Assembly (NCBI GenBank): GCA_016199065.1
Contig: JACQHK010000049.1
Location: 1 to 51,880 of the forward strand
Reading direction: 5' to 3'
Origin: Candidatus Microgenomates bacterium
GTDB taxonomy: Bacteria > Patescibacteriota > Microgenomatia > JACPZF01
DNA length: 51,880 nt
The position numbers and the translations under genes were made by a program. Below, piece after piece: positions 1-51,880 of this stretch; positions within the stretch are counted from its first letter, which is position 1, and every line of letters begins with the position of its first letter. The notes below the pieces were generated by a model. The model was given only the letters and a program-made list of their open reading frames with translations. It had not been told where the DNA came from and did no database searches.

Positions 1-80
1 AATGTATAATGAAAAATGTATAATGAAAACAAATAATAAAATTTATACGTTTTAAATTATAAATTATACATTAACACGGC

Positions 81-110
81 TTGACATTTTAGGCATAAGA
101 AACTTATAGT
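81..110 (+). promoter_or_regulatory. sigma70-type promoter for the 120..626 gene
   Basis: TTGACA at 81-86, an 18-nt spacer, then TATAGT at 105-110. The ATG at 120 lies about 10 nt downstream with no Shine-Dalgarno, so the transcript would be near-leaderless. Confidence 0.4.
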
Positions 111-119
111 GTAATTAGA

Positions 120-626
120 ATGAAAAACTCCTTTGCCCTCAAAAAATTTCTGGGTTTATACGCTTTATTGTTAGTACTCATTCCGGCCGTAGTTTTTCTT
201 TCCGGTACTACAAATCGGGTCGGGGACTTGCGCTCTCAGGCGGCACCTCCTTTTGCTACCGTCACCTTCTGGCCGGTACAGGCCAATTTAAAATCTAATC
301 AGGAATACGATGTTGAATTAAGAGTCGACCCTACACTAAGACCGGTCAGTTTAGATACGGCAATCTCTTATGATCCGCAAATCGTGCAAATGAGTATTGA
401 AAGTCCGATTCCCGGAGATATGTATGAAGTATATCAGGCCAGACTCGTCGATAACGATAAAGGACTGGCAGGGATTTCCGGTAGGGGGGAACTTCGCGAA
501 GGAAACAAATTTGCTACACTAAAAATTATGACTCTTGCCCCAGGTGATCCGAAATTTTCCGTAAATTATGCCAACGGAAACAACGTGGAAATTAAAGTTA
601 ATTTACCCCGTTATTTGATTGAATAG
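120..626 (+). CDS. secreted or membrane-anchored hypothetical protein with a cohesin-like beta-sandwich domain
   Basis: 168-aa ORF. It has an N-terminal hydrophobic anchor or signal (LGLYALLLVLIPAVVFLSG). The remainder has a cohesin-like pattern (VELRVDP...LDTAISYDPQIVQM...FATLKIMTLAPGD). The family assignment comes from reading the sequence only. Confidence 0.45.
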   Translation: MKNSFALKKFLGLYALLLVLIPAVVFLSGTTNRVGDLRSQAAPPFATVTFWPVQANLKSNQEYDVELRVDPTLRPVSLDTAISYDPQIVQMSIESPIPGDMYEVYQARLVDNDKGLAGISGRGELREGNKFATLKIMTLAPGDPKFSVNYANGNNVEIKVNLPRYLIE

Positions 627-654
627 TTGACAAAATTTAAAAATTGCCTAAACT
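627..654 (+). promoter_or_regulatory. sigma70-type promoter driving the T-box leader and argS
   Basis: TTGACA at 627-632, a 16-nt spacer, then TAAACT at 649-654. The predicted TSS near 661 falls just 5' of the T-box Stem I base. Confidence 0.45.
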
Positions 655-660
655 AGTTAA

Positions 661-903
661 CTGACGGTAACGAAGGAAAAGTAAAAAAGAATAAAACAAA
701 TAAGTGATCAGTCGACAGTGTAAAGATTGAAGTTTTTTCTTTTTGAAACGAGCCTTCCGAGTCTTTTCCGAAGAAAGTCCCACTTCGTCCTCCGAATCGG
801 CGGACTTCGCGGGACAATTAGGAAAAAAATGAGCTTCGCCATGGCGGAGGAATAAAGGTGGCACCACGAACAACGCTTCGTCCTTTAAGGAGAAGCGTTT
901 TAT
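661..903 (+). promoter_or_regulatory. T-box riboswitch leader (tRNA-Arg sensing) upstream of argS
   Basis: Stem I spans 671-773. Its helices are GGAAAAG 675-681/CUUUUCC 763-769 and AAAAAGAA 684-691/UUCUUUUU 737-744. They enclose an 18-nt 3'-side specifier loop (745-762, GAAACGAGCCUUCCGAGU) with CGA Arg codons at 749-751 and 758-760; the second is followed by purine G761 next to the helix. An AG-bulge-like AGUGA sits at 703-707. The distal helix 708-713/725-730 carries an 11-nt loop GACAGUGUAAA. A Stem II-like hairpin lies at 777-815 and Stem III at 834-849. The T-box/antiterminator at 854-886 reads AAAGG-[UGGCACC bulge]-ACGAA-CAACGC-UUCGU-CCUUU. A mutually exclusive terminator lies at 872-903. 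Confidence 0.8.
872..903 (+). terminator. intrinsic terminator of the T-box leader
   Basis: AACGCUUC (872-879) pairs with GAAGCGUU (892-899), with an inner UCC/GGA extension, followed by UUUUAUU. The 5' arm overlaps the antiterminator 3' half. Confidence 0.75.
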
Positions 904-949
904 TGTGGAAAATAGAGATTTATTATTTATTTTGTTAAGATTAAAAAGT

Positions 950-3643
950 ATGAAGTTTAGCGTTACTGAAAAAATCTTTACCAAATGGCCTGAAGTAAAA
1001 ATCGGTATTTTAGTTTTGACCAATATCGATAATCAAACTTCTCAACCAAAATTGTTAGCCATACTAAGAAAATTAGAAGAGGAAGAAAGAAACAAATTGA
1101 CAGGATCCGATTTTAATTTAATGCCCGAAATTGCGGTATGGAAAAACGTCTATCGTGACTTTGGTTCAAATCCGAGAGATTTTCGATCGTCGGTCGAAGC
1201 ACTATTAAGAAGGGTACGAACGGGAAGCCTTTTACCCTCAATTAACAATTTAGTCGATTTATACAATTTCCTTTCCATTAAACATCACCTACCGGCTGGT
1301 GCAGAAGATTTAGATAAAGTAGTAGGAGATATTGAGTTAACCTTTGCTAAAGGTAGTGAAAAAGGAAAATATATCGGCTCTGTGCAGGAAGATACCTGTT
1401 ACGAGGGTGAAGTGATATATAAAGATGATAAGGGTTTTATTTGCCGCAGATGGAATTGGCGTGAGGCAGACAGAACCAAAATTGAAAAAGATACCAAAAA
1501 CGCTATTTTGGTTTTTGAAGCGATGCCTGCGGTTAGCGAAGAAAAATTAAAAAAAGTTTTGGCAGAGGCAAGGGAATTAATTCTCCAATTTTTGGGCGGG
1601 GAAACAAAAGAATTTATTCTGAAAACAAATCATTCGGTTATCAACAGTGAATTCCACCCGGAAAAAAAGTCACCAAATACCTTAAATAAAAAAACTATAT
1701 CACCAGTTAAATCCGCTATGGTTGCGAATCAGACCGTACCAACGCCCAATTCAACCCCAGGGGTCGGACTACAGGATACGAATGGCAAGTTACTGCAAAA
1801 AAAGATTTTGCCGCCGAAGGAATTCATCGTTTATGATTTAACTCTCGCACTCCAGTGCGCGGGAATTACTGCGTATCCTAACCTTAAAATAAAATTGGAG
1901 GATATTCACCTGGAACACCCCACAGAAGTGACTCATGGAGATTATTCGAGTAATATTGCCCTGATACTTTCCAAACAGTTAAAACAAAGTCCGTTAGTTA
2001 TTGCGGAAAAAATCGCCGGAGAACTGAAAAAATCGTTGCCGGAGTTTTTAGAGAAAGTGGAAGTTGTTAAACCGGGATTTTTGAATTTTTTTCTTTCCCC
2101 AAAATTATTGTTAAAAAAAACAGACGAAATAATTACTGCAGGAAACAATTTTGGTAAGTCCGGCATGGCCAAAGGTAAAAAAATAATCCTCGAATTTACC
2201 GATCCTAACCCTTTTAAAGAATTTCACATCGGCCACGTTTATACAAACACTGTGGGTGAATCCCTTTCGAGATTACAAGAATATATCGGTAAAACAGTCA
2301 AACGAGCCAATTATCAGGGTGATGTAGGTATGCATGTAGCAAAATCTGTTTGGGGGATGAGGAAAAAAATGGTAGAGGAAAAAATTACTTTAGATGACCT
2401 TTCACAGCAAGAAATTCATCAACGAGTTAAATTTTTAGGACAAGCCTATGCTTTGGGATCGGGTAAATTTGAAGATAGTAAAGAAGCTCAGGGGGAAATG
2501 AAAGATATTAATTATTTAGTCTATGTTTCGGCGCAAAAATTGTTAAAAGAAGAAAAAAATTGGCAGCCACAAGTCGATTACCAACAATATATCTATGGCA
2601 ATAAATTCCGGTTAGAAGAAATTGAAAAAATATATCGCGCAGGAAGATCCTGGAGTTTAGAATATTTTGAGCTCATCTATCAACGCCTTGGAACAAGATT
2701 TGATTACTATTATTTTGAAAGTGTAGTAGGAGAGTATGGCGTTAAGATCGTTAGGGAAAATCTTAACAAAGGACTGTTCGAGAAACACGACGGAGCCGTT
2801 GTTTTTAGAGGTGAAAAATTCGGTTACCATACTAGAGTGTTTATTAACTCCTTAGGTCTGCCAACTTACGAGGCAAAAGAATTAGGTCTGGCACCAACCA
2901 AATTTCAGGATTTTGCTTATACCGAATCAGTAATTATAACCGGTAATGAAATCGAGGAATATTTTAAAGTACTCATTGCTGCGCTAACCCACATCAATCC
3001 CCAACTGGGAAAAATTACCAAACATCTTCCTCACGGAATGGTACGTTTACCGGAAGGAAAAATGTCCTCGCGTACCGGAAAAGTTATTACGGGAGAAATG
3101 TTTCTTGATCATGCAAGAGACCAGGCTCTAAAAAAATTTCAGACCAAAAGCCAAACAGTAATTAGTAAAAATTTGGCAGAACAAGTAGGAATAGGAGCCA
3201 TTAAATACGCTTTTTTAAAAAGCAGCATCGGCAAGGATATAATATTTAATATGGAGGAGTCGTTAAGTTTGCAGGGGAATAGTGGTCCGTACCTGCAATA
3301 TACTCATGCTAGGGCGAAATCAGTACTAATTAAAAATGAAAAATTAAAAATGAAAAATGAAAAATTGAGTACAAATTTAGAAAAGGAGGAGATTTTATTA
3401 TTAAGATCTCTTTATAAATTTCCCGAGGTAGTTCTTTCTGCTGCCCAAAATTTTGCGCCAAATTTGCTTTGTAATTATCTTTTTGATTTGGCTCAGAAAT
3501 TTAATAGTTTTTATGACAAACTACCGATTTTAAAAGCGGAAAAAGAGAGTAGAGAAGTCAGATTAAAATTGGTAGAGGGAACTGCACAGGTATTGAAAAA
3601 CGGACTGTATCTATTGGGAATTCATGCACCGGAGAAAATGTAA
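950..3643 (+). CDS. argS: arginyl-tRNA synthetase with an N-terminal B3/B4 (PheRS-beta editing-like) domain
   Basis: The ATG at 950 is preferred because the ORF-track GTG at 905 sits in the terminator tail. The first ~215 aa read as a B3/4-like domain (NPRDFRSSVEALLRRV, LPSINNLVDLYNFLSIKHHLPAGAEDLD, RRWNWREADRT). A low-complexity linker follows. The ArgRS core starts near 1815: EFTDPNPFKEFHIGH with HIGH at 2225-2236, GKMSSRTGKV, the DALR anticodon-binding domain (FPEVVLSAAQNFAPNLLCNYLFDLAQKFNSFY), and a C-terminal ...EKM. Confidence 0.9.
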   Translation: MKFSVTEKIFTKWPEVKIGILVLTNIDNQTSQPKLLAILRKLEEEERNKLTGSDFNLMPEIAVWKNVYRDFGSNPRDFRSSVEALLRRVRTGSLLPSINNLVDLYNFLSIKHHLPAGAEDLDKVVGDIELTFAKGSEKGKYIGSVQEDTCYEGEVIYKDDKGFICRRWNWREADRTKIEKDTKNAILVFEAMPAVSEEKLKKVLAEARELILQFLGGETKEFILKTNHSVINSEFHPEKKSPNTLNKKTISPVKSAMVANQTVPTPNSTPGVGLQDTNGKLLQKKILPPKEFIVYDLTLALQCAGITAYPNLKIKLEDIHLEHPTEVTHGDYSSNIALILSKQLKQSPLVIAEKIAGELKKSLPEFLEKVEVVKPGFLNFFLSPKLLLKKTDEIITAGNNFGKSGMAKGKKIILEFTDPNPFKEFHIGHVYTNTVGESLSRLQEYIGKTVKRANYQGDVGMHVAKSVWGMRKKMVEEKITLDDLSQQEIHQRVKFLGQAYALGSGKFEDSKEAQGEMKDINYLVYVSAQKLLKEEKNWQPQVDYQQYIYGNKFRLEEIEKIYRAGRSWSLEYFELIYQRLGTRFDYYYFESVVGEYGVKIVRENLNKGLFEKHDGAVVFRGEKFGYHTRVFINSLGLPTYEAKELGLAPTKFQDFAYTESVIITGNEIEEYFKVLIAALTHINPQLGKITKHLPHGMVRLPEGKMSSRTGKVITGEMFLDHARDQALKKFQTKSQTVISKNLAEQVGIGAIKYAFLKSSIGKDIIFNMEESLSLQGNSGPYLQYTHARAKSVLIKNEKLKMKNEKLSTNLEKEEILLLRSLYKFPEVVLSAAQNFAPNLLCNYLFDLAQKFNSFYDKLPILKAEKESREVRLKLVEGTAQVLKNGLYLLGIHAPEKM

Positions 3644-3652
3644 AATGTATAA

Positions 3653-3700
3653 TGTACAAATTTTCTAACAGCATGCTTTGTCAGAAATTGTACATTTTAC
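3653..3700. terminator. long imperfect palindrome between convergent genes; putative bidirectional terminator
   Basis: TGTACAAATTTTCTAACA (3653-3670), GCATGC, then TTTGTCAGAAATTGTACA (3677-3694), followed by TTTTACATTT. It lies between the argS stop (3643) and the stop of the minus-strand gene (3708). Confidence 0.5.
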
Positions 3701-3707
3701 ATTTATC

Positions 3708-5309
3708 TTAAGGTGCTACTTCTTTCCAAATCAAAGACGTTCTTCCTAAAACTGAGGCAAAGTTAATTAAATATTTTGGTTCATAAGTGATCCATTCAGC
3801 GGGTATGGTTTGTTCTTCCAATGTTCGGGAAGAAGAAAATATTTTTCCTCCCTGCGAAACAAAAAGCGCACCCTTAATTACTAAGGGTGTGTTGGTATCA
3901 TGATCTTTGGTACTGATTGATTCATCAACTAAATACATTCCGTCGGCTTCAAATACGTCGCTTCCGATCGACAAATTTCTTGAAACAACAAAAATAACTC
4001 CGGCATTATCTTTAATAAAAATATTATGTCTGATATTAAAATCTCCCTCGATATAGATTATTAACTTGTTATTACCGCTTACGACAATGTCTTCGCTGGT
4101 AGAAAGCGATCCTCCGGGAGGAGAAATTTTGATTTTATTAATACTTCCTACTGATGAGGCATGGGTGTTAAAAAAGGCGTTGTTAAGGCTGGTTAAGGAA
4201 TTTTGAGTATTATCGGCAGGTTTTAAATTTGAATAATAGTTATAAAATCCGGTTAGTTCTGAGTAGGTAACCTTTCCGTACGGTGGTGAATACCAAAACC
4301 AATTAACTTTACTTGCTCTTTCCGGAGCGGCATTAAATGTACCCAGTGGTCCAAAAGTGGAAAGCCCATTCGTGGTTACTAGGAAACTGGCAAAAAAATC
4401 ATCTTCGGGAATCGGATCAATAATATCGCTATTACTGTGTACATCTCCCAACTCTGTTTTAAACCAGTTTGAGCTTTCTCCTCCTCCCGGTGTCGGGGAA
4501 GGAGTGATGGTTCCACTGACAGTTGGAGTTGGTGTGGCAGATACGGTGGGAGTTAAATTCGTGGGCGTCACCGTGGGAGAAACTGTTACGGTTGTCGTTA
4601 CTGTGGTTGTAATTTTCAAAGTAGGTGTAGGTGTCAATGTCGGCGTTTTTGTGACCTCAAGCGACCTGACTGATCCGGTACAAGAAGCGGTTTGCCCATC
4701 AGCTGTAGTCACAGTAGCTGTGATTGTACAGGTTTGATTGCCGGCTTTTCCCATGGTAAAGTAACCGCCACAGGAACTGCGACTACCAGAACAATCTCCT
4801 ACTGCCTGAGTACAACTTCCGCTGGTTTTAGGCGGCAACGGGCTTACCGTTGCCGGACCATTATAAATATTTAAAGTCCAATTTACTCTCTTTTGCGGTG
4901 CAACTGAACCAGGCATGGCAAAGGAGCATTTTAAGCCAGGTGTTCCATCGCCAACGCACTCATAATCATAACTGCAGTTGCCCGGCCTATTTAGAGGATC
5001 ATAGACGTCCTGGCACTTGTTGTCCTTACAAATGGACCTGTTGGGAACACCCCCGCCTCCACCCGCATCATCACAACCGCAGAAATCACAAATTCCCGGT
5101 TTGCCTGTTCCCGGACATGAATTACTATAACCGTGAACAACCCTCTGTGCGTCACATTTAGCCGCGCAGGTGCCGCTTTTCCAATCTTCACAACAAGTAC
5201 ATGCTCCACAAACCAGCGCATTTGCTTTGGTTACTCCCATAAAAAAACTTACCGATAAAAAAACGGCTAAAAACAGCGTTAAACAAAAAACAAAATTAAG
5301 TATTTTCAT
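3708..5309 (-). CDS. secreted Cys-rich / Thr-Pro-rich protein, last gene of the pilus operon (candidate pilus-associated adhesin)
   Basis: ATG at 5309; the ORF-track start at 5321 is TTG. There is a signal peptide (KILNFVFCLTLFLAVFLSVSFFMGVTKANA). A ~200-aa region holds about 20 Cys (CGACTCC, CDFCGCDD) and a GGGGG run. A T/P linker follows (TKTPTLTPTPTL...SATPTPTVSGTITPSPTP). The ~250-aa C-terminal domain has no family I recognise. Confidence 0.6.
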   Translation of the reverse strand: MKILNFVFCLTLFLAVFLSVSFFMGVTKANALVCGACTCCEDWKSGTCAAKCDAQRVVHGYSNSCPGTGKPGICDFCGCDDAGGGGGVPNRSICKDNKCQDVYDPLNRPGNCSYDYECVGDGTPGLKCSFAMPGSVAPQKRVNWTLNIYNGPATVSPLPPKTSGSCTQAVGDCSGSRSSCGGYFTMGKAGNQTCTITATVTTADGQTASCTGSVRSLEVTKTPTLTPTPTLKITTTVTTTVTVSPTVTPTNLTPTVSATPTPTVSGTITPSPTPGGGESSNWFKTELGDVHSNSDIIDPIPEDDFFASFLVTTNGLSTFGPLGTFNAAPERASKVNWFWYSPPYGKVTYSELTGFYNYYSNLKPADNTQNSLTSLNNAFFNTHASSVGSINKIKISPPGGSLSTSEDIVVSGNNKLIIYIEGDFNIRHNIFIKDNAGVIFVVSRNLSIGSDVFEADGMYLVDESISTKDHDTNTPLVIKGALFVSQGGKIFSSSRTLEEQTIPAEWITYEPKYLINFASVLGRTSLIWKEVAP

Positions 5310-5859
5310 CGCTCCGGTCAATAATAGAAACTGTCGTTATTTCTGTACAATTTTTATCCGTACAAAGTCCGCTAATTCTGGTTTTTCCGGGAATTATGTC
5401 GGAAAAAGATTTTGTTTCTAATCTGATACTGTTATCCTGTTCCTTATATACTTCCTGTACCACTATAGAATCTGCCAGTTTAACTATGGTCTGCTTCGAA
5501 CTTTGATAAATAATCAATTTTTTTTCTGTCTCACTGGCTCCCGCAACCCAACCAATTATTTCATAAGTCATTTTTCCCTCTACTTCTTTGCTACTTATCC
5601 CGTATACATCTTCCGGAACCAATCCCCGATGATTTTGTGCTTTAATCTTTACTCTACTTTGCAGAGGAATTCCTTTGTTTGTTTGATACTGGTTAAGCTT
5701 TTTTTCAAGATTAAGAACGGCTTCGTCAACTTTCTGTTCTCGGTTTAAAGAAAGAGGGGCTAAAAGATTCATGCCTTTTATAAAATAGAGAGAAAAATAC
5801 AAGTCTATGAGAAGAAAAAGCAGGGCAGAAAAAATAATCAAATACTGTTTGTTTTTCAT
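5296..5859 (-). CDS. membrane-anchored hypothetical protein in the pilus operon
   Basis: 187-aa ORF with a single N-terminal TM (YLIIFSALLFLLIDLYFSLYFI). It overlaps the downstream gene by 14 nt and shows no recognisable motif. Confidence 0.55.
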   Translation of the reverse strand: MKNKQYLIIFSALLFLLIDLYFSLYFIKGMNLLAPLSLNREQKVDEAVLNLEKKLNQYQTNKGIPLQSRVKIKAQNHRGLVPEDVYGISSKEVEGKMTYEIIGWVAGASETEKKLIIYQSSKQTIVKLADSIVVQEVYKEQDNSIRLETKSFSDIIPGKTRISGLCTDKNCTEITTVSIIDRSDENT

Positions 5860-5977
5860 GAACTTTTAACTGAAATCATAGAAGAAATCACCCAGAGAAG
5901 AATGGGTATTAAAATCGCTGAAATTCCAATAATCGTAAGAAGGATTCTTTCTCCATCTTTCATTCAGGTTTTCCGCT

Positions 5978-6868
5978 TTATTTTTGCAACGAGTTATTTG
6001 AACCGTTAAAAATAACGTAGTCAAAGATGGGGGGTAGGACCGGATAGGATTCGAATACTTCAACCTTTCTGTTTACGTTCGAAGCTGTTCCTGTTGAGGA
6101 AATAAGTCTTCCCTGAACCGGAAAAGTATTTGCCACATCGGCCGGTTGTGCACCCAAGAGCTGAGATACGTCGTTATAAAGAATTCTTAATCTGACAGCA
6201 TAGAGAGTCGTACCTGGGGTCGGAATACTAAAAGGAGCCTGGGACAAATCTACTTGTTTCTTAAATTGAAAATTATAAGGAGCTAAATAACTACCGGAAA
6301 TATCGCTTACGGAAAGAAAATTATTATTAGACAAACGTCCGCTGTTAGGATCATAGACGCCCTTGGCCATCTTAAACACTCCGCCTTCCTGATAGATTAC
6401 TGAAACTTCCAGCGCCGGGGTAGTTGCATTATTGCTGGCTTGACCGGGATTACCCCAATAGAGAATTAGGTCTTTATCGTTAAAATTTAGAGGATCAGAA
6501 AGATTTAAACTATTATCCGCGTTGTGTCCAACGAACCAAATTTGTTGGGTATCGTCCTTGGCAACCGGTTTATTAAAAACAAAAGCCTCTCCACTTACTC
6601 CTCCCTGGGTAGTAACTGACACGTTATAACTGGCGGCATCAACTCCCGTTCCTACGGTAACCGCACCACCGGCCAATTGACCCGACAAGGCTGCTTCAAT
6701 TCCGGCTTCGGCAGCATTAAAAGCACGATTTGACAATTCTGTTTGTTGAGAAATTCTGATGTCGCGCACGGTATTCGTGGCAACGGAAAGACCGATGGTC
6801 AGAACAACAACCAAAACTAGAAGGACAATAATGACTGCTTGACCACTTTTAGCTTTAATTTTGCTCAT
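5978..6868 (-). CDS. PilX-like type IV pilus assembly / minor pilin-like protein
   Basis: The N-terminus SGQAVIIVLLVLVVVLTIGLSVATNTV...SNRAFNAAEAGIEAAL matches the PilX_N pattern (hydrophobic helix followed by A-x-x-AAEAG-hydrophobic-E). It sits in operon context with pseudopilins. Confidence 0.6.
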   Translation of the reverse strand: MSKIKAKSGQAVIIVLLVLVVVLTIGLSVATNTVRDIRISQQTELSNRAFNAAEAGIEAALSGQLAGGAVTVGTGVDAASYNVSVTTQGGVSGEAFVFNKPVAKDDTQQIWFVGHNADNSLNLSDPLNFNDKDLILYWGNPGQASNNATTPALEVSVIYQEGGVFKMAKGVYDPNSGRLSNNNFLSVSDISGSYLAPYNFQFKKQVDLSQAPFSIPTPGTTLYAVRLRILYNDVSQLLGAQPADVANTFPVQGRLISSTGTASNVNRKVEVFESYPVLPPIFDYVIFNGSNNSLQK

Positions 6869-6976
6869 AAACTTGTTCTTAATTCATTCTATATATTTTT
6901 TAAAATGCTTGTCAATAACGACTTAGTAGTTAGCTAATAGCTTTTGGCTAACCCGGCCAGCGTGACCTAAGATTAA

Positions 6977-7510
6977 TCAGTAGCTACGCAGAGAGATATT
7001 TGTTTGAAAATCAACCGTAGCGCTGCTTTCCGGTCTGGTAATCCATTTTGACTGTTTGATTTGCAGAGTAATTGAAACCAAGGGAGGTGTTCGGGTTAAA
7101 TCACAGGAAAAAGCTAATTGGGCAACATCCACTCCCACGTTTTTCTCGGCATTGGTCAAAATGGTCGAATTACTGGCAATTCTGGCATTTAAATTATTGA
7201 CTACGTCCTGAGGTAAAAGATCAAACACTATTGAATCTGTGCCATTTTTTATTGTTATACTATCACCAGCGCTACAATCCTCAACGGAGGAAGCATTCCT
7301 AATGTAGTAACTCATCACATCCAATGCATAATTACCATTCTGCTTAATTTCAGAAATAACGGTAGCTTTAGCGCCGTCTTTAATCACTGTGGCTAAAAAA
7401 TTAATACTAAAGGCAGCAATAATACCAATGATGCTTAAGGCCACAAGGGTTTCAAGAAGAGTAAAGGCATTTTTTCTGTACTGATTTGTCTTGTATGTCA
7501 AATTTGTCAT
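6977..7510 (-). CDS. prepilin-type N-terminal cleavage/methylation domain protein (minor pseudopilin)
   Basis: KNAFTLLETLVALSIIGIIAAF matches the class III signal motif with Glu at +5. Confidence 0.75.
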   Translation of the reverse strand: MTNLTYKTNQYRKNAFTLLETLVALSIIGIIAAFSINFLATVIKDGAKATVISEIKQNGNYALDVMSYYIRNASSVEDCSAGDSITIKNGTDSIVFDLLPQDVVNNLNARIASNSTILTNAEKNVGVDVAQLAFSCDLTRTPPLVSITLQIKQSKWITRPESSATVDFQTNISLRSY

Positions 7511-7526
7511 ATCTGAAAAAAGAGAA

Positions 7527-7985
7527 CTATTCCCATTTTGTTAAAAAGGTGTTCTGTTTTGAACTATGTGTTCCGGAGCTGTCCGTCCAGGAAGTGGTCA
7601 CCTCCACTAAAAGTTTTTCTGAGGCTCCATCTGGATCGGAAAAATCAGCTTCTCGTGTAAATATTACCCCGACATTAACCGCACAGCTTGGTTGTTTTAA
7701 AGTCCAAGTCGAACTGTCTCCTGTACCAATACAATAGGTTTTATTGTTATAAGTAGTAAACATTGCCGTCCAACCAAGTTTATCTCTTTCACTTCGGATA
7801 TTTTCCACAGCGTCCTGAGAGTAACGCGTTGCCAAATTTTGATTCTTCGCAAATTGGGAATTTTTTATGCTGGTTACCAAACTTTGAACCAAAGCCACGA
7901 TTACCAAGACTCCAATTCCTAAAGCTATCAAAACTTCAATCAATGATTGACCCTTACGGGCAGGTTGCACTTTCATATATTTCAC
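7527..7985 (-). CDS. prepilin-type minor pseudopilin (PilV-like)
   Basis: KGQSLIEVLIALGIGVLVIVAL prepilin motif; 152 aa; overlaps the upstream gene by 32 nt. Confidence 0.75.
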   Translation of the reverse strand: MKYMKVQPARKGQSLIEVLIALGIGVLVIVALVQSLVTSIKNSQFAKNQNLATRYSQDAVENIRSERDKLGWTAMFTTYNNKTYCIGTGDSSTWTLKQPSCAVNVGVIFTREADFSDPDGASEKLLVEVTTSWTDSSGTHSSKQNTFLTKWE

Positions 7986-8628
7986 CGCCGCTGGTTATTA
8001 TTACATAATATAAATTTCCCGCCGATTGTTTCAATTCAATCGCCAACTTACCGATATTTAAAGGAGACGATAGACCGCCAGGTAGGGCAGCTGTATAAAA
8101 AAGAGCTCCTTTACCAATTGGTTTAAAAAGCACACTGGCCGAAGAACCAATACTTGCACAACTCGAACCGTTTAATAAACGATTAATGGTAATGTTGGTG
8201 GCCAATTTTTTGTTGTAGCTTGCTGACGAAGAAGGAAAGGTATTTAAGCCGCAAATACCTTTAATGTTAAAACTGATACCGTTAACACTAAACTCGCCAA
8301 AAAATCCCGCTAATACATCGCTTGAGGTACACAGAAGAGTGTCTTTTTCTCCGGCAAAGCTGCGGTTTTGGGCATCTCTTAAATTGGATTTTAAAAAACT
8401 GGCAGCCTGTTTAACCTCTTGAGACCGATTAAAACTGATGTACGAAGGTATCGTTAACACGGCAATTAACGCACCAATAGACATTACTACCATCAGTTCA
8501 ATGAGGGTAAACCCCTCACCTGAAACCCAGAATGGAGAAGATAAGGTATTATTTTTTTTCTTATCATTATTATTACAATACAATCTAATCCACGATATAA
8601 AATGGTTCGGGGTAAAGGCAGATTTCAT
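7954..8628 (-). CDS. prepilin-type pseudopilin, start uncertain
   Basis: GEGFTLIELMVVMSIGALIAVL prepilin motif. The ATG at 8628 would give an unusually long 39-aa leader, so an internal TTG start is possible. Confidence 0.7.
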   Translation of the reverse strand: MKSAFTPNHFISWIRLYCNNNDKKKNNTLSSPFWVSGEGFTLIELMVVMSIGALIAVLTIPSYISFNRSQEVKQAASFLKSNLRDAQNRSFAGEKDTLLCTSSDVLAGFFGEFSVNGISFNIKGICGLNTFPSSSASYNKKLATNITINRLLNGSSCASIGSSASVLFKPIGKGALFYTAALPGGLSSPLNIGKLAIELKQSAGNLYYVIITSGGEIYESATCP

Positions 8629-8706
8629 AATATTTAGCTGTTAGCTCTTTGCAAATATGTATTATTTTGCTAACTAATAGCTAACGGCCAACAGCCAATA
8701 AGCTAC

Positions 8707-9147
8707 TCACGGATTAATTACAGAATAGTTACACGCCGTTCCACAACTGGCACCTCCTGCACAGTTTGCCGGAACTCCCGCACTCGAGTTTTCCAAAGAC
8801 GCACAAAGTGCATAACCGGCACCTGCGGACAGCGTGACATAATAATATTGTCTGGTTGCTAAACTGTCGGTGGGTAGTGTAGAAATATACTGTGTTGGAG
8901 AAACTAAAACATTGAGCGGGGCCGAACTGTTACTAACCACGCCGCTGGTTGCAGGATAAGTACCTTTATCTGCTTTATAAGTCTCTAGTGCACCCCTAAT
9001 CTGTTCTAAATCGGCTTTGCGTTTGGCATCTCGCGCAGTACCCCGTGCTGACAAAAAGGCAGCCGCTGTCATGGCTAATAAAAGACCAATGATACCTAGT
9101 ACAATCAAAATCTCAAGAAGCGTAAAACCGCTTTTTTGATTCTTCAT
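8707..9147 (-). CDS. type IV pilin / GspG-like pseudopilin
   Basis: MKNQKSGFTLLEILIVLGIIGLL followed by ARDAKRKADLEQIRGALETY, the GspG/pilin signature; 146 aa. Confidence 0.85.
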   Translation of the reverse strand: MKNQKSGFTLLEILIVLGIIGLLLAMTAAAFLSARGTARDAKRKADLEQIRGALETYKADKGTYPATSGVVSNSSAPLNVLVSPTQYISTLPTDSLATRQYYYVTLSAGAGYALCASLENSSAGVPANCAGGASCGTACNYSVINP

Positions 9148-9196
9148 AGTTTTTATCTTATTTGCTATTAGCTAATAGCTATTGGCCATTAGCTAG

Positions 9197-9655
9197 TTAT
9201 GGTATATGACAAGCCACTGATGTGTTGCTCGAGCAAACTGAATTTAAGACTCCTGTTCGTCCGTTAAAACATACCTCCCAACAAGTTCCTACCTCTAAAT
9301 CAGCCTGAACGACAAAAGTAGTTCCGTTAGAGATGAAATAATATTTTTTTGTGGGAATTGACAAACCCCGGGGAGGACTCCCTCCCAAATAAGAACTGAG
9401 CGGACCATTGGATGTAAAAATACTGTTGGCGGTAGTTTCTGAGTCATGAACGGCGCCTCCGGTTGTCGGATAAGAACCGTTTGTGGTGTAATATTGTTCC
9501 AAGGCAACTTTATACTGCGCCAAATCAGCTTTTCTTATAGTATCTCTTCCTTGTTTACGCGCGGTAGAAAAAGCGCCTAAAGCCAAGCTTCCCAAAATGG
9601 CCATGATGGCTATGACGATTAATAATTCAATTAAAGAAAAGCCCTTTTTATTCAT
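9197..9655 (-). CDS. type IV pilin / GspG-like pseudopilin
   Basis: ATG at 9655 gives MNKKGFSLIELLIVIAIMAIL followed by RDTIRKADLAQYKVALEQYY. The upstream ORF-track extension to 9709 falls in the TGTAAATT repeat. Confidence 0.85.
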   Translation of the reverse strand: MNKKGFSLIELLIVIAIMAILGSLALGAFSTARKQGRDTIRKADLAQYKVALEQYYTTNGSYPTTGGAVHDSETTANSIFTSNGPLSSYLGGSPPRGLSIPTKKYYFISNGTTFVVQADLEVGTCWEVCFNGRTGVLNSVCSSNTSVACHIP

Positions 9656-9695
9656 ATTTTTATTGTAAATTGTACATTTTAAATTGTAAATTAAT

Positions 9696-10256
9696 TTATT
9701 GTGCATCACAAATTACGTACCAAGTCGGATCGTAGGCATAAGACGACATAAAGCCAGTATTGCAATTAGCCTGCGAGGAAGCCAGATCAGGATCGTTTGG
9801 TCTTTCCAATTTGGTAACCATAATATAGCTTAAACTACCTGTTGGGTCACGTTGATAAAAATATGACTGGCTGCCTTTGGGATCTTTAGGAAGTGCGGCC
9901 ATATACGTAATGCTATCCTGCACAAACGGCGTTCCCCAGTCACAAATCTGCTTATTAAGATAAGTACCACAACCTTCTACTCTGCCATTTGTTGAGGTAA
10001 ACGCCGGAGGCCAAGTACCATCGCTGGGGGGATATTCACCTTTGATACTGAAATATAATTCCAGAGAAGTACGTAATTCTCGAATGTCGTTTTTACGTTT
10101 AGCGTCCCTGCCTTTGGCTAAATTACCGTAAATATTGATCATAATTAAACCGGAGAGAAGAGCCATGACGGAAACCGTTACCAGAAGTTCAATTAAAGTA
10201 AAGCCCGATCTGGCGATAGGTACGTTATGGTTTGAAACAAAGGCAAGCTTTTTCAT
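9696..10256 (-). CDS. type IV pilin / GspG-like pseudopilin
   Basis: ATG at 10256 gives MKKLAFVSNHNVPIARSGFTLIELLVTVSVMALL followed by RDAKRKNDIRELRTSLELYF. Confidence 0.8.
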   Translation of the reverse strand: MKKLAFVSNHNVPIARSGFTLIELLVTVSVMALLSGLIMINIYGNLAKGRDAKRKNDIRELRTSLELYFSIKGEYPPSDGTWPPAFTSTNGRVEGCGTYLNKQICDWGTPFVQDSITYMAALPKDPKGSQSYFYQRDPTGSLSYIMVTKLERPNDPDLASSQANCNTGFMSSYAYDPTWYVICDAQ

Positions 10257-10423
10257 CCTTAATACAGTATTAGTGTTCAGGGTAATAAATGTCAAATGGT
10301 CAACAGCTCGTAACTCTGACATGATTATTCTTCGAGTAACCCCGCTAAGCGGGGGAATTGCAAAGTTCTCGACTTCACTTCGTTACGCTCGAACAGTAAT
10401 ATTTGTGTTGGAAGCGTGAATCG

Positions 10424-11686
10424 CTACCGAGTAACTGATCTCTTTCGGATTAAGACAAGAAAAATTAACAAACAACAAAACCAGGCTGCAATATTAAAAA
10501 ATAAAAAGATTGGTAAATTAATCAATTCGCCTAAAGACTTGGCAAAAGAGGATATTTCCGCAGGATGTGTTAAAGAAATTAATTTCCAACGGGTTAAGGT
10601 GAATTTTTCTTCAGCCAAAAACACCAACAACCAGGAAAGTTCGAGAACCAAGGAGGCTAGGGAATAAGAAAAAAAGAGCGTTAAGTTGCGGAATTTTTTT
10701 TCCATCAGAACCATGCTCAAAAATGGTACAACCCACAGTAAGTAGTGAGGACTAAAAAAGCTGGCCAAAAGATAAACTGAGAGAAAAGAAATTAGAATAT
10801 TAACTGTTAAGTTAAACTTCTTGATGAGTAGAATAAAGATGCTCAAAAAAACGGAAATAAATAAAATTTCCAGGTGATTACTAACCAGCAGATCATTGAT
10901 ACTTATTGGCAAAGGGATAAAGAGTTCAAGGAGTTTCTTAAAGGCTAAAAATCCCCAAAATCCCCAAAAGGGAGGCTGATAGGTCAAGATTCTCACCAAA
11001 ACATACTCCAGATTATTAAAAAGCGGCAGAAAAACCAGGATTAAGGGAATAAAAGCGCCAAAACTAAAAATAAATATGTTAACGAATTTTTGTGCAATAT
11101 TTCCTTTTGCAGTCGCATACCATAAATAAATAACATAGGCTGGTATGGTAATGAACGGAATAATCTTTATACAGCTGGCTAATCCCCAAAATAGACCGGC
11201 GACGAAAATTTTTTTCCTGTTTAGTTTTTCTCTGAGAAATAGTACGGAAACCAGAAGAGGCAGTAAAAATAAACTTTCTAGCTGGCCCTGGTAAGCAGAC
11301 ACTACGATCGTCAGTGGGTTTAAAAAATAGAGCCCGGAGTAAAAAATTCGTTTTAAAAAAGGCAGGGAAGTATCATAGTAAAAAAGTATTAAAAAAATTC
11401 CCAAATCGGCAAAAATAAAGGGCAGTTTAGACCAAAAAGATAACCAAACTCCGGTTCGTTCTGACAAAATGCCTAATAAGTTAATTAACCAACCCCAAAC
11501 CGGCGGATTATTATAATAAACCCAATTGTCGTTATAAATACCATTCCCCTTTTTTATTTCGTAAAAAACCTCATAAACAGAATCCGTATCTAAAGGTGAC
11601 AATCCGTACCAAGCAATCAACAACCTAATACCCATTCCTACGAAGACAACTATTAAGAATATTAATAAATTAGACCTCTTCGTCAT
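10424..11686 (-). CDS. polytopic membrane protein, GT-C-fold-like putative glycosyltransferase
   Basis: 420 aa with at least 10 predicted TM helices. An acidic DTD motif (LSPLDTDSVYEVF) lies in the first loop after TM1, as in GT-C enzymes. The gene is embedded in the pilus operon. Confidence 0.45.
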   Translation of the reverse strand: MTKRSNLLIFLIVVFVGMGIRLLIAWYGLSPLDTDSVYEVFYEIKKGNGIYNDNWVYYNNPPVWGWLINLLGILSERTGVWLSFWSKLPFIFADLGIFLILFYYDTSLPFLKRIFYSGLYFLNPLTIVVSAYQGQLESLFLLPLLVSVLFLREKLNRKKIFVAGLFWGLASCIKIIPFITIPAYVIYLWYATAKGNIAQKFVNIFIFSFGAFIPLILVFLPLFNNLEYVLVRILTYQPPFWGFWGFLAFKKLLELFIPLPISINDLLVSNHLEILFISVFLSIFILLIKKFNLTVNILISFLSVYLLASFFSPHYLLWVVPFLSMVLMEKKFRNLTLFFSYSLASLVLELSWLLVFLAEEKFTLTRWKLISLTHPAEISSFAKSLGELINLPIFLFFNIAAWFCCLLIFLVLIRKRSVTR

Positions 11687-11718
11687 AAAAAGTTTATTTC
11701 TATAATAACCAAAGTTAT

Positions 11719-13305
11719 TTAAATAACTCGAAAAATTTTCACTCCGTCTCCCTGATAGATTTTTTTAAGATATTTTTTTTCATCCCATTTCCCAAAGTCT
11801 TGTGCTTCTGCTCCCTTTTTACCAAGAAACAGATACTTGATGTTATTTTTCTTTAAAAAACCTTTCCGTTCGTAATCGTTGTCTTCCAGAAAAAATCCTT
11901 TTACCTCAAACGTTTTTTGTTCCGGATTAATCGTTAAAGCAGTTCCTACTGCATGTCCAAAATATACGGTTCGGTTAATCAAGCCGGGAATTAAAGGGCT
12001 GTAAAAACCGTCAGCTAATATGATATCGCTTTCCCTACTTGTTGCTTTTAAAAAAGCCAGTCCTTTTTGATCTTCAACATAGATAAAAAAAGGTGATTCT
12101 TGTTGTTGACGGGAAAAAGCAGTCAGGTCTTGATAAACTAAATACAAATTAGTTGAGGAAACTAAGACGAAGAGAACTGGTAAAAATAATCTCCCGGCAA
12201 GAGATGTCTTTCTTTTAAAAAAGAGTACTCCTTTTTGATATATTGCCGATATCTCCGGTGCGGCAAATATCACCAGCGGAATAAAAACACCCTCTAAAAA
12301 TCTTCTTTGAAACGGTAGAGGAGAAAAAACCAATAATAAGCTACTAAGTAACCAGAAGAGATTCAGTCTGTAAAACGGGGACATACGTTCCCAAGACGCG
12401 GTGAAGATATTCTTAAAAGCCAAAATCCCGATCAGGCCAAAACCGGTCACGAATGAAAAAAGTGAAGGATTGCTTAAATTGGTTTGTTTTGTCCAGGCTT
12501 CCACGTCGGGGTATTGTTTAATGAGGAAAAATTGCCCGACGATTACCAGCAATGCCGGACCGAACGTCACCAAAAACGAGGGTAAAAAGGAAAGAGGATT
12601 ACCTTTTCTGTCTTGTAAAAATCCTAAATAGAGAAAGACCGCCAAAAAAACTGTAAAAAGCGAAAATTGGTGTTCAAAAGCTAAGAGTAATAATAAAAAT
12701 GACAAATAAAGTAAATAAATTTTCTGACGGGAACTTAAAAATTTCGACAAAACATAAAACGCGCCCAAAATTATGATTTGAAAATAAATAAAACTGGGGG
12801 TATACAAAATAGTATGGAAAACATTGGCCTCAGGTATCCATAAATCTATTGACTGAGGCGCAAAAAAATTAACTAAAAAACCCACTCCTGAGGAAAAAAG
12901 TAAGAGTAGGCAAGACCAAATTTTTCCGGTGCTATTTTTAATTTCCAACGAAAGGTATTTCCAAAAAAGAAATACGAATGTAATAGAGTAGAAAAACTTT
13001 CCTAACAAGAAAATTTGTAAATCGGAAAACGGAAGAAATTTAGCTAACATTACCAAAGGCAAATACGACGGGGCAAAAAATATTCTTGCCTGAGATTCTG
13101 AAGTAAAAAGATTTTTGGTAAGAATTTCTCCGTCTCTCATCTGCGAATAAACCATCGACAAAATTTCCCCGCTTGAAGGCAGATGTCCACCCAAGAAAAC
13201 CATGTCTGAAGGCGTGTGTAAAATCCCCCAGAATTGGGCGAAGTTGGATAACAAAAAGGCCGCTGTACTTAAAATAAAAATAGTAATCAGGTCTTTTTTG
13301 AACAT
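11719..13305 (-). CDS. polytopic membrane protein with a C-terminal soluble domain, GT-C-like (putative)
   Basis: 528 aa with many TM helices across the first ~390 aa, then a ~130-aa hydrophilic C-terminal domain. No diagnostic motif was seen. Confidence 0.35.
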   Translation of the reverse strand: MFKKDLITIFILSTAAFLLSNFAQFWGILHTPSDMVFLGGHLPSSGEILSMVYSQMRDGEILTKNLFTSESQARIFFAPSYLPLVMLAKFLPFSDLQIFLLGKFFYSITFVFLFWKYLSLEIKNSTGKIWSCLLLLFSSGVGFLVNFFAPQSIDLWIPEANVFHTILYTPSFIYFQIIILGAFYVLSKFLSSRQKIYLLYLSFLLLLLAFEHQFSLFTVFLAVFLYLGFLQDRKGNPLSFLPSFLVTFGPALLVIVGQFFLIKQYPDVEAWTKQTNLSNPSLFSFVTGFGLIGILAFKNIFTASWERMSPFYRLNLFWLLSSLLLVFSPLPFQRRFLEGVFIPLVIFAAPEISAIYQKGVLFFKRKTSLAGRLFLPVLFVLVSSTNLYLVYQDLTAFSRQQQESPFFIYVEDQKGLAFLKATSRESDIILADGFYSPLIPGLINRTVYFGHAVGTALTINPEQKTFEVKGFFLEDNDYERKGFLKKNNIKYLFLGKKGAEAQDFGKWDEKKYLKKIYQGDGVKIFRVI

Positions 13306-13495
13306 ATATACTTAATTTTCAATTTTCTTAATTTTCCCTGCCTGACCGGCAGGCGGGCAATTTTCAAAAAAATTTTCAATGTTCTAATTTAGAAAATTCA
13401 ATTAGTTCGACTAACTGGCGAATCCGAAAATTGAAATATTGTAAATTAAGACTTTTCTGGAAAATTGTAAAATTACGTAAATTTGTAAATTATAT
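13306..13495. repeat. intergenic AATTTTC/GAAAATT-GTAAATT repeat element with a GC hairpin
   Basis: AATTTTC units flank the hairpin CCTGCC-TGACC-GGCAGG. Downstream, GGAAAATTGTAAAATTACGTAAATTTGTAAATTA parallels 48828-48861. Confidence 0.7.
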
Positions 13496-14971
13496 TTATC
13501 TCTTTCTCACAAATATTGCTGCTTTTTCGTCTTCAAAAATAACCTCCCATTTCCCTTCAGCCACCTGGCGTTTTAAATAAAAATATAAACGGAGAGTTGT
13601 CGGCAGATATGCCGCATCGAAATTGTATTTGTTAAATAACTCAAGGTCTCCTTTATACAAAATTGTCTGATGATCAACAAAAGGACTGTAGCTATCTTTC
13701 TTCCACTGATCCATTCGTCCGTCAACAAAAATCTTACTCTTGGGATTGTGCCAAATCGTAAATCCGCCAAAGTTATAATAAGTAAAGACTTTTTTAGGCA
13801 AGGGATTTTTCTGCAAAAATGCCGCCGCACGTACCGAGCATCCTGCTCCTAAATCACAATAGTCTGCCCAGGAAATATTTAAAAATTTTGACTGTGGAAA
13901 ACGTACTAAAAAACCGTAATTAATAAAGGTAATTATTAAAATAAAGGATACAATGTTGGCGGTTTTGCCTTTTAAGAAAATTTTTCCCTCCTGTAAAAAC
14001 TCCAAGAAAAAAGGCAAAGTAACTAGAAAAAACGGGCCAAACATCCTTCGGGAATTAAAAGCAAAAAAGGCAAAGGCAAGTGTAATTAGAGCCTTATATA
14101 AGCCAAAAACCGTACGCCTTTTGCGTAAAACAATCACCAGCGACAAAATTGTCCAAACGATCAGTAACAACCATTCTTCGCTTTGTAAAGAGATCGGATA
14201 CCATTCGCTTACTCCTTCAATCCTGTTAGTAGGAAGGTACTGCCAAATTTGCCCAAAAAGTCCTGGTCCATCCAACTGCAACACGAGCACTACCGCTGAT
14301 AATATTGTACCGGCGGATAAATTAACTATCTTATTCTTTAAACTCTTCGCGTCCAGAGAGCTCCTAAACAACAAGAGCTCGGTAATTTTTAATAGAGAAT
14401 AGAGAAAAACTATAAACAACCCCAAGAGAAAGGTTCCGTGAAGGTTAACCCAAGCTAAAATTACCAGAGGAAATAGGAGTGCTTTTTTATAATTACCCTT
14501 TTCCACCTCATACACCAAAAGCGAAAGCAACGAGATTCCTAAAAGAGTAATGATTTGAGGTCTTAACCCTGGAGTAAGCATTGGTCCTAAGTAAAAATAA
14601 AAAAGTAAAATAACAATCCATAAAATAGTCAGGCCCGGTTTAAATGCTTTAGTTACAAAGTAAAAACAAGAAATGATTAATAGTCCCCCAAAAAAAGACA
14701 GGGCAATAAATCCAAACTGAGTAAATAACAGATATTCCAAGAGATTAAACAGCCACGATATGTCAAACCAGGGATACTGTGGAAGGGTCCAGGAAAAGAT
14801 ATCTTGCCTTAAAAGATTTTGATTTTGCCAAAGGTATTCTCCGTATTTTAATCTCCAGCCCAAATCAGTATCGCTGGTTGGTGAAACTAAGAGGAAAAAA
14901 AGAGCAGCAAAAGAAAAAAAATATCTTAAAAACTCGTTAGCAGCAATTCTCTCAACTAACCTGTACAACAT
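13496..14971 (-). CDS. polytopic membrane protein, GT-C-fold-like putative glycosyltransferase
   Basis: 491 aa. It has a first-loop DTD motif (SPTSDTDLGWRLKYGEY) and about 11 TM helices plus a C-terminal soluble domain. Confidence 0.4.
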   Translation of the reverse strand: MLYRLVERIAANEFLRYFFSFAALFFLLVSPTSDTDLGWRLKYGEYLWQNQNLLRQDIFSWTLPQYPWFDISWLFNLLEYLLFTQFGFIALSFFGGLLIISCFYFVTKAFKPGLTILWIVILLFYFYLGPMLTPGLRPQIITLLGISLLSLLVYEVEKGNYKKALLFPLVILAWVNLHGTFLLGLFIVFLYSLLKITELLLFRSSLDAKSLKNKIVNLSAGTILSAVVLVLQLDGPGLFGQIWQYLPTNRIEGVSEWYPISLQSEEWLLLIVWTILSLVIVLRKRRTVFGLYKALITLAFAFFAFNSRRMFGPFFLVTLPFFLEFLQEGKIFLKGKTANIVSFILIITFINYGFLVRFPQSKFLNISWADYCDLGAGCSVRAAAFLQKNPLPKKVFTYYNFGGFTIWHNPKSKIFVDGRMDQWKKDSYSPFVDHQTILYKGDLELFNKYNFDAAYLPTTLRLYFYLKRQVAEGKWEVIFEDEKAAIFVRKR

Positions 14972-15044
14972 ACGGGCGATTATATCACTCTTATTTTACC
15001 CCCGGGGTGTAATATTTCACACCCCGGTAGTGTATTTAAACTCC

Positions 15045-15072
15045 ACCAAAAACCCCGACCGTAGTCGGGGTT
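15045..15072 (-). terminator. rho-independent terminator after the candidate major pilin gene
   Basis: On the minus strand: AACCCCGAC-UACG-GUCGGGGUU followed by UUUUGG. The 9-bp GC-rich stem starts 22 nt after the stop codon. A second 9-bp hairpin lies at 15002-15027. Confidence 0.75.
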
Positions 15073-15093
15073 GAATTTCTTTAGCTTAAGCTG

Positions 15094-15669
15094 TTATGGC
15101 AAACAGACATAACAGTCTTTACTCGTATTACAGGTAGTTGATGCACCTACTGTACCGGCACATGCCTGACTACTTGCGCCAAATGGTGTACCGGCTGTCG
15201 TGTTCGTATTTTTACATCGGTTATAAGCTTCCGTTAAGAACGAATTTGACTTGGGCAGGAAACAAGCATACATCGTCGGTGAAGCCGAGGTATTATCATA
15301 TAAGACATACAGCGGTGTTCTTTTCGTATCCTGCAGTCTCAGCACAAAGCCGTGTTTAACCTCTTGCGTTGCTTCCAAATTATTTAAGAAGGCACGACTG
15401 GTATCGAGATTGACAACATTCTGCCAAACTAAGTTCAAAAAAGTATCAGTTGTACCGTTCTGCCAAGGAAAATAACCTAAGGAAGCGTAATAACGATCAA
15501 CGCCAGATAAAAGCTGTTCTGCATCAGATCTTAAGCCAGTATCATTACCTTTGTTAATCTGCTCAAGAGGATTAATAGCCGAAAGTACCGCCGTGGCCAT
15601 GACTCCGATTACTGCGATGACTACCAGAAGCTCAATCATCGTAAAGGCCTTTTGGGCAACTTTTTTCAT
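15094..15669 (-). CDS. type IV pilin (candidate major pilin)
   Basis: MKKVAQKAFTMIELLVVIAVIGVMATAVL prepilin motif. It lies immediately downstream of pilC, is followed by a strong terminator and has a Cys-containing C-terminal region. Confidence 0.8.
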   Translation of the reverse strand: MKKVAQKAFTMIELLVVIAVIGVMATAVLSAINPLEQINKGNDTGLRSDAEQLLSGVDRYYASLGYFPWQNGTTDTFLNLVWQNVVNLDTSRAFLNNLEATQEVKHGFVLRLQDTKRTPLYVLYDNTSASPTMYACFLPKSNSFLTEAYNRCKNTNTTAGTPFGASSQACAGTVGASTTCNTSKDCYVCLP

Positions 15670-15747
15670 TTTCCTCCTTAAGTTTCTTGCCCTACGAAGA
15701 TTTAGTTAAAAATAGGGCAGACTCTTAAAATTACTATTAATTTATTA

Positions 15748-16953
15748 TTATATCGCGCTGGTAATTTTGTAAATGGGTAATATTATAGAGATGACTAAAA
15801 AGCCAACTCCGACACCCAATACAATCATGATAATTGGCTCTAAGGCAGTTGTCAACCCTTTGATCAACTGCTCACTTTCGCTTTCAAAATAGTAGGAAAG
15901 TTTTAATAAAGATTCATCCAATTTACCCGTTTCTTCTCCGACCTTGATCATTTGGGTGACAATCGGAGGAAAAACCTCTTTTTGTCCTAAAGAAACTCCC
16001 AGAGGAAAACCTTTTTCCACATGTTTTGATCCATACTCTAAGGCTTTTTCAAAAACTACGTTGTCTGAAGATGCCGCAACAATATTTAAACTTTCAATAA
16101 TCGGTATACCTGCTCCAACCAACAAACCCAATGTTCGACAAATTTCTGCCAGGCTCACTTTTTCCGAGAGGGGACCCAGAAGAGGAATTTTCAGTTTCAC
16201 ACGATCGGTAATTTCTCTTCCACTAGGAGTTTTACGCCAGGCCGAAAATAAGAAAGCCCCACCCACCACTGCAGCAATAATAAGCCACCAAAATAGCAGC
16301 ATGAAGTTGGAGGTGGCGATCAAGATTTTGGTCGGGGCCGGTAAATCCACACTTAAATCCTTATATAAATCCGTCAGTTTGGGAATAACAAAAATCATCA
16401 TGATAAAAGCCACACCGCCCATGCCTAAAATAACAATCACAGGATAAATTAACGCACCTTTTATTTTTGAGTTAAATTCGCGCTGTTTTTCCATATTATC
16501 TGCCAGCTTGGAAAGAACCTTATCCAACATACCCGACGCCTCTCCGGTTTTAAGCAAAGAAATATAGAGCCGGCTAAAAACATTGGGATATTTTTCAAAA
16601 GCATGCGCCAGAGTTGAACCACCTTCTACTTCATGTTTAATACCCGATACGGCATCTTTTAAAACCGGGTTCTGTACCTGGTCATGCAGTAGTTCGAGTG
16701 CTTCAATGATCGGCAATCCAGAAACTATGAGGGTAGCCATTTGTCTGGTCATGGTAGTAACGTCATCTTGTGATACTCGGGAAAGAAATTTTTTGAAATT
16801 TTCCAAGCTTACTTCCGAAGGCGGTCGAATATCAATTACAAAGAGTCCGCGTTCACGTAAAACCGAAGAAGCCACTCGAGGGTCTTTGGCTTCTATATTT
16901 CCTTTTAACAACCTGCCCTGCTGATCACGTACTTTATATTTATAGAGGGCCAT
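15748..16953 (-). CDS. pilC: type IV pilus platform protein PilC (GspF family)
   Basis: 401 aa. It starts MALYKYKVRDQQGRLLKGNIEA and has two GspF-type repeats with three TM segments. Confidence 0.9.
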   Translation of the reverse strand: MALYKYKVRDQQGRLLKGNIEAKDPRVASSVLRERGLFVIDIRPPSEVSLENFKKFLSRVSQDDVTTMTRQMATLIVSGLPIIEALELLHDQVQNPVLKDAVSGIKHEVEGGSTLAHAFEKYPNVFSRLYISLLKTGEASGMLDKVLSKLADNMEKQREFNSKIKGALIYPVIVILGMGGVAFIMMIFVIPKLTDLYKDLSVDLPAPTKILIATSNFMLLFWWLIIAAVVGGAFLFSAWRKTPSGREITDRVKLKIPLLGPLSEKVSLAEICRTLGLLVGAGIPIIESLNIVAASSDNVVFEKALEYGSKHVEKGFPLGVSLGQKEVFPPIVTQMIKVGEETGKLDESLLKLSYYFESESEQLIKGLTTALEPIIMIVLGVGVGFLVISIILPIYKITSAI

Positions 16954-16957
16954 ATAC

Positions 16958-18019
16958 TTACTTTTTGTCTCTTAAGAAGGAAATAAATTCTTCCGGGCGA
17001 TTAGAATAGGTAAGTGCCATATCTTTGTCAATTTTTCCGGCTAAAACTAATTTAGCCAGCGATTTGTCGATTGAGATCATTCCTAATTCACCGGAGGTTT
17101 GAATAATATTGTCAATGAGGTGTGTCTTTCCTTCACGAATGACGGTTTTTACCGAAGGAATACCGGTCAAAATTTCCACCGCCGGGATTCTGCCTCCGTT
17201 CCGCAACGGTATTAAACGTTGCGAAATAACTCCCTCAATTGTACTAGCCAGCTGATGTTTTACCTGTTGCTGTTGTTCTTCCGGAAAAACACCCACAATT
17301 CTGTCAATTGTTTGGGAGGCGCTGTTAGTATGCAGGGTCGCAAAAACCAAGTGGCCAGTTTCTGCTACCGTCAAGGCAGCCTGAATCGTTTCATAATCTC
17401 TCATTTCTCCAACCAAAACCACATCCGGATCTTCTCTTAAGACACTTTTAAGAGCCAGATCCCATGAATGGGTATCAAGATGCATTTCGCGTTGGGAAAT
17501 AATGCTAATGTTGGGTGTAAAAACATACTCAATCGGATCCTCAATGGTAACAATGTGAGTTTTTCTGTTACGGTTTATTTCGTTAATTATGGAAGCCAAG
17601 GTTGTAGATTTTCCGTGACCTGTCGGTCCGGTAACTAATACAAAACCCTGTTTTAATTGACCGAAAGTGTGACAAATTTCCGGTAAATTTAACTCGCTGA
17701 TCGTGGGAATCTTCATGGGAATCAGCCTAAAAGCCGAAGCAGGTGTCCCTTTTTGAAAATAAACGTTGACTCTAAAACGTGCCTTATTCTCAAAAGCATA
17801 AGAAAAATCCAATTCCTTATTAGCTAAAAATAATTCTTTCTGTTCCTCGGTCATGATGGAAAACATCATGTTCTTTAGATCATCAGTACCAAGCGGACCC
17901 TGACCTAAAACGGGAGCCAAATCTCCATCGACTCTTAACATGGGTGCTATATCAGTCAATAGATGCAGATCGGAAGCTTTGGAGACCAAAACTGTATTTA
18001 ATAATTGCTGAATATCCAT
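16958..18019 (-). CDS. pilT: type IV pilus retraction ATPase PilT
   Basis: 353 aa with ASDLHL, Walker A GPTGHGKSTTLASII, TIEDPIEY and LVGEMRD motifs. Confidence 0.9.
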   Translation of the reverse strand: MDIQQLLNTVLVSKASDLHLLTDIAPMLRVDGDLAPVLGQGPLGTDDLKNMMFSIMTEEQKELFLANKELDFSYAFENKARFRVNVYFQKGTPASAFRLIPMKIPTISELNLPEICHTFGQLKQGFVLVTGPTGHGKSTTLASIINEINRNRKTHIVTIEDPIEYVFTPNISIISQREMHLDTHSWDLALKSVLREDPDVVLVGEMRDYETIQAALTVAETGHLVFATLHTNSASQTIDRIVGVFPEEQQQQVKHQLASTIEGVISQRLIPLRNGGRIPAVEILTGIPSVKTVIREGKTHLIDNIIQTSGELGMISIDKSLAKLVLAGKIDKDMALTYSNRPEEFISFLRDKK

Positions 18020-18168
18020 AAAACCTCCTCGGCCCTTATATTAAGAAATAGGGCGGTAATTCTTTTAATTTCTAATTTTTCTACCTGCGCAGACAGGCAA
18101 TTTTCATTCAATTTTTAAAAAATAGAGCATTAGATATTGATTAGAAATTGAAAACTGAAAATTAATCA
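18020..18168. repeat. intergenic repeat element with a conserved 42-nt core
   Basis: 18076-18117 (TTTTTCTACCTGCGCAGACAGGCAATTTTCATTCAATTTTTA) matches 22944-22985 at 39/42. GAAAATT units follow. Confidence 0.8.
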
Positions 18169-19887
18169 TTAATCTTGCGCCACTCTGAGTACTTCCTCTA
18201 TTGTGGTAATTCCTTCCAAGATTTTCAAGTATCCATCTTGCTTCATCGTAATCATACCTTCATCCGTAGCGACTTTTTCGATGTCATTCATGGCTGCTCT
18301 TTGCAAAATTAGTCTTCCTACCTTTTCGTCAATCGGTAAAACCTCATAAACACCAATTCTGCCGGAATATCCAGTATTACTGCACTCGGGACAGCCTTTG
18401 CCTCGGTAAAGTGAGATTGTGCCGTTTTTCTCCAAATCTTGAGGAAAAAGATTACCTAAAACCGCCTTAATGTCGGAAATTATCGCCTGGGGCGGCTGAT
18501 AGGCTTCTTTACAAAAGTTACATATTCTTCTGACTACTCTTTGCCCCATGGTGGCATTTAGAGCAGATGCTACTAAGTATGGTTCGGCATGCATATCCAA
18601 TAAACGGGGCAGTGCACCCGAGGCATTGTTAGTATGCAGTGTTGAAAAGACCAAATGACCAGTAAGAGCTGCCTGTATGGCCAGATCGGTCGTTTCTGCA
18701 TCTCGAATTTCACCTACCATAATAATATTCGGGTCCTGACGCAAAAAAGCCCTCAGTCCAGAAGCAAAAGTCAGACCGGCCAACGGATTAATCTGTACCT
18801 GGTTTACGCCTGCTATTTGATACTCAACGGGGTCCTCCAGAGTAACAATATTGACTTTAGAAGTATTAAGTTTGGTCAGGATGGAATAGAGAGTCGTAGT
18901 TTTACCCGATCCGGTAGGTCCTGTAATTAAAATAATTCCGTGCGGTCGTATCATTGCCGTCTCGAGGTTTTTTAAAGCCGTACCCCGCAAGCCCAGATCA
19001 GTTAGGGTGGGCACGCCGCCGCTTTTTTTAAGAAGTCTCATGACAATTTTTTCACCAAAGACGGTCGGTAAGGAAGAAACGCGTAAGTCCACTTCCTGAT
19101 CACCGTTATTGAAAGTAAATCTTCCGTCCTGGGGTAATCTTTTCTCGTCAATTTTCATGTCTGACAAGATTTTAATGCGCGAAGAAACTGCATCGTGAAC
19201 TTTTTTAGGTAAGGCTAATTTCTCGTGAAGAATTCCGTCAATGCGATAACGCACTCTGGTACGGTCTTCTTGCGGTTCAATATGAACATCGGAGGCTCGC
19301 GATTTTACAGCATAGTCTAAAATAGTCGAAACGATTTTGGCTACCGGCGCCTCGTTGATGGTTTGGTTTAAATTCTTGGATTCCTCAGCCTCGAGTTTAG
19401 CGGCGATGGTTGATTCTTTAAGCGCTTGGGTTACTTCGGTGGTCAGTCCTTGAGAATATTCTTCCTCGATTTTTTGTTGAATTTCATTCTCCAAACCCAA
19501 AAATGCCTTAATGGTATAGCCTGACTTTCTTTCTACAAATTCGATAGCCGAAATATCCAAAGGGTCTTTCATGGCCACGGAAAGAGTGTTAGTCTTTTGC
19601 TCTAACAGAAAAGGAATTAGCACATAACGCCTGGCGACCGGTTCAGGTATGAGTGGCAAAATTTCCGGAGAAATACCTTTAGTTGATAAGGAAACAAAGG
19701 GTATATTTAATAACGCAGCTTTTGCTTTAATAATTTGTTCATCGTTGGCAAAATTATGCGATCTAATTACTTCCTCGATGTCTTTGCCTTTATTTACGCT
19801 CTCTAATTTTACTAAGGCAAGTTGTTCCTGGGAAATAATTTTTTGTGAAAACAGAATATCGGCAATATTTCGCTCATCATTTCTCAT
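18169..19887 (-). CDS. pilB: type IV pilus assembly ATPase PilB (GspE family)
   Basis: 572 aa with an N-terminal GspE_N-like domain, Walker A GPTGSGKTTTLYSIL and a tetracysteine motif (CNFC...CPEC). Confidence 0.9.
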   Translation of the reverse strand: MRNDERNIADILFSQKIISQEQLALVKLESVNKGKDIEEVIRSHNFANDEQIIKAKAALLNIPFVSLSTKGISPEILPLIPEPVARRYVLIPFLLEQKTNTLSVAMKDPLDISAIEFVERKSGYTIKAFLGLENEIQQKIEEEYSQGLTTEVTQALKESTIAAKLEAEESKNLNQTINEAPVAKIVSTILDYAVKSRASDVHIEPQEDRTRVRYRIDGILHEKLALPKKVHDAVSSRIKILSDMKIDEKRLPQDGRFTFNNGDQEVDLRVSSLPTVFGEKIVMRLLKKSGGVPTLTDLGLRGTALKNLETAMIRPHGIILITGPTGSGKTTTLYSILTKLNTSKVNIVTLEDPVEYQIAGVNQVQINPLAGLTFASGLRAFLRQDPNIIMVGEIRDAETTDLAIQAALTGHLVFSTLHTNNASGALPRLLDMHAEPYLVASALNATMGQRVVRRICNFCKEAYQPPQAIISDIKAVLGNLFPQDLEKNGTISLYRGKGCPECSNTGYSGRIGVYEVLPIDEKVGRLILQRAAMNDIEKVATDEGMITMKQDGYLKILEGITTIEEVLRVAQD

Positions 19888-19985
19888 GGGCAGTAATAAT
19901 AATTTTCAATTTTCCTAATTTTCCAATTTTCGAAAATTAGTGTTTAAAAATTCTTTTGAAAATTATGAAAATTTGTAAACTATAC
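19888..19985. repeat. intergenic AATTTTC/GAAAATT repeat element
   Basis: Perfect 14-bp palindrome AATTTTCGAAAATT at 19925-19938. TTGAAAATTATGAAAATTT at 19956-19974 is shared with 48827-48844 and 25148-25165. Confidence 0.75.
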
Positions 19986-20152
19986 TTCGATAACTCAGGT
20001 TTGTAACCTGAGTTACTCAGTATATACTCCTGCTTACGCAGGCAAGCATTTAATCCGCTTTTTCGCCCCGCTAAGCGGGGCTGCAAACCGGAGTAAGATG
20101 AGTATAAAAAGTAACACTTAGCTTATTTTATCTTACCCATTTACGCGTTATA

Positions 20153-20887
20153 ATGTCAACGATGATTACCTCAATTTTGCTCAGCGGCCCACTGGCTCTT
20201 TGGGAAAAAAAACGTAATGAATTGGTGCAAAGAATTGAGCAAATAAAAAATTCGCAAGTCGAAGATTTTTTGGAAAGTATCGACTTTAATTTACTGGAAC
20301 CCAACGAAAAAGGAACGTTGGGAATTGAAGAAATAAGAATTTTAGAAAAACAATTATTGATCAGACCTCTGGTTTATCCGCTCAAAATTTTTCAAATTAA
20401 TAGTGCAGAAAAAATGACTATTCCTGCACAAAACGCTTTTTTAAAATCCCTCGAAGAACATCCTGACTATACCGTAATTATTTTATGCACTCTCAATTTT
20501 AATTTATTGCTGCCGACTATTATTTCGCGCTGCGAAAAGGTATTGCTTTTTTCCCCTGACTTGCCACTTGACGAAAAGAGCTTACAAATGACCCAGAAAA
20601 ATTTGACAATTATTTTTGACGAGGCGGCATTAGGTAAGAAATTTCAACTTGCCGAAGAGAAAGGTAAAGACAAAGACTCTGCCCTAAATTTTCTCGATCA
20701 ACTTGTTAAAGAGGTCAGAACCATCCTTCTTTTTCCAACATCGGGGAAACACGCCAAGCTGGAAATGGCCGATTTTTCCAAAAAGAAACTAATCTCATTA
20801 ATCAGAAATTGCGAACAGACTAAAGCACACCTGCAGGCTAACGTTAATCCCCGATTTGCTCTGGAAAATCTTTTTCTCTCATGCTAA
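20153..20887 (+). CDS. holB: DNA polymerase III delta-prime-like subunit (short, no P-loop)
   Basis: AEKMTIPAQNAFLKSLEEHPDYTVIILCT...LLPTIISRCEKV matches the clamp-loader delta-prime sensor region. It is only 244 aa and no GxxGxGK motif is present. Confidence 0.6.
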   Translation: MSTMITSILLSGPLALWEKKRNELVQRIEQIKNSQVEDFLESIDFNLLEPNEKGTLGIEEIRILEKQLLIRPLVYPLKIFQINSAEKMTIPAQNAFLKSLEEHPDYTVIILCTLNFNLLLPTIISRCEKVLLFSPDLPLDEKSLQMTQKNLTIIFDEAALGKKFQLAEEKGKDKDSALNFLDQLVKEVRTILLFPTSGKHAKLEMADFSKKKLISLIRNCEQTKAHLQANVNPRFALENLFLSC

Positions 20888-20942
20888 AATATGCTTTTGA
20901 GGGCTAATACGGTCCTTTTTATTTTCACAATTTTTACGTTAG

Positions 20943-22928
<1,986 letters not shown>

Positions 22929-23040
22929 TTGATAAATTCTCAGTTTTTCTACCTGCGCAGACAGGTAATTTCCAATCAATTTTTAGTTTGAAAATTTATA
23001 AATTAATTATTGAATGAAAATTAAGAATTGAAAATTAATT
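22929..23040. repeat. intergenic repeat element with a conserved 42-nt core
   Basis: 22944-22985 matches 18076-18117 at 39/42, including the hairpin ACCTG-CGCAGA-CAGGT. GAAAATT units follow. Confidence 0.8.
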
Positions 23041-23054
23041 TGGGGGGATTGATT

Positions 23055-25106
23055 ATGAATAGTATTTCTGACCTTTCACTGCTTTTTTCAGCCGGTGCTG
23101 CCTTTTTGGGAATTATTTATGCCGTTTGGGCTAGCCGGCAAATCGCGTCGGTAAAAGTCACTAACGAAAAAATGCTGGCGATTGCCCAAGCGATTAAAGA
23201 AGGTTCTGAGGCATATCTCAAGCGGGAATACTCCGTCATTCTGGTCGTGGCTTTGGTTTTGTTCGTAATACTCTTTCTTGCGCTCGGTCTAACAACGGCA
23301 GTAGGTTTTGCGATCGGAGCATTTGCCTCAGCCCTAGCAGGTGCTTTGGGTATGATGGTAGCTGTCAGAACAAATGTTAAAACTGCCCACGTAGCCAAAA
23401 ATGGCCTGGCTGCAGCGTTGGATATGGCGTTTAGGGGAGGTTCAGTTACCGGCCTCTTGGTGGCTGCTTTGGCTCTCTTATCAATTACTGCCTACTATTA
23501 TATATTAGTCTATCTGTTAACCACGCCTTTAGAAGAAACTCTTAAATCTCTGGTTGCCCTAGGTTTTGGCGGTTCTTTGATTTCGGTTTTTGCCAGACTG
23601 GGTGGAGGAATTTACACCAAGGGAGCAGATGTAGGAACCGATATGGTGGGAAAAATCGAAAAAAATATTCCGGAGGATGATCCCCGCAACCCTGGGGTTA
23701 TTGCCGATCAGGTCGGAGATAATGTCGGAGACTGTGCGGGAATGGCCGCGGACTTATTTGAGACTTATGTGGTAACGATTGTTGCAACCATGATTCTGGC
23801 CTTTTTGCTTTTTTCCGAGAATATAGGAGTAATTTTATATCCTTTGCAAATTGGTGCTTTATCATTGTTCTGTTCTTTGGCTGGAATCTTTGCTGTAAAA
23901 CTGGGTAAAGGGAAAAACGCCAAAATTATGCAGGCCTTATACAAAGGTTTGGCTGTATCGACCATTTTGTCGGTAGTACTCTTTTATCCTTTGACTAAAT
24001 TAGTTTTTGAAAATTCCGGGTTGGCATTCTTTCCCGTCTACCTATCTTCACTTCTGGGCATAGCCGTAACCGTGCTGATGATAATTTTAACTGAGTATTA
24101 CACTTCAAAAAATTTTTCACCGGTGAGAAAAATCGCTCAGGCATCAGAAACAGGTCATGGAACCAATATTATCGCCGGACTGGCGGTTTCCATGAAATCA
24201 ACTTTTTTTCCTGTTTTATTAATCGTTGTGGCCATGCTGACTGCTTATTATTTTGCCGGACTGTTCGGAGTCGCAGTTGCCGCAGTGGCCATGCTCTCTC
24301 AAACAGGAATAGTAGTAGCAATTGATTCCTTTGGACCGATCACGGATAACGCCGGAGGGATCGCCGAAATGTCGGGACAACCAAAGGAAGTCAGGGAAGT
24401 AACCGATGCCTTAGATGCCGTAGGAAACACCACTAAAGCCATTACTAAAGGCTACGCGATAGCCTCTGCAGGTCTGGCAGCATTGGTTCTTTTTGCGTCT
24501 TATACCCAGGAATTGTCTATAAATACGGCGTTAAATTTAGACTTTTCTCTCTCAGATCCCTTTGTCTTATCCGGCCTTCTATTAGGAGCCAGCCTACCTT
24601 ATATCTTTGCCGCGTTATCAATGGAGTCCGTCGGTATCGCCGGAATGGCAGTGGTTACCGAAGTACGCAGACAGTTTAAAGAAATAAAAGGCATCATGGA
24701 AGGAAAAAACAAGCCGGATTATGCTGCGTGTGTCGATATCGTGACCAAAACAGCCCTGAGGCAGATGATGTTACCCGCCTTAATTCCCGTAGTCGCACCT
24801 TTGTTGGTCGGTCTTATTCTTGGTCCAAAGGCCTTGGGCGGTTTATTGGTAGGAACTATTGTTACCGGACTCTTTGTGGCCATTTCTATGACCACCGGAG
24901 GGGCTGCCTGGGATAATGCAAAAAAATATATAGAGGAAGGGAAGTTGGGCGGGAAAGGTTCTTTTGCTCACCAGGCTGCAGTTACCGGAGACACGGTGGG
25001 TGATCCTTATAAGGATACTGCGGGACCGGCGATTAATCCGATGATTAAAATAATTAATATCGTAGCTTTGTTATTGGCACCTTTTTTAGTAATGATGGCC
25101 AGATAA
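23055..25106 (+). CDS. hppA: membrane-integral proton-translocating pyrophosphatase, K+-independent type
   Basis: ATG at 23055 is preceded by GGGGGGA; the ORF-track start at 23028 is TTG. Motifs include [18 protein letters not shown] and [19 protein letters not shown]. The [10 protein letters not shown] motif at 24423-24440 has Lys and Thr at the positions that distinguish K+-independent from K+-dependent enzymes. Confidence 0.9.
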
Positions 25107-25177
25107 AATTAATTTTCAATTTACGAATTTTCAAATTTTCGAAAATTGCAAAATTATGAAACTTGAAAATTAAATCT
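25107..25177. repeat. intergenic AATTTTC/GAAAATT repeat element
   Basis: Palindrome AATTTTCGAAAATT at 25134-25147, followed by GCAAAATTATGAAACTTGAAAATTAAATC running up to the gyrA ATG. Confidence 0.75.
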
Positions 25178-27700
25178 ATGAATATCGGAAAATTATTACG
25201 GGTTGAAATAACCTCAGAAATGCAAAAGTCCTATTTGGACTATGCCATGAGCGTCATCGTGGCTCGGGCCTTGCCCGACGTCAAAGACGGTTTAAAACCT
25301 GTTCACCGAAGAATTCTGTACGCCATGCACGAAATGAATTTAACTCACAGTGGAAAACACGCCAAAAGCGCCAAAATTGTAGGAGAGGTGTTGGGCAAAT
25401 ACCATCCTCATGGCGATATTCCCGTCTACGATGCTTTGGTTCGTCTGGCTCAGAATTTTTCCATGCGTTATCCGCTAGTAGACGGGCAGGGTAATTTCGG
25501 TTCTGTGGACGGTGATTCACCTGCCGCCATGAGGTACACCGAAGTAAAACTGGCGGCCATTGCTTCAGAAATGCTTTTTGACTTGGAGAAAGATACGGTA
25601 AATTTTACTCCTAACTTTGACGGAACTTTAAAAGAACCAATATATCTTCCGGCCAAACTTCCGAATCTGTTATTAATGGGTTCGGAAGGAATAGCTGTAG
25701 GCATGGCTACCAAAATTCCTCCGCACAACCTTGGAGAATTAATCGACGCTATAGTTTTTATGATCGAGAGAGCCAAGAAACAAAAAGTTACTTTTTCTCC
25801 ACAGGAAAAATTCCGTTCCGAAGCTACTCTTGAAGAATTAATGGAATTTGTTAAAGGCCCTGATTTTCCTACTGCGGGAATCATTTTTGATAAAACGGAA
25901 ATTACCAATGCCTATTCGACCGGAAAAGGGAAAATCGTGATGCGGGGTAGAGCTGAAATAGAAGAAGTAAGCGGAGGAAAATCTGCCATAATCGTAACCG
26001 AACTTCCTTATCAGGTCAATAAGGCCCAAATGGTAGCAAGAATTGCCGAACTGGTAAAGGACAAAAAATTAGACGGAATTTCTGATTTAAGAGACGAATC
26101 CGACAGGCACGGAATAAGAGTAGTAGTCGAACTTAAAAGAGATTCCCGACCCAAACAAGTCCTCAACAATCTTTACAAGCATACCAGCCTACAGACGACT
26201 TTTCCGGTCAATATCGTAGCCTTAATCGACGGTACTCCGCAAACCCTAACGCTAAAAACCATTTTGGAAGAATATATCCATCATCGTCAAAGTATTATCA
26301 CCAGGCGCAGTCAATTTGAACTAAAAGAAGCAGAGGCCAGAGCTCATATATTAGAAGGCTTAAAAATTGCCGTCGACCACATTGATGAAGTAATTTCCAT
26401 TATTAAAAAGTCTGCCAGCGCTGAGGAAGCAAAAAAGAATTTAATAAAACGTTTTGGTCTCTCAGAACTACAGGCAACCGCCATTTTGGATATGCAGCTG
26501 AGACGCCTTGCTGCCTTGGAAAGACAAAAAATTGAGGATGAACTTTCCATGGTCCAAGAAACTATTGCTTATCTGAAAGACCTCTTAGCTCATCCTGAAA
26601 AAGTCCTGAGTGTAATAAGTGGTGAACTGGCCAAAGTTAAGGAAAAGTACAACGACGAAAGAAAAACGAGAGTCATTAAAGGAAAAGTTGGAGAATTTTC
26701 CGACGAAGATTTAATTCCTAACCAACGAATGATTATCTCTCTTACCAAAACAGGCTATGTTAAAAGGCTTTCTCCTTCGAGCTACAGAGCACAAGCTCGG
26801 GGCGGCAAGGGAGTCATGGGCATGACCACTAAAGAAGAGGATGAAATTGATGAGTTGGTCTCAGCCGATACACATGACAATATTTTGTTTTTTACCAACA
26901 AAGGAAAAGTTTATCAATTAAGGGTCTGGGATGTTCCGGAAAGTTCCAGAACCAGCAAGGGCCAGGCCGTGGTTAACTTGATTAATATCGCCCAGGATGA
27001 GCGTGTTAATTCTATTCTCACCTACAGTTTAGACGACAGTAAAAATAAAACCGGCGCCTATATTTTCCTAACCACCGTAAAGGGCACAGTAAAAAAGACT
27101 AAGATAGAAGAATATAAAAATATTCGCAAAAACGGATTAACCGCGATTAAACTAGAAAGCGGCGATGAACTTTCCTGGGCAAAAATCACTAACGGTCAGG
27201 ATGATATTATGCTGTTTACCCATCAGGGAAAATCCATCCGCTTTGCCGAAAAGGAAGTAAGACCCACGGGAAGAGACACCATTGGGGTTAGGGGAATTCT
27301 GATTAAAAAAGATGATTATGTCGTGGGCATGGAGAGTGTTCCCGCTAAAGTCGAAAGACCGGAAGATAAAAGAATAAAGTTTTTTAGAGATATATTTGTA
27401 ATCTCTGAAAAAGGCATCGGCAAACGAACACCAACCACTTCCTTTCCCAAACAAAGAAGGGGAGGGCAGGGAGTAAAAGTGGCTAACGTCACACCCAAAA
27501 CAGGCTCCATAGTTACGGCCCAAATGGTAACAGAAGAAATAGAGCAAATCGTAATGTCGACTAAATCAGGCAAACAGACGATTAAAGTTTCCATCGATGC
27601 CGTTCCCCGTTTGGGCAGGGCAACACAGGGAGTAATTTTAATGAGAATGTCAGATAAGAACGACAAAGTTGCAGCAGTGGCTTGTTTGGGAAAAGAGTAA
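25178..27700 (+). CDS. gyrA: DNA gyrase subunit A
   Basis: ATG at 25178; the ORF-track start at 25163 is TTG. Motifs include [32 protein letters not shown] and the active-site AAMRYTE. C-terminal beta-pinwheel repeats are present. Confidence 0.95.
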
Positions 27701-27723
27701 ATTAATTAATAATTAATAATATT

Positions 27724-27813
27724 ATGGCTTATCAATTATTCATTCGTTCTGAATGTTCCTGTGGAAAAGACGGCTGTTGTGGTGGGGATGACGATTGCGG
27801 TGGAAAATATTAA
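27724..27813 (+). CDS. speculative 29-aa Cys/Gly/Asp-rich small ORF
   Basis: Hand translation gives MAYQLFIRSECSCGKDGCCGGDDDCGGKY. There is no clear Shine-Dalgarno. The ORF is below the ORF-track length cutoff. Confidence 0.15.
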   Translation: MAYQLFIRSECSCGKDGCCGGDDDCGGKY

Positions 27814-27846
27814 CTGGATCGTAACCATCTAACGATAGTGGATCGT

Positions 27847-28578
27847 TTATGTCGGAGAATGAGGAAGAGTGGTCACCTCTGGCAGAATTCCCCATTTTCT
27901 TTGTAAGGTACAAAGTCCGAATTCAACAGCTGCCAGACCGCCAATTAATAAACCTTTTTGTTCCCATGGTAACGGACTGTTAAGTATCGCAGGTAAAGCC
28001 CAGGTATTTACCACCACCATCGCGTTTAAGGAAGTTTCAAACACTATGGTTGCATCTCTGGCCTGTTGGTAACGAAACATATCTATAAGACCGGCAGCCT
28101 GAGCGTCGGAAGCATGAAAGATTTTTCTTAAATTTTCCTTTTCCGATCCGGCAGGCGAATGATTTAAAACATCATTCGCCCATTTAAAATCAAAATCACG
28201 TGATAACCCTTTTGGGGACGGTAGAGGAGTTAAATCATACCTAGATACCCGTATTTTTCTTTCCTTATCGCTGTCTTGAGTTTTTAACGTTTTATAGCGC
28301 CTTCTGGCGAAAAAATCTACGAGGTTAATTCCGGCTGGAACTCCCAGCTTAAATTCCCAATCAGAAATATTAAAATGTAGGGCATTCTTAACCGTAATTA
28401 AACTTTCTGCAATAAAAATTGAGAGTGCTGATTTAGGAAGTACTTCCAAAAAAATATCACCCGCTCCACGCCTGGCGGCTTCGCCCCAGCTTATTTGTTC
28501 TGCTCCTCTTGCTGACATTGTTGTATTATACTTTTCATAAGCGCCAACGTCAATTATTATAGGGTATTTTTTGCTCAT
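27847..28578 (-). CDS. hypothetical protein
   Basis: 243-aa ORF with no signal peptide and no motif I recognise. A hydrophobic segment lies near the C-terminus (LLIGGLAAVEFGLCTL). Confidence 0.5.
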   Translation of the reverse strand: MSKKYPIIIDVGAYEKYNTTMSARGAEQISWGEAARRGAGDIFLEVLPKSALSIFIAESLITVKNALHFNISDWEFKLGVPAGINLVDFFARRRYKTLKTQDSDKERKIRVSRYDLTPLPSPKGLSRDFDFKWANDVLNHSPAGSEKENLRKIFHASDAQAAGLIDMFRYQQARDATIVFETSLNAMVVVNTWALPAILNSPLPWEQKGLLIGGLAAVEFGLCTLQRKWGILPEVTTLPHSPT

Positions 28579-28711
28579 TTATTTATTAAAATTTTAATCC
28601 GAAAGAGTCTTTGGGCCTTTGCTTTTTTAACCGCATACTGCTATACTTCAATGGTATCTTCAGATAAATTACAGTTACCTGCCCAATAGTTTACCTAAGC
28701 AAGATCTACAC

Positions 28712-28990
28712 ATGGAAGATTATTTAAACACACCTTGTCCCCGTTGTGGAAGCAAAAGAATAATCTCTAGGTCCTGGAAAGAAAAAGTAAAAACTTTCTC
28801 CGGAACTATTGAAGTAGAACACACCCAAATAATCTGCATTAATAAAGTTTGCCAAAAGAATTTTGAAAATCAGCGTGCATTGGAGGCAAAAAAAAGAGAG
28901 GAAGAGAGGATAAAAAAGGAAGAACGACTCTTAGAAAGAAAAAAACAGAAAAGTTTGGCAAAGAAAGTACCTTTAAAACGCAAAAAATAA
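28712..28990 (+). CDS. zinc-ribbon protein with a Lys/Glu-rich C-terminal tail
   Basis: CPRCGSKRI ... ICINKVCQKNF gives a CxxC...CxxxxC arrangement, followed by KKREEERIKKEERLLERKKQK. Confidence 0.5.
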   Translation: MEDYLNTPCPRCGSKRIISRSWKEKVKTFSGTIEVEHTQIICINKVCQKNFENQRALEAKKREEERIKKEERLLERKKQKSLAKKVPLKRKK

Positions 28991-29010
28991 TCCTTGTCTT
29001 GCAATACCAG

Positions 29011-29039
29011 TTGACAGTTTTGTAAATTTTTCTTAAAGT
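29011..29039 (+). promoter_or_regulatory. sigma70-type promoter for the lipoprotein gene
   Basis: TTGACA at 29011-29016, a 17-nt spacer, then TAAAGT at 29034-29039. A strong SD (AAGGAGGTG) precedes the ATG at 29107. Confidence 0.45.
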
Positions 29040-29106
29040 ATAGCCAATTCAAATTTAGGAAGTATAAAATACTACCTAAAATTTCTGCCCATAAAGGAGG
29101 TGAAAA

Positions 29107-29463
29107 ATGAGAAGTAAGAAAACTCTTCTTTTGGCAGCTTTGGCAATCTCAGTGTTTCTCTCCGCCTGTAATAAAACAACAACACAAACCCAAGAAAACT
29201 TTCCTTCCAGCCAACAAAATGCTACTACCACGATACAACAACAAAACGCTACTAAATCAGTGTACTATATGACGAGCGGAAAAATGATGATGGTAAAGGA
29301 TGGAGAAGTACAACAAATGACTGCTGATCAGACTCTTAATGACGGCACGGTGGTAAAAACAAGTGGAGAGGTGGTAAGAAAAGACGGCTCGAAAATAATG
29401 CTCAAAAACGGAGAAAGTATCACCATGGACGGAAGCATTATAGTAGAAAGTCCCTATAAATAA
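29107..29463 (+). CDS. small lipoprotein
   Basis: Lipobox LSAC in MRSKKTLLLAALAISVFLSAC, with a strong RBS. Gly/Lys-rich beta-repeat-like segments follow (KDGEVQQM, NDGTVVKTSGEVVRKDGSKIMLKNGESITMDGSI). Confidence 0.7.
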   Translation: MRSKKTLLLAALAISVFLSACNKTTTQTQENFPSSQQNATTTIQQQNATKSVYYMTSGKMMMVKDGEVQQMTADQTLNDGTVVKTSGEVVRKDGSKIMLKNGESITMDGSIIVESPYK

Positions 29464-29486
29464 AATACTTACTTAAAAATTAATTA

Positions 29487-29515
29487 AAGTCCCATCATGG
29501 AGGTGGGACTTTTTG
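29487..29515. terminator. rho-independent terminator between convergent genes
   Basis: AAAGTCCCA (29486-29494) pairs with TGGGACTTT (29504-29512), followed by TTTTGG. It is flanked by A-rich sequence on the other side, so it could act in both directions. Confidence 0.65.
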
Positions 29516-29526
29516 GATAAATCGTC

Positions 29527-30072
29527 CTAGAGCGAAGGAACGGCTACGGCGACAAAACGCCTACTGTCAAAAAGTCCGGTGCAAGTGTAAATGGTTAATC
29601 TGGTATCGTTCGTTGGTAAAATTATGTGCGTTTGGTCAGGTGTAACCACAGATGTAGAATATATGTAATAAGTGTATTTTTTACCGCCTTCTAAGAATAC
29701 TTCTATTTTGTCACCTCTCTTTACTTTATTTAAATTTCCCAATAAATTTGCCCAATTATGTCCGTAAAATACGCTGTTTCCTTTTTCTCCCGGCAGAGCA
29801 GAGGAGTTTAAAAAAGAAACACCCTCTTTAGTATCAGACCACTTTTCTAATTCGAGAGAGGCAGGGAAAACCGGTAAATCAATCTTTTGCGAATCAATCT
29901 TTAATCTAATGGGTTTTTGACCTTGTGCTGAAAAAGTGGGGACTTTGTAAGTTTTATTTATCGCAAAAGATAAGCGCGCCGGATTATTTCGTTCCCAAAA
30001 CAAAAAAGCACTCCAGCTTAAAAAGAATAATCCGGCAAAAAATAAAATAAGACCGATTTTTTTAAACCACAT
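29527..30072 (-). CDS. sortase-family transpeptidase
   Basis: ATG at 30072; 30087 is TTG. It has an N-terminal TM, the catalytic His in VFYGHNW, the TLxTC-type motif RLTIYTC and the conserved Arg in DSRRFVAV. Confidence 0.8.
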   Translation of the reverse strand: MWFKKIGLILFFAGLFFLSWSAFLFWERNNPARLSFAINKTYKVPTFSAQGQKPIRLKIDSQKIDLPVFPASLELEKWSDTKEGVSFLNSSALPGEKGNSVFYGHNWANLLGNLNKVKRGDKIEVFLEGGKKYTYYIYSTSVVTPDQTHIILPTNDTRLTIYTCTGLFDSRRFVAVAVPSL

Positions 30073-30087
30073 ACAAGAAATGGGCAA

Positions 30088-30651
30088 TTAATTTCGCCAG
30101 GAAAGAAGAATAACACCCAGAAGCAAAGAGGTAAAACCGGCTGTAAAAATGCTTAAAACAAAAACAGAATCTCCGGTAGCTGCAAGGCCTAAAACCTTAC
30201 CCAATTTTTGTACCCCTAAAACTTCACCTCCGCCTATCCCTCCCTTGCAGGAAAAGTTGGTATTTTGGGCCAAATAAGGAGCTTTATCTAATCCCCAAAG
30301 ACTTCCATCGGGAATATAGATCCAGCCCTGATTTTTTAAAGAGTTAATTTCTGATTCTGATAACGAAGAAACCTTCCACCAATTGGTCTGAATACCCTGG
30401 CTGCCATTTCCATTATCGGGACAAAAACATTGAGTCAGTGTTAAATCATTAAGAATATAAACCTTGTCGCTTCCTATATACGATGCCGTACTACCGACGA
30501 TACCGTGTGTCCCCGAAGTATAAAAAACTTTTAGCGTTCCTTGAGGTGATTCGCAGGAGGGAAAGCTGGGAATAGTTAAGGCCCAGGCCGGTGAAGGAGT
30601 AATTAAGAAGAGGGATAAAAATAAAAATGCCCCGGCAAAAAATCTTTTCAT
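30088..30651 (-). CDS. secreted protein with a C-terminal LAATG sorting signal (predicted sortase substrate)
   Basis: Signal peptide FLFLSLFLITPSPAWA. The C-terminus reads LAATG, then a hydrophobic stretch (DSVFVLSIFTAGFTSLLLGVILLS), then WRN. Its stop codon abuts the sortase ORF. Confidence 0.7.
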   Translation of the reverse strand: MKRFFAGAFLFLSLFLITPSPAWALTIPSFPSCESPQGTLKVFYTSGTHGIVGSTASYIGSDKVYILNDLTLTQCFCPDNGNGSQGIQTNWWKVSSLSESEINSLKNQGWIYIPDGSLWGLDKAPYLAQNTNFSCKGGIGGGEVLGVQKLGKVLGLAATGDSVFVLSIFTAGFTSLLLGVILLSWRN

Positions 30652-30733
30652 GACTTTTCTTAGGGCAGAAGACCTTATAAATTAATTTATAGGGCGCATT
30701 ATAACAAAGAGGATTGGGAGATGCAAGTTAACG

Positions 30734-31984
30734 TCAGGGAAATAAATTAAGTAGGAACAAAAGAAAATTCTCCAGGATGCTTTGCTGTTCTTTTTCTAAG
30801 ACAAGCGATAATTCTGTATCAGACGACTCGACAGGATAGCTTAATTCCCGATAGCCGGAAATACTAACTTTAAGCGTATTTCCTGTTTCTAGAATTGGTA
30901 AAGCGAAACTTCCTCGATCATCTGTAAATACTTCTTTTATTCCATATGTTACTTTGGCATTCTTTATAGGATTACGAAAAGTGTTATTGACTTTTCCTCT
31001 GATTATTGCGGGTTGAAAATATTTAGTTAAAACTTCAACCGCTTTTTTCGGCTGACCGTCATTTTGCCAAATCGCGGTTGAACCGCCAACATTAACCCAA
31101 TAGTTAAGTCCCAAAAATTCCTTAATGCTGGCAATCCTCCTCAATGATTCTTCAATCCACTGGGCTTGTTCTAGTTCGGTCAGTGGACCGTGGATATCAG
31201 GAATCGGCGCGCCGAATTCGCCAAGTACAATTTTTCCCCTGCTTTTTTGAGCCAGCTCCACAATATCGCTTTCGAGTTGTTCCGGCGTTTTGACGTAATG
31301 ATCAATCACGACTAAACCACCCAGCTGTTGGGTTGTGTACTGATCCATAATTAATTTTGCCACGTCTAAGTTCATGGAATTAAAATTAGTAGTAACCTTT
31401 AATGATTTTTTGGCAAATTCAGAAACCATCGCCTGGTACTCTTTAATCAGGAATAGGCGATGTCCTTTAATATCTCCGGTGCGGCGCGGGTCTCCGGGAC
31501 CGCCGTTTTCGCATTCGGGACAAGGACTAAAAATATCTCCGTTCTGAAATAAATCAGAGTGCTGGTTAATAAAGGCCACTGTTTTTTCCAAGTGTTCCTC
31601 ACGAGAAATCTTGGGGTAGGAAAACCAACCTTCCCAGCCTGAAAAATTTCCTCTAAACCAAATCCCTAGACCATTTTTGCGTGCGGCTAAAACCCATTTT
31701 TGTAAAATAGGAATAAATTCTTCATCGTAGGGTGTGGCAATCGCCACGTGAGTTGCCCCAGTAGCGGCAATTTTAGCAACCTGCTCATTGATCACCTTAT
31801 CAAAACTTACATCGTGAAGTTTTTCGCGACTGGGATCCCGCGAAAATTTCATGGTATCGATGATCTGATATTGCCACCAAGACTGTTTGTTCTCTTGGGA
31901 AAAAATTTCTCCCGCGTTACTCTTCCAGAAAACAAGGACCAATAAAAATAAAACAAACAATGATAGTAAGATAATTTTTTTCAT
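30734..31984 (-). CDS. secreted clan GH-A-like glycoside hydrolase with a C-terminal carboxypeptidase-regulatory-like domain
   Basis: N-terminal signal or anchor. A TIM-barrel-like pattern shows a candidate acid/base (CPECENGG) and nucleophile (IVLGEFGAP). The C-terminal beta-sandwich region includes RGKVNNTFRNPIKNAKVTY...DDRGSFAL. Confidence 0.45.
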   Translation of the reverse strand: MKKIILLSLFVLFLLVLVFWKSNAGEIFSQENKQSWWQYQIIDTMKFSRDPSREKLHDVSFDKVINEQVAKIAATGATHVAIATPYDEEFIPILQKWVLAARKNGLGIWFRGNFSGWEGWFSYPKISREEHLEKTVAFINQHSDLFQNGDIFSPCPECENGGPGDPRRTGDIKGHRLFLIKEYQAMVSEFAKKSLKVTTNFNSMNLDVAKLIMDQYTTQQLGGLVVIDHYVKTPEQLESDIVELAQKSRGKIVLGEFGAPIPDIHGPLTELEQAQWIEESLRRIASIKEFLGLNYWVNVGGSTAIWQNDGQPKKAVEVLTKYFQPAIIRGKVNNTFRNPIKNAKVTYGIKEVFTDDRGSFALPILETGNTLKVSISGYRELSYPVESSDTELSLVLEKEQQSILENFLLFLLNLFP

Positions 31985-31991
31985 ATGGGAA

Positions 31992-33605
31992 TTATTGTCC
32001 TTTTTTGACTACCAGGAGCAGATCTGAATTTAAAGTTCTTTCAGGAACATGAATATTTTCTATTTTACCCGAATGGTTATCTGTTTGTATAGTCTTTAAG
32101 GTAAGCGGACTGATCCAGAAAAAACTATAGTTGCTCGCTTTCGAAAAATTTATCCGATAATTTTTCGTTTTAACAGATGGGAAATATACCATTAAAAATT
32201 CCTTTCCCAGACTAGCAGCCAGAGGATATTGCAAATGATCTTTTTCCCAGTGCGGAAAAATTACCTCCTCAAGGGGTTTAATATTCCACCAGGAAAATTG
32301 TTTAAGATACTTTTTGCCTAAACCAATTTGAGTCGCGCCGGGGTAGGAAAGCGCCTTTTGCCAATCCGCTTTCCCCCAGTGACTCAAAAAATTTTCTCCT
32401 TTCTTACTCATCTGCCAAATTCCGTTGGCTCCGTAAGCAAAACCTTTAGCCCCAGATAAAACAGAAAGCCAAAATGCATATCTTTGTTTGTCTGCACCGA
32501 ATCGGCCCAAAATTTGTTCATACCAGGGCTCTAGATTAATAAATAGGCGATTGCCTGACGAATGTTTAAGAATAGTCTCAACCATAAAACCGGCGTTATG
32601 CCAGGAATGTCCGGATTGAATCGTATTAATATCTAACCAGAAAGGATCGGAAAAAATTTCCATGGCTGTTTTGGGCTGATGAACGTGAACTGTTAACAAC
32701 CTGGGTGATGGTAAAAGATCTTTCACATAACCACCGATTTTATTCCATTGGGAAACCTGATGATGCAAATTCTTGTTATTCTGGCTTAATCCCCGGAATA
32801 ACTTGGCGATCTTGTAAATAGAAGCAGATTTAAAGATCAGTTTTTTCAGCTGACGGTATGTTTGGTTTTGTTCAAGGTTTTCCTCAACCGGCGTCTTTAG
32901 TAAATCTGCTTCGCCGCATAAGCAAAAAATAACGGGCCAGGCATGATAACGAGAGACGATTTCTCTCCAGATTTTTTTAATGACTGGCAAACCTAAAACA
33001 CTTATCTGCCAACCCCAACCACCCAGTAACATAGGAATTATGCCGTTATCTACTAAATATTTAACCTTTTTATCAACTTCTATAAAATATTGGTCATTAA
33101 TTTTTCCCTTTTTGTTAAGAAATTGACCACCCTCATTGCCGGCGTAGGGTGAAAAAACTTCTATTTCCGGAGGAATTCCTACGACCATCATCACCATGTT
33201 AAAACCTTGTTTCTTGCGCTTTTTTACCAACCTGACAAAATCAGACCACTTAGTTCTGATCGACAAGCCATACCACCAGGTGTCAATTAGAGGGAAAAGC
33301 GGCTCGTGGTTGGCAAAAGTCAGGTAATTGGCCTTAGTAATTAGCGGTCCATTAAGAATTAGTTGGTTTCTTCCTCTATAAATTCTGACTTTAAAGATAT
33401 GTTTTTTACCTGCCAGGAAGTAAAAATATTCTCCTTCCTTTTGTGCCCAAAAACGTACCGTGTGAATATTTTTCTTTCTGAAGATTGGTAACTTGTACGA
33501 AGATTTATTATGTCGTGAACGAATAATTAAAAAATCCTGGCCGATTTTTCCTTTGAGTTTAATTTCTACAGGCTCGGTGGGAGAGAAAGTTAACATTGTT
33601 TGCAA
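31992..33605 (-). CDS. putative glycoside hydrolase (DUF4038-like TIM barrel with an N-terminal beta domain)
   Basis: LFPLIDTWWYGLSIRTKWSDFVRLVKKRKKQGFNMVMMVV resembles the start of DUF4038/GH140-like barrels. No signal peptide is present. This is a read-based call only. Confidence 0.35.
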   Translation of the reverse strand: MQTMLTFSPTEPVEIKLKGKIGQDFLIIRSRHNKSSYKLPIFRKKNIHTVRFWAQKEGEYFYFLAGKKHIFKVRIYRGRNQLILNGPLITKANYLTFANHEPLFPLIDTWWYGLSIRTKWSDFVRLVKKRKKQGFNMVMMVVGIPPEIEVFSPYAGNEGGQFLNKKGKINDQYFIEVDKKVKYLVDNGIIPMLLGGWGWQISVLGLPVIKKIWREIVSRYHAWPVIFCLCGEADLLKTPVEENLEQNQTYRQLKKLIFKSASIYKIAKLFRGLSQNNKNLHHQVSQWNKIGGYVKDLLPSPRLLTVHVHQPKTAMEIFSDPFWLDINTIQSGHSWHNAGFMVETILKHSSGNRLFINLEPWYEQILGRFGADKQRYAFWLSVLSGAKGFAYGANGIWQMSKKGENFLSHWGKADWQKALSYPGATQIGLGKKYLKQFSWWNIKPLEEVIFPHWEKDHLQYPLAASLGKEFLMVYFPSVKTKNYRINFSKASNYSFFWISPLTLKTIQTDNHSGKIENIHVPERTLNSDLLLVVKKGQ

Positions 33606-33610
33606 TAACC

Positions 33611-34852
33611 TTATACTAAACCGGATAATTTCGTTGCCTCGTTAACGGGCAGAATTATATCGGGAATTTCTATTGCCTGATCGATTAAGTAATCTCTATT
33701 TAAAACTGCACCTTGAGACAAACCGACCGGTAAACGATTCTCAATTTCTTTAATCGTATCAATCTCCCCATACACCATGTCTCCGCCGATACCGTCTAAT
33801 ATTTCGCCTTTTTTCAAAGGCCTTTTACAGTGTGCAAAAGATTGTAAAAATGGTCGTCGGGTGTTGTTAATTGTTTCCTGACGGGAAAAAAAGACCTTAC
33901 TTATAGTAGTAGGGATTTCCAAATGGCAAAGATGATATGGGTCAAAAAGAACATAGCGGGGCCCGTTTCCTAAACCAAGATATCGTAAATATTGCTGCTG
34001 ATTAGGATCGCGGTGAGATGCAACCAAAAAAACTCCGGGGAAAAGCGATAATCCGATTCCGTAGTCAACCACCCCCGAAGCAGGTATCTTTTCCCAGGGA
34101 AAAACGTCTAAAACATCCTGTATTTTTTCTACTTTTGGTCCCAACATTCCTTTTTGTAAAATACCCATCTGAAAATAGTTTCCTACTAAAACCATTTCAA
34201 TCGACTGTTTAGTTCCGTCAGTAAACGATACTGTCTGTCGGGTGGAAAGACCTTTATCTTTGGCCCATTTTTCCATTTCTCCGTTCGTCGCATGACGATT
34301 TAAAAAACGTTTCATATTGCCTGCGATCAAAATCTCAAATCCCATCATCTTGGCGTGAAAGAGCAGATGCGAAAGACTACCGGGCTGATCACCGATTACA
34401 TCAGTAAAAATCAGGCCTTTTTCTTTTGCTAAATTCGCCAACCGGACACCAACCGTAACCTGCAATTCAGGATTCATCGTCAGGAGATTTTTTCCGGAGT
34501 TTAAGGCCAACAACGAGATCTGAGTCGCATAAGAAATCGTTCCGGTGACTTCAAGAACAGCACTGCCGGGAAGTGTTTTTATTAACTCTAAATTGTCAGA
34601 AACGGCGATGATGCCCTTTTTATTAAGCTGGGCAATTTGGTCAGGATTATTTTCTAATCTTGCCGCAATACCGCCTGCGTTTAATTTCTTGAGACTTTCC
34701 TGCGGCCTACGGCTAATGATTAAAGAAATTCTAATTCCGGAGATTTTTTGGACAGCCGAAACGAAACCAAAACCCATAAATCCTAAGCCCACCACGATGA
34801 TATCGATCGGCTCTTTAAGATCTTTTAATTTTTGAAAATAATAATCGTACAT
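33611..34852 (-). CDS. NAD(P)-binding oxidoreductase with a C-terminal SAF-like domain (predicted dehydrogenase)
   Basis: Rossmann motif IDIIVVGLGFMGFGF at the N-terminus, and a C-terminal LKKGEILDGIGGDMVYGEI SAF-like segment. Confidence 0.45.
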   Translation of the reverse strand: MYDYYFQKLKDLKEPIDIIVVGLGFMGFGFVSAVQKISGIRISLIISRRPQESLKKLNAGGIAARLENNPDQIAQLNKKGIIAVSDNLELIKTLPGSAVLEVTGTISYATQISLLALNSGKNLLTMNPELQVTVGVRLANLAKEKGLIFTDVIGDQPGSLSHLLFHAKMMGFEILIAGNMKRFLNRHATNGEMEKWAKDKGLSTRQTVSFTDGTKQSIEMVLVGNYFQMGILQKGMLGPKVEKIQDVLDVFPWEKIPASGVVDYGIGLSLFPGVFLVASHRDPNQQQYLRYLGLGNGPRYVLFDPYHLCHLEIPTTISKVFFSRQETINNTRRPFLQSFAHCKRPLKKGEILDGIGGDMVYGEIDTIKEIENRLPVGLSQGAVLNRDYLIDQAIEIPDIILPVNEATKLSGLV

Positions 34853-34856
34853 AAAA

Positions 34857-36521
34857 TTATTGTTTGTTTTTATTCGATAAAACCGGTTCGGTAATCAGAT
34901 TCTTGCGAAATTCTTCTTTAAGTTCGTAAACATCAGCAAAAGGATACTTTGCTACTAGATTATACATGGTAAAAAAGCGGGGCACTTGATTAACCGCCTT
35001 AAACGTTAAATCATTGTTATCATATGTTCTCATCACAATCCACCTCGCCCAACGATCAGGTGAAGTAATGGCACTCTCCCAATAGCCGCCTGTTCCTTCG
35101 TGAATAAAACGCTTCATGGGAAGACCTGAGGAAAAAATTATCGCGTCGTGAGAAGCGGCAGAAATAAGAATAAAGCCCTTTTTATCTCCTGCGTTATTTT
35201 TTAGGTATCCGCTTACTTCGAAAACATTTTTTTGTGAAGAACCGACCCTGGCATCGTCGATCGTCACTGCATCAAGGTTAGTAAAGATAAAAAAATAAAC
35301 AAAAATCGTTAAACCTATTATCAGGGGTCGAAACTTTACCAGGCGATCTAGTAGGAAACCAGTAAAAATGGCAAAAGAAGGAAGCATCATTAACCCGTAA
35401 CGCACATTAAACCAGGTGTTTCCCGAAATCCCTTGGATAAATAACACCGAAAAGCCCAAAAATAAGGCAAGGACATTAAAAATTAGCGGAGAAAGCAAAT
35501 TTAAAGTGGAGAGTTTCGTCCAAAAATTAAGTTTTTTGTCTATCCAGATCCATAGGTAACCCAGACCGGAAAGCAGAAAAATGTAAAACGTCGAATTAAA
35601 AATTAGGGCGTAGAAATAGATCTTAAGTGACAGCAAGAAATTGTTTTTGGTAACTAAAACCCCTGCCTCCTGAAGCTGCTGTTGTTGGGAATGAGCCGAA
35701 AACGGTCCGAACATAAAGTAGAGGGCGTCTTTAAAAATTAACTGGTTCCAGGAAAACCACAGAAATATTCCCCAGGCAGCCAGAGTTAAGAACAAAATAA
35801 TCACACCCTCGGTAACCCGATATCCTTTCTTTTTCCACATTCTTACAAGAATAAGTAACGTCACCGATCCTAAAAGAAACCATCCTTCGTAGCGGATTAA
35901 CGTAGCAAGCATTACCCAAAACGCAGTTTTTATTAAATGCAGAATTTTTTCGTTTTTGTTCCACAACATAAATTCATAAGAAGTTAAAAGGATCGTACAA
36001 AGCAGCAATAACTCAGTCATGGCAATTGACTGCATATACAAAATGTTGACGTTTAGGGCAAAAACTAAAACTGCAAAAATTCTTCCCAGCAGACCGACCT
36101 GCATTTCTTTAAGCGTCAGGAAAATAAAATAACCGATCAAAACATAAGAAATCATTGATTGAAGAGCCCCAGACAATCCGGAATGCCACATAAAATCATT
36201 CCAGATCGTGGGAATCATTAATAAATGGGGCAGCGGCAACCAGACAGATCCGATCTGCGCCAAACCGGGTTTTAGTCCTTCAACAACCCGGCGGCCAATA
36301 TCCAGATGTGACCGTGCATCATTGTAGGCCAGTCCCAAACCGTTTTGATAGAAAATTACAAAGCAGACAACGGAAACAATCGATAAAAAGATGACCAAAA
36401 TAATTTCTATCCTGCTTTTTAACAAACTAAAAAGCGGCTGGAGCCTGTTTTTGTCTATCGTCAGGTCAATAGTAAAGGAATAATTTTTCATTTTTTTGTC
36501 CTTCGAGAATAATCTTGCCAA
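34857..36521 (-). CDS. GT-C family (ArnT/PMT-like) membrane glycosyltransferase
   Basis: 554 aa with about 12 TM helices, a first-loop YNDARSHLDIGRRV motif and a C-terminal soluble domain. Confidence 0.5.
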   Translation of the reverse strand: MARLFSKDKKMKNYSFTIDLTIDKNRLQPLFSLLKSRIEIILVIFLSIVSVVCFVIFYQNGLGLAYNDARSHLDIGRRVVEGLKPGLAQIGSVWLPLPHLLMIPTIWNDFMWHSGLSGALQSMISYVLIGYFIFLTLKEMQVGLLGRIFAVLVFALNVNILYMQSIAMTELLLLCTILLTSYEFMLWNKNEKILHLIKTAFWVMLATLIRYEGWFLLGSVTLLILVRMWKKKGYRVTEGVIILFLTLAAWGIFLWFSWNQLIFKDALYFMFGPFSAHSQQQQLQEAGVLVTKNNFLLSLKIYFYALIFNSTFYIFLLSGLGYLWIWIDKKLNFWTKLSTLNLLSPLIFNVLALFLGFSVLFIQGISGNTWFNVRYGLMMLPSFAIFTGFLLDRLVKFRPLIIGLTIFVYFFIFTNLDAVTIDDARVGSSQKNVFEVSGYLKNNAGDKKGFILISAASHDAIIFSSGLPMKRFIHEGTGGYWESAITSPDRWARWIVMRTYDNNDLTFKAVNQVPRFFTMYNLVAKYPFADVYELKEEFRKNLITEPVLSNKNKQ

Positions 36522-38032
36522 TAAAGCGAAAGAAAGACCATCGCCGCGCCAGCGGTTAATAAATAATGATATATTTTTAAATCTATCTTTCCCTTAAGGA
36601 AAATGTTGTAGAGCAGTGAGCTTGACTGATTTTTTTCTATAAATGAACGGTTATATTCGTAAGTCCAGGGAATAGGTTCGATTAAATGAACGGCTTCCTG
36701 CTTGGGCGGAATATCATTGGTTGTTAAACCACCCAAATAACTGAGGTACGAACTGTAAGTAAAAAGGGCCAGAACTAACAGACCTACTGCAAGATTGCGC
36801 CATCTATTTAATAAATAGGGAACAAAGGCAGCCATAACAGCCACAGCGGGAATAAGATAGCGAGGACCGAAAGACCACCCCCCCCACGGGTCACCCCACA
36901 TGGTATAAATTAAGATATTCATCACGATTAAACTAAAAGACAGGAGGGTTATGTTTCGAAGAGATTCCTGACGAACGGCAAAAAATAGCCCTAAAAATCC
37001 CAAAAGAATAACGGGACTGTAATATAGCCAGCTTCGTTCATCGCTTAACATCAAGATATAAAACCCTGACGCCTGGAATCTCGTTTCAAAGGGCGTTTTT
37101 AGTAACTCAAACTCCTGAGATTTTTCCTCTCTGGAATCCTGCGGTTTTCTGGTTTCTAATTGTTGCTTGTAATTATCACCCTCGGGATAGTTATATCTGC
37201 CAATCATTTGGGCTAAACTGGTAGACGATCCGGTGGTCGCTTTATTGTAAAGGGCAAAGAGCGATATGAGGGGCAACATGCCCAAAAACACAGCCACAAA
37301 TGAAAGCTTGAGAGAAATTTTCAGGCGTTCTTTTTGTCCTTCAAGGGAAATATTTTTATAAAGAACATATACCGCCAGCGGTAATAAGGTGAAAGCATTG
37401 GGCAAATCAACCGTCAGACTTGCGGCAAAACAAAAACCGAAAATTAAATTATTGAGAAAATTTCTTTTCTGTAGGGTGTTTAGCAAACAGAGTAAAATAA
37501 ATAGGGTACTGGCATGATGCTGGGTAAATGTGGCGGAGTAGGAAAGTGCGTTGGAGGAAAAAAGAAAAACTACACCACCCAATAGTCCCAGATACTTGGA
37601 TACTCCTGTTTTCGTTGCCAGATAAGCTATTAATAGTAAATTAAGTATGGCTAAAACGGTGGTTAGTAAGTAGGAAAAAAGCTGGGGCAAACCAAATATC
37701 TTACCGATAATATAAAAGGGTACCGCCATAAAAGATATTCCGGGTGTAAAGATTGAAACGTATTTGTCTCCCACCTTAACTAAATCAGGAGATGAAAAGC
37801 GGGTTCTTTGCTCGTTTAAAAAAAGCGTCTGGTCCTCGACAATGGCTTCGGTCAAAACATATCGGGAGCTATTGTTGGTTGATTCAAAAGGCCCACCGAC
37901 TCTGGCGTCCCGCTGTGATTCCTTCTGAAAAAAAATCGGGTTACCTTTATCGCCCTTCACAACGCCTACGACAAGAATAACGGACAGAACTAGAGTCACG
38001 AAAGAAATTATTTTTGAAAAAAATCTTCCCAT
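36488..38032 (-). CDS. GT-C-like polytopic membrane glycosyltransferase (putative)
   Basis: 514 aa and polytopic. It overlaps the downstream GT-C gene by 34 nt. Confidence 0.4.
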   Translation of the reverse strand: MGRFFSKIISFVTLVLSVILVVGVVKGDKGNPIFFQKESQRDARVGGPFESTNNSSRYVLTEAIVEDQTLFLNEQRTRFSSPDLVKVGDKYVSIFTPGISFMAVPFYIIGKIFGLPQLFSYLLTTVLAILNLLLIAYLATKTGVSKYLGLLGGVVFLFSSNALSYSATFTQHHASTLFILLCLLNTLQKRNFLNNLIFGFCFAASLTVDLPNAFTLLPLAVYVLYKNISLEGQKERLKISLKLSFVAVFLGMLPLISLFALYNKATTGSSTSLAQMIGRYNYPEGDNYKQQLETRKPQDSREEKSQEFELLKTPFETRFQASGFYILMLSDERSWLYYSPVILLGFLGLFFAVRQESLRNITLLSFSLIVMNILIYTMWGDPWGGWSFGPRYLIPAVAVMAAFVPYLLNRWRNLAVGLLVLALFTYSSYLSYLGGLTTNDIPPKQEAVHLIEPIPWTYEYNRSFIEKNQSSSLLYNIFLKGKIDLKIYHYLLTAGAAMVFLSLYWQDYSRRTKK

Positions 38033-38037
38033 GGTGT

Positions 38038-39159
38038 TTACATTATTTCACTCACGTATTTACCTAACTGTTTTCCTACAGCGGCGGGAGTAAAGTTTTT
38101 CTTGAAAAGTTGATAACCGTTCTGTGCAATTTCTTTTCTGGCTTGTGAGTTTTGGCTAAGATAAGATAGTGCTTCGTAAAGACTCTGGGGATTTCCGGCC
38201 TGACAAACATAGATATTTTTTCCGGGTTCAAAAACACTTCTGATTACCGGCGCATCAGCAGTTAAGACAACCTTACCCAGAGATAAACCCTGGTATATTT
38301 TATTAGGTATGATTCTTTCGACACTGGGATGCTTTTGTAGAAAACCCAGAAAAACATCGGCCTGCTGAATTATCTTAGGATGTAGACTTTGGTCAATATG
38401 GTGGTAAAATTCGATATTTTTTAATTCAAGACTCTTGGCTCTTTCGTAATTTTTAGAGAAGGTATTCCCTTGTCCAACCATAATAAATTTAATATTTTTA
38501 TTTTTTTGACTAAGTCGTGCAGCTTCAATAATATGTTCCACACCGTGAATCGGACTGTATAGCCCATAATAAACAACCTTTATGCTTTTACTCTCGTTGT
38601 TGAGAGGATGATATTTGTAGAATTCATCATCAGCGCCAATAGAAAGAATCTTTATTTTTTCTTCCGGAACACCGAAAATATTTTCCAGGTATTTTTTTTG
38701 AAAGGGTGTATCGGCAAAAATCAAATCACATAATTTGTAAGCGGTGCCTTCAAAGAATTTAATTAATATCCCCATCAAAGAACTTTTCTTTAATAATCCC
38801 TGCTCCTCGGAAAAACCCGTATAAATGACCAACAACGGATTAAAGATTAATTTCTTATGAAATATTTTGGCTGCGATAAAGGCTATAAAAACGTCAAAAT
38901 GTCCAGGGTAACCGACGTAAATTACGTCCGATCTCTGAAGATCTTTTCTTTGACTCCAGATTTTCCCCAACATTTTGTATTTTCTTAAAATTCTTTTTAA
39001 AAGATTTGACCAGGACATTTCTTCCTGGCTGTCAAGTTTAGTCACTGCAATGGGAACGTTAACCTCGATGACCTCGATATTGTTTCTGCTTAACCCGTTA
39101 AGGATTAGTTTGTTTGATGTGTAATTTGGATCGTAAGTACCGAAAAAACAAATTCTCAT
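38038..39159 (-). CDS. GT4-family (GT-B fold) glycosyltransferase
   Basis: 373 aa. It starts MRICFFGTYDP and has a Glycos_transf_1-like C-terminal half ending in a typical E-x7-E-like region. Confidence 0.7.
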   Translation of the reverse strand: MRICFFGTYDPNYTSNKLILNGLSRNNIEVIEVNVPIAVTKLDSQEEMSWSNLLKRILRKYKMLGKIWSQRKDLQRSDVIYVGYPGHFDVFIAFIAAKIFHKKLIFNPLLVIYTGFSEEQGLLKKSSLMGILIKFFEGTAYKLCDLIFADTPFQKKYLENIFGVPEEKIKILSIGADDEFYKYHPLNNESKSIKVVYYGLYSPIHGVEHIIEAARLSQKNKNIKFIMVGQGNTFSKNYERAKSLELKNIEFYHHIDQSLHPKIIQQADVFLGFLQKHPSVERIIPNKIYQGLSLGKVVLTADAPVIRSVFEPGKNIYVCQAGNPQSLYEALSYLSQNSQARKEIAQNGYQLFKKNFTPAAVGKQLGKYVSEIM

Positions 39160-39163
39160 ATTT

Positions 39164-40078
39164 TTAAACGGTTAAATTAACTGTTAGTTTTTTAGTGCTG
39201 ACAGAAGTTTGCCATTTATCTAAGTTGAACTTCCAGACCCCGTTATAAATTCTGATTGTCACAACAAGCACAAGGTAGGAAAATGTCAAAAGGGGACTCG
39301 TCAGCATTTTTTGTAACATGATTGCCGCAAATTTTTTGCCGGGAATTTGATATTGTTTATTGATAAATTGCAAAGAAAGACCTTTGTGTTCTACCGACTG
39401 GGAAGAAAAAAATCTCCGGCTTTGCTTTATGTGATCGCTTAAAGTTGCCGGCAACTGATAATACACGGCAGCTTTTTTAGTATAGCGGTAAATTAAGTTC
39501 TTTTTTTTGCACCAGAGATAGGAAAAGGCATCCTCATTCATACTTTGCTTTATAACTAAGCTTTTATAATATTGTTTAAAAAAAGCTCTTGCCCGTCCGT
39601 GACAGGAATAGACATTATCGCCGTTGTTTAGGTCCTCATACATCTCTCTTTTCATATCCATGCTTAATTTAAGCATTCGTTGTAAAAAATTATGCGGCGG
39701 TAGTTCTAAAACCCTAATTCCCAGAAGATCGAAATTTTCCCTTAAATACTCCCGGACAATTTTTTCCAGAAAGTTATGATCTTTGATTACCACGTCGGCA
39801 TCTAAGATCAGAAGTAATTTACTTTGGGCTAACTTAAATATTTTATTAAGGACACCTGCCTTACCGATTCTTTTTTTGTTTTCGATTGTAAGAAGTTTTT
39901 TATCTTTAATTTTCCGTAACAAGATTGCAGTCTTGTCGGTTGATCCGTCGGAAACGACGATTATTTTTTCCAGTTCAACCTGATGACTGTTTTGCTGCCG
40001 AATCAAAGTCAAAAGATTAACGATATTTTTTTCTTCGTTATAGGCAGGAATACCAATGCTGATAGTAATTTTGTTCAT
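39164..40078 (-). CDS. GT2-family glycosyltransferase
   Basis: ISIGIPAYNEEKNIVNLL, VVSDGSTDKT and ILDADV (DxD) motifs. Confidence 0.8.
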   Translation of the reverse strand: MNKITISIGIPAYNEEKNIVNLLTLIRQQNSHQVELEKIIVVSDGSTDKTAILLRKIKDKKLLTIENKKRIGKAGVLNKIFKLAQSKLLLILDADVVIKDHNFLEKIVREYLRENFDLLGIRVLELPPHNFLQRMLKLSMDMKREMYEDLNNGDNVYSCHGRARAFFKQYYKSLVIKQSMNEDAFSYLWCKKKNLIYRYTKKAAVYYQLPATLSDHIKQSRRFFSSQSVEHKGLSLQFINKQYQIPGKKFAAIMLQKMLTSPLLTFSYLVLVVTIRIYNGVWKFNLDKWQTSVSTKKLTVNLTV

Positions 40079-40081
40079 ATC

Positions 40082-41008
40082 TTAGATAGCAATATGTTTC
40101 TTGGAAGACATTGTTGTTTCCCAAAGCCCATTCTTGAGTGCTTTTTTGTAAGGAAATTTTCTGATGAAAAGATTCATCGCGATACAACCTGCGGTTGCCA
40201 AAGGGTCTCTGAAAAACCATTTTGCTAACGAGATTAAATACAGTTTTTTAGGCATCGAATAGCGTTTTAAGATATCTGATCCAAAAAAGGATACTGCGTT
40301 TTCTTTGTCGGCCAAAACCGCTCTAATTCCTAACAACCGCCAGTCATGAAATGTTTGCACGCTGCGAAAAAGAAGACGTGATTTTTGTGCTACGGCAAAA
40401 GCATACGGGTCTTTTTTGGTAGCCATGGCGTAAATGAAACATTGGTCAGAAATTGTTCCTGCCGGATAATTTAGTTTTTTTCCGAAATCTCTGCGCATCA
40501 GGTTACAACCGGTTGATGAATAAAAATTATTGCCGGAATTTATTTTTAAAAAGGCATCCTGAAAACTGCAAAAGGAAACATAACTAAATCTACCCATCCA
40601 GGTCTCGGGAGGAAGTGGAACCATTAAAGGTGAAACTAAAACGAGTTTCTTCTTACTCTCCAAAGTTTTAACCATTTCTTCCAAAGCATCCTTATTTAGG
40701 AAACAAAGGTCAGCGTCCATAGTCAACAAATAATCTGTCTTAAATTCCCTGTGAATCATATTCAATGCTTCTGCCTTACCGTTGCGCTTATTGTTTGCAC
40801 GATAAGAAACCATGCTGTTATTATTAGCTACTTTTTTAATTTCATCTACTGTACCGTCCGTGCATCCATCACAAACTACTAAAATTTTTTCGATTGAAAA
40901 ACTTTGTTGCTTTTGTTTTAAGAGCGATTTAAGCAAGACCGCAATATTTCCTTCCTCGTTATAGGCAGGAATGCCAATGGTCAATGTTTTTCGTTTATTC
41001 ATCTTCAT
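40082..41008 (-). CDS. GT2-family glycosyltransferase
   Basis: LTIGIPAYNEEGNIAVLL, VVCDGCTDGT and MDADL motifs. The ATG at 41008 forms an ATGA overlap with the upstream stop (41005-41007). Confidence 0.8.
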   Translation of the reverse strand: MKMNKRKTLTIGIPAYNEEGNIAVLLKSLLKQKQQSFSIEKILVVCDGCTDGTVDEIKKVANNNSMVSYRANNKRNGKAEALNMIHREFKTDYLLTMDADLCFLNKDALEEMVKTLESKKKLVLVSPLMVPLPPETWMGRFSYVSFCSFQDAFLKINSGNNFYSSTGCNLMRRDFGKKLNYPAGTISDQCFIYAMATKKDPYAFAVAQKSRLLFRSVQTFHDWRLLGIRAVLADKENAVSFFGSDILKRYSMPKKLYLISLAKWFFRDPLATAGCIAMNLFIRKFPYKKALKNGLWETTMSSKKHIAI

Positions 41009-41931
41009 ATTTTTAAATCTAACTTTTTGGTTGTTAGGGCTATTGCCCATTTTGCGGTAGAGTACTGGCTCGGGGATTTGGCTTTTAGCTTACAATAAAA
41101 ATTAACTAAGAAAATATAGGAACATAAAACGGGATGTCTGAGAAATTCTTTAAACATCAAAGTAATAAGCAAACCGCGGGGAAGAGCAAATTCCTTTTCA
41201 ACCAACTCTTTTTTAAAATACTCAAACATTCGGTAAGACGTGATAGCTATTCTAGTACCCTGCCTAATATGATCTCTTAATGCTCGCGGAGAACGAAAAT
41301 ATACCAGGGCTTGAGAAACATAACGGTATTTGTAACCGTAAGTCAGGCAACTAAAGTATGTAAAAGAATCGTTAGAAGTCATGTTAGAAGGAACGTTTAT
41401 CTTTTTTACTAACTCTTTTTTGAAAGCTAAGATCTGACCAATGGCTGTATATACATTATGTTCTTTTCCAATAAGAGCTCTCATCTGATCATAGACTCTA
41501 TAACTACAACCCACTGCCTTTTCGGTAAAAGTAACGGCGGGAAGAGGTAGAGTACGACCACCTGTCATTCCCACACTTTTATTCTCCTTAAACGGTTTGA
41601 TTAGGTCTGTTATTAGGTAAGGGTAAGAAAAAATAACATCGGCATCCGATTGAACTAAGATATCGCTCTTTAAATTTTGGTAAATATCGTTTAAGTGACT
41701 TGATTTTCCAATCCTTTTTTTATAGGCAAAAATTTTTATTTTGGAGTTGTTGAGTGATTTTGCTTTTTTCACCGTATCGTCCGTAGATCCATCGGAGTAG
41801 ACCAAAATTTTTTCCAGTACATAACCTGTTTCTTTTTGTTTAAGCACAGATTCCAGAAAGGGAAGAATATTTTCCCCTTCATTAAAACAGCTCACGGCAA
41901 CAGTGACGGTTGGTTTACTTATTATTTTCAT
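41005..41931 (-). CDS. GT2-family glycosyltransferase
   Basis: VTVAVSCFNEGENILPFL, VYSDGSTDDT and SDADV motifs. Its start overlaps the stop of the 1570-aa gene by 4 nt. Confidence 0.8.
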   Translation of the reverse strand: MKIISKPTVTVAVSCFNEGENILPFLESVLKQKETGYVLEKILVYSDGSTDDTVKKAKSLNNSKIKIFAYKKRIGKSSHLNDIYQNLKSDILVQSDADVIFSYPYLITDLIKPFKENKSVGMTGGRTLPLPAVTFTEKAVGCSYRVYDQMRALIGKEHNVYTAIGQILAFKKELVKKINVPSNMTSNDSFTYFSCLTYGYKYRYVSQALVYFRSPRALRDHIRQGTRIAITSYRMFEYFKKELVEKEFALPRGLLITLMFKEFLRHPVLCSYIFLVNFYCKLKAKSPSQYSTAKWAIALTTKKLDLKI

Positions 41932-44900
41932 AAGTTCTTTTTAACAAAGCTTAATTTACGGGAAGGAACTATTCTTTTATTTTCATATAGTTCATATTCT
42001 ATGTGTCTTAACAGCTCTTCCGCACTTTTCTCCCAGCTGAAATTTCTTGCCCAGGTTTGGGCCTCAAGTGACATAACAAGACGCAAATTTCTGTCTTGGG
42101 CAATTTTAAGCATTGCGTCGTACCACGCTTCTATCTGACGAGGAGGAACTAAGATGCCGGTTTTACCCTCCACTACTGAATCTTTTAACCCGCTGACATT
42201 TGAGGCAATCACACAAGTACCGGCGGCGTTGGCCTCAATAACGGTAATTCCCCAACCTTCAATACTGGAAGGTTGAAGAACCGCCCAGCTTTGGGACAAG
42301 ACTTTATTTTTTTCCGCGTCATTAACTTTTCCTAAAAACTCTATGCTTGATTCAAGCTTTAATTCTCTGACCAAGTTTTTAAGTCGATCGCGATCTTCAC
42401 CGTCGCCGGCGATAATTAATTTGGCCGTATCATATTTTTCTTTAAGGCGTGAAAAGGCTTTAATCGCAATATCTACGTTTTTATAGGGTTTTAATCTACC
42501 CAAATAAGAGAACAGGACAGTTTTGGATTTAGGTAAAATATCTTCCGGATAGACTTCTTCTATGCCTGGGTTAATCACTTTAATTTCTTGCGCAATTCCC
42601 ATACCCAGTTTTAACATTTCTTTCTTTGATGATTCGGAAATGGTAATAAATTTTTGTTTTTTATAAACCAGTGGTGTCAACCTTGATTCTATAAATCGTG
42701 CCAACTGAGAAAACGGAAATCTTAAATGCCTCCGAAAAACTTCCTGATGAATGTGAAAAATTAGCACAAATTTAGGCAAGGAAGAGTATAGCGGGGTAAG
42801 AAAGGGTACGCCGTTTTGGCTGTCAATAATAAAGTCGTATTTCCCTCTTAAACGGAAGAGATAATAAATAAACGCCCAGAAATATACTGTATAGAAACCT
42901 CCGCGTCTGATAATTTTTACGCCCTCTAATTCGTCAAGACTCTTGTGTCGTTTGTCATTACCGCAAAAAATGGTCACTTCGTATCCTTTTTTAATCCAAC
43001 GTCTGGCCAGTTCAAAAAGATATTTTTCGGCACCACCGGCCCAAACATGTTTGGTGTCCCTCCAGTTAAAAATGAGAATTCTGGCTTTGGCATGGTCTTT
43101 TCCACCGATGTGGCTGTCAACGTTATAAACTTTAAACAATCCTAGTAAATCAGAAAAATTGCTGAATAATATACCAAAGGCATCAGAAAAAATATGCATC
43201 AATACTACTGCGGAGGTAAAAAACAGGCTGGTAAAAAACATTACGTTGACTACCTGGGCAATGTTTTGATGAAAGTAAATAATCCCCAAAGGAATAAACA
43301 GAGTCAGGATAGAAGAGACAATTGGCACATAATATTCCTTTTTAATCTGGTGGTAACTGATAAAAGACATCGCCACACCAAATAAGGCAAATGCTAAGCT
43401 ATATTTACCAAGATAAGGAACAATGGCTAAGCCTTTTTCTCCGAAAAGCATGGTGGCAAAGTATCCGCCGAAAAAGCTCAGAAAAATTACACCAAAGACG
43501 CTACTGGCAAAAACCGCCAAAAGTAACAGATAAAACACTGTTTTCGAATTTTTTCCCTCTCCCTCCTTTTTACTAACTAAAGGATTGATAAACTGGGAAA
43601 ACAAAGAACCCAACATAAAGATTATTTTTCCGCTTAAGGAAAGCAGGGCGTATTCTCCTGCCGCAACAGCGCTTAGATAATGTTTGGCAAAAATTACGTC
43701 TAAACTTAAAACCGAAATCGTGGAAAAATTGTTTAACAATGAGGCAAAATAGAATTTTTTAGGCACCAGACTGCTTCCGGCATAATCCTGAACGCTTTTG
43801 CCGATTCTTTCGAGGTAATCTTTTCTGATGATAACCCTGCTTAACATCAATACCATGAGGATAGAAAACGGTATCGAAGCATAAACAAATTGTGTCTGTC
43901 CCGAAAACGTTGCCAATAAAACAAAAAGTAGTTTTACGGCTGCTTCAATAATTAACAGGAAAGAAACGGCGATGAAGATGTGAGAACCGGATAGAAATGC
44001 CGTATCTACGGAGTAAAGTGTCGAAAAAACCCATACCGGTGCAAACAAAACAAAAGGCAATATGGAATCTGTCTTAAAAAAACCTTGTAAAAGTGGCGTA
44101 CTAATAAGCCACAACAGAGAAAGAATAAACGAGAAAGGAAGAATTTTTTTGCGTAAAGAAAGCCAGTACTCAACAGAAGGAGATCCTTGTTTTCCTAAAA
44201 GATAGGCGGTTTTATAAATTACCGTGCGCGATAAAGCGCCCAGTGGTATTTGGGAAAGATATAAGAATCCGCCTATTAAGCTAACAGTACCAAACTCAAC
44301 GACGCTTAAGGTTTTACCTAAATAAATGTTGAAAAGAAAATTCAGAAAATAACTAGCCAAAGAAGAGATAACGAGAATTGCTCCTCCTAAGGCAATATTT
44401 GGGCTGGGATGAGGGTTAATATTGACAGGAGCCAAGGGAACATATTTTGTCAAATTATTATTTTCTCTTATGACTTTGGCCTTTTGTAGGTGAAAACCAT
44501 GGATAGTTTTTTCCCAATAATGAGGTTTAAAAATTAACTGAATAAGAGCAATAAAAGCGCTGATGCTAACCATCAACCAATATACGGGAATCAAATAAAC
44601 ATACTTAATAAGTTCCCAATGTCCACGTTTGGCACAACCAATCATGTAGTTATAAAGACAGATAAAATTACCAAAAACCAAAGAGGAAACCGCCATGTAA
44701 AAAATGGCCGTTGGGTAGAGTGATTCAATAGTCGGTCCGACCAGAGAATACAATAAAAAATAAGAGGCTGTGGCAAGCCAAAGAAACGGATTAATGAGCA
44801 TAAAAGCCGTCTTTCCGCCTATCACTATCTGAAAGATCAGAGAATGACTCCGGTGATTTTTCAAAAAGTCAAAGTTATTTCGGCTGTGGACAAAGTAGGT

Positions 44901-46640
44901 TTGAATATAACCTTTAATCCAACGGGATCTTTGTCTAAACCAATTTTTGATATTGCTGTTAGCTTCCTCGAGCGTTGTCGAGTCAATGATTGCTGTTTTA
45001 TAACCTTCGCGAAAAAGCCGTACACCCAGATCACAATCTTCAGTAACATTGAAAGGATCCCAGCCATGTAACTTTAGTAAATCTTTTCTTCGGAAATGAT
45101 TACTGGTCCCACCGAGCGGGATGGTTGTATCAATTGATTGAAGGCCGGGAAGAACTACATCAAACCATAGGGAATATTCTGCCGTAAACAATCTGGTTAA
45201 TAAATTATGTTTGGGATTGTAATAATTTAGTTTAGCCTGCAAACAGATAGTTTGAGGATTGGCTAGAGAAAATGCCAGATATGCCTTCTTTAACTGTTGG
45301 GGGTCGGGAATGTCTTCGGCGTCATAAATTACAACATATTCGCCTTGGGCAAAATGAAGACCATAATTGCAAGCCTTAGGCTTTGTTTTGGGTTGTGACT
45401 CAGGAACGACAATGATTTTAAAATAAGAAGGAAGTTTAGTATTGTTAGCAGCCTCGATGGTTTCTCTGTCGTTTTCCTCTAAAAGAAGCAATACTTCCAA
45501 CTTACTTTTAGGCCAGTCAATTTTCTGAATTGAATCCAAGAACTGGGGAAGAACGCTGGCTTCTTTATATAAAGGACACAAAATCGAGTAAATTGGTAAG
45601 GTTTTCTCTTTTAAAGCTGCCAACGCTTCTTCCGTAATGTGAATCTCAGGAGGTGAATATAAACTACGCAAAATAACATAGGTATTAAAAATTACATCCA
45701 GAAAATAGATGAAGCTTAAGACTGCCACAAACAAAAGCGCTGTAAAATGGGCATTTAGTATTAAACCAAGAACCAAGGAGAAAATTACCAGCAAGAAAAA
45801 AAATTTTTGCCAGAGAGAAAGTGTTTTTAGCGCGGTTTTGTGTAGCGGCAGAGTGGTGTGGGTAATAAACCTCTTCTTTTTGTAGACTACTCCAGCACCA
45901 ATCATGGAATTTTTCTTAAGCGGGTCTATGGTAAAAGTTTTCTTTCTCTTGAATTTGATTTTCAGGTTACCCGAAACAATTTCTACGGCAGTGTGAAAAA
46001 ACTTAACATGTGATTTACCGTGTATTCTGTGAAAATAGGCAATATCCAAGGAGGAGATCTTAAATCCCATTTCCTGGCAGTAATGTAAAAGCACCGTATC
46101 AAAAGTCCAGGGAGAAATCTCGTTTTTAGTAATTTGTCTAGCTATTTCCTTTCGAAAAACCTTTAATCCTGACTGGATATCGCAGTTAAGTCCTAAAAGA
46201 AGTCTACCTACTAAGAAGGCGTTGACCCGAGAAGAAAAACGGCGGAACCAACTGCTGTGATACTTTTTTCTGTTGGCCACGACTACGCCTAATTCCTTGT
46301 TTTTACTAAGAAGGGAAAACATTTGGGGCAAACTTTCGGCAGGATACTGCAAATCACCATCAATCATTCCGACAATCTCCGCTTCGGCCGCAGCCACTCC
46401 TTGCCACAAAGAAAATCCCTTGCCTGTTTTACCGTCTTTTACCAATACTTTTATAGGGTATTTTTTAGTTAGACCTTTGGCGTGCTCCAAACTGTTATCA
46501 GTGGAAACATCGACGACAATAATTATTTCGTAGTTAAGACCTTCCGCACGACAAGCACGATCGATTTTCTCGGCTAAAGGCGCTAAGTTATGAGCCTCGT
46601 TTTTAACGGGAATGATAATACTGAACTGCTTCATCTCCAC
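41928..46640 (-). CDS. 1570-aa multidomain glycan synthase fusion: GT2 + processive-type GT2 + flippase-like polytopic region + GT4
   Basis: Residues 5-230 (nt ~45951-46628) are a DPM1-like GT2 (IIIPVKNEAHNL, VVDVSTDNS, DGDLQYP). A TM pair lies at ~278-325. Residues 345-600 (nt ~44841-45608) are a second GT2 with YDAEDIP and the Q-x-x-RW motif (FRQRSRWIKGY), followed by TM helices. Residues ~745-1160 (nt ~43161-44408) form a Wzx/MOP-like region of about 12 TM helices. Residues ~1185-1545 (nt ~42006-43088) are a GT4 (EGWGITVIEANAAGTCVIASNVSGLKDSVVEGKTGILV). Confidence 0.75.
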   Translation of the reverse strand: MEMKQFSIIIPVKNEAHNLAPLAEKIDRACRAEGLNYEIIIVVDVSTDNSLEHAKGLTKKYPIKVLVKDGKTGKGFSLWQGVAAAEAEIVGMIDGDLQYPAESLPQMFSLLSKNKELGVVVANRKKYHSSWFRRFSSRVNAFLVGRLLLGLNCDIQSGLKVFRKEIARQITKNEISPWTFDTVLLHYCQEMGFKISSLDIAYFHRIHGKSHVKFFHTAVEIVSGNLKIKFKRKKTFTIDPLKKNSMIGAGVVYKKKRFITHTTLPLHKTALKTLSLWQKFFFLLVIFSLVLGLILNAHFTALLFVAVLSFIYFLDVIFNTYVILRSLYSPPEIHITEEALAALKEKTLPIYSILCPLYKEASVLPQFLDSIQKIDWPKSKLEVLLLLEENDRETIEAANNTKLPSYFKIIVVPESQPKTKPKACNYGLHFAQGEYVVIYDAEDIPDPQQLKKAYLAFSLANPQTICLQAKLNYYNPKHNLLTRLFTAEYSLWFDVVLPGLQSIDTTIPLGGTSNHFRRKDLLKLHGWDPFNVTEDCDLGVRLFREGYKTAIIDSTTLEEANSNIKNWFRQRSRWIKGYIQTYFVHSRNNFDFLKNHRSHSLIFQIVIGGKTAFMLINPFLWLATASYFLLYSLVGPTIESLYPTAIFYMAVSSLVFGNFICLYNYMIGCAKRGHWELIKYVYLIPVYWLMVSISAFIALIQLIFKPHYWEKTIHGFHLQKAKVIRENNNLTKYVPLAPVNINPHPSPNIALGGAILVISSLASYFLNFLFNIYLGKTLSVVEFGTVSLIGGFLYLSQIPLGALSRTVIYKTAYLLGKQGSPSVEYWLSLRKKILPFSFILSLLWLISTPLLQGFFKTDSILPFVLFAPVWVFSTLYSVDTAFLSGSHIFIAVSFLLIIEAAVKLLFVLLATFSGQTQFVYASIPFSILMVLMLSRVIIRKDYLERIGKSVQDYAGSSLVPKKFYFASLLNNFSTISVLSLDVIFAKHYLSAVAAGEYALLSLSGKIIFMLGSLFSQFINPLVSKKEGEGKNSKTVFYLLLLAVFASSVFGVIFLSFFGGYFATMLFGEKGLAIVPYLGKYSLAFALFGVAMSFISYHQIKKEYYVPIVSSILTLFIPLGIIYFHQNIAQVVNVMFFTSLFFTSAVVLMHIFSDAFGILFSNFSDLLGLFKVYNVDSHIGGKDHAKARILIFNWRDTKHVWAGGAEKYLFELARRWIKKGYEVTIFCGNDKRHKSLDELEGVKIIRRGGFYTVYFWAFIYYLFRLRGKYDFIIDSQNGVPFLTPLYSSLPKFVLIFHIHQEVFRRHLRFPFSQLARFIESRLTPLVYKKQKFITISESSKKEMLKLGMGIAQEIKVINPGIEEVYPEDILPKSKTVLFSYLGRLKPYKNVDIAIKAFSRLKEKYDTAKLIIAGDGEDRDRLKNLVRELKLESSIEFLGKVNDAEKNKVLSQSWAVLQPSSIEGWGITVIEANAAGTCVIASNVSGLKDSVVEGKTGILVPPRQIEAWYDAMLKIAQDRNLRLVMSLEAQTWARNFSWEKSAEELLRHIEYELYENKRIVPSRKLSFVKKNL

Positions 46641-46820
46641 AACAAAATATCGAGAAAAATACCGAGGGCAGCTTTATAAACTTATAGGGTATTTTTTCTT
46701 GTCTGAGGATTATAACTGATAGTCCTTTGAAAAACAAAGGGCAAAATGGTAAAGATTGCGTATGAAATTAGTATCTGGCGGCAAGTATTAAGTATTAAGC
46801 AAATAAGTAAATTGTAAATT

Positions 46821-47774
46821 TTACAAATTTCCCTTGATACTTACTACTGTCTTATTTCCGCTATGAAATTTTTGGTGAACAATCTTAAGTTGCGGGTTAG
46901 TAACGTGCGTGTAAATCTGGGTTGTTCCTACGTTCTTGTGACCAAGCATCTCCTGAACGCTTCTTAAATCAGCCCCTTTGATTAATAAATCGGTCGCGAA
47001 AGAATGTCTTAGTGTGTGTGGCGTGGCCTTGACAGGAATCCTGGCTTTTTGGACGTATTTGGTCAAAATTCTTTCGATGCTGCGCGTAGTCAGGCGCATC
47101 TTTTCACCATTATCCTCAGATTTTGAATCAGGCCGTTGGTGGATAAATAAAGGTACAAATTCATCTTTACGGGCTTCAAGATATCTTTTTAGCCATAAAA
47201 CAGCCTGATCCGATAAAAAAACTACCCTTGGTTTTTGTCCTTTACCAATCACACCGATCTCACGGGTGTCAAAATTTAGCTGTAAGCGGTTTAATTTCGC
47301 AAGTTCAGAAACACGCAATCCCGTAGAAAAAAGAGTTTCCAAAATTGCCCGATCCCTTTTACCGGCAACGTCAGCAACGTCAATACTGTTAAGCAATCGC
47401 CAAAGTTGCTCAGGATTAAGAAATTTTAATGACTTTCCTTCAGTTTTGGCCAAATCAATTTTATCTGGTGAAACCGTCTTGACGTCATTTTTAATCATAT
47501 AACGCAGGAATGATCTTAGGGCAATAACATAGTAATTTTGGGTAATGCGCTTCAGAAGTTGCCCTTTGGTATCTGTATGGCGGGCCAAATACAACCTAAA
47601 CTGCCTGATGGATTCCTGATCTAGATCTTCTGCATTTAAACCACGGTTTTGGCTCTTAAACCAGTCGATAAAGACGCTTAAGTAATGATGGTAGTTGCGT
47701 ACTGTAAGATTAGAACAGTTTTTTTCGATTTCTAAATATTCAAGGAAGCGGATTAAACCGTCTTTAAGGTCCAT
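46821..47774 (-). CDS. XerC/XerD-family tyrosine recombinase
   Basis: ATG at 47774; the upstream ORF-track extension lies in the TGTACAAT repeat. There is an N-terminal SAM-like domain. Catalytic residues are present: R (GLRVSEL), H-x-x-R (HTLRHSFATDLL), H (LGHKNVGTTQIY) and Y (IYTHV). Confidence 0.85.
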   Translation of the reverse strand: MDLKDGLIRFLEYLEIEKNCSNLTVRNYHHYLSVFIDWFKSQNRGLNAEDLDQESIRQFRLYLARHTDTKGQLLKRITQNYYVIALRSFLRYMIKNDVKTVSPDKIDLAKTEGKSLKFLNPEQLWRLLNSIDVADVAGKRDRAILETLFSTGLRVSELAKLNRLQLNFDTREIGVIGKGQKPRVVFLSDQAVLWLKRYLEARKDEFVPLFIHQRPDSKSEDNGEKMRLTTRSIERILTKYVQKARIPVKATPHTLRHSFATDLLIKGADLRSVQEMLGHKNVGTTQIYTHVTNPQLKIVHQKFHSGNKTVVSIKGNL

Positions 47775-48475
47775 AAAGAATAATTTACAATTTACAATGT
47801 ACAATGTACAATTTTTGTTTTTTTTGCATATATCCCGCGTAGAGAAGTAGAAAACGACCAGAGAAGTGTTTTGAGGCTAAAAAGGGGTTTTTAGGTCTGG
47901 AGCCGAATTGGAGAATAATGGGCAGTAAATTTGTCATAAAACTTATTTTAAATTAAAAATAATTATAAATTGTACTTTGTAAATTATACATTTGCGTGGC
48001 CTATGCCCTGCAGTCTAGCCTCGGTCAACGTCGTAAAAGTATTATTGTGCGACATTAGCAGTATAATCTCCTATCTGCCTTCTGTCAAGGATTTTTTGGT
48101 CTCCGTCAAAAAACCTCCAGACTCTTAAAAGAGAGTAAGTTCTATCTTGTATGGCAGCTGTTACCTCTTGCGATACTGTGGTGTTTATTTAGCGTCTCTT
48201 GGATTTTGCTCTAAACAGACAACTCTTGATACATCCTCCCCGGGGATTAACAACCTATCCGGGACTAAATGATATTTAGCCCTTATTATCAGTCTAAATC
48301 ATTATTTTTATGGCTAACATTTTTATAAAAAGTAGGAAAAAGTAAGTTTTGGGCTTTATTATGCTCTAAACTGCTAAATTCGTGGCTAAAAGTAACATTA
48401 TAAATAACGTGCCTGTATCATCATTGGGAGCATAATAGCAGCTAAATTGCCATTTCTAAGGCTAGAATATCAGAC

Positions 48476-48484
48476 TTATCCACA
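48476..48484 (+). promoter_or_regulatory. exact match to the DnaA-box consensus TTATCCACA (function unproven)
   Basis: Exact 9/9 match. Related minus-strand 9-mers TTAGCCACG (48381-48389 and 48586-48594) and TTAGCCATA (48309-48317) each match the consensus at 7/9. Confidence 0.3.
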
Positions 48485-48774
48485 ACTATGATACGGTCTA
48501 AAAAGTCTTTTCGGGTTTTATTCGGTTGGACTTAACGTATTCATCGCCTAGTTTGGAGCATAATAACAATCTAAACAGCAATATTCGTGGCTAATTTCCT
48601 TCCCGATAATAGAGGTAAACTGTATCAAAATTTAAATTCGCAAGGAATCTCTAACGATCGTGAAAATTTATTCACGTGAAAACTATAGGATAAACACATA
48701 TATCAAACTGTATCATATTTACTATAGGATACTATAGGTTACTTCTCTCTTCTCTACTTGGGACAGGCGGATAA

Positions 48775-48867
48775 TTTACGAATTTTCCAGTTTTCCAATT
48801 TTCCGAAAAATTTTCAGGATTTAATTTTGAAAATTATGAAAATTACGAAAATTTGAAAATTAATCTG
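48775..48867. repeat. intergenic AATTTTC/GAAAATT repeat element
   Basis: AATTTTCCGAAAAATT at 48797-48812, and TTGAAAATTATGAAAATTACGAAAATTTGAAAATTAATC at 48827-48865. Blocks are shared with 19888-19985, 25107-25177 and 13440-13490. Confidence 0.75.
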
Positions 48868-49674
48868 TTATGCCGTCCAAGAGGTCGTCAGAAATGCGAT
48901 TAAAAAAATTATCAGCGGAACAATAACAAACTCTAAAGCAACTCTTCTTAAAAGTCTTTCCTGAAAATGGTATCCTGCCAGACCCAGAAGCGCATAAAAA
49001 AGAGAGGTAAGCATTAATCCTGCCGTCAAAGTTTTTAAAGGCCAAAAAGAGAGAGTTAGCCCGATTTCTCCCATCAGGAGGGCTAATACTAAAGAAAAGG
49101 TCCATGTTTTCCTCTCCACATGTTCTGTTAACTCCACGGACCAGAGGTATTGGACAAATAACAAAAGAGATACTACAAAAAAAGTAAGGCCATTGGCATA
49201 AAAAGGTAAGTTAAGAGACATTACTAGATAAAATAATAAAAAGGAGGTCACAATCGTCAAATAGAAACCTACTGTTTGAGCTGCCCTTATAAGCTGTATA
49301 GTTCTCTCCCCTGCCACGTTAAAAATATTTTCCGTCAGCAGTAATGCATAAAAACCGATCCCGTAAAATACCGCGACCGGTAATCTGGTTATCCATCGGA
49401 CAGGCAACAAAAAGTAAAAATACGATACGGCCAAAGTAAACATCGTAGGCAGAGTCAGAAGCGTTAACCATTCATGTCTTGATAAATCTTCACGTAAACA
49501 AAAAACGGAAAAGACAAAGGAGGCCAAAACCACAATTAAAGTCACCGGATAACGATATTGAACTGAGACCAGCTGGGTTGCCAAAAGAATTAAAACCAAA
49601 AAAATTGTAGAAAAGGCAAATAGTTGGCGCTTCGAAAATGGCTTGAATTTTAACTTAAATTTTTTCATAACCAC
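48868..49674 (-). CDS. polytopic membrane protein, unknown function
   Basis: 268 aa with about 8 TM helices. It lies immediately downstream of yebC on the same strand. Confidence 0.6.
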   Translation of the reverse strand: MVMKKFKLKFKPFSKRQLFAFSTIFLVLILLATQLVSVQYRYPVTLIVVLASFVFSVFCLREDLSRHEWLTLLTLPTMFTLAVSYFYFLLPVRWITRLPVAVFYGIGFYALLLTENIFNVAGERTIQLIRAAQTVGFYLTIVTSFLLFYLVMSLNLPFYANGLTFFVVSLLLFVQYLWSVELTEHVERKTWTFSLVLALLMGEIGLTLSFWPLKTLTAGLMLTSLFYALLGLAGYHFQERLLRRVALEFVIVPLIIFLIAFLTTSWTA

Positions 49675-49691
49675 CCCGATTAATATTGTTT

Positions 49692-50435
49692 TTATTTAGC
49701 AACAAAGTTGGCGTTTGAATAAACTTTTTGTACATCGTCAAGATCTTCAAGTTTTTCCAGAAATTCTATTATTTTTGTCACATCTTCTGCCTCAACGTTA
49801 ATAAGAGAGGATGGCTTCATGGTAAGCTCAGCGCTTTCTACCAATAAGCCTTTACCCAAAAGCTCCTCCTTTACTTTGTGTAATTCATTAGGCTTAGTGT
49901 AAATTTCATAACCGTCGTCTGCTTCCTCTACCTCTTCTGCTCCGCCTTCAATTGCCAGAAGAAGCAAATCATCAGCAGACATTTCTTTTTGCTGTTTTTT
50001 GGGTAAAAAAATTACTCCGAGTAAATTAAATAAGTAAAAAACCGAACCGGAACTGCCAAGCGTACCCCCTCCGCGATCGAAAATATTTTTTACACTGGCT
50101 AAAGTTCTCAACCTGTTATCGGTCACGGCTTCCACCAGAATACCCACTCCCGACGGTCCAAAACCCTCAAAAACTACTTCTTCCAGTTGAGCCCCTTGCC
50201 CCTTACCCACTGCCCTGTCAATTGCCCGTTGAATATTTTCCTTGGGCATATTTGCCTCACGCGCTTTTTCCATCATCAGACGTAATTTAAAGTTGCTCGT
50301 AGGATCGGTTATTCCCCCTCCCTGGCGCACGGCAATAGTTATGGCATTGCCCAGCTTGGTAAAAGCTTGTCCCCGTTTGGCATCGGTAACACCTTTTTGT
50401 CTTTTAATTTGCGACCATTTTGAGTGACCGGACAT
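49692..50435 (-). CDS. yebC: YebC/PmpR-family protein
   Basis: MSGHSKWSQIKRQKGVTDAKRGQAFTKLGNAITIAVRQGGG is the canonical YebC N-terminus; 247 aa. Confidence 0.9.
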   Translation of the reverse strand: MSGHSKWSQIKRQKGVTDAKRGQAFTKLGNAITIAVRQGGGITDPTSNFKLRLMMEKAREANMPKENIQRAIDRAVGKGQGAQLEEVVFEGFGPSGVGILVEAVTDNRLRTLASVKNIFDRGGGTLGSSGSVFYLFNLLGVIFLPKKQQKEMSADDLLLLAIEGGAEEVEEADDGYEIYTKPNELHKVKEELLGKGLLVESAELTMKPSSLINVEAEDVTKIIEFLEKLEDLDDVQKVYSNANFVAK

Positions 50436-50518
50436 ATCTCAATAAGTACAATCTAAAATGTCCCACTTCGCTAAAGCTACGAAGGGATAAATATAATTTA
50501 CCATTATTTTGCTCAGTC

Positions 50519-50546
50519 ATTGTACATTGTAAATTGTACATTGTAA
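50519..50546. repeat. tandem 14-nt repeat ATTGTACATTGTAA x2 in a divergent promoter region
   Basis: Exact duplication (50519-50532 and 50533-50546). The inverted relative AATTTACAATTTACAATGTACAATGTACAATT lies at 47782-47813, upstream of xer. Confidence 0.8.
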
Positions 50547-50559
50547 ATTAAATTGTGTC

Positions 50560-50589
50560 TTGACATTTAAGCCCTATATTCCTTAAACT
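50560..50589 (+). promoter_or_regulatory. sigma70-type promoter for the TPR gene
   Basis: TTGACA at 50560-50565, an 18-nt spacer, then TAAACT at 50584-50589. The ATG at 50598 lies only 8 nt after the -10 and there is no SD, so the transcript would be near-leaderless. Confidence 0.45.
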
Positions 50590-50597
50590 TTCGCCCA

Positions 50598-51332
50598 ATG
50601 GGTAATGATTTAAAAACCAACGCCATTAAAGCTGCCTTGTCTGGTGAATGGAAAGAAGCTGTCAAGCTAAACAATAAGCTTTTGAAAGAAAACGAAATCG
50701 ACTGCGAAACCCTAAACCGGCTCGCACTTGCTTACAAAGCTCTCGGCAACACCAAGAAATCAATTACTGTCTATCAGAAAGTCTTAAAAATCGATAAGTA
50801 CAATTCCATAGCCTTAAGAAATTTAAGCATCTTAAAAAATGGTCAAAAAACCGCAACCGTTAACTTGGCGGCACAGATGGTTACCACCAATTCCAATATT
50901 TTCCTGGAAGAACCCGGTAAAACTAAAATCGTCAGTCTGGTTAATCTGGCGCCGGCACCTAAAATCCTCTCTCTTTATCCTACTGAGTCACTCTCTCTTT
51001 GTATCAAGCGTAAATCCGTCTTTGTCATCGATCAAAAAGAAAATTATATTGGCGCCTTGCCGGATGATATTTCCTATCGTCTGACGAAATTCATGCAGTA
51101 CGGATATAAATACGCCTGTTTTGTCAAAAGCGTTGATAAGAAAGGTTTAAGTGTTCTAATTAAAGAAACGGAAAGGGGCAAAAAATTAAAAAATCAGCCT
51201 ACCTTTGCCATCGGTTTTAATGATCGTGAATATGTCACAACGATTAACTCACCCGATACTGCAACCATAAAAACAACCAAAGACGAAGAATACGAAGGCA
51301 ACGGTGAAGTCAAGGCCGGCGACGAGGAGTAG
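50598..51332 (+). CDS. TPR-repeat protein with a C-terminal domain of unknown function
   Basis: TPR-like helices (WKEAVKLNNKLLKENEIDCETLNRLALAYKALGNTKKSITVYQKVLKIDKYNSIAL), then a ~150-aa beta-rich domain and an acidic tail. Confidence 0.6.
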   Translation: MGNDLKTNAIKAALSGEWKEAVKLNNKLLKENEIDCETLNRLALAYKALGNTKKSITVYQKVLKIDKYNSIALRNLSILKNGQKTATVNLAAQMVTTNSNIFLEEPGKTKIVSLVNLAPAPKILSLYPTESLSLCIKRKSVFVIDQKENYIGALPDDISYRLTKFMQYGYKYACFVKSVDKKGLSVLIKETERGKKLKNQPTFAIGFNDREYVTTINSPDTATIKTTKDEEYEGNGEVKAGDEE

Positions 51333-51880
51333 TCAGCATTTTCAAATATTCCTTTCCCACCATAATGCTTAAATCAGCACGTGACTCCGGCAGGACAGTT
51401 TCTTTTATCTGACAGTGAAAAATTGTTGCCAATCTACTTACCGTATAGGAGGAAACGTCTTCTTTGGCCGTGTAAATCAGGCAGTAACTGATTGGCGAAT
51501 TGAAATTACCGGTATTAATTACTTGAACACCCAAATTAGTTACTATTCTCGCCGCTTTTTCCGCCAGACCCGGTTCGTCGGTACTATTAAGTATTTCGCT
51601 TTTTAAACGCTCTTTTATTATCCCCTCTTCATTAAAAAGATTGTGCAGCTCATTGTCCAACACTTCCGGTTGGGCAGTAAGAACCAGACTACCATCTGCC
51701 TGCCGGTCCTCTATTAAAAGATTCGTGCTATAAAGATCAACAAATTGCAGTTTTCCCCCCGTGATTTTCTTAAATCTTAAATAGACAGAAAGCAAGTTGG
51801 GAAAAGTTAGGTTGGAATGAAATTTTCCTACGCCGGACGAGCTCTTAAATATTGCTTCCCAATTAATAATCTGTTCTTTG
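51310..51880 (-). CDS. LytR_C-domain protein, probably the C-terminal part of an LCP (LytR-CpsA-Psr) protein; 5' end outside the window
   Basis: My hand translation shows the frame stays open from 51795 to the window edge (...KEQIINWEAIFKSSSGVGKFHSNLTFPN-LSVYL). The LytR_C pattern ILNSTDEPGLAEKAARIVTNLGVQVINTGN...IYTAKED is present. Confidence 0.6.
   Translation of the reverse strand, partial: KEQIINWEAIFKSSSGVGKFHSNLTFPNLLSVYLRFKKITGGKLQFVDLYSTNLLIEDRQADGSLVLTAQPEVLDNELHNLFNEEGIIKERLKSEILNSTDEPGLAEKAARIVTNLGVQVINTGNFNSPISYCLIYTAKEDVSSYTVSRLATIFHCQIKETVLPESRADLSIMVGKEYLKMLTTPRRRP

What the first reader, a model, noticed from the sequence alone, without database searches (positions are those of the whole stretch)
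950..3643. ArgRS fused to an N-terminal B3/B4 (PheRS editing-site-like) domain
The first ~215 residues (nt ~950-1600) read as a B3/B4 domain. A ~70-aa low-complexity linker follows, then a complete arginyl-tRNA synthetase (nt ~1815-3643). Established knowledge: B3/B4 is the post-transfer editing site of the PheRS beta subunit, and canonical ArgRS has no editing domain. As far as I recall, a free-standing B3/B4 protein (CtdA) has been described as a canavanyl-tRNA-Arg deacylase. Inference: this fusion would place a tRNA-Arg proofreading or tRNA-binding module in cis on ArgRS. That could protect against arginine analogues such as canavanine. I am not aware of this architecture being characterised.
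Basis: partly seen in the sequence, partly recalled or inferred. Interest (0 to 1): 0.7.

Follow-up and report, generated by a model that had tools for sequence, protein, structure and literature searches.

The report
ArgRS fused to CtdA-like editing domain
This gene from a Patescibacteria-type bacterium joins a complete arginyl-tRNA synthetase to a domain closely resembling CtdA, the enzyme that strips the toxic arginine mimic canavanine off tRNA-Arg, so a synthetase thought to lack proofreading appears to have gained a built-in proofreader.

Summary
Nucleotides 950-3643 (+) form one uninterrupted 897-codon ORF with three parts:
- a B3/4 domain (aa 1-232);
- a disordered, poorly conserved linker (aa ~233-284);
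- a complete ArgRS (aa 285-897), with the Add1 domain, HIGH, KMSSR and DALR.

The N-domain is not PheRS-like in detail. Its best sequence and structure matches are the two solved canavanyl-tRNA-Arg deacylases (CtdA). Foldseek gives TM 0.84 to CtdA against about 0.6 to PheRS-beta. All six CtdA pocket residues are kept or conservatively replaced.

The fusion is not an artefact. At least 57 divergent proteins share the architecture (≤54% full-length identity among the 33 complete ones aligned), mostly from Microgenomates MAGs and annotated only as "arginine--tRNA ligase". An independent strain fragment reads through the junction.

Syntenic relatives show a split form (ctdA-like gene, 3 nt, argS) and a form with no module. 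An Arg-specifier T-box leader precedes both the window's gene and the split pair.

No paper found describes this architecture.

Most likely function: a tethered post-transfer editing module that clears canavanyl-like mischarged tRNA-Arg. Activity and substrate are untested. Related modules fused to LysRS carry the same pocket residues.

The parts
627..654 (+). Sigma-70-like promoter candidate (TTGACA, 16 nt spacer, TAAACT) directly upstream of the leader
   Evidence: 10 of 12 matches. This is a consensus match only, and 8.9 such sites are expected by chance in the scanned region.
658..888 (+). T-box leader. Stem I has an S-turn (AGUA...GAA) and a specifier loop. The probable specifier is CGA (Arg) at 749-751, followed by the purine G752. 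The T-box core AAAGGUGGCACCACG lies at 854-868.
   Evidence: RF00230 scores 81 bits, E 4e-18, over the full model 1-219, which is below the Rfam gathering score of 93; the Stem I fold places GAAACGAG on the 3' side of the loop. The same GAAACGAG appears in the syntenic L001 leader. The specifier assignment is my reading of the cmscan alignment.
872..905 (+). Intrinsic terminator of the T-box: hairpin AACGCUUC-G-UCCU-UUA-AGGA-GAAGCGUU followed by UUUAUU. It overlaps the 3' arm of the antiterminator.
   Evidence: MFE -29.4 kcal/mol, z = -3.7, and 0 of 200 shuffles fold as well. One search gives the alternative antiterminator pairing.
950..3643 (+). Single ORF of 897 codons plus a stop: the CtdA-like-ArgRS fusion protein
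   Evidence: The start at ATG 950 fits homologue N-termini and lies after the terminator.
950..1645 (+). CtdA-like B3/4 domain (aa 1-232). Pocket residues: N106 (nt 1265-1267), G117 (1298-1300), E119 (1304-1306), C165 (1442-1444), E172 (1463-1465), V188 (1511-1513).
   Evidence: Pfam B3_4 E 2e-26. PDB sequence hits to CtdA 9f7e and 9mkl. AF2 pLDDT 97. Foldseek TM 0.84 to CtdA. Pocket mapping.
1646..1801 (+). Flexible linker (aa 233-284), rich in S, N, P, K and T. It is not conserved in sequence or length among the fusions.
   Evidence: AF2 pLDDT is below 50 for aa 239-284. In the 34-sequence alignment, linkers run 22-60 aa and are 17% Lys. Estimates across all 57 fusions reach about 316 aa. 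Seven of 54 residues differ in the strain fragment P0310, against 0 of 73 in the domain.
1802..3640 (+). Complete arginyl-tRNA synthetase (aa 285-897): Add1 N-domain aa 313-382, Rossmann catalytic domain with HIGH at aa 426-429 (nt 2225-2236) and KMSSR at aa 704-708 (nt 3059-3073), and the DALR anticodon-binding domain aa 782-897
   Evidence: The closest solved structure is P. horikoshii ArgRS 2zue (E 1.8e-66; Foldseek E 1.9e-36).

Best explanation
The gene encodes the cell's arginyl-tRNA synthetase with a CtdA-type aminoacyl-tRNA deacylase tethered to its N-terminus by a disordered linker of about 50 residues.

Proposed mechanism:
- The ArgRS body charges tRNA-Arg. Like most ArgRSs, it presumably cannot fully reject close arginine analogues.
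- The appended domain is held at high local concentration beside the acceptor end. It hydrolyses the ester bond of mischarged tRNA-Arg and spares Arg-tRNA-Arg. The most likely substrate is canavanyl-tRNA-Arg, or another long basic arginine analogue.
- This is tethered post-transfer editing. It is the fused counterpart of the free-standing CtdA, and of the two-gene ctdA-like/argS operon found in a sister lineage.
- Expression is driven by an Arg-specifier T-box leader, so it rises when uncharged tRNA-Arg accumulates.

Shown here: the architecture, the fold, the pocket conservation, the recurrent fusion or adjacency to argS, and the leader.

Inferred: that the domain is catalytically active, its substrate, that it spares Arg-tRNA-Arg, and that this is the organism's only ArgRS.
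For: 1. **Closest relatives of the N-domain.** They are the experimentally validated CtdAs. By sequence: 9f7e E 2.9e-28 and 9mkl E 5.3e-24. By structure: model pLDDT 97, Foldseek TM 0.84 over the full length, against about 0.6 for PheRS-beta.
2. **Pocket.** All six residues defined for S. enterica CtdA (PMC12449066) are present. N105, G116, E118 and C166 are identical. Q173 is Glu, as that paper reports for the C. perfringens CtdA; Hauth et al. (PMC10018355) showed that enzyme prevents canavanyl-tRNA-Arg accumulation. I189 is Val.
3. **Pocket across fusions.** Across 57 ArgRS fusions the counts are N 57/57, G 56/57, E 56/57, C 46 plus T 9, E/Q 57/57 and V/I 56/57. In the alignment of 34 fusions, invariant columns are denser in the N-domain (21 in about 230 positions) than in the ArgRS body (30 in about 613).
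4. **Genomic linkage.** The 8 closest GTDB loci all have argS directly downstream: 5 fused and 3 adjacent. The syntenic relative L001 has the ctdA-like gene, TAA, 3 nt, then argS, behind the same Arg T-box.
5. **ArgRS body is intact.** TIGR00456 scores above its cut-off, and HIGH and KMSSR are present.
6. **Linker.** It is disordered and variable in length and sequence, as expected of a tether.
[quoted passage not shown] A fusion is therefore not self-defeating.
Against: - No activity data exist for any member of this clade.
- Identity to the validated CtdAs is only 24-27%. CtdA-like modules fused to TyrRS (29-33%) or LysRS (38-42%) are closer to the window's domain than the validated enzymes are.
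- LysRS-class-II-fused modules carry essentially the same six pocket residues. Those residues therefore do not by themselves specify a canavanyl or tRNA-Arg substrate.
- Canavanine is a legume metabolite. Exposure of these uncultured Patescibacteria, known only from metagenomes, is not evident.
- A close syntenic relative (L083) lacks the module entirely, so it is dispensable in some lineages.
- Whether the genome has a second ArgRS could not be checked.
Confidence: 0.6

Rival explanations
1. The mechanism is the same (a tethered aa-tRNA deacylase), but the physiological substrate is not canavanine. It could be another non-cognate basic amino acid on tRNA-Arg, such as ornithine, homoarginine, citrulline or lysine. 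It could also be a broad 'long basic side chain' specificity shared with the LysRS-fused modules.
For: LysRS2-fused modules from Gribaldobacteria, Parachlamydiales and Dependentiae/Babeliales have the same pocket residues (N, G, E/D/Q/G, C, E, V/M) as the ArgRS-fused ones. The authors of PMC12449066 themselves raise activity against other amino acids to explain CtdA in organisms not exposed to canavanine. The organisms that carry the fusion are uncultured MAG lineages, some from groundwater, with no evident link to legumes.
Against: The only substrate demonstrated for this pocket type is canavanyl-tRNA-Arg, in four CtdA-1 enzymes (P. canavaninivorans, R. leguminosarum, C. perfringens, S. enterica). 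ArgRS is not known to mischarge ornithine or lysine appreciably (my own knowledge, not tested here).
Confidence: 0.22
2. The N-domain is catalytically silent. It acts as an extra tRNA-binding or recruitment module, together with the Lys-rich linker, that raises the affinity of ArgRS for tRNA-Arg in a reduced-genome organism.
For: Linkers across the fusions are Lys-rich (17% K). Appended domains that only bind tRNA are common in synthetases, and some fused editing-like domains are inactive, for example the yeast ProRS N-terminal INS-like domain (my own knowledge). The same module is fused to several different synthetases.
Against: The aminoacyl pocket, including the Asn that is essential in CtdA (an N105A mutant is inactive), is almost invariant across 57 fusions. 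That would not be expected of a purely RNA-binding role. The TyrRS-fused modules have a different pocket (H, T, Q, P/N at four of the six sites), which suggests the pocket is tuned to a side chain.
Confidence: 0.1
3. The domain deliberately hydrolyses correctly charged Arg-tRNA-Arg under some conditions. It would be a regulatory brake on charging that feeds back through the T-box.
For: CtdA shows weak Arg-tRNA-Arg hydrolysis at high concentration. Tethering raises local concentration. The gene is under an Arg T-box.
Against: Such a cycle would burn ATP. [quoted passage not shown] Most fusions lack a T-box directly upstream.
Confidence: 0.05
4. The fusion is an artefact: a sequencing or assembly error removed the stop codon between an upstream ctdA-like gene and argS.
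For: The closest relative has exactly that two-gene arrangement with a 3-nt gap.
Against: The window has a linker of about 50 codons that the split form lacks, so a lost stop cannot produce it. Fifty-seven divergent proteins from independent assemblies share the architecture. An independent strain fragment reads through the junction.
Confidence: 0.01

Closest known systems
CtdA, canavanyl-tRNA-Arg deacylase (CtdA-1 clade; PDB 9f7e and 9mkl; PMC10018355, PMC12449066, PMC12268091)
   Same: It has the same B3/4 fold, including the CtdA-specific helical insert (TM 0.84 over the whole domain). It has the same six pocket residues, with Q173 as Glu and I189 as Val. It has a functional link to ArgRS and tRNA-Arg.
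   Different: CtdA is described as a free-standing single-domain enzyme. It is often under guanidine riboswitches or next to canavanine catabolism genes. Here the domain is covalently fused to ArgRS, shares only 24-27% identity with the validated enzymes, sits behind an Arg T-box, and occurs in Patescibacteria, a group not listed among the main CtdA-bearing phyla in PMC12449066.
PheRS beta-subunit B3/B4 editing domain
   Same: It belongs to the same Pfam family (PF03483) and has the same core fold (Foldseek E 1e-10 to 1e-6). The catalytic-site Asn is shared. It is a cis-editing domain within a synthetase.
   Different: TM is only about 0.6 and identity 12-16%. The PheRS editing residues are not conserved in the CtdA family: His265 corresponds to Gly and Gly318 to Gln or Glu. 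The window has G117 and E172 at those positions. CtdA cannot replace PheRS editing. The partner is a class I monomeric ArgRS rather than the class II PheRS heterotetramer, and the attachment is a flexible tether rather than rigid integration.
Editing modules that exist both free-standing and fused: YbaK/ProXp versus the ProRS INS domain, AlaX versus the AlaRS editing domain, and ThrRS-ed versus the ThrRS N2 domain (general aaRS knowledge; see the discussion and PMC12268091)
   Same: The evolutionary pattern is the same. One deacylase fold occurs as a free-standing trans-editing factor, as an operon partner and as a synthetase-fused domain.
   Different: Until now the CtdA/B3-B4 case had only the PheRS cis form and the free CtdA. 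No ArgRS, a synthetase regarded as lacking editing, has been described with such a domain.
T-box leaders controlling aminoacyl-tRNA synthetase genes (Rfam RF00230)
   Same: It has the full-length architecture: Stem I, a specifier loop, the T-box sequence and alternative terminator and antiterminator structures, all upstream of an aaRS gene.
   Different: It scores below the Rfam gathering threshold (81 against 93 bits). It occurs in a Patescibacteria-type genome. It controls a fused or operonic editing-plus-synthetase unit.

Membership tests
Arginyl-tRNA synthetase (class Ia; NCBIfam TIGR00456 argS) | Whole-protein score above the curated equivalog cut-off | tested here: met
   393.5 bits against a cut-off of 261.65
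Arginyl-tRNA synthetase (class Ia; NCBIfam TIGR00456 argS) | Add1 N-terminal domain, Rossmann catalytic domain and DALR anticodon-binding domain, in that order | tested here: met
   PF03485 at aa 313-382, PF00750 at 507-767 (with PF00133-like 408-495), PF05746 at 782-897. Foldseek TM (target-normalised) is 0.75-0.85 to solved ArgRSs.
Arginyl-tRNA synthetase (class Ia; NCBIfam TIGR00456 argS) | Class I signature motifs: HIGH and the ArgRS form of KMSKS | tested here: met
   HIGH at aa 426-429 and GKMSSRTG at aa 703-710
Arginyl-tRNA synthetase (class Ia; NCBIfam TIGR00456 argS) | tRNA-dependent arginine activation and charging of tRNA-Arg | not testable with these tools
   Needs an enzyme assay
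CtdA (canavanyl-tRNA-Arg deacylase, CtdA-1) | B3/B4 fold with the CtdA-type helical insert, matching solved CtdA over its full length | tested here: met
   AF2 pLDDT 97. 9f7e and 9mkl are the top Foldseek hits, with TM 0.84 and 228-233 aligned columns.
CtdA (canavanyl-tRNA-Arg deacylase, CtdA-1) | Pocket residues N105, G116, E118, C166, Q173(E) and I189 of S. enterica CtdA, including the CtdA-1-specific Cys | tested here: met
   N106, G117, E119, C165, E172 and V188. Residue roles are from PMC12449066. According to that paper, Glu at the Q173 position also occurs in the C. perfringens CtdA.
CtdA (canavanyl-tRNA-Arg deacylase, CtdA-1) | Free-standing single-domain protein | tested here: not met
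   It is fused to ArgRS in one ORF. This is the point of difference.
CtdA (canavanyl-tRNA-Arg deacylase, CtdA-1) | Selective hydrolysis of canavanyl-tRNA-Arg and protection from canavanine toxicity | not testable with these tools
   Needs deacylation and growth assays
PheRS beta B3/B4 editing domain | Match to Pfam B3_4 and the B3/B4 core fold | tested here: met
   PF03483 E 2e-26. PheRS-beta chains match at TM about 0.6.
PheRS beta B3/B4 editing domain | PheRS editing-site residues (E. coli His265 and Gly318 among others) and placement within PheRS beta (B1, B5, B6-8 domains) | tested here: not met
   The positions equivalent to His265 and Gly318 are G117 and E172, as in CtdA. No other PheRS-beta domains were found by Pfam.
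T-box leader (RF00230) | Score at or above the Rfam gathering threshold | tested here: not met
   81 bits against 93. Nevertheless E is 4e-18 over the full model 1-219.
T-box leader (RF00230) | Specifier loop with a codon matching the regulated gene, the conserved T-box sequence, and mutually exclusive terminator and antiterminator | tested here: met
   GAA-A-CGA-G in the specifier loop (CGA is an Arg codon). AAAGGUGGCACCACG is present. The terminator hairpin has z = -3.7. The same specifier is present in L001. The codon register is my reading of the alignment.

The most novel reading that the evidence does not exclude
CtdA-like B3/4 modules may be a portable post-transfer editing domain. It would have been recruited repeatedly, by fusion or operon linkage, to synthetases classically regarded as lacking hydrolytic editing domains. 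The partners seen here are ArgRS, LysRS of both class I and class II, and TyrRS (once together with a YbaK-like domain). The hosts are reduced-genome symbiont lineages: Patescibacteria, DPANN archaea, Dependentiae/Babeliales and Parachlamydiales. The window's protein would then be one member of an undescribed family of editing-competent ArgRS and LysRS enzymes that guard against amino-acid analogues scavenged from hosts or the environment.
Probability: 0.45. Interest if true: 0.85.

Novelty: new variant of a known kind. Interest (0 to 1): 0.66.

Why it matters
ArgRS is a textbook example of a synthetase without an editing domain. CtdA was described in 2023-2025 strictly as a stand-alone trans-editing factor, and how it recognises tRNA is unknown.

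A natural ArgRS-CtdA fusion matters for four reasons:
- It would be the first ArgRS with a cis or tethered proofreading module.
- It is independent "Rosetta-stone" evidence that this CtdA-like clade works on the ArgRS/tRNA-Arg pathway, in lineages far from legumes.
- It offers a ready-made construct for structural work on how CtdA engages tRNA-Arg.
- Together with the LysRS and TyrRS fusions seen in passing, it suggests that organisms dependent on scavenged amino acids invest in analogue proofreading.

All of this can be tested directly with published assays.

Tried and rejected
- **Rfam at gathering thresholds** on the whole window found nothing. The T-box appeared only in an E-value search of nt 560-1000.
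- **No tRNA genes** are in the window, so the tRNA-Arg partner could not be examined.
- **T-box as a general feature of the fusions: rejected.** Only L004 and L007 have T-box hits, and these lie 3-4.6 kb upstream of the fusion gene, so they serve other genes. L003, L005, L006 and L008-L010 have none at E ≤ 1e-3. The syntenic L083 has none either.
- **"Pocket residues co-vary with the partner synthetase": withdrawn in part.** I first concluded this. It holds for the TyrRS-fused representatives and for the two class I LysRS representatives. LysRS2-fused modules from GTDB have the same six residues as the ArgRS-fused ones. The notebook entry overstates this point.
- **Single origin of the fusion: not supported.** Crude NJ trees of the N-domains and of the ArgRS cores scatter the fused forms among unfused ones, in about 4 to 10 clades. 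These trees are too rough to count events.
- **A second argS** in the same genome could not be tested.
- **Literature searches** for any description of ArgRS or LysRS with a B3/4 domain, or of T-boxes in Patescibacteria, returned nothing relevant. One search failed on syntax.
Full report
**1. What is in the sequence**

Nucleotides 905-3643 on the + strand form one ORF. The ATG at 950 gives an 897-aa protein whose first residues (MKFSV...) match the N-termini of homologues, so 950 is the likely start.

Pfam finds four domains in order:
- B3_4 (PF03483) at aa 64-213, E 2e-26;
- Arg_tRNA_synt_N at aa 313-382;
- the ArgRS catalytic domain, extending to aa 767;
- DALR_1 at aa 782-897.

NCBIfam's argS equivalog model TIGR00456 scores 393.5 bits against a cut-off of 261.65. 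The class I motifs are present: HIGH at aa 426-429 and KMSSR at aa 704-708. The closest solved ArgRS is that of Pyrococcus horikoshii, 2zue.

An AlphaFold2 model of the full protein, built on an alignment of 34 fusions, has mean pLDDT 86.7. Its only long low-confidence stretch is aa 239-284. The anatomy is therefore a folded N-domain (aa 1-232), a disordered linker of about 50 residues, and a complete ArgRS (aa 285-897).

**2. What the N-domain is**

- **By sequence.** Against all PDB chains, the best matches are the two solved canavanyl-tRNA-Arg deacylases: CtdA of Pseudomonas canavaninivorans (9f7e, E 2.9e-28) and of Salmonella enterica (9mkl, E 5.3e-24). Nothing else is significant.
- **By structure.** A model of aa 1-230 on a 107-sequence alignment has pLDDT 97 and pTM 0.92. 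Foldseek against the PDB ranks 9f7e and 9mkl first, with E about 1e-21, TM 0.84 and 228-233 aligned columns. PheRS-beta chains follow at TM about 0.6 and 12-16% identity.
- **By pocket.** Maldonado et al. (PMC12449066) define the aminoacyl pocket of S. enterica CtdA as N105, G116, E118, C166, Q173 and I189. They show that N105A, G116H/W, C166G and Q173G inactivate the enzyme. In the window these positions are N106, G117, E119, C165, E172 and V188. According to that paper, Glu at the Q173 position also occurs in the C. perfringens CtdA. Hauth et al. showed that enzyme prevents canavanyl-tRNA-Arg accumulation (PMC10018355).

The domain is thus a CtdA-1-type module. It is not a copy of the PheRS editing site, whose key residues His265 and Gly318 correspond to Gly and Glu here.

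**3. The fusion is real and recurrent**

- A search with the full protein returned about 36 full-length proteins (843-1123 aa, 37-53% identical) carrying PF03483 together with the three ArgRS domains. They include NCBI/UniRef entries named simply "arginine--tRNA ligase" from Candidatus Gottesmanbacteria, and one on a 1.03-Mb contig.
- An exhaustive HMMER search of 1.84 billion cluster representatives with the N-domain gave 3293 hits at E ≤ 1e-3. Ten of the 11 best representatives are ArgRS fusions, some truncated by a contig end.
- In total, 57 fetched proteins have both domains in the same order.
- Linkers differ in sequence and length. They run 22-60 aa in the aligned set, and up to about 300 aa where a second B3_4 copy is inserted. 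They are Lys-rich (17% K).
- A 128-aa fragment from an independent assembly of a near-identical strain (P0310) reads in frame across aa 155-282. It has no change in 73 domain residues and 7 changes in 54 linker residues.
- Across the fusions the pocket is nearly invariant: N 57/57, G 56/57, E 56/57, C 46 plus T 9, E/Q 57/57 and V/I 56/57.
- Invariant columns are denser in the N-domain than in the ArgRS body.

An assembly artefact is excluded.

**4. Genomic context and evolution**

The window is ordinary chromosome from a low-GC (35-44%) Patescibacteria-type genome. It carries type IV pilus genes, gyrB, an H+-pyrophosphatase, gyrA and glycosyltransferases. Named homologues come from Gottesman-, Curtiss-, Woese-, Shapiro- and Levyibacteria.

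Syntenic relatives show three states of the same locus:
- **L001.** The neighbouring gene is 68% identical and the N-domain 69% identical. It has a free 234-aa ctdA-like gene, TAA, 3 nt, then argS.
- **L083.** It has the same synteny but argS alone, with no B3/4 remnant.
- **The window.** It has the fusion, with a linker that the split form lacks.

In a scan of GTDB species representatives, more than 562 loci encode a relative of the domain. The eight closest (48-58% identity) all have argS immediately downstream. It is fused in L003, L004, L006, L007 and L010, and adjacent in L005, L008 and L009. Most of the more distant ones show no argS within 6 kb. The exceptions are L024, a Nanoarchaeia locus with argS directly upstream, and L081.

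Crude NJ trees scatter the fused forms among unfused ones. This suggests repeated fusion, fission or loss, but these trees cannot count events.

**5. The leader**

A sigma-70-like promoter match lies at 627-654. It is followed by a full-length match to the T-box model at 658-888, with 81 bits and E 4e-18. That is below Rfam's gathering score of 93, so it was missed in the default scan.

- Stem I folds with a specifier loop whose 3' side reads GAA-A-CGA-G. In the register of the Rfam consensus, the specifier is CGA, an arginine codon (nt 749-751). The register is my inference.
- The T-box sequence AAAGGUGGCACCACG (854-868) is followed by a strong terminator hairpin (872-899) and a U-tract. It has z = -3.7, and none of 200 shuffles fold as well.
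- L001 has the same leader and the same GAAACGAG in front of its ctdA-like/argS pair.
- The other fusions examined lack a T-box directly upstream.

Where it is present, the editing module and ArgRS are co-induced by uncharged tRNA-Arg.

**6. Most likely mechanism**

Steps shown here:
- a complete ArgRS;
- a CtdA-type domain with an intact pocket;
- a flexible tether;
- recurrent fusion or operon linkage with argS.

Steps inferred:
- the domain hydrolyses mischarged tRNA-Arg, with canavanyl-tRNA-Arg as the best-supported candidate because it is the only substrate proven for this pocket type;
- tethering raises its local concentration at the site where mischarged product is released;
- Arg-tRNA-Arg is spared. 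For free CtdA this has been shown: it has strong intrinsic preference for Can, and ArgRS and EF-Tu protect Arg-tRNA-Arg from it.

In solved ArgRS-tRNA complexes the Add1 domain holds the tRNA D-loop, far from the acceptor end (established knowledge from 1f7u and 2zue). A disordered linker of 50 or more residues is long enough to let the N-domain reach the CCA end.

**7. Caveats and rivals**

- Identity to the validated CtdAs is only 24-27%.
- The same module family (29-54% identical to the window's domain) is fused to other partners: class II LysRS at either end, class I LysRS, TyrRS (once with a YbaK-like domain as well), a GatA-like amidase and GNAT acetyltransferases.
- The TyrRS-fused modules have a different pocket (H, T, Q, P/N). 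The LysRS2-fused modules share the ArgRS-type pocket. The six residues therefore do not prove a canavanyl or tRNA-Arg substrate. A broader or different "basic analogue" specificity is a live alternative (confidence 0.22).
- A non-catalytic tRNA-binding role (0.10) is disfavoured by the pocket conservation.
- A regulatory Arg-tRNA-Arg hydrolase (0.05) and an artefact (0.01) are unlikely.

**8. Comparison with what is known, and novelty**

The three CtdA papers treat CtdA as a stand-alone, single-domain enzyme. None mentions a fusion or an argS neighbourhood. Full-text searches for ArgRS or LysRS with a B3/4 domain found nothing.

The components are known, and the proteins already sit in public databases under a generic name. 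The architecture, an ArgRS carrying a CtdA-type editing module, appears undescribed. I rate it a new variant of a known kind, with interest of about 0.66.

The wider pattern of CtdA-like modules attached to ArgRS, LysRS and TyrRS in reduced-genome lineages is the most novel reading the data allow. I give it a probability of about 0.45.

Noticed in passing
window 627-905 (+); L001 7533-7692: An Arg-specifier (CGA) T-box leader with a promoter-like site and an intrinsic terminator precedes the fusion gene. It scores below Rfam's gathering threshold (81 and 65 bits against 93), so default annotation would miss it. No paper on T-boxes in Patescibacteria was found.
   Followed up: partly
L001 8001-10430; L083 3412-5911; window 120-3643: Three syntenic relatives show three states of the same locus. 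They are fused (the window), split with a 3-nt gap (L001) and module absent (L083). L001's ArgRS is only 51% identical to the window's, although its N-domain is 69% identical and its neighbouring gene 68% identical. This hints at uneven rates or replacement of the ArgRS part.
   Followed up: partly
P0260, P0297, P0270, P0326, P0275; L028, L033, L036, L067, L074, L076 (B3_4 match at about 6001-6690 in most of these loci): CtdA-like modules are fused to class II LysRS, at either the C- or the N-terminus. The hosts are Gribaldobacteria, Parachlamydiales, Dependentiae/Babeliales and others. The six pocket residues are the same as in the ArgRS fusions.
   Followed up: partly
P0290, P0265 (class I LysRS); L053 (Woesearchaeota; lysS adjacent); L024 (Nanoarchaeia; argS ends 5989, B3_4 starts 6001): The module is also fused or adjacent to class I LysRS, and in DPANN archaea it sits directly downstream of argS. 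Linkage to both structural classes of LysRS argues that the association follows the amino acid or tRNA rather than the enzyme fold.
   Followed up: partly
P0332, P0359, P0367, P0346: There are TyrRS proteins with an N-terminal CtdA-like module. P0346 additionally has a YbaK-type tRNA_edit domain in front. Their pocket differs from the ArgRS-fused one (E to H/D, C to T, V to P/N).
   Followed up: partly
P0246, P0295, P0351; L050 and L059 at about 3917-4504: The module is fused to a GatA-like amidase (a truncated protein, 54% identical to the window's N-domain) and to GNAT acetyltransferases. A GatA-like gene lies about 1.5 kb upstream of the module in two Acidobacteriota loci.
   Followed up: no
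P0132 (1123 aa), P0250 (1124 aa), P0241 (1154 aa): P0132 and P0250 are ArgRS fusions with two tandem B3_4 domains. P0241 has only one B3_4 match but an unusually long spacer (estimated at about 260 residues between the N-domain and the ArgRS part).
   Followed up: no
alignment of ArgRS cores: A few fused ArgRSs have a degenerate first histidine in the HIGH motif (MLGH in 3, GIGH in 2). This raises the question of whether all fused ArgRS bodies are catalytically standard.
   Followed up: no
window aa 534-560 of the ORF (nt about 2549-2629): The window's ArgRS has an insertion of about 27 residues (EEKNWQPQVDYQQYIYGNKFRLEEIEK) in the catalytic-domain helical region, relative to L001's ArgRS. The consensus of the other fusions also has residues here.
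   Followed up: no
window 3708-19887 (-): There is a large type IV pilus and pseudopilin cluster: N_methyl-type pilins, PilC-like T2SSF, and two T2SSE ATPases. It includes a 537-aa Cys-rich and Thr/Pro-rich secreted protein (3708-5321). The cluster is syntenic in L001 and L083.
   Followed up: no
window 21000-27700 (+): A membrane H+-pyrophosphatase gene (23028-25106) sits between gyrB and gyrA.
   Followed up: no
window 41928-46640 (-): A 1570-aa protein combines several glycosyltransferase domains (two GT2, GT4 and GT1).
   Followed up: no
L003, L005, L008, L011, L033 record titles: Several GTDB loci have Patescibacteria-like gene content (B3_4-ArgRS fusions, low GC) but carry record titles such as 'uncultured Gammaproteobacteria', 'Bdellovibrionales' or 'Eubacteriales'. 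These taxonomic labels look unreliable.
   Followed up: no

Follow-up and report, generated by a model that had tools for sequence, protein, structure and literature searches.

A conserved non-coding locus of Microgenomates with a candidate dif-type Xer recombination site beside an xer gene

At a classical replication origin GC skew switches from negative to positive, at a classical terminus the reverse occurs, and the classical dif site is located at a GC-skew switch. Core sites of Xer/dif systems are defined by two inverted 11-bp arms around a short spacer (PMC5357621), and archaeal dif sites were identified by the same arm-spacer-arm criterion (PMC2958812). The gene xerS adjoins its site difSL, and the two form a single module (PMC5357621). 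Archaeal dif is found near xerA in Crenarchaeota and has conserved flanks in Thermococcales, which have been proposed to be partner-binding sites (PMC2958812); moreover, a position 180 degrees from the origin is not required of it, and XerA activity does not depend on FtsK (PMC2958812, PMC5357621). Our search of the searchable literature returned no description of a Xer/dif system in CPR bacteria.

The DNA analyzed here, referred to as the window, is a 51,880-nucleotide stretch from a Candidatus Microgenomates bacterium. A sequence-only reading of it had drawn attention to a repeat-dense region beside a Xer-type recombinase gene and had offered three explanations, namely a replication origin, a large structured non-coding RNA or the decayed remnant of a mobile or array element, of which it chose none. 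The feature that we place at the center of the region, a 28-bp candidate dif-type Xer core with a promoter, was absent from that reading.

Extent and conservation of the locus

The neighbors of the gap are a Xer-family tyrosine recombinase, a DUF5656 membrane protein and YebC. The earlier claim that 47805-48867 is free of ORFs held, as the longest ORFs on either strand are 52, 50, 41, 32 and 30 aa. Judging by the sequence and by N-terminal alignment to other Xer proteins, the xer start is likely the ATG at 47773 rather than the upstream in-frame TTG at 47804, and the non-coding stretch is therefore 47774-48867, or 1094 bp. It is read 5' to 3' on the minus strand, as are both flanking genes. 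Only one other stretch of the window, 28579-29106, lacks an ORF of at least 100 aa, and it contains a 92-aa ORF.

47774..48867, minus strand: whole non-coding locus, from the DUF5656 stop side to the xer start side
48773..48862, no strand: octamer and nonamer A/T-rich tandem repeats, which recur in other spacers of the window and are not specific to the locus

Repeat finders bore out the description of the region as repeat-dense, detecting heptamers (47782-47814), 17-mers (47937-47971), three copies of ACTATAGGAT (48682-48741), units of ~40-45 nt, and the octamers and nonamers. Both palindromes that had been reported are present; GGGACTAAAT..ATTTAGCCC occupies 48261-48282, but the coordinates of TCCCCGGGGA had been off by one base (48237-48246, not 48236-48245). 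At least 6 further intergenic spacers of the window share the heptamer and octamer tandem repeats that mark the two edges of the gap; these repeats reflect a genome-wide habit, not a property of the locus. Heptamer (TTGTACA/TTGTAAA) and octamer (AATTTTCC/GAAAATTn) repeats were located at 3643-3703, 9662-9693, 13461-13492, 19900-19975, 25108-25172 and 50518-50550, and such spacer repeats frequently yield -35/-10-like hexamers. Apart from these genome-wide short tandem repeats, no gap repeat was found as an att-like direct repeat elsewhere in the window. The heptamers had given an impression of cyanobacterial STRR-type repeats, which was dropped since the YebC homologues are from Microgenomates; the best relatives of the gap-adjoining YebC belong to Gottesman-, Levy- and related CPR bacteria.

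The remainder of the window encodes ArgRS, a type IV pilus cluster, holB, gyrB and a glycosyltransferase cluster. The arginyl-tRNA synthetase (905-3643; 912 aa) has a fused N-terminal B3_4 domain. The pilus cluster (5296-19887) comprises several N_methyl pilins, PilX_N, T2SSF and two T2SSE ATPases, along with several large ORFs that had no Pfam match. Immediately downstream of xer, at 41928-46640, is a 1570-aa fusion of GT2, GT2-like and GT4 glycosyltransferases.

The layout of yebC, DUF5656, gap and xer is shared by locus L001, whose YebC is 80% identical and whose gap is 1053 bp. Alignment of the two gaps showed ~20 short conserved boxes, the longest being a 28-nt block after a conserved TTGACA-17-TAnACT promoter. 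Exact copies of the inner part of this block, the 24-mer GTCGCACAATAATACTTTTACGAC, were present in at least 120 metagenome contigs and in the representatives of 117 GTDB species, making it a practical marker with which to find the locus in metagenomes. In nearly all loci it is on the strand of yebC-DUF5656 and 250-1200 nt downstream of these genes; the surrounding ORF-free gap measures 862 nt at the median. An exact 24-mer match was the criterion by which the 237 main loci were collected, and the lack of variation in the 24-mer among them follows from that choice. Given that selection, five more loci (L242-L246) were fetched through YebC alone; all five had the gap and the core site, with 1-3 changes. 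A genome scan with the DUF5656 protein as the query gave no match, nor did an exact look-up of YebC.

In total, ~245 Microgenomates loci have the arrangement of yebC-DUF5656, a gap of ~0.9 kb and xer. The gap represents, in this genome, a non-coding locus that is conserved among Microgenomates (Levy-, Gottesman-, Woesebacteria and relatives), and no other conserved non-coding stretch of these dense genomes is as large. The earlier reading was right that the region is unusual, functional and tied to the Xer gene. Two side observations concern the loci themselves. Among 24 full contigs of at least 4 kb with the 24-mer (L005-L084), 20 by a hand count end within ~2 kb of it, compared to ~13.6 expected if placement were uniform; such ends could come from a break in assembly, from strain variation or from a step in coverage. 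In some lineages ruvC lies between yebC and DUF5656 (L243:10832-11308), so that three recombination-related functions are clustered there (RuvC, the Xer site and Xer).

Between species, the gap is ~72% identical while third codon positions of yebC are 45-64% identical. The locus evolves more slowly than synonymous sites, which indicates selection along the length of the gap and rules out a decayed remnant. A pseudogene, a decayed mobile element or a CRISPR-like array is accordingly a scarcely credible description of the gap. Four units of ~40 nt spaced 73-128 nt apart and the inverted TTAGCCTC/GAGGCTAA boxes at both ends would suit it, but the position is fixed and syntenic in ~245 genomes under purifying selection, no relative has an ORF at the gap position, and neither transposase nor cas genes were seen.

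The 28-bp core and the proposed control of xer

The features of the core and of the DNA between it and xer are as follows.

48028..48055, minus strand: Xer/dif-type core ATGTCGCACAA/TAATAC/TTTTACGACGT, with 11-bp inverted arms and a 6-bp spacer (left arm 48055-48045, central 6 bp 48044-48039, right arm 48038-48028)
46821..47773, minus strand: xer, encoding a 317-aa Xer-family tyrosine recombinase (Pfam Phage_int_SAM_1 and Phage_integrase)
48060..48088, minus strand: sigma-70 promoter TTGACA-17-TATACT, 11/12 consensus, the best in the region
47774..48027, minus strand: putative xer 5' leader with AT-rich repeats, a box, a hairpin and heptamers
47937-47994, minus strand: AT-rich repeat block of the leader
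47873-47880, minus strand: TTAGCCTC box of the leader
47877-47894, minus strand: CTAAAAA-CCCC-TTTTTAG hairpin of the leader

The core has the layout of a Xer/dif site, for which two imperfect inverted arms of ~11 bp and a center of 6-8 bp are expected; its arms agree at 9/11 positions as read from the sequence. It occurs once in the window and once per locus, it is non-coding and conserved among the loci, and a cognate Xer-family recombinase is encoded in the genome, by a gene that adjoins the core in the window. More than 237 loci carry the inner 24-mer without a mismatch. In the loci fetched through YebC, changes fall at arm position 7, always towards arm symmetry, or in the central region: position 7 is T/T in L242 and C/C in L243, L245 and L246, and L244 is changed in the central region. 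The core was not seen at a terminus or GC-skew switch, as third-codon-position GC skew (GC3 skew) keeps one sign from one flank to the other in over 90% of loci. We consider the core to be probably a dif-type Xer recombination site, a candidate that forms the center of the conserved locus and has the xer promoter upstream of it. A point against this assignment is that a palindromic DNA site and an RNA or single-stranded DNA hairpin predict identical arm symmetry, and T.G makes up the outermost variable pair of the core stem in 44% of loci, as would also suit a hairpin on this strand.

A small ORF starting from the ATG of ATGTCG was considered and rejected, as this ATG is ACG, TTG, AAG or another triplet in ~25% of loci and conservation is at the nucleotide level. 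In 2 of ~240 loci (L187 and L203) the core is inverted relative to yebC, DUF5656 and xer and to the DnaA and other boxes.

The Xer protein scored 241 bits on the XerC, 236 on the XerD and 210 on the XerA NCBIfam models, each below the respective cut-off, and its closest PDB matches were XerD (1a0p) and XerA (4a8e). A homologue with 57-87% identity is encoded downstream on the same strand in 131 loci, and where at least 4.5 kb of flank was available (80 loci), 70 had the conserved xer within 4 kb. The core lies 0.24-4 kb from xer; the gene directly follows the core (204-280 nt) in the window, L001 and L244. The core-adjoining xer of L244, a Gottesmanbacteria-like genome, encodes 731 aa (L244:8393-10588) and has an intein (Intein_splicing and LAGLIDADG_3) within the integrase domain.

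Both promoter hexamers and their 17-nt spacing are kept in L001 and L244, and the sequence of the spacer has diverged. With so strong a promoter just upstream of the core, the xer transcript of the window's lineage would start at the edge of the core and run into xer. Copies of the core arm, GTCG[CT]ANA[AT], were also in approximately fourfold excess on the same strand (~190 compared to ~50 expected). Nearly all of the extra copies lie 400-2500 nt downstream of the core, while the expected copies are spread evenly. An arm copy was present no more than 150 nt upstream of the xer start in 101/129 loci, either abutting the -35 TTGACA or overlapping the -35 or the -10 element. Only the left arm recurred (12 copies, with 0.5 expected); no right-arm copies were found.

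Arm copies in xer promoters are what would be expected of a DNA-binding protein that recognizes the arm and controls xer, and the simplest candidate for this predicted regulator is Xer itself. A promoter that fires into the core and xer likewise suggests that xer may be regulated by its own product. In the mechanism we propose, two Xer monomers would bind the two core arms, strand exchange would take place across TAATAC, and bound Xer would repress its own gene; where xer is more distant, a single arm copy (GTCGCACAAT) built into the xer promoter may serve instead. The most likely purpose of the core site would be chromosome dimer resolution. An integrated-element (IMEX) origin of the arm copies was rejected: the copies lie inside promoters, and the copy with a degenerate second arm is on the xer side, the wrong one for simple integration. 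The window has no second copy bounding the glycosyltransferase cluster.

Upstream boxes, RNA folding and replication

The ~800 bp upstream of the promoter fall outside what the Xer-site model explains. They contain the following conserved features.

48476..48484, plus strand: perfect DnaA box TTATCCACA (TGTGGATAA in locus orientation)
48659..48682, minus strand: two TTTTCACG boxes, a conserved DnaA-box-like pair (48666-48659 and 48682-48675)
48508..48525, minus strand: CCGAATAAAACCCGAAAA box, a CGAA-N7-CGAA direct repeat homologous to ACGAAAAAAATACGAA in other lineages
48682..48758, minus strand: conserved 5' block of three elements
48758-48741, minus strand: purine-rich AGTAGAGAAGAGAGAAGT of the 5' block
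48682-48741, minus strand: three copies of CCTATAGT in the 5' block
48714-48700, minus strand: GATACAGTTTGATAT of the 5' block
~48279..48597, minus strand: four units of ~40-45 nt, TTAGCCAC..GTTTAGAGC..TTATTATGCTCC (family D1 and relatives), lineage-specific

The perfect DnaA box occurs at ~0.7 per locus in a constant orientation and is confined to 200-800 nt upstream of the core, with no others within 3 kb on either side. The paired TTTTCACG boxes (TTTTCACR), at ~1.7 per locus, are on a single strand only and follow the same pattern of placement and orientation as the perfect box. Further boxes upstream of the promoter are GATAYAG direct repeats and the inverted TTAGCCTC/GAGGCTAA boxes. Modules differ between lineages in copy number and orientation: a module related to the ~40-45-nt units has the opposite orientation in other lineages, and the order of boxes is K-D-H-H-CGAA in one group and H-H-CGAA-K-D in the group of the window. 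A parS site was considered as well; TTTTCACGTGAA of the window is parS-like, but its palindrome is not kept in relatives. We propose that the upstream boxes may bind proteins, as accessory or architectural sequences of the recombination site or as part of an adjacent replication element, and that they are not an RNA gene.

A large structured RNA, the second of the earlier explanations, was not borne out. At the Rfam gathering score neither the window nor any of 12 loci gave a match, nor did the gap at E<=10 or E<=1; the families without a match include tmRNA, RNase P, OLE, GOLLD, ROOL and HEARO. The ultraconserved 24-mer had prompted tmRNA, RNase P, SRP and 6S RNA as candidates, which ARAGORN and Rfam did not support, and the ARAGORN search found no tRNA or tmRNA. 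RNAalifold on 140 sequences gave nothing beyond a stem of 5-6 bp. Extension of the hairpin past 6 bp and a mutual-information scan gave no signal above controls, and a pseudoknot between the loop and downstream sequence was no better than in shuffled sequence. In the xer-yebC interval of relatives, which the sequence-only reading had proposed as a comparison, it is short boxes that are conserved, with covariation limited to the 6-bp palindrome. Over 680 nt, minimum free energy z-scores had a mean of -1.1 for the top strand and of -1.5 for the bottom one; the window scored +0.4. Taken together, the missing Rfam family, the shuffle-level folding energy and the lineage-variable box order make a large structured RNA unlikely.

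The most specific form of this explanation takes the whole ~0.9 kb as one minus-strand RNA closed by pairing of a 5' TTAGCYTC box with a 3' GARGCTAA box, with the 24-mer as a hairpin having a conserved 16-nt loop; we regard it as improbable. Several strand preferences are in its favor. Pairing of the terminal inverted boxes can extend over as many as 21 contiguous positions, some of them U.G pairs workable on this strand only, and the same-locus duplex was -30.9 kcal/mol here compared to -26.9 kcal/mol for the opposite strand (n=13, p=0.06). At the edge of the stem T.G is frequent and C.A is rare, the RNAalifold energy is marginally better on this strand, and the locus is co-oriented with the G-rich, presumed leading, strand. 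However, the searches for known families, folding, stem extension, pseudoknots and mutual information described above were all negative, the D, H and K modules are permuted between lineages and are inverted or variable in copy number, and the presence of arm copies in xer promoters speaks for recognition by a DNA-binding protein.

The remaining explanation was a replication origin, and here the skew is informative. GC3 skew on the site-bearing strand was positive to the left in 95% and to the right in 92% of loci, out to ~9 kb, with neither kind of classical switch. Positive skew on both flanks was independent of gene orientation, as confirmed gene by gene in L001, L242 and L243. With the same sign on both flanks, the locus is neither a classical origin nor a classical terminus. 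Approximate queries found no dnaA within 8-10 kb on either side in any locus and no ftsK within the loci. With respect to DnaA boxes, there is one perfect and two near boxes of conserved position; AT content is not raised on average, and neither a GC-skew minimum nor a sign switch was found. The window itself is ambiguous on skew, as per-gene values are strong for the four yebC-side genes and weakly opposite on the xer side, and signs alternate in blocks further on. These blocks set 29500-47800 against 10000-28500 and 48900-51800, and the opposite sign of the glycosyltransferase/xer block may indicate an inversion, or acquired DNA next to the locus.

The classical form of the origin explanation is therefore unsupported, and an unusual form of it, with unidirectional replication, survives. 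Kadnikov et al. described monotonic skew in three Microgenomates lineages and proposed an origin close to the terminus with replication in one direction (PMC7143001). Applied to this locus, such a scheme would have the origin directly beside the terminus and DnaA bound to the box cluster, and it would extend the Xer-site explanation, not exclude it. One fork would run rightwards via the core and xer around the ~1-Mb circle and return via yebC-DUF5656; a single fork traveling the full circle would then place the dif-type site and xer at the end of replication. We consider this arrangement doubtful, though worth weighing in earnest. The perfect and the two near-consensus DnaA boxes, fixed in position and orientation with no other within 3 kb, are consistent with it, as is the standing of the locus as the largest conserved non-coding stretch of these dense genomes, with gyrB and gyrA 6-27 kb off. 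Same-sign skew on the flanks, with the locus in fixed orientation to it, is the exact prediction of unidirectional replication, and the scheme would put a dif-type site at the terminus despite the lack of a skew switch. Complete genomes of Microgenomates (Ch65, Collier- and Beckwithbacteria) do have monotonic cumulative GC skew (PMC7143001).

Yet any locus in the middle of a replichore predicts the same skew pattern, and per-gene skew in the window flips sign in blocks. The gap of the window has a single TTWTNCACA match and no marked AT-rich unwinding element (AT 0.62-0.66 compared to 0.61 overall, with one bin of 0.71 just past the core), and dnaA was not found nearby with an approximate query. 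Moreover, the published monotonic skew concerns the order UBA1400, one member of which has normal skew (PMC7143001). If the arrangement is true, it would locate the origin and terminus that Kadnikov et al. only postulated from monotonic GC skew (PMC7143001), and unidirectional chromosome replication would be extended to Levy-, Gottesman- and Woesebacteria.

Comparison with known systems

The Xer-site reading, which we prefer for the core, can be set beside five described arrangements. Bacterial XerCD/dif sites are also 28 bp in the same layout, and the core likewise is strongly conserved across the phylum and present once per locus. However, only 14/28 positions match E. coli dif by our own comparison, in one orientation; the core is off the GC-skew switch, and arm copies are in the xer promoter. 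The near-identical arms, which also differ from XerCD/dif, suggest that a single recombinase may act at the core.

XerS/difSL of streptococci and lactococci resembles the locus in that a recombinase gene and a chromosomal core site are linked as a module (PMC5357621). The protein here scored 116 bits against the XerS cut-off of 267 and so falls outside that family. The center is 6 bp, compared to 11 bp in the 31-bp XerS/difSL site, and the core lies within ~0.9 kb of conserved DNA, apart from xer, with no skew switch.

Archaeal XerA/dif shares the 11-6-11 geometry, nearly symmetrical arms and a site close to the recombinase gene, and at 210 bits the protein is near the XerA cut-off of 220. In contrast, the host is bacterial, the XerC and XerD scores are slightly higher, and the conserved flank is far longer.

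In the plasmid sites cer and psi, a Xer core is flanked by long protein-binding DNA, as predicted here, with possible selectivity without FtsK (PMC5357621). The present site is chromosomal, its flank is 800 bp instead of ~180 bp, and the spacing to the core is variable; no ArgR, PepA or ArcA sites were identified in the flank. The perfect TTATCCACA and the two near-consensus boxes, in a fixed arrangement, recall oriC and its DnaA-box clusters, but the boxes are few, and there is no skew switch, adjacent dnaA or clear unwinding element.

For a superphylum of uncultured bacteria, the locus supplies a 28-bp candidate site, its recombinase and a predicted circuit of self-regulation. Dimers may be resolved here at a distance from the terminus, through an accessory-sequence or FtsK-independent mechanism such as archaea and plasmids use. 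Alternatively, origin and terminus may be neighbors, a case of direct relevance to the one-directional replication that has been reported for chromosomes of Microgenomates. The best-supported description overall is a conserved module of Xer and a dif-type site, with an xer gene that is probably autoregulated, set in ~0.8 kb of conserved, predicted protein-binding DNA. From XerS/difSL and XerA/dif the locus differs in its protein family, its absent skew switch and its very long conserved flank with a DnaA box.
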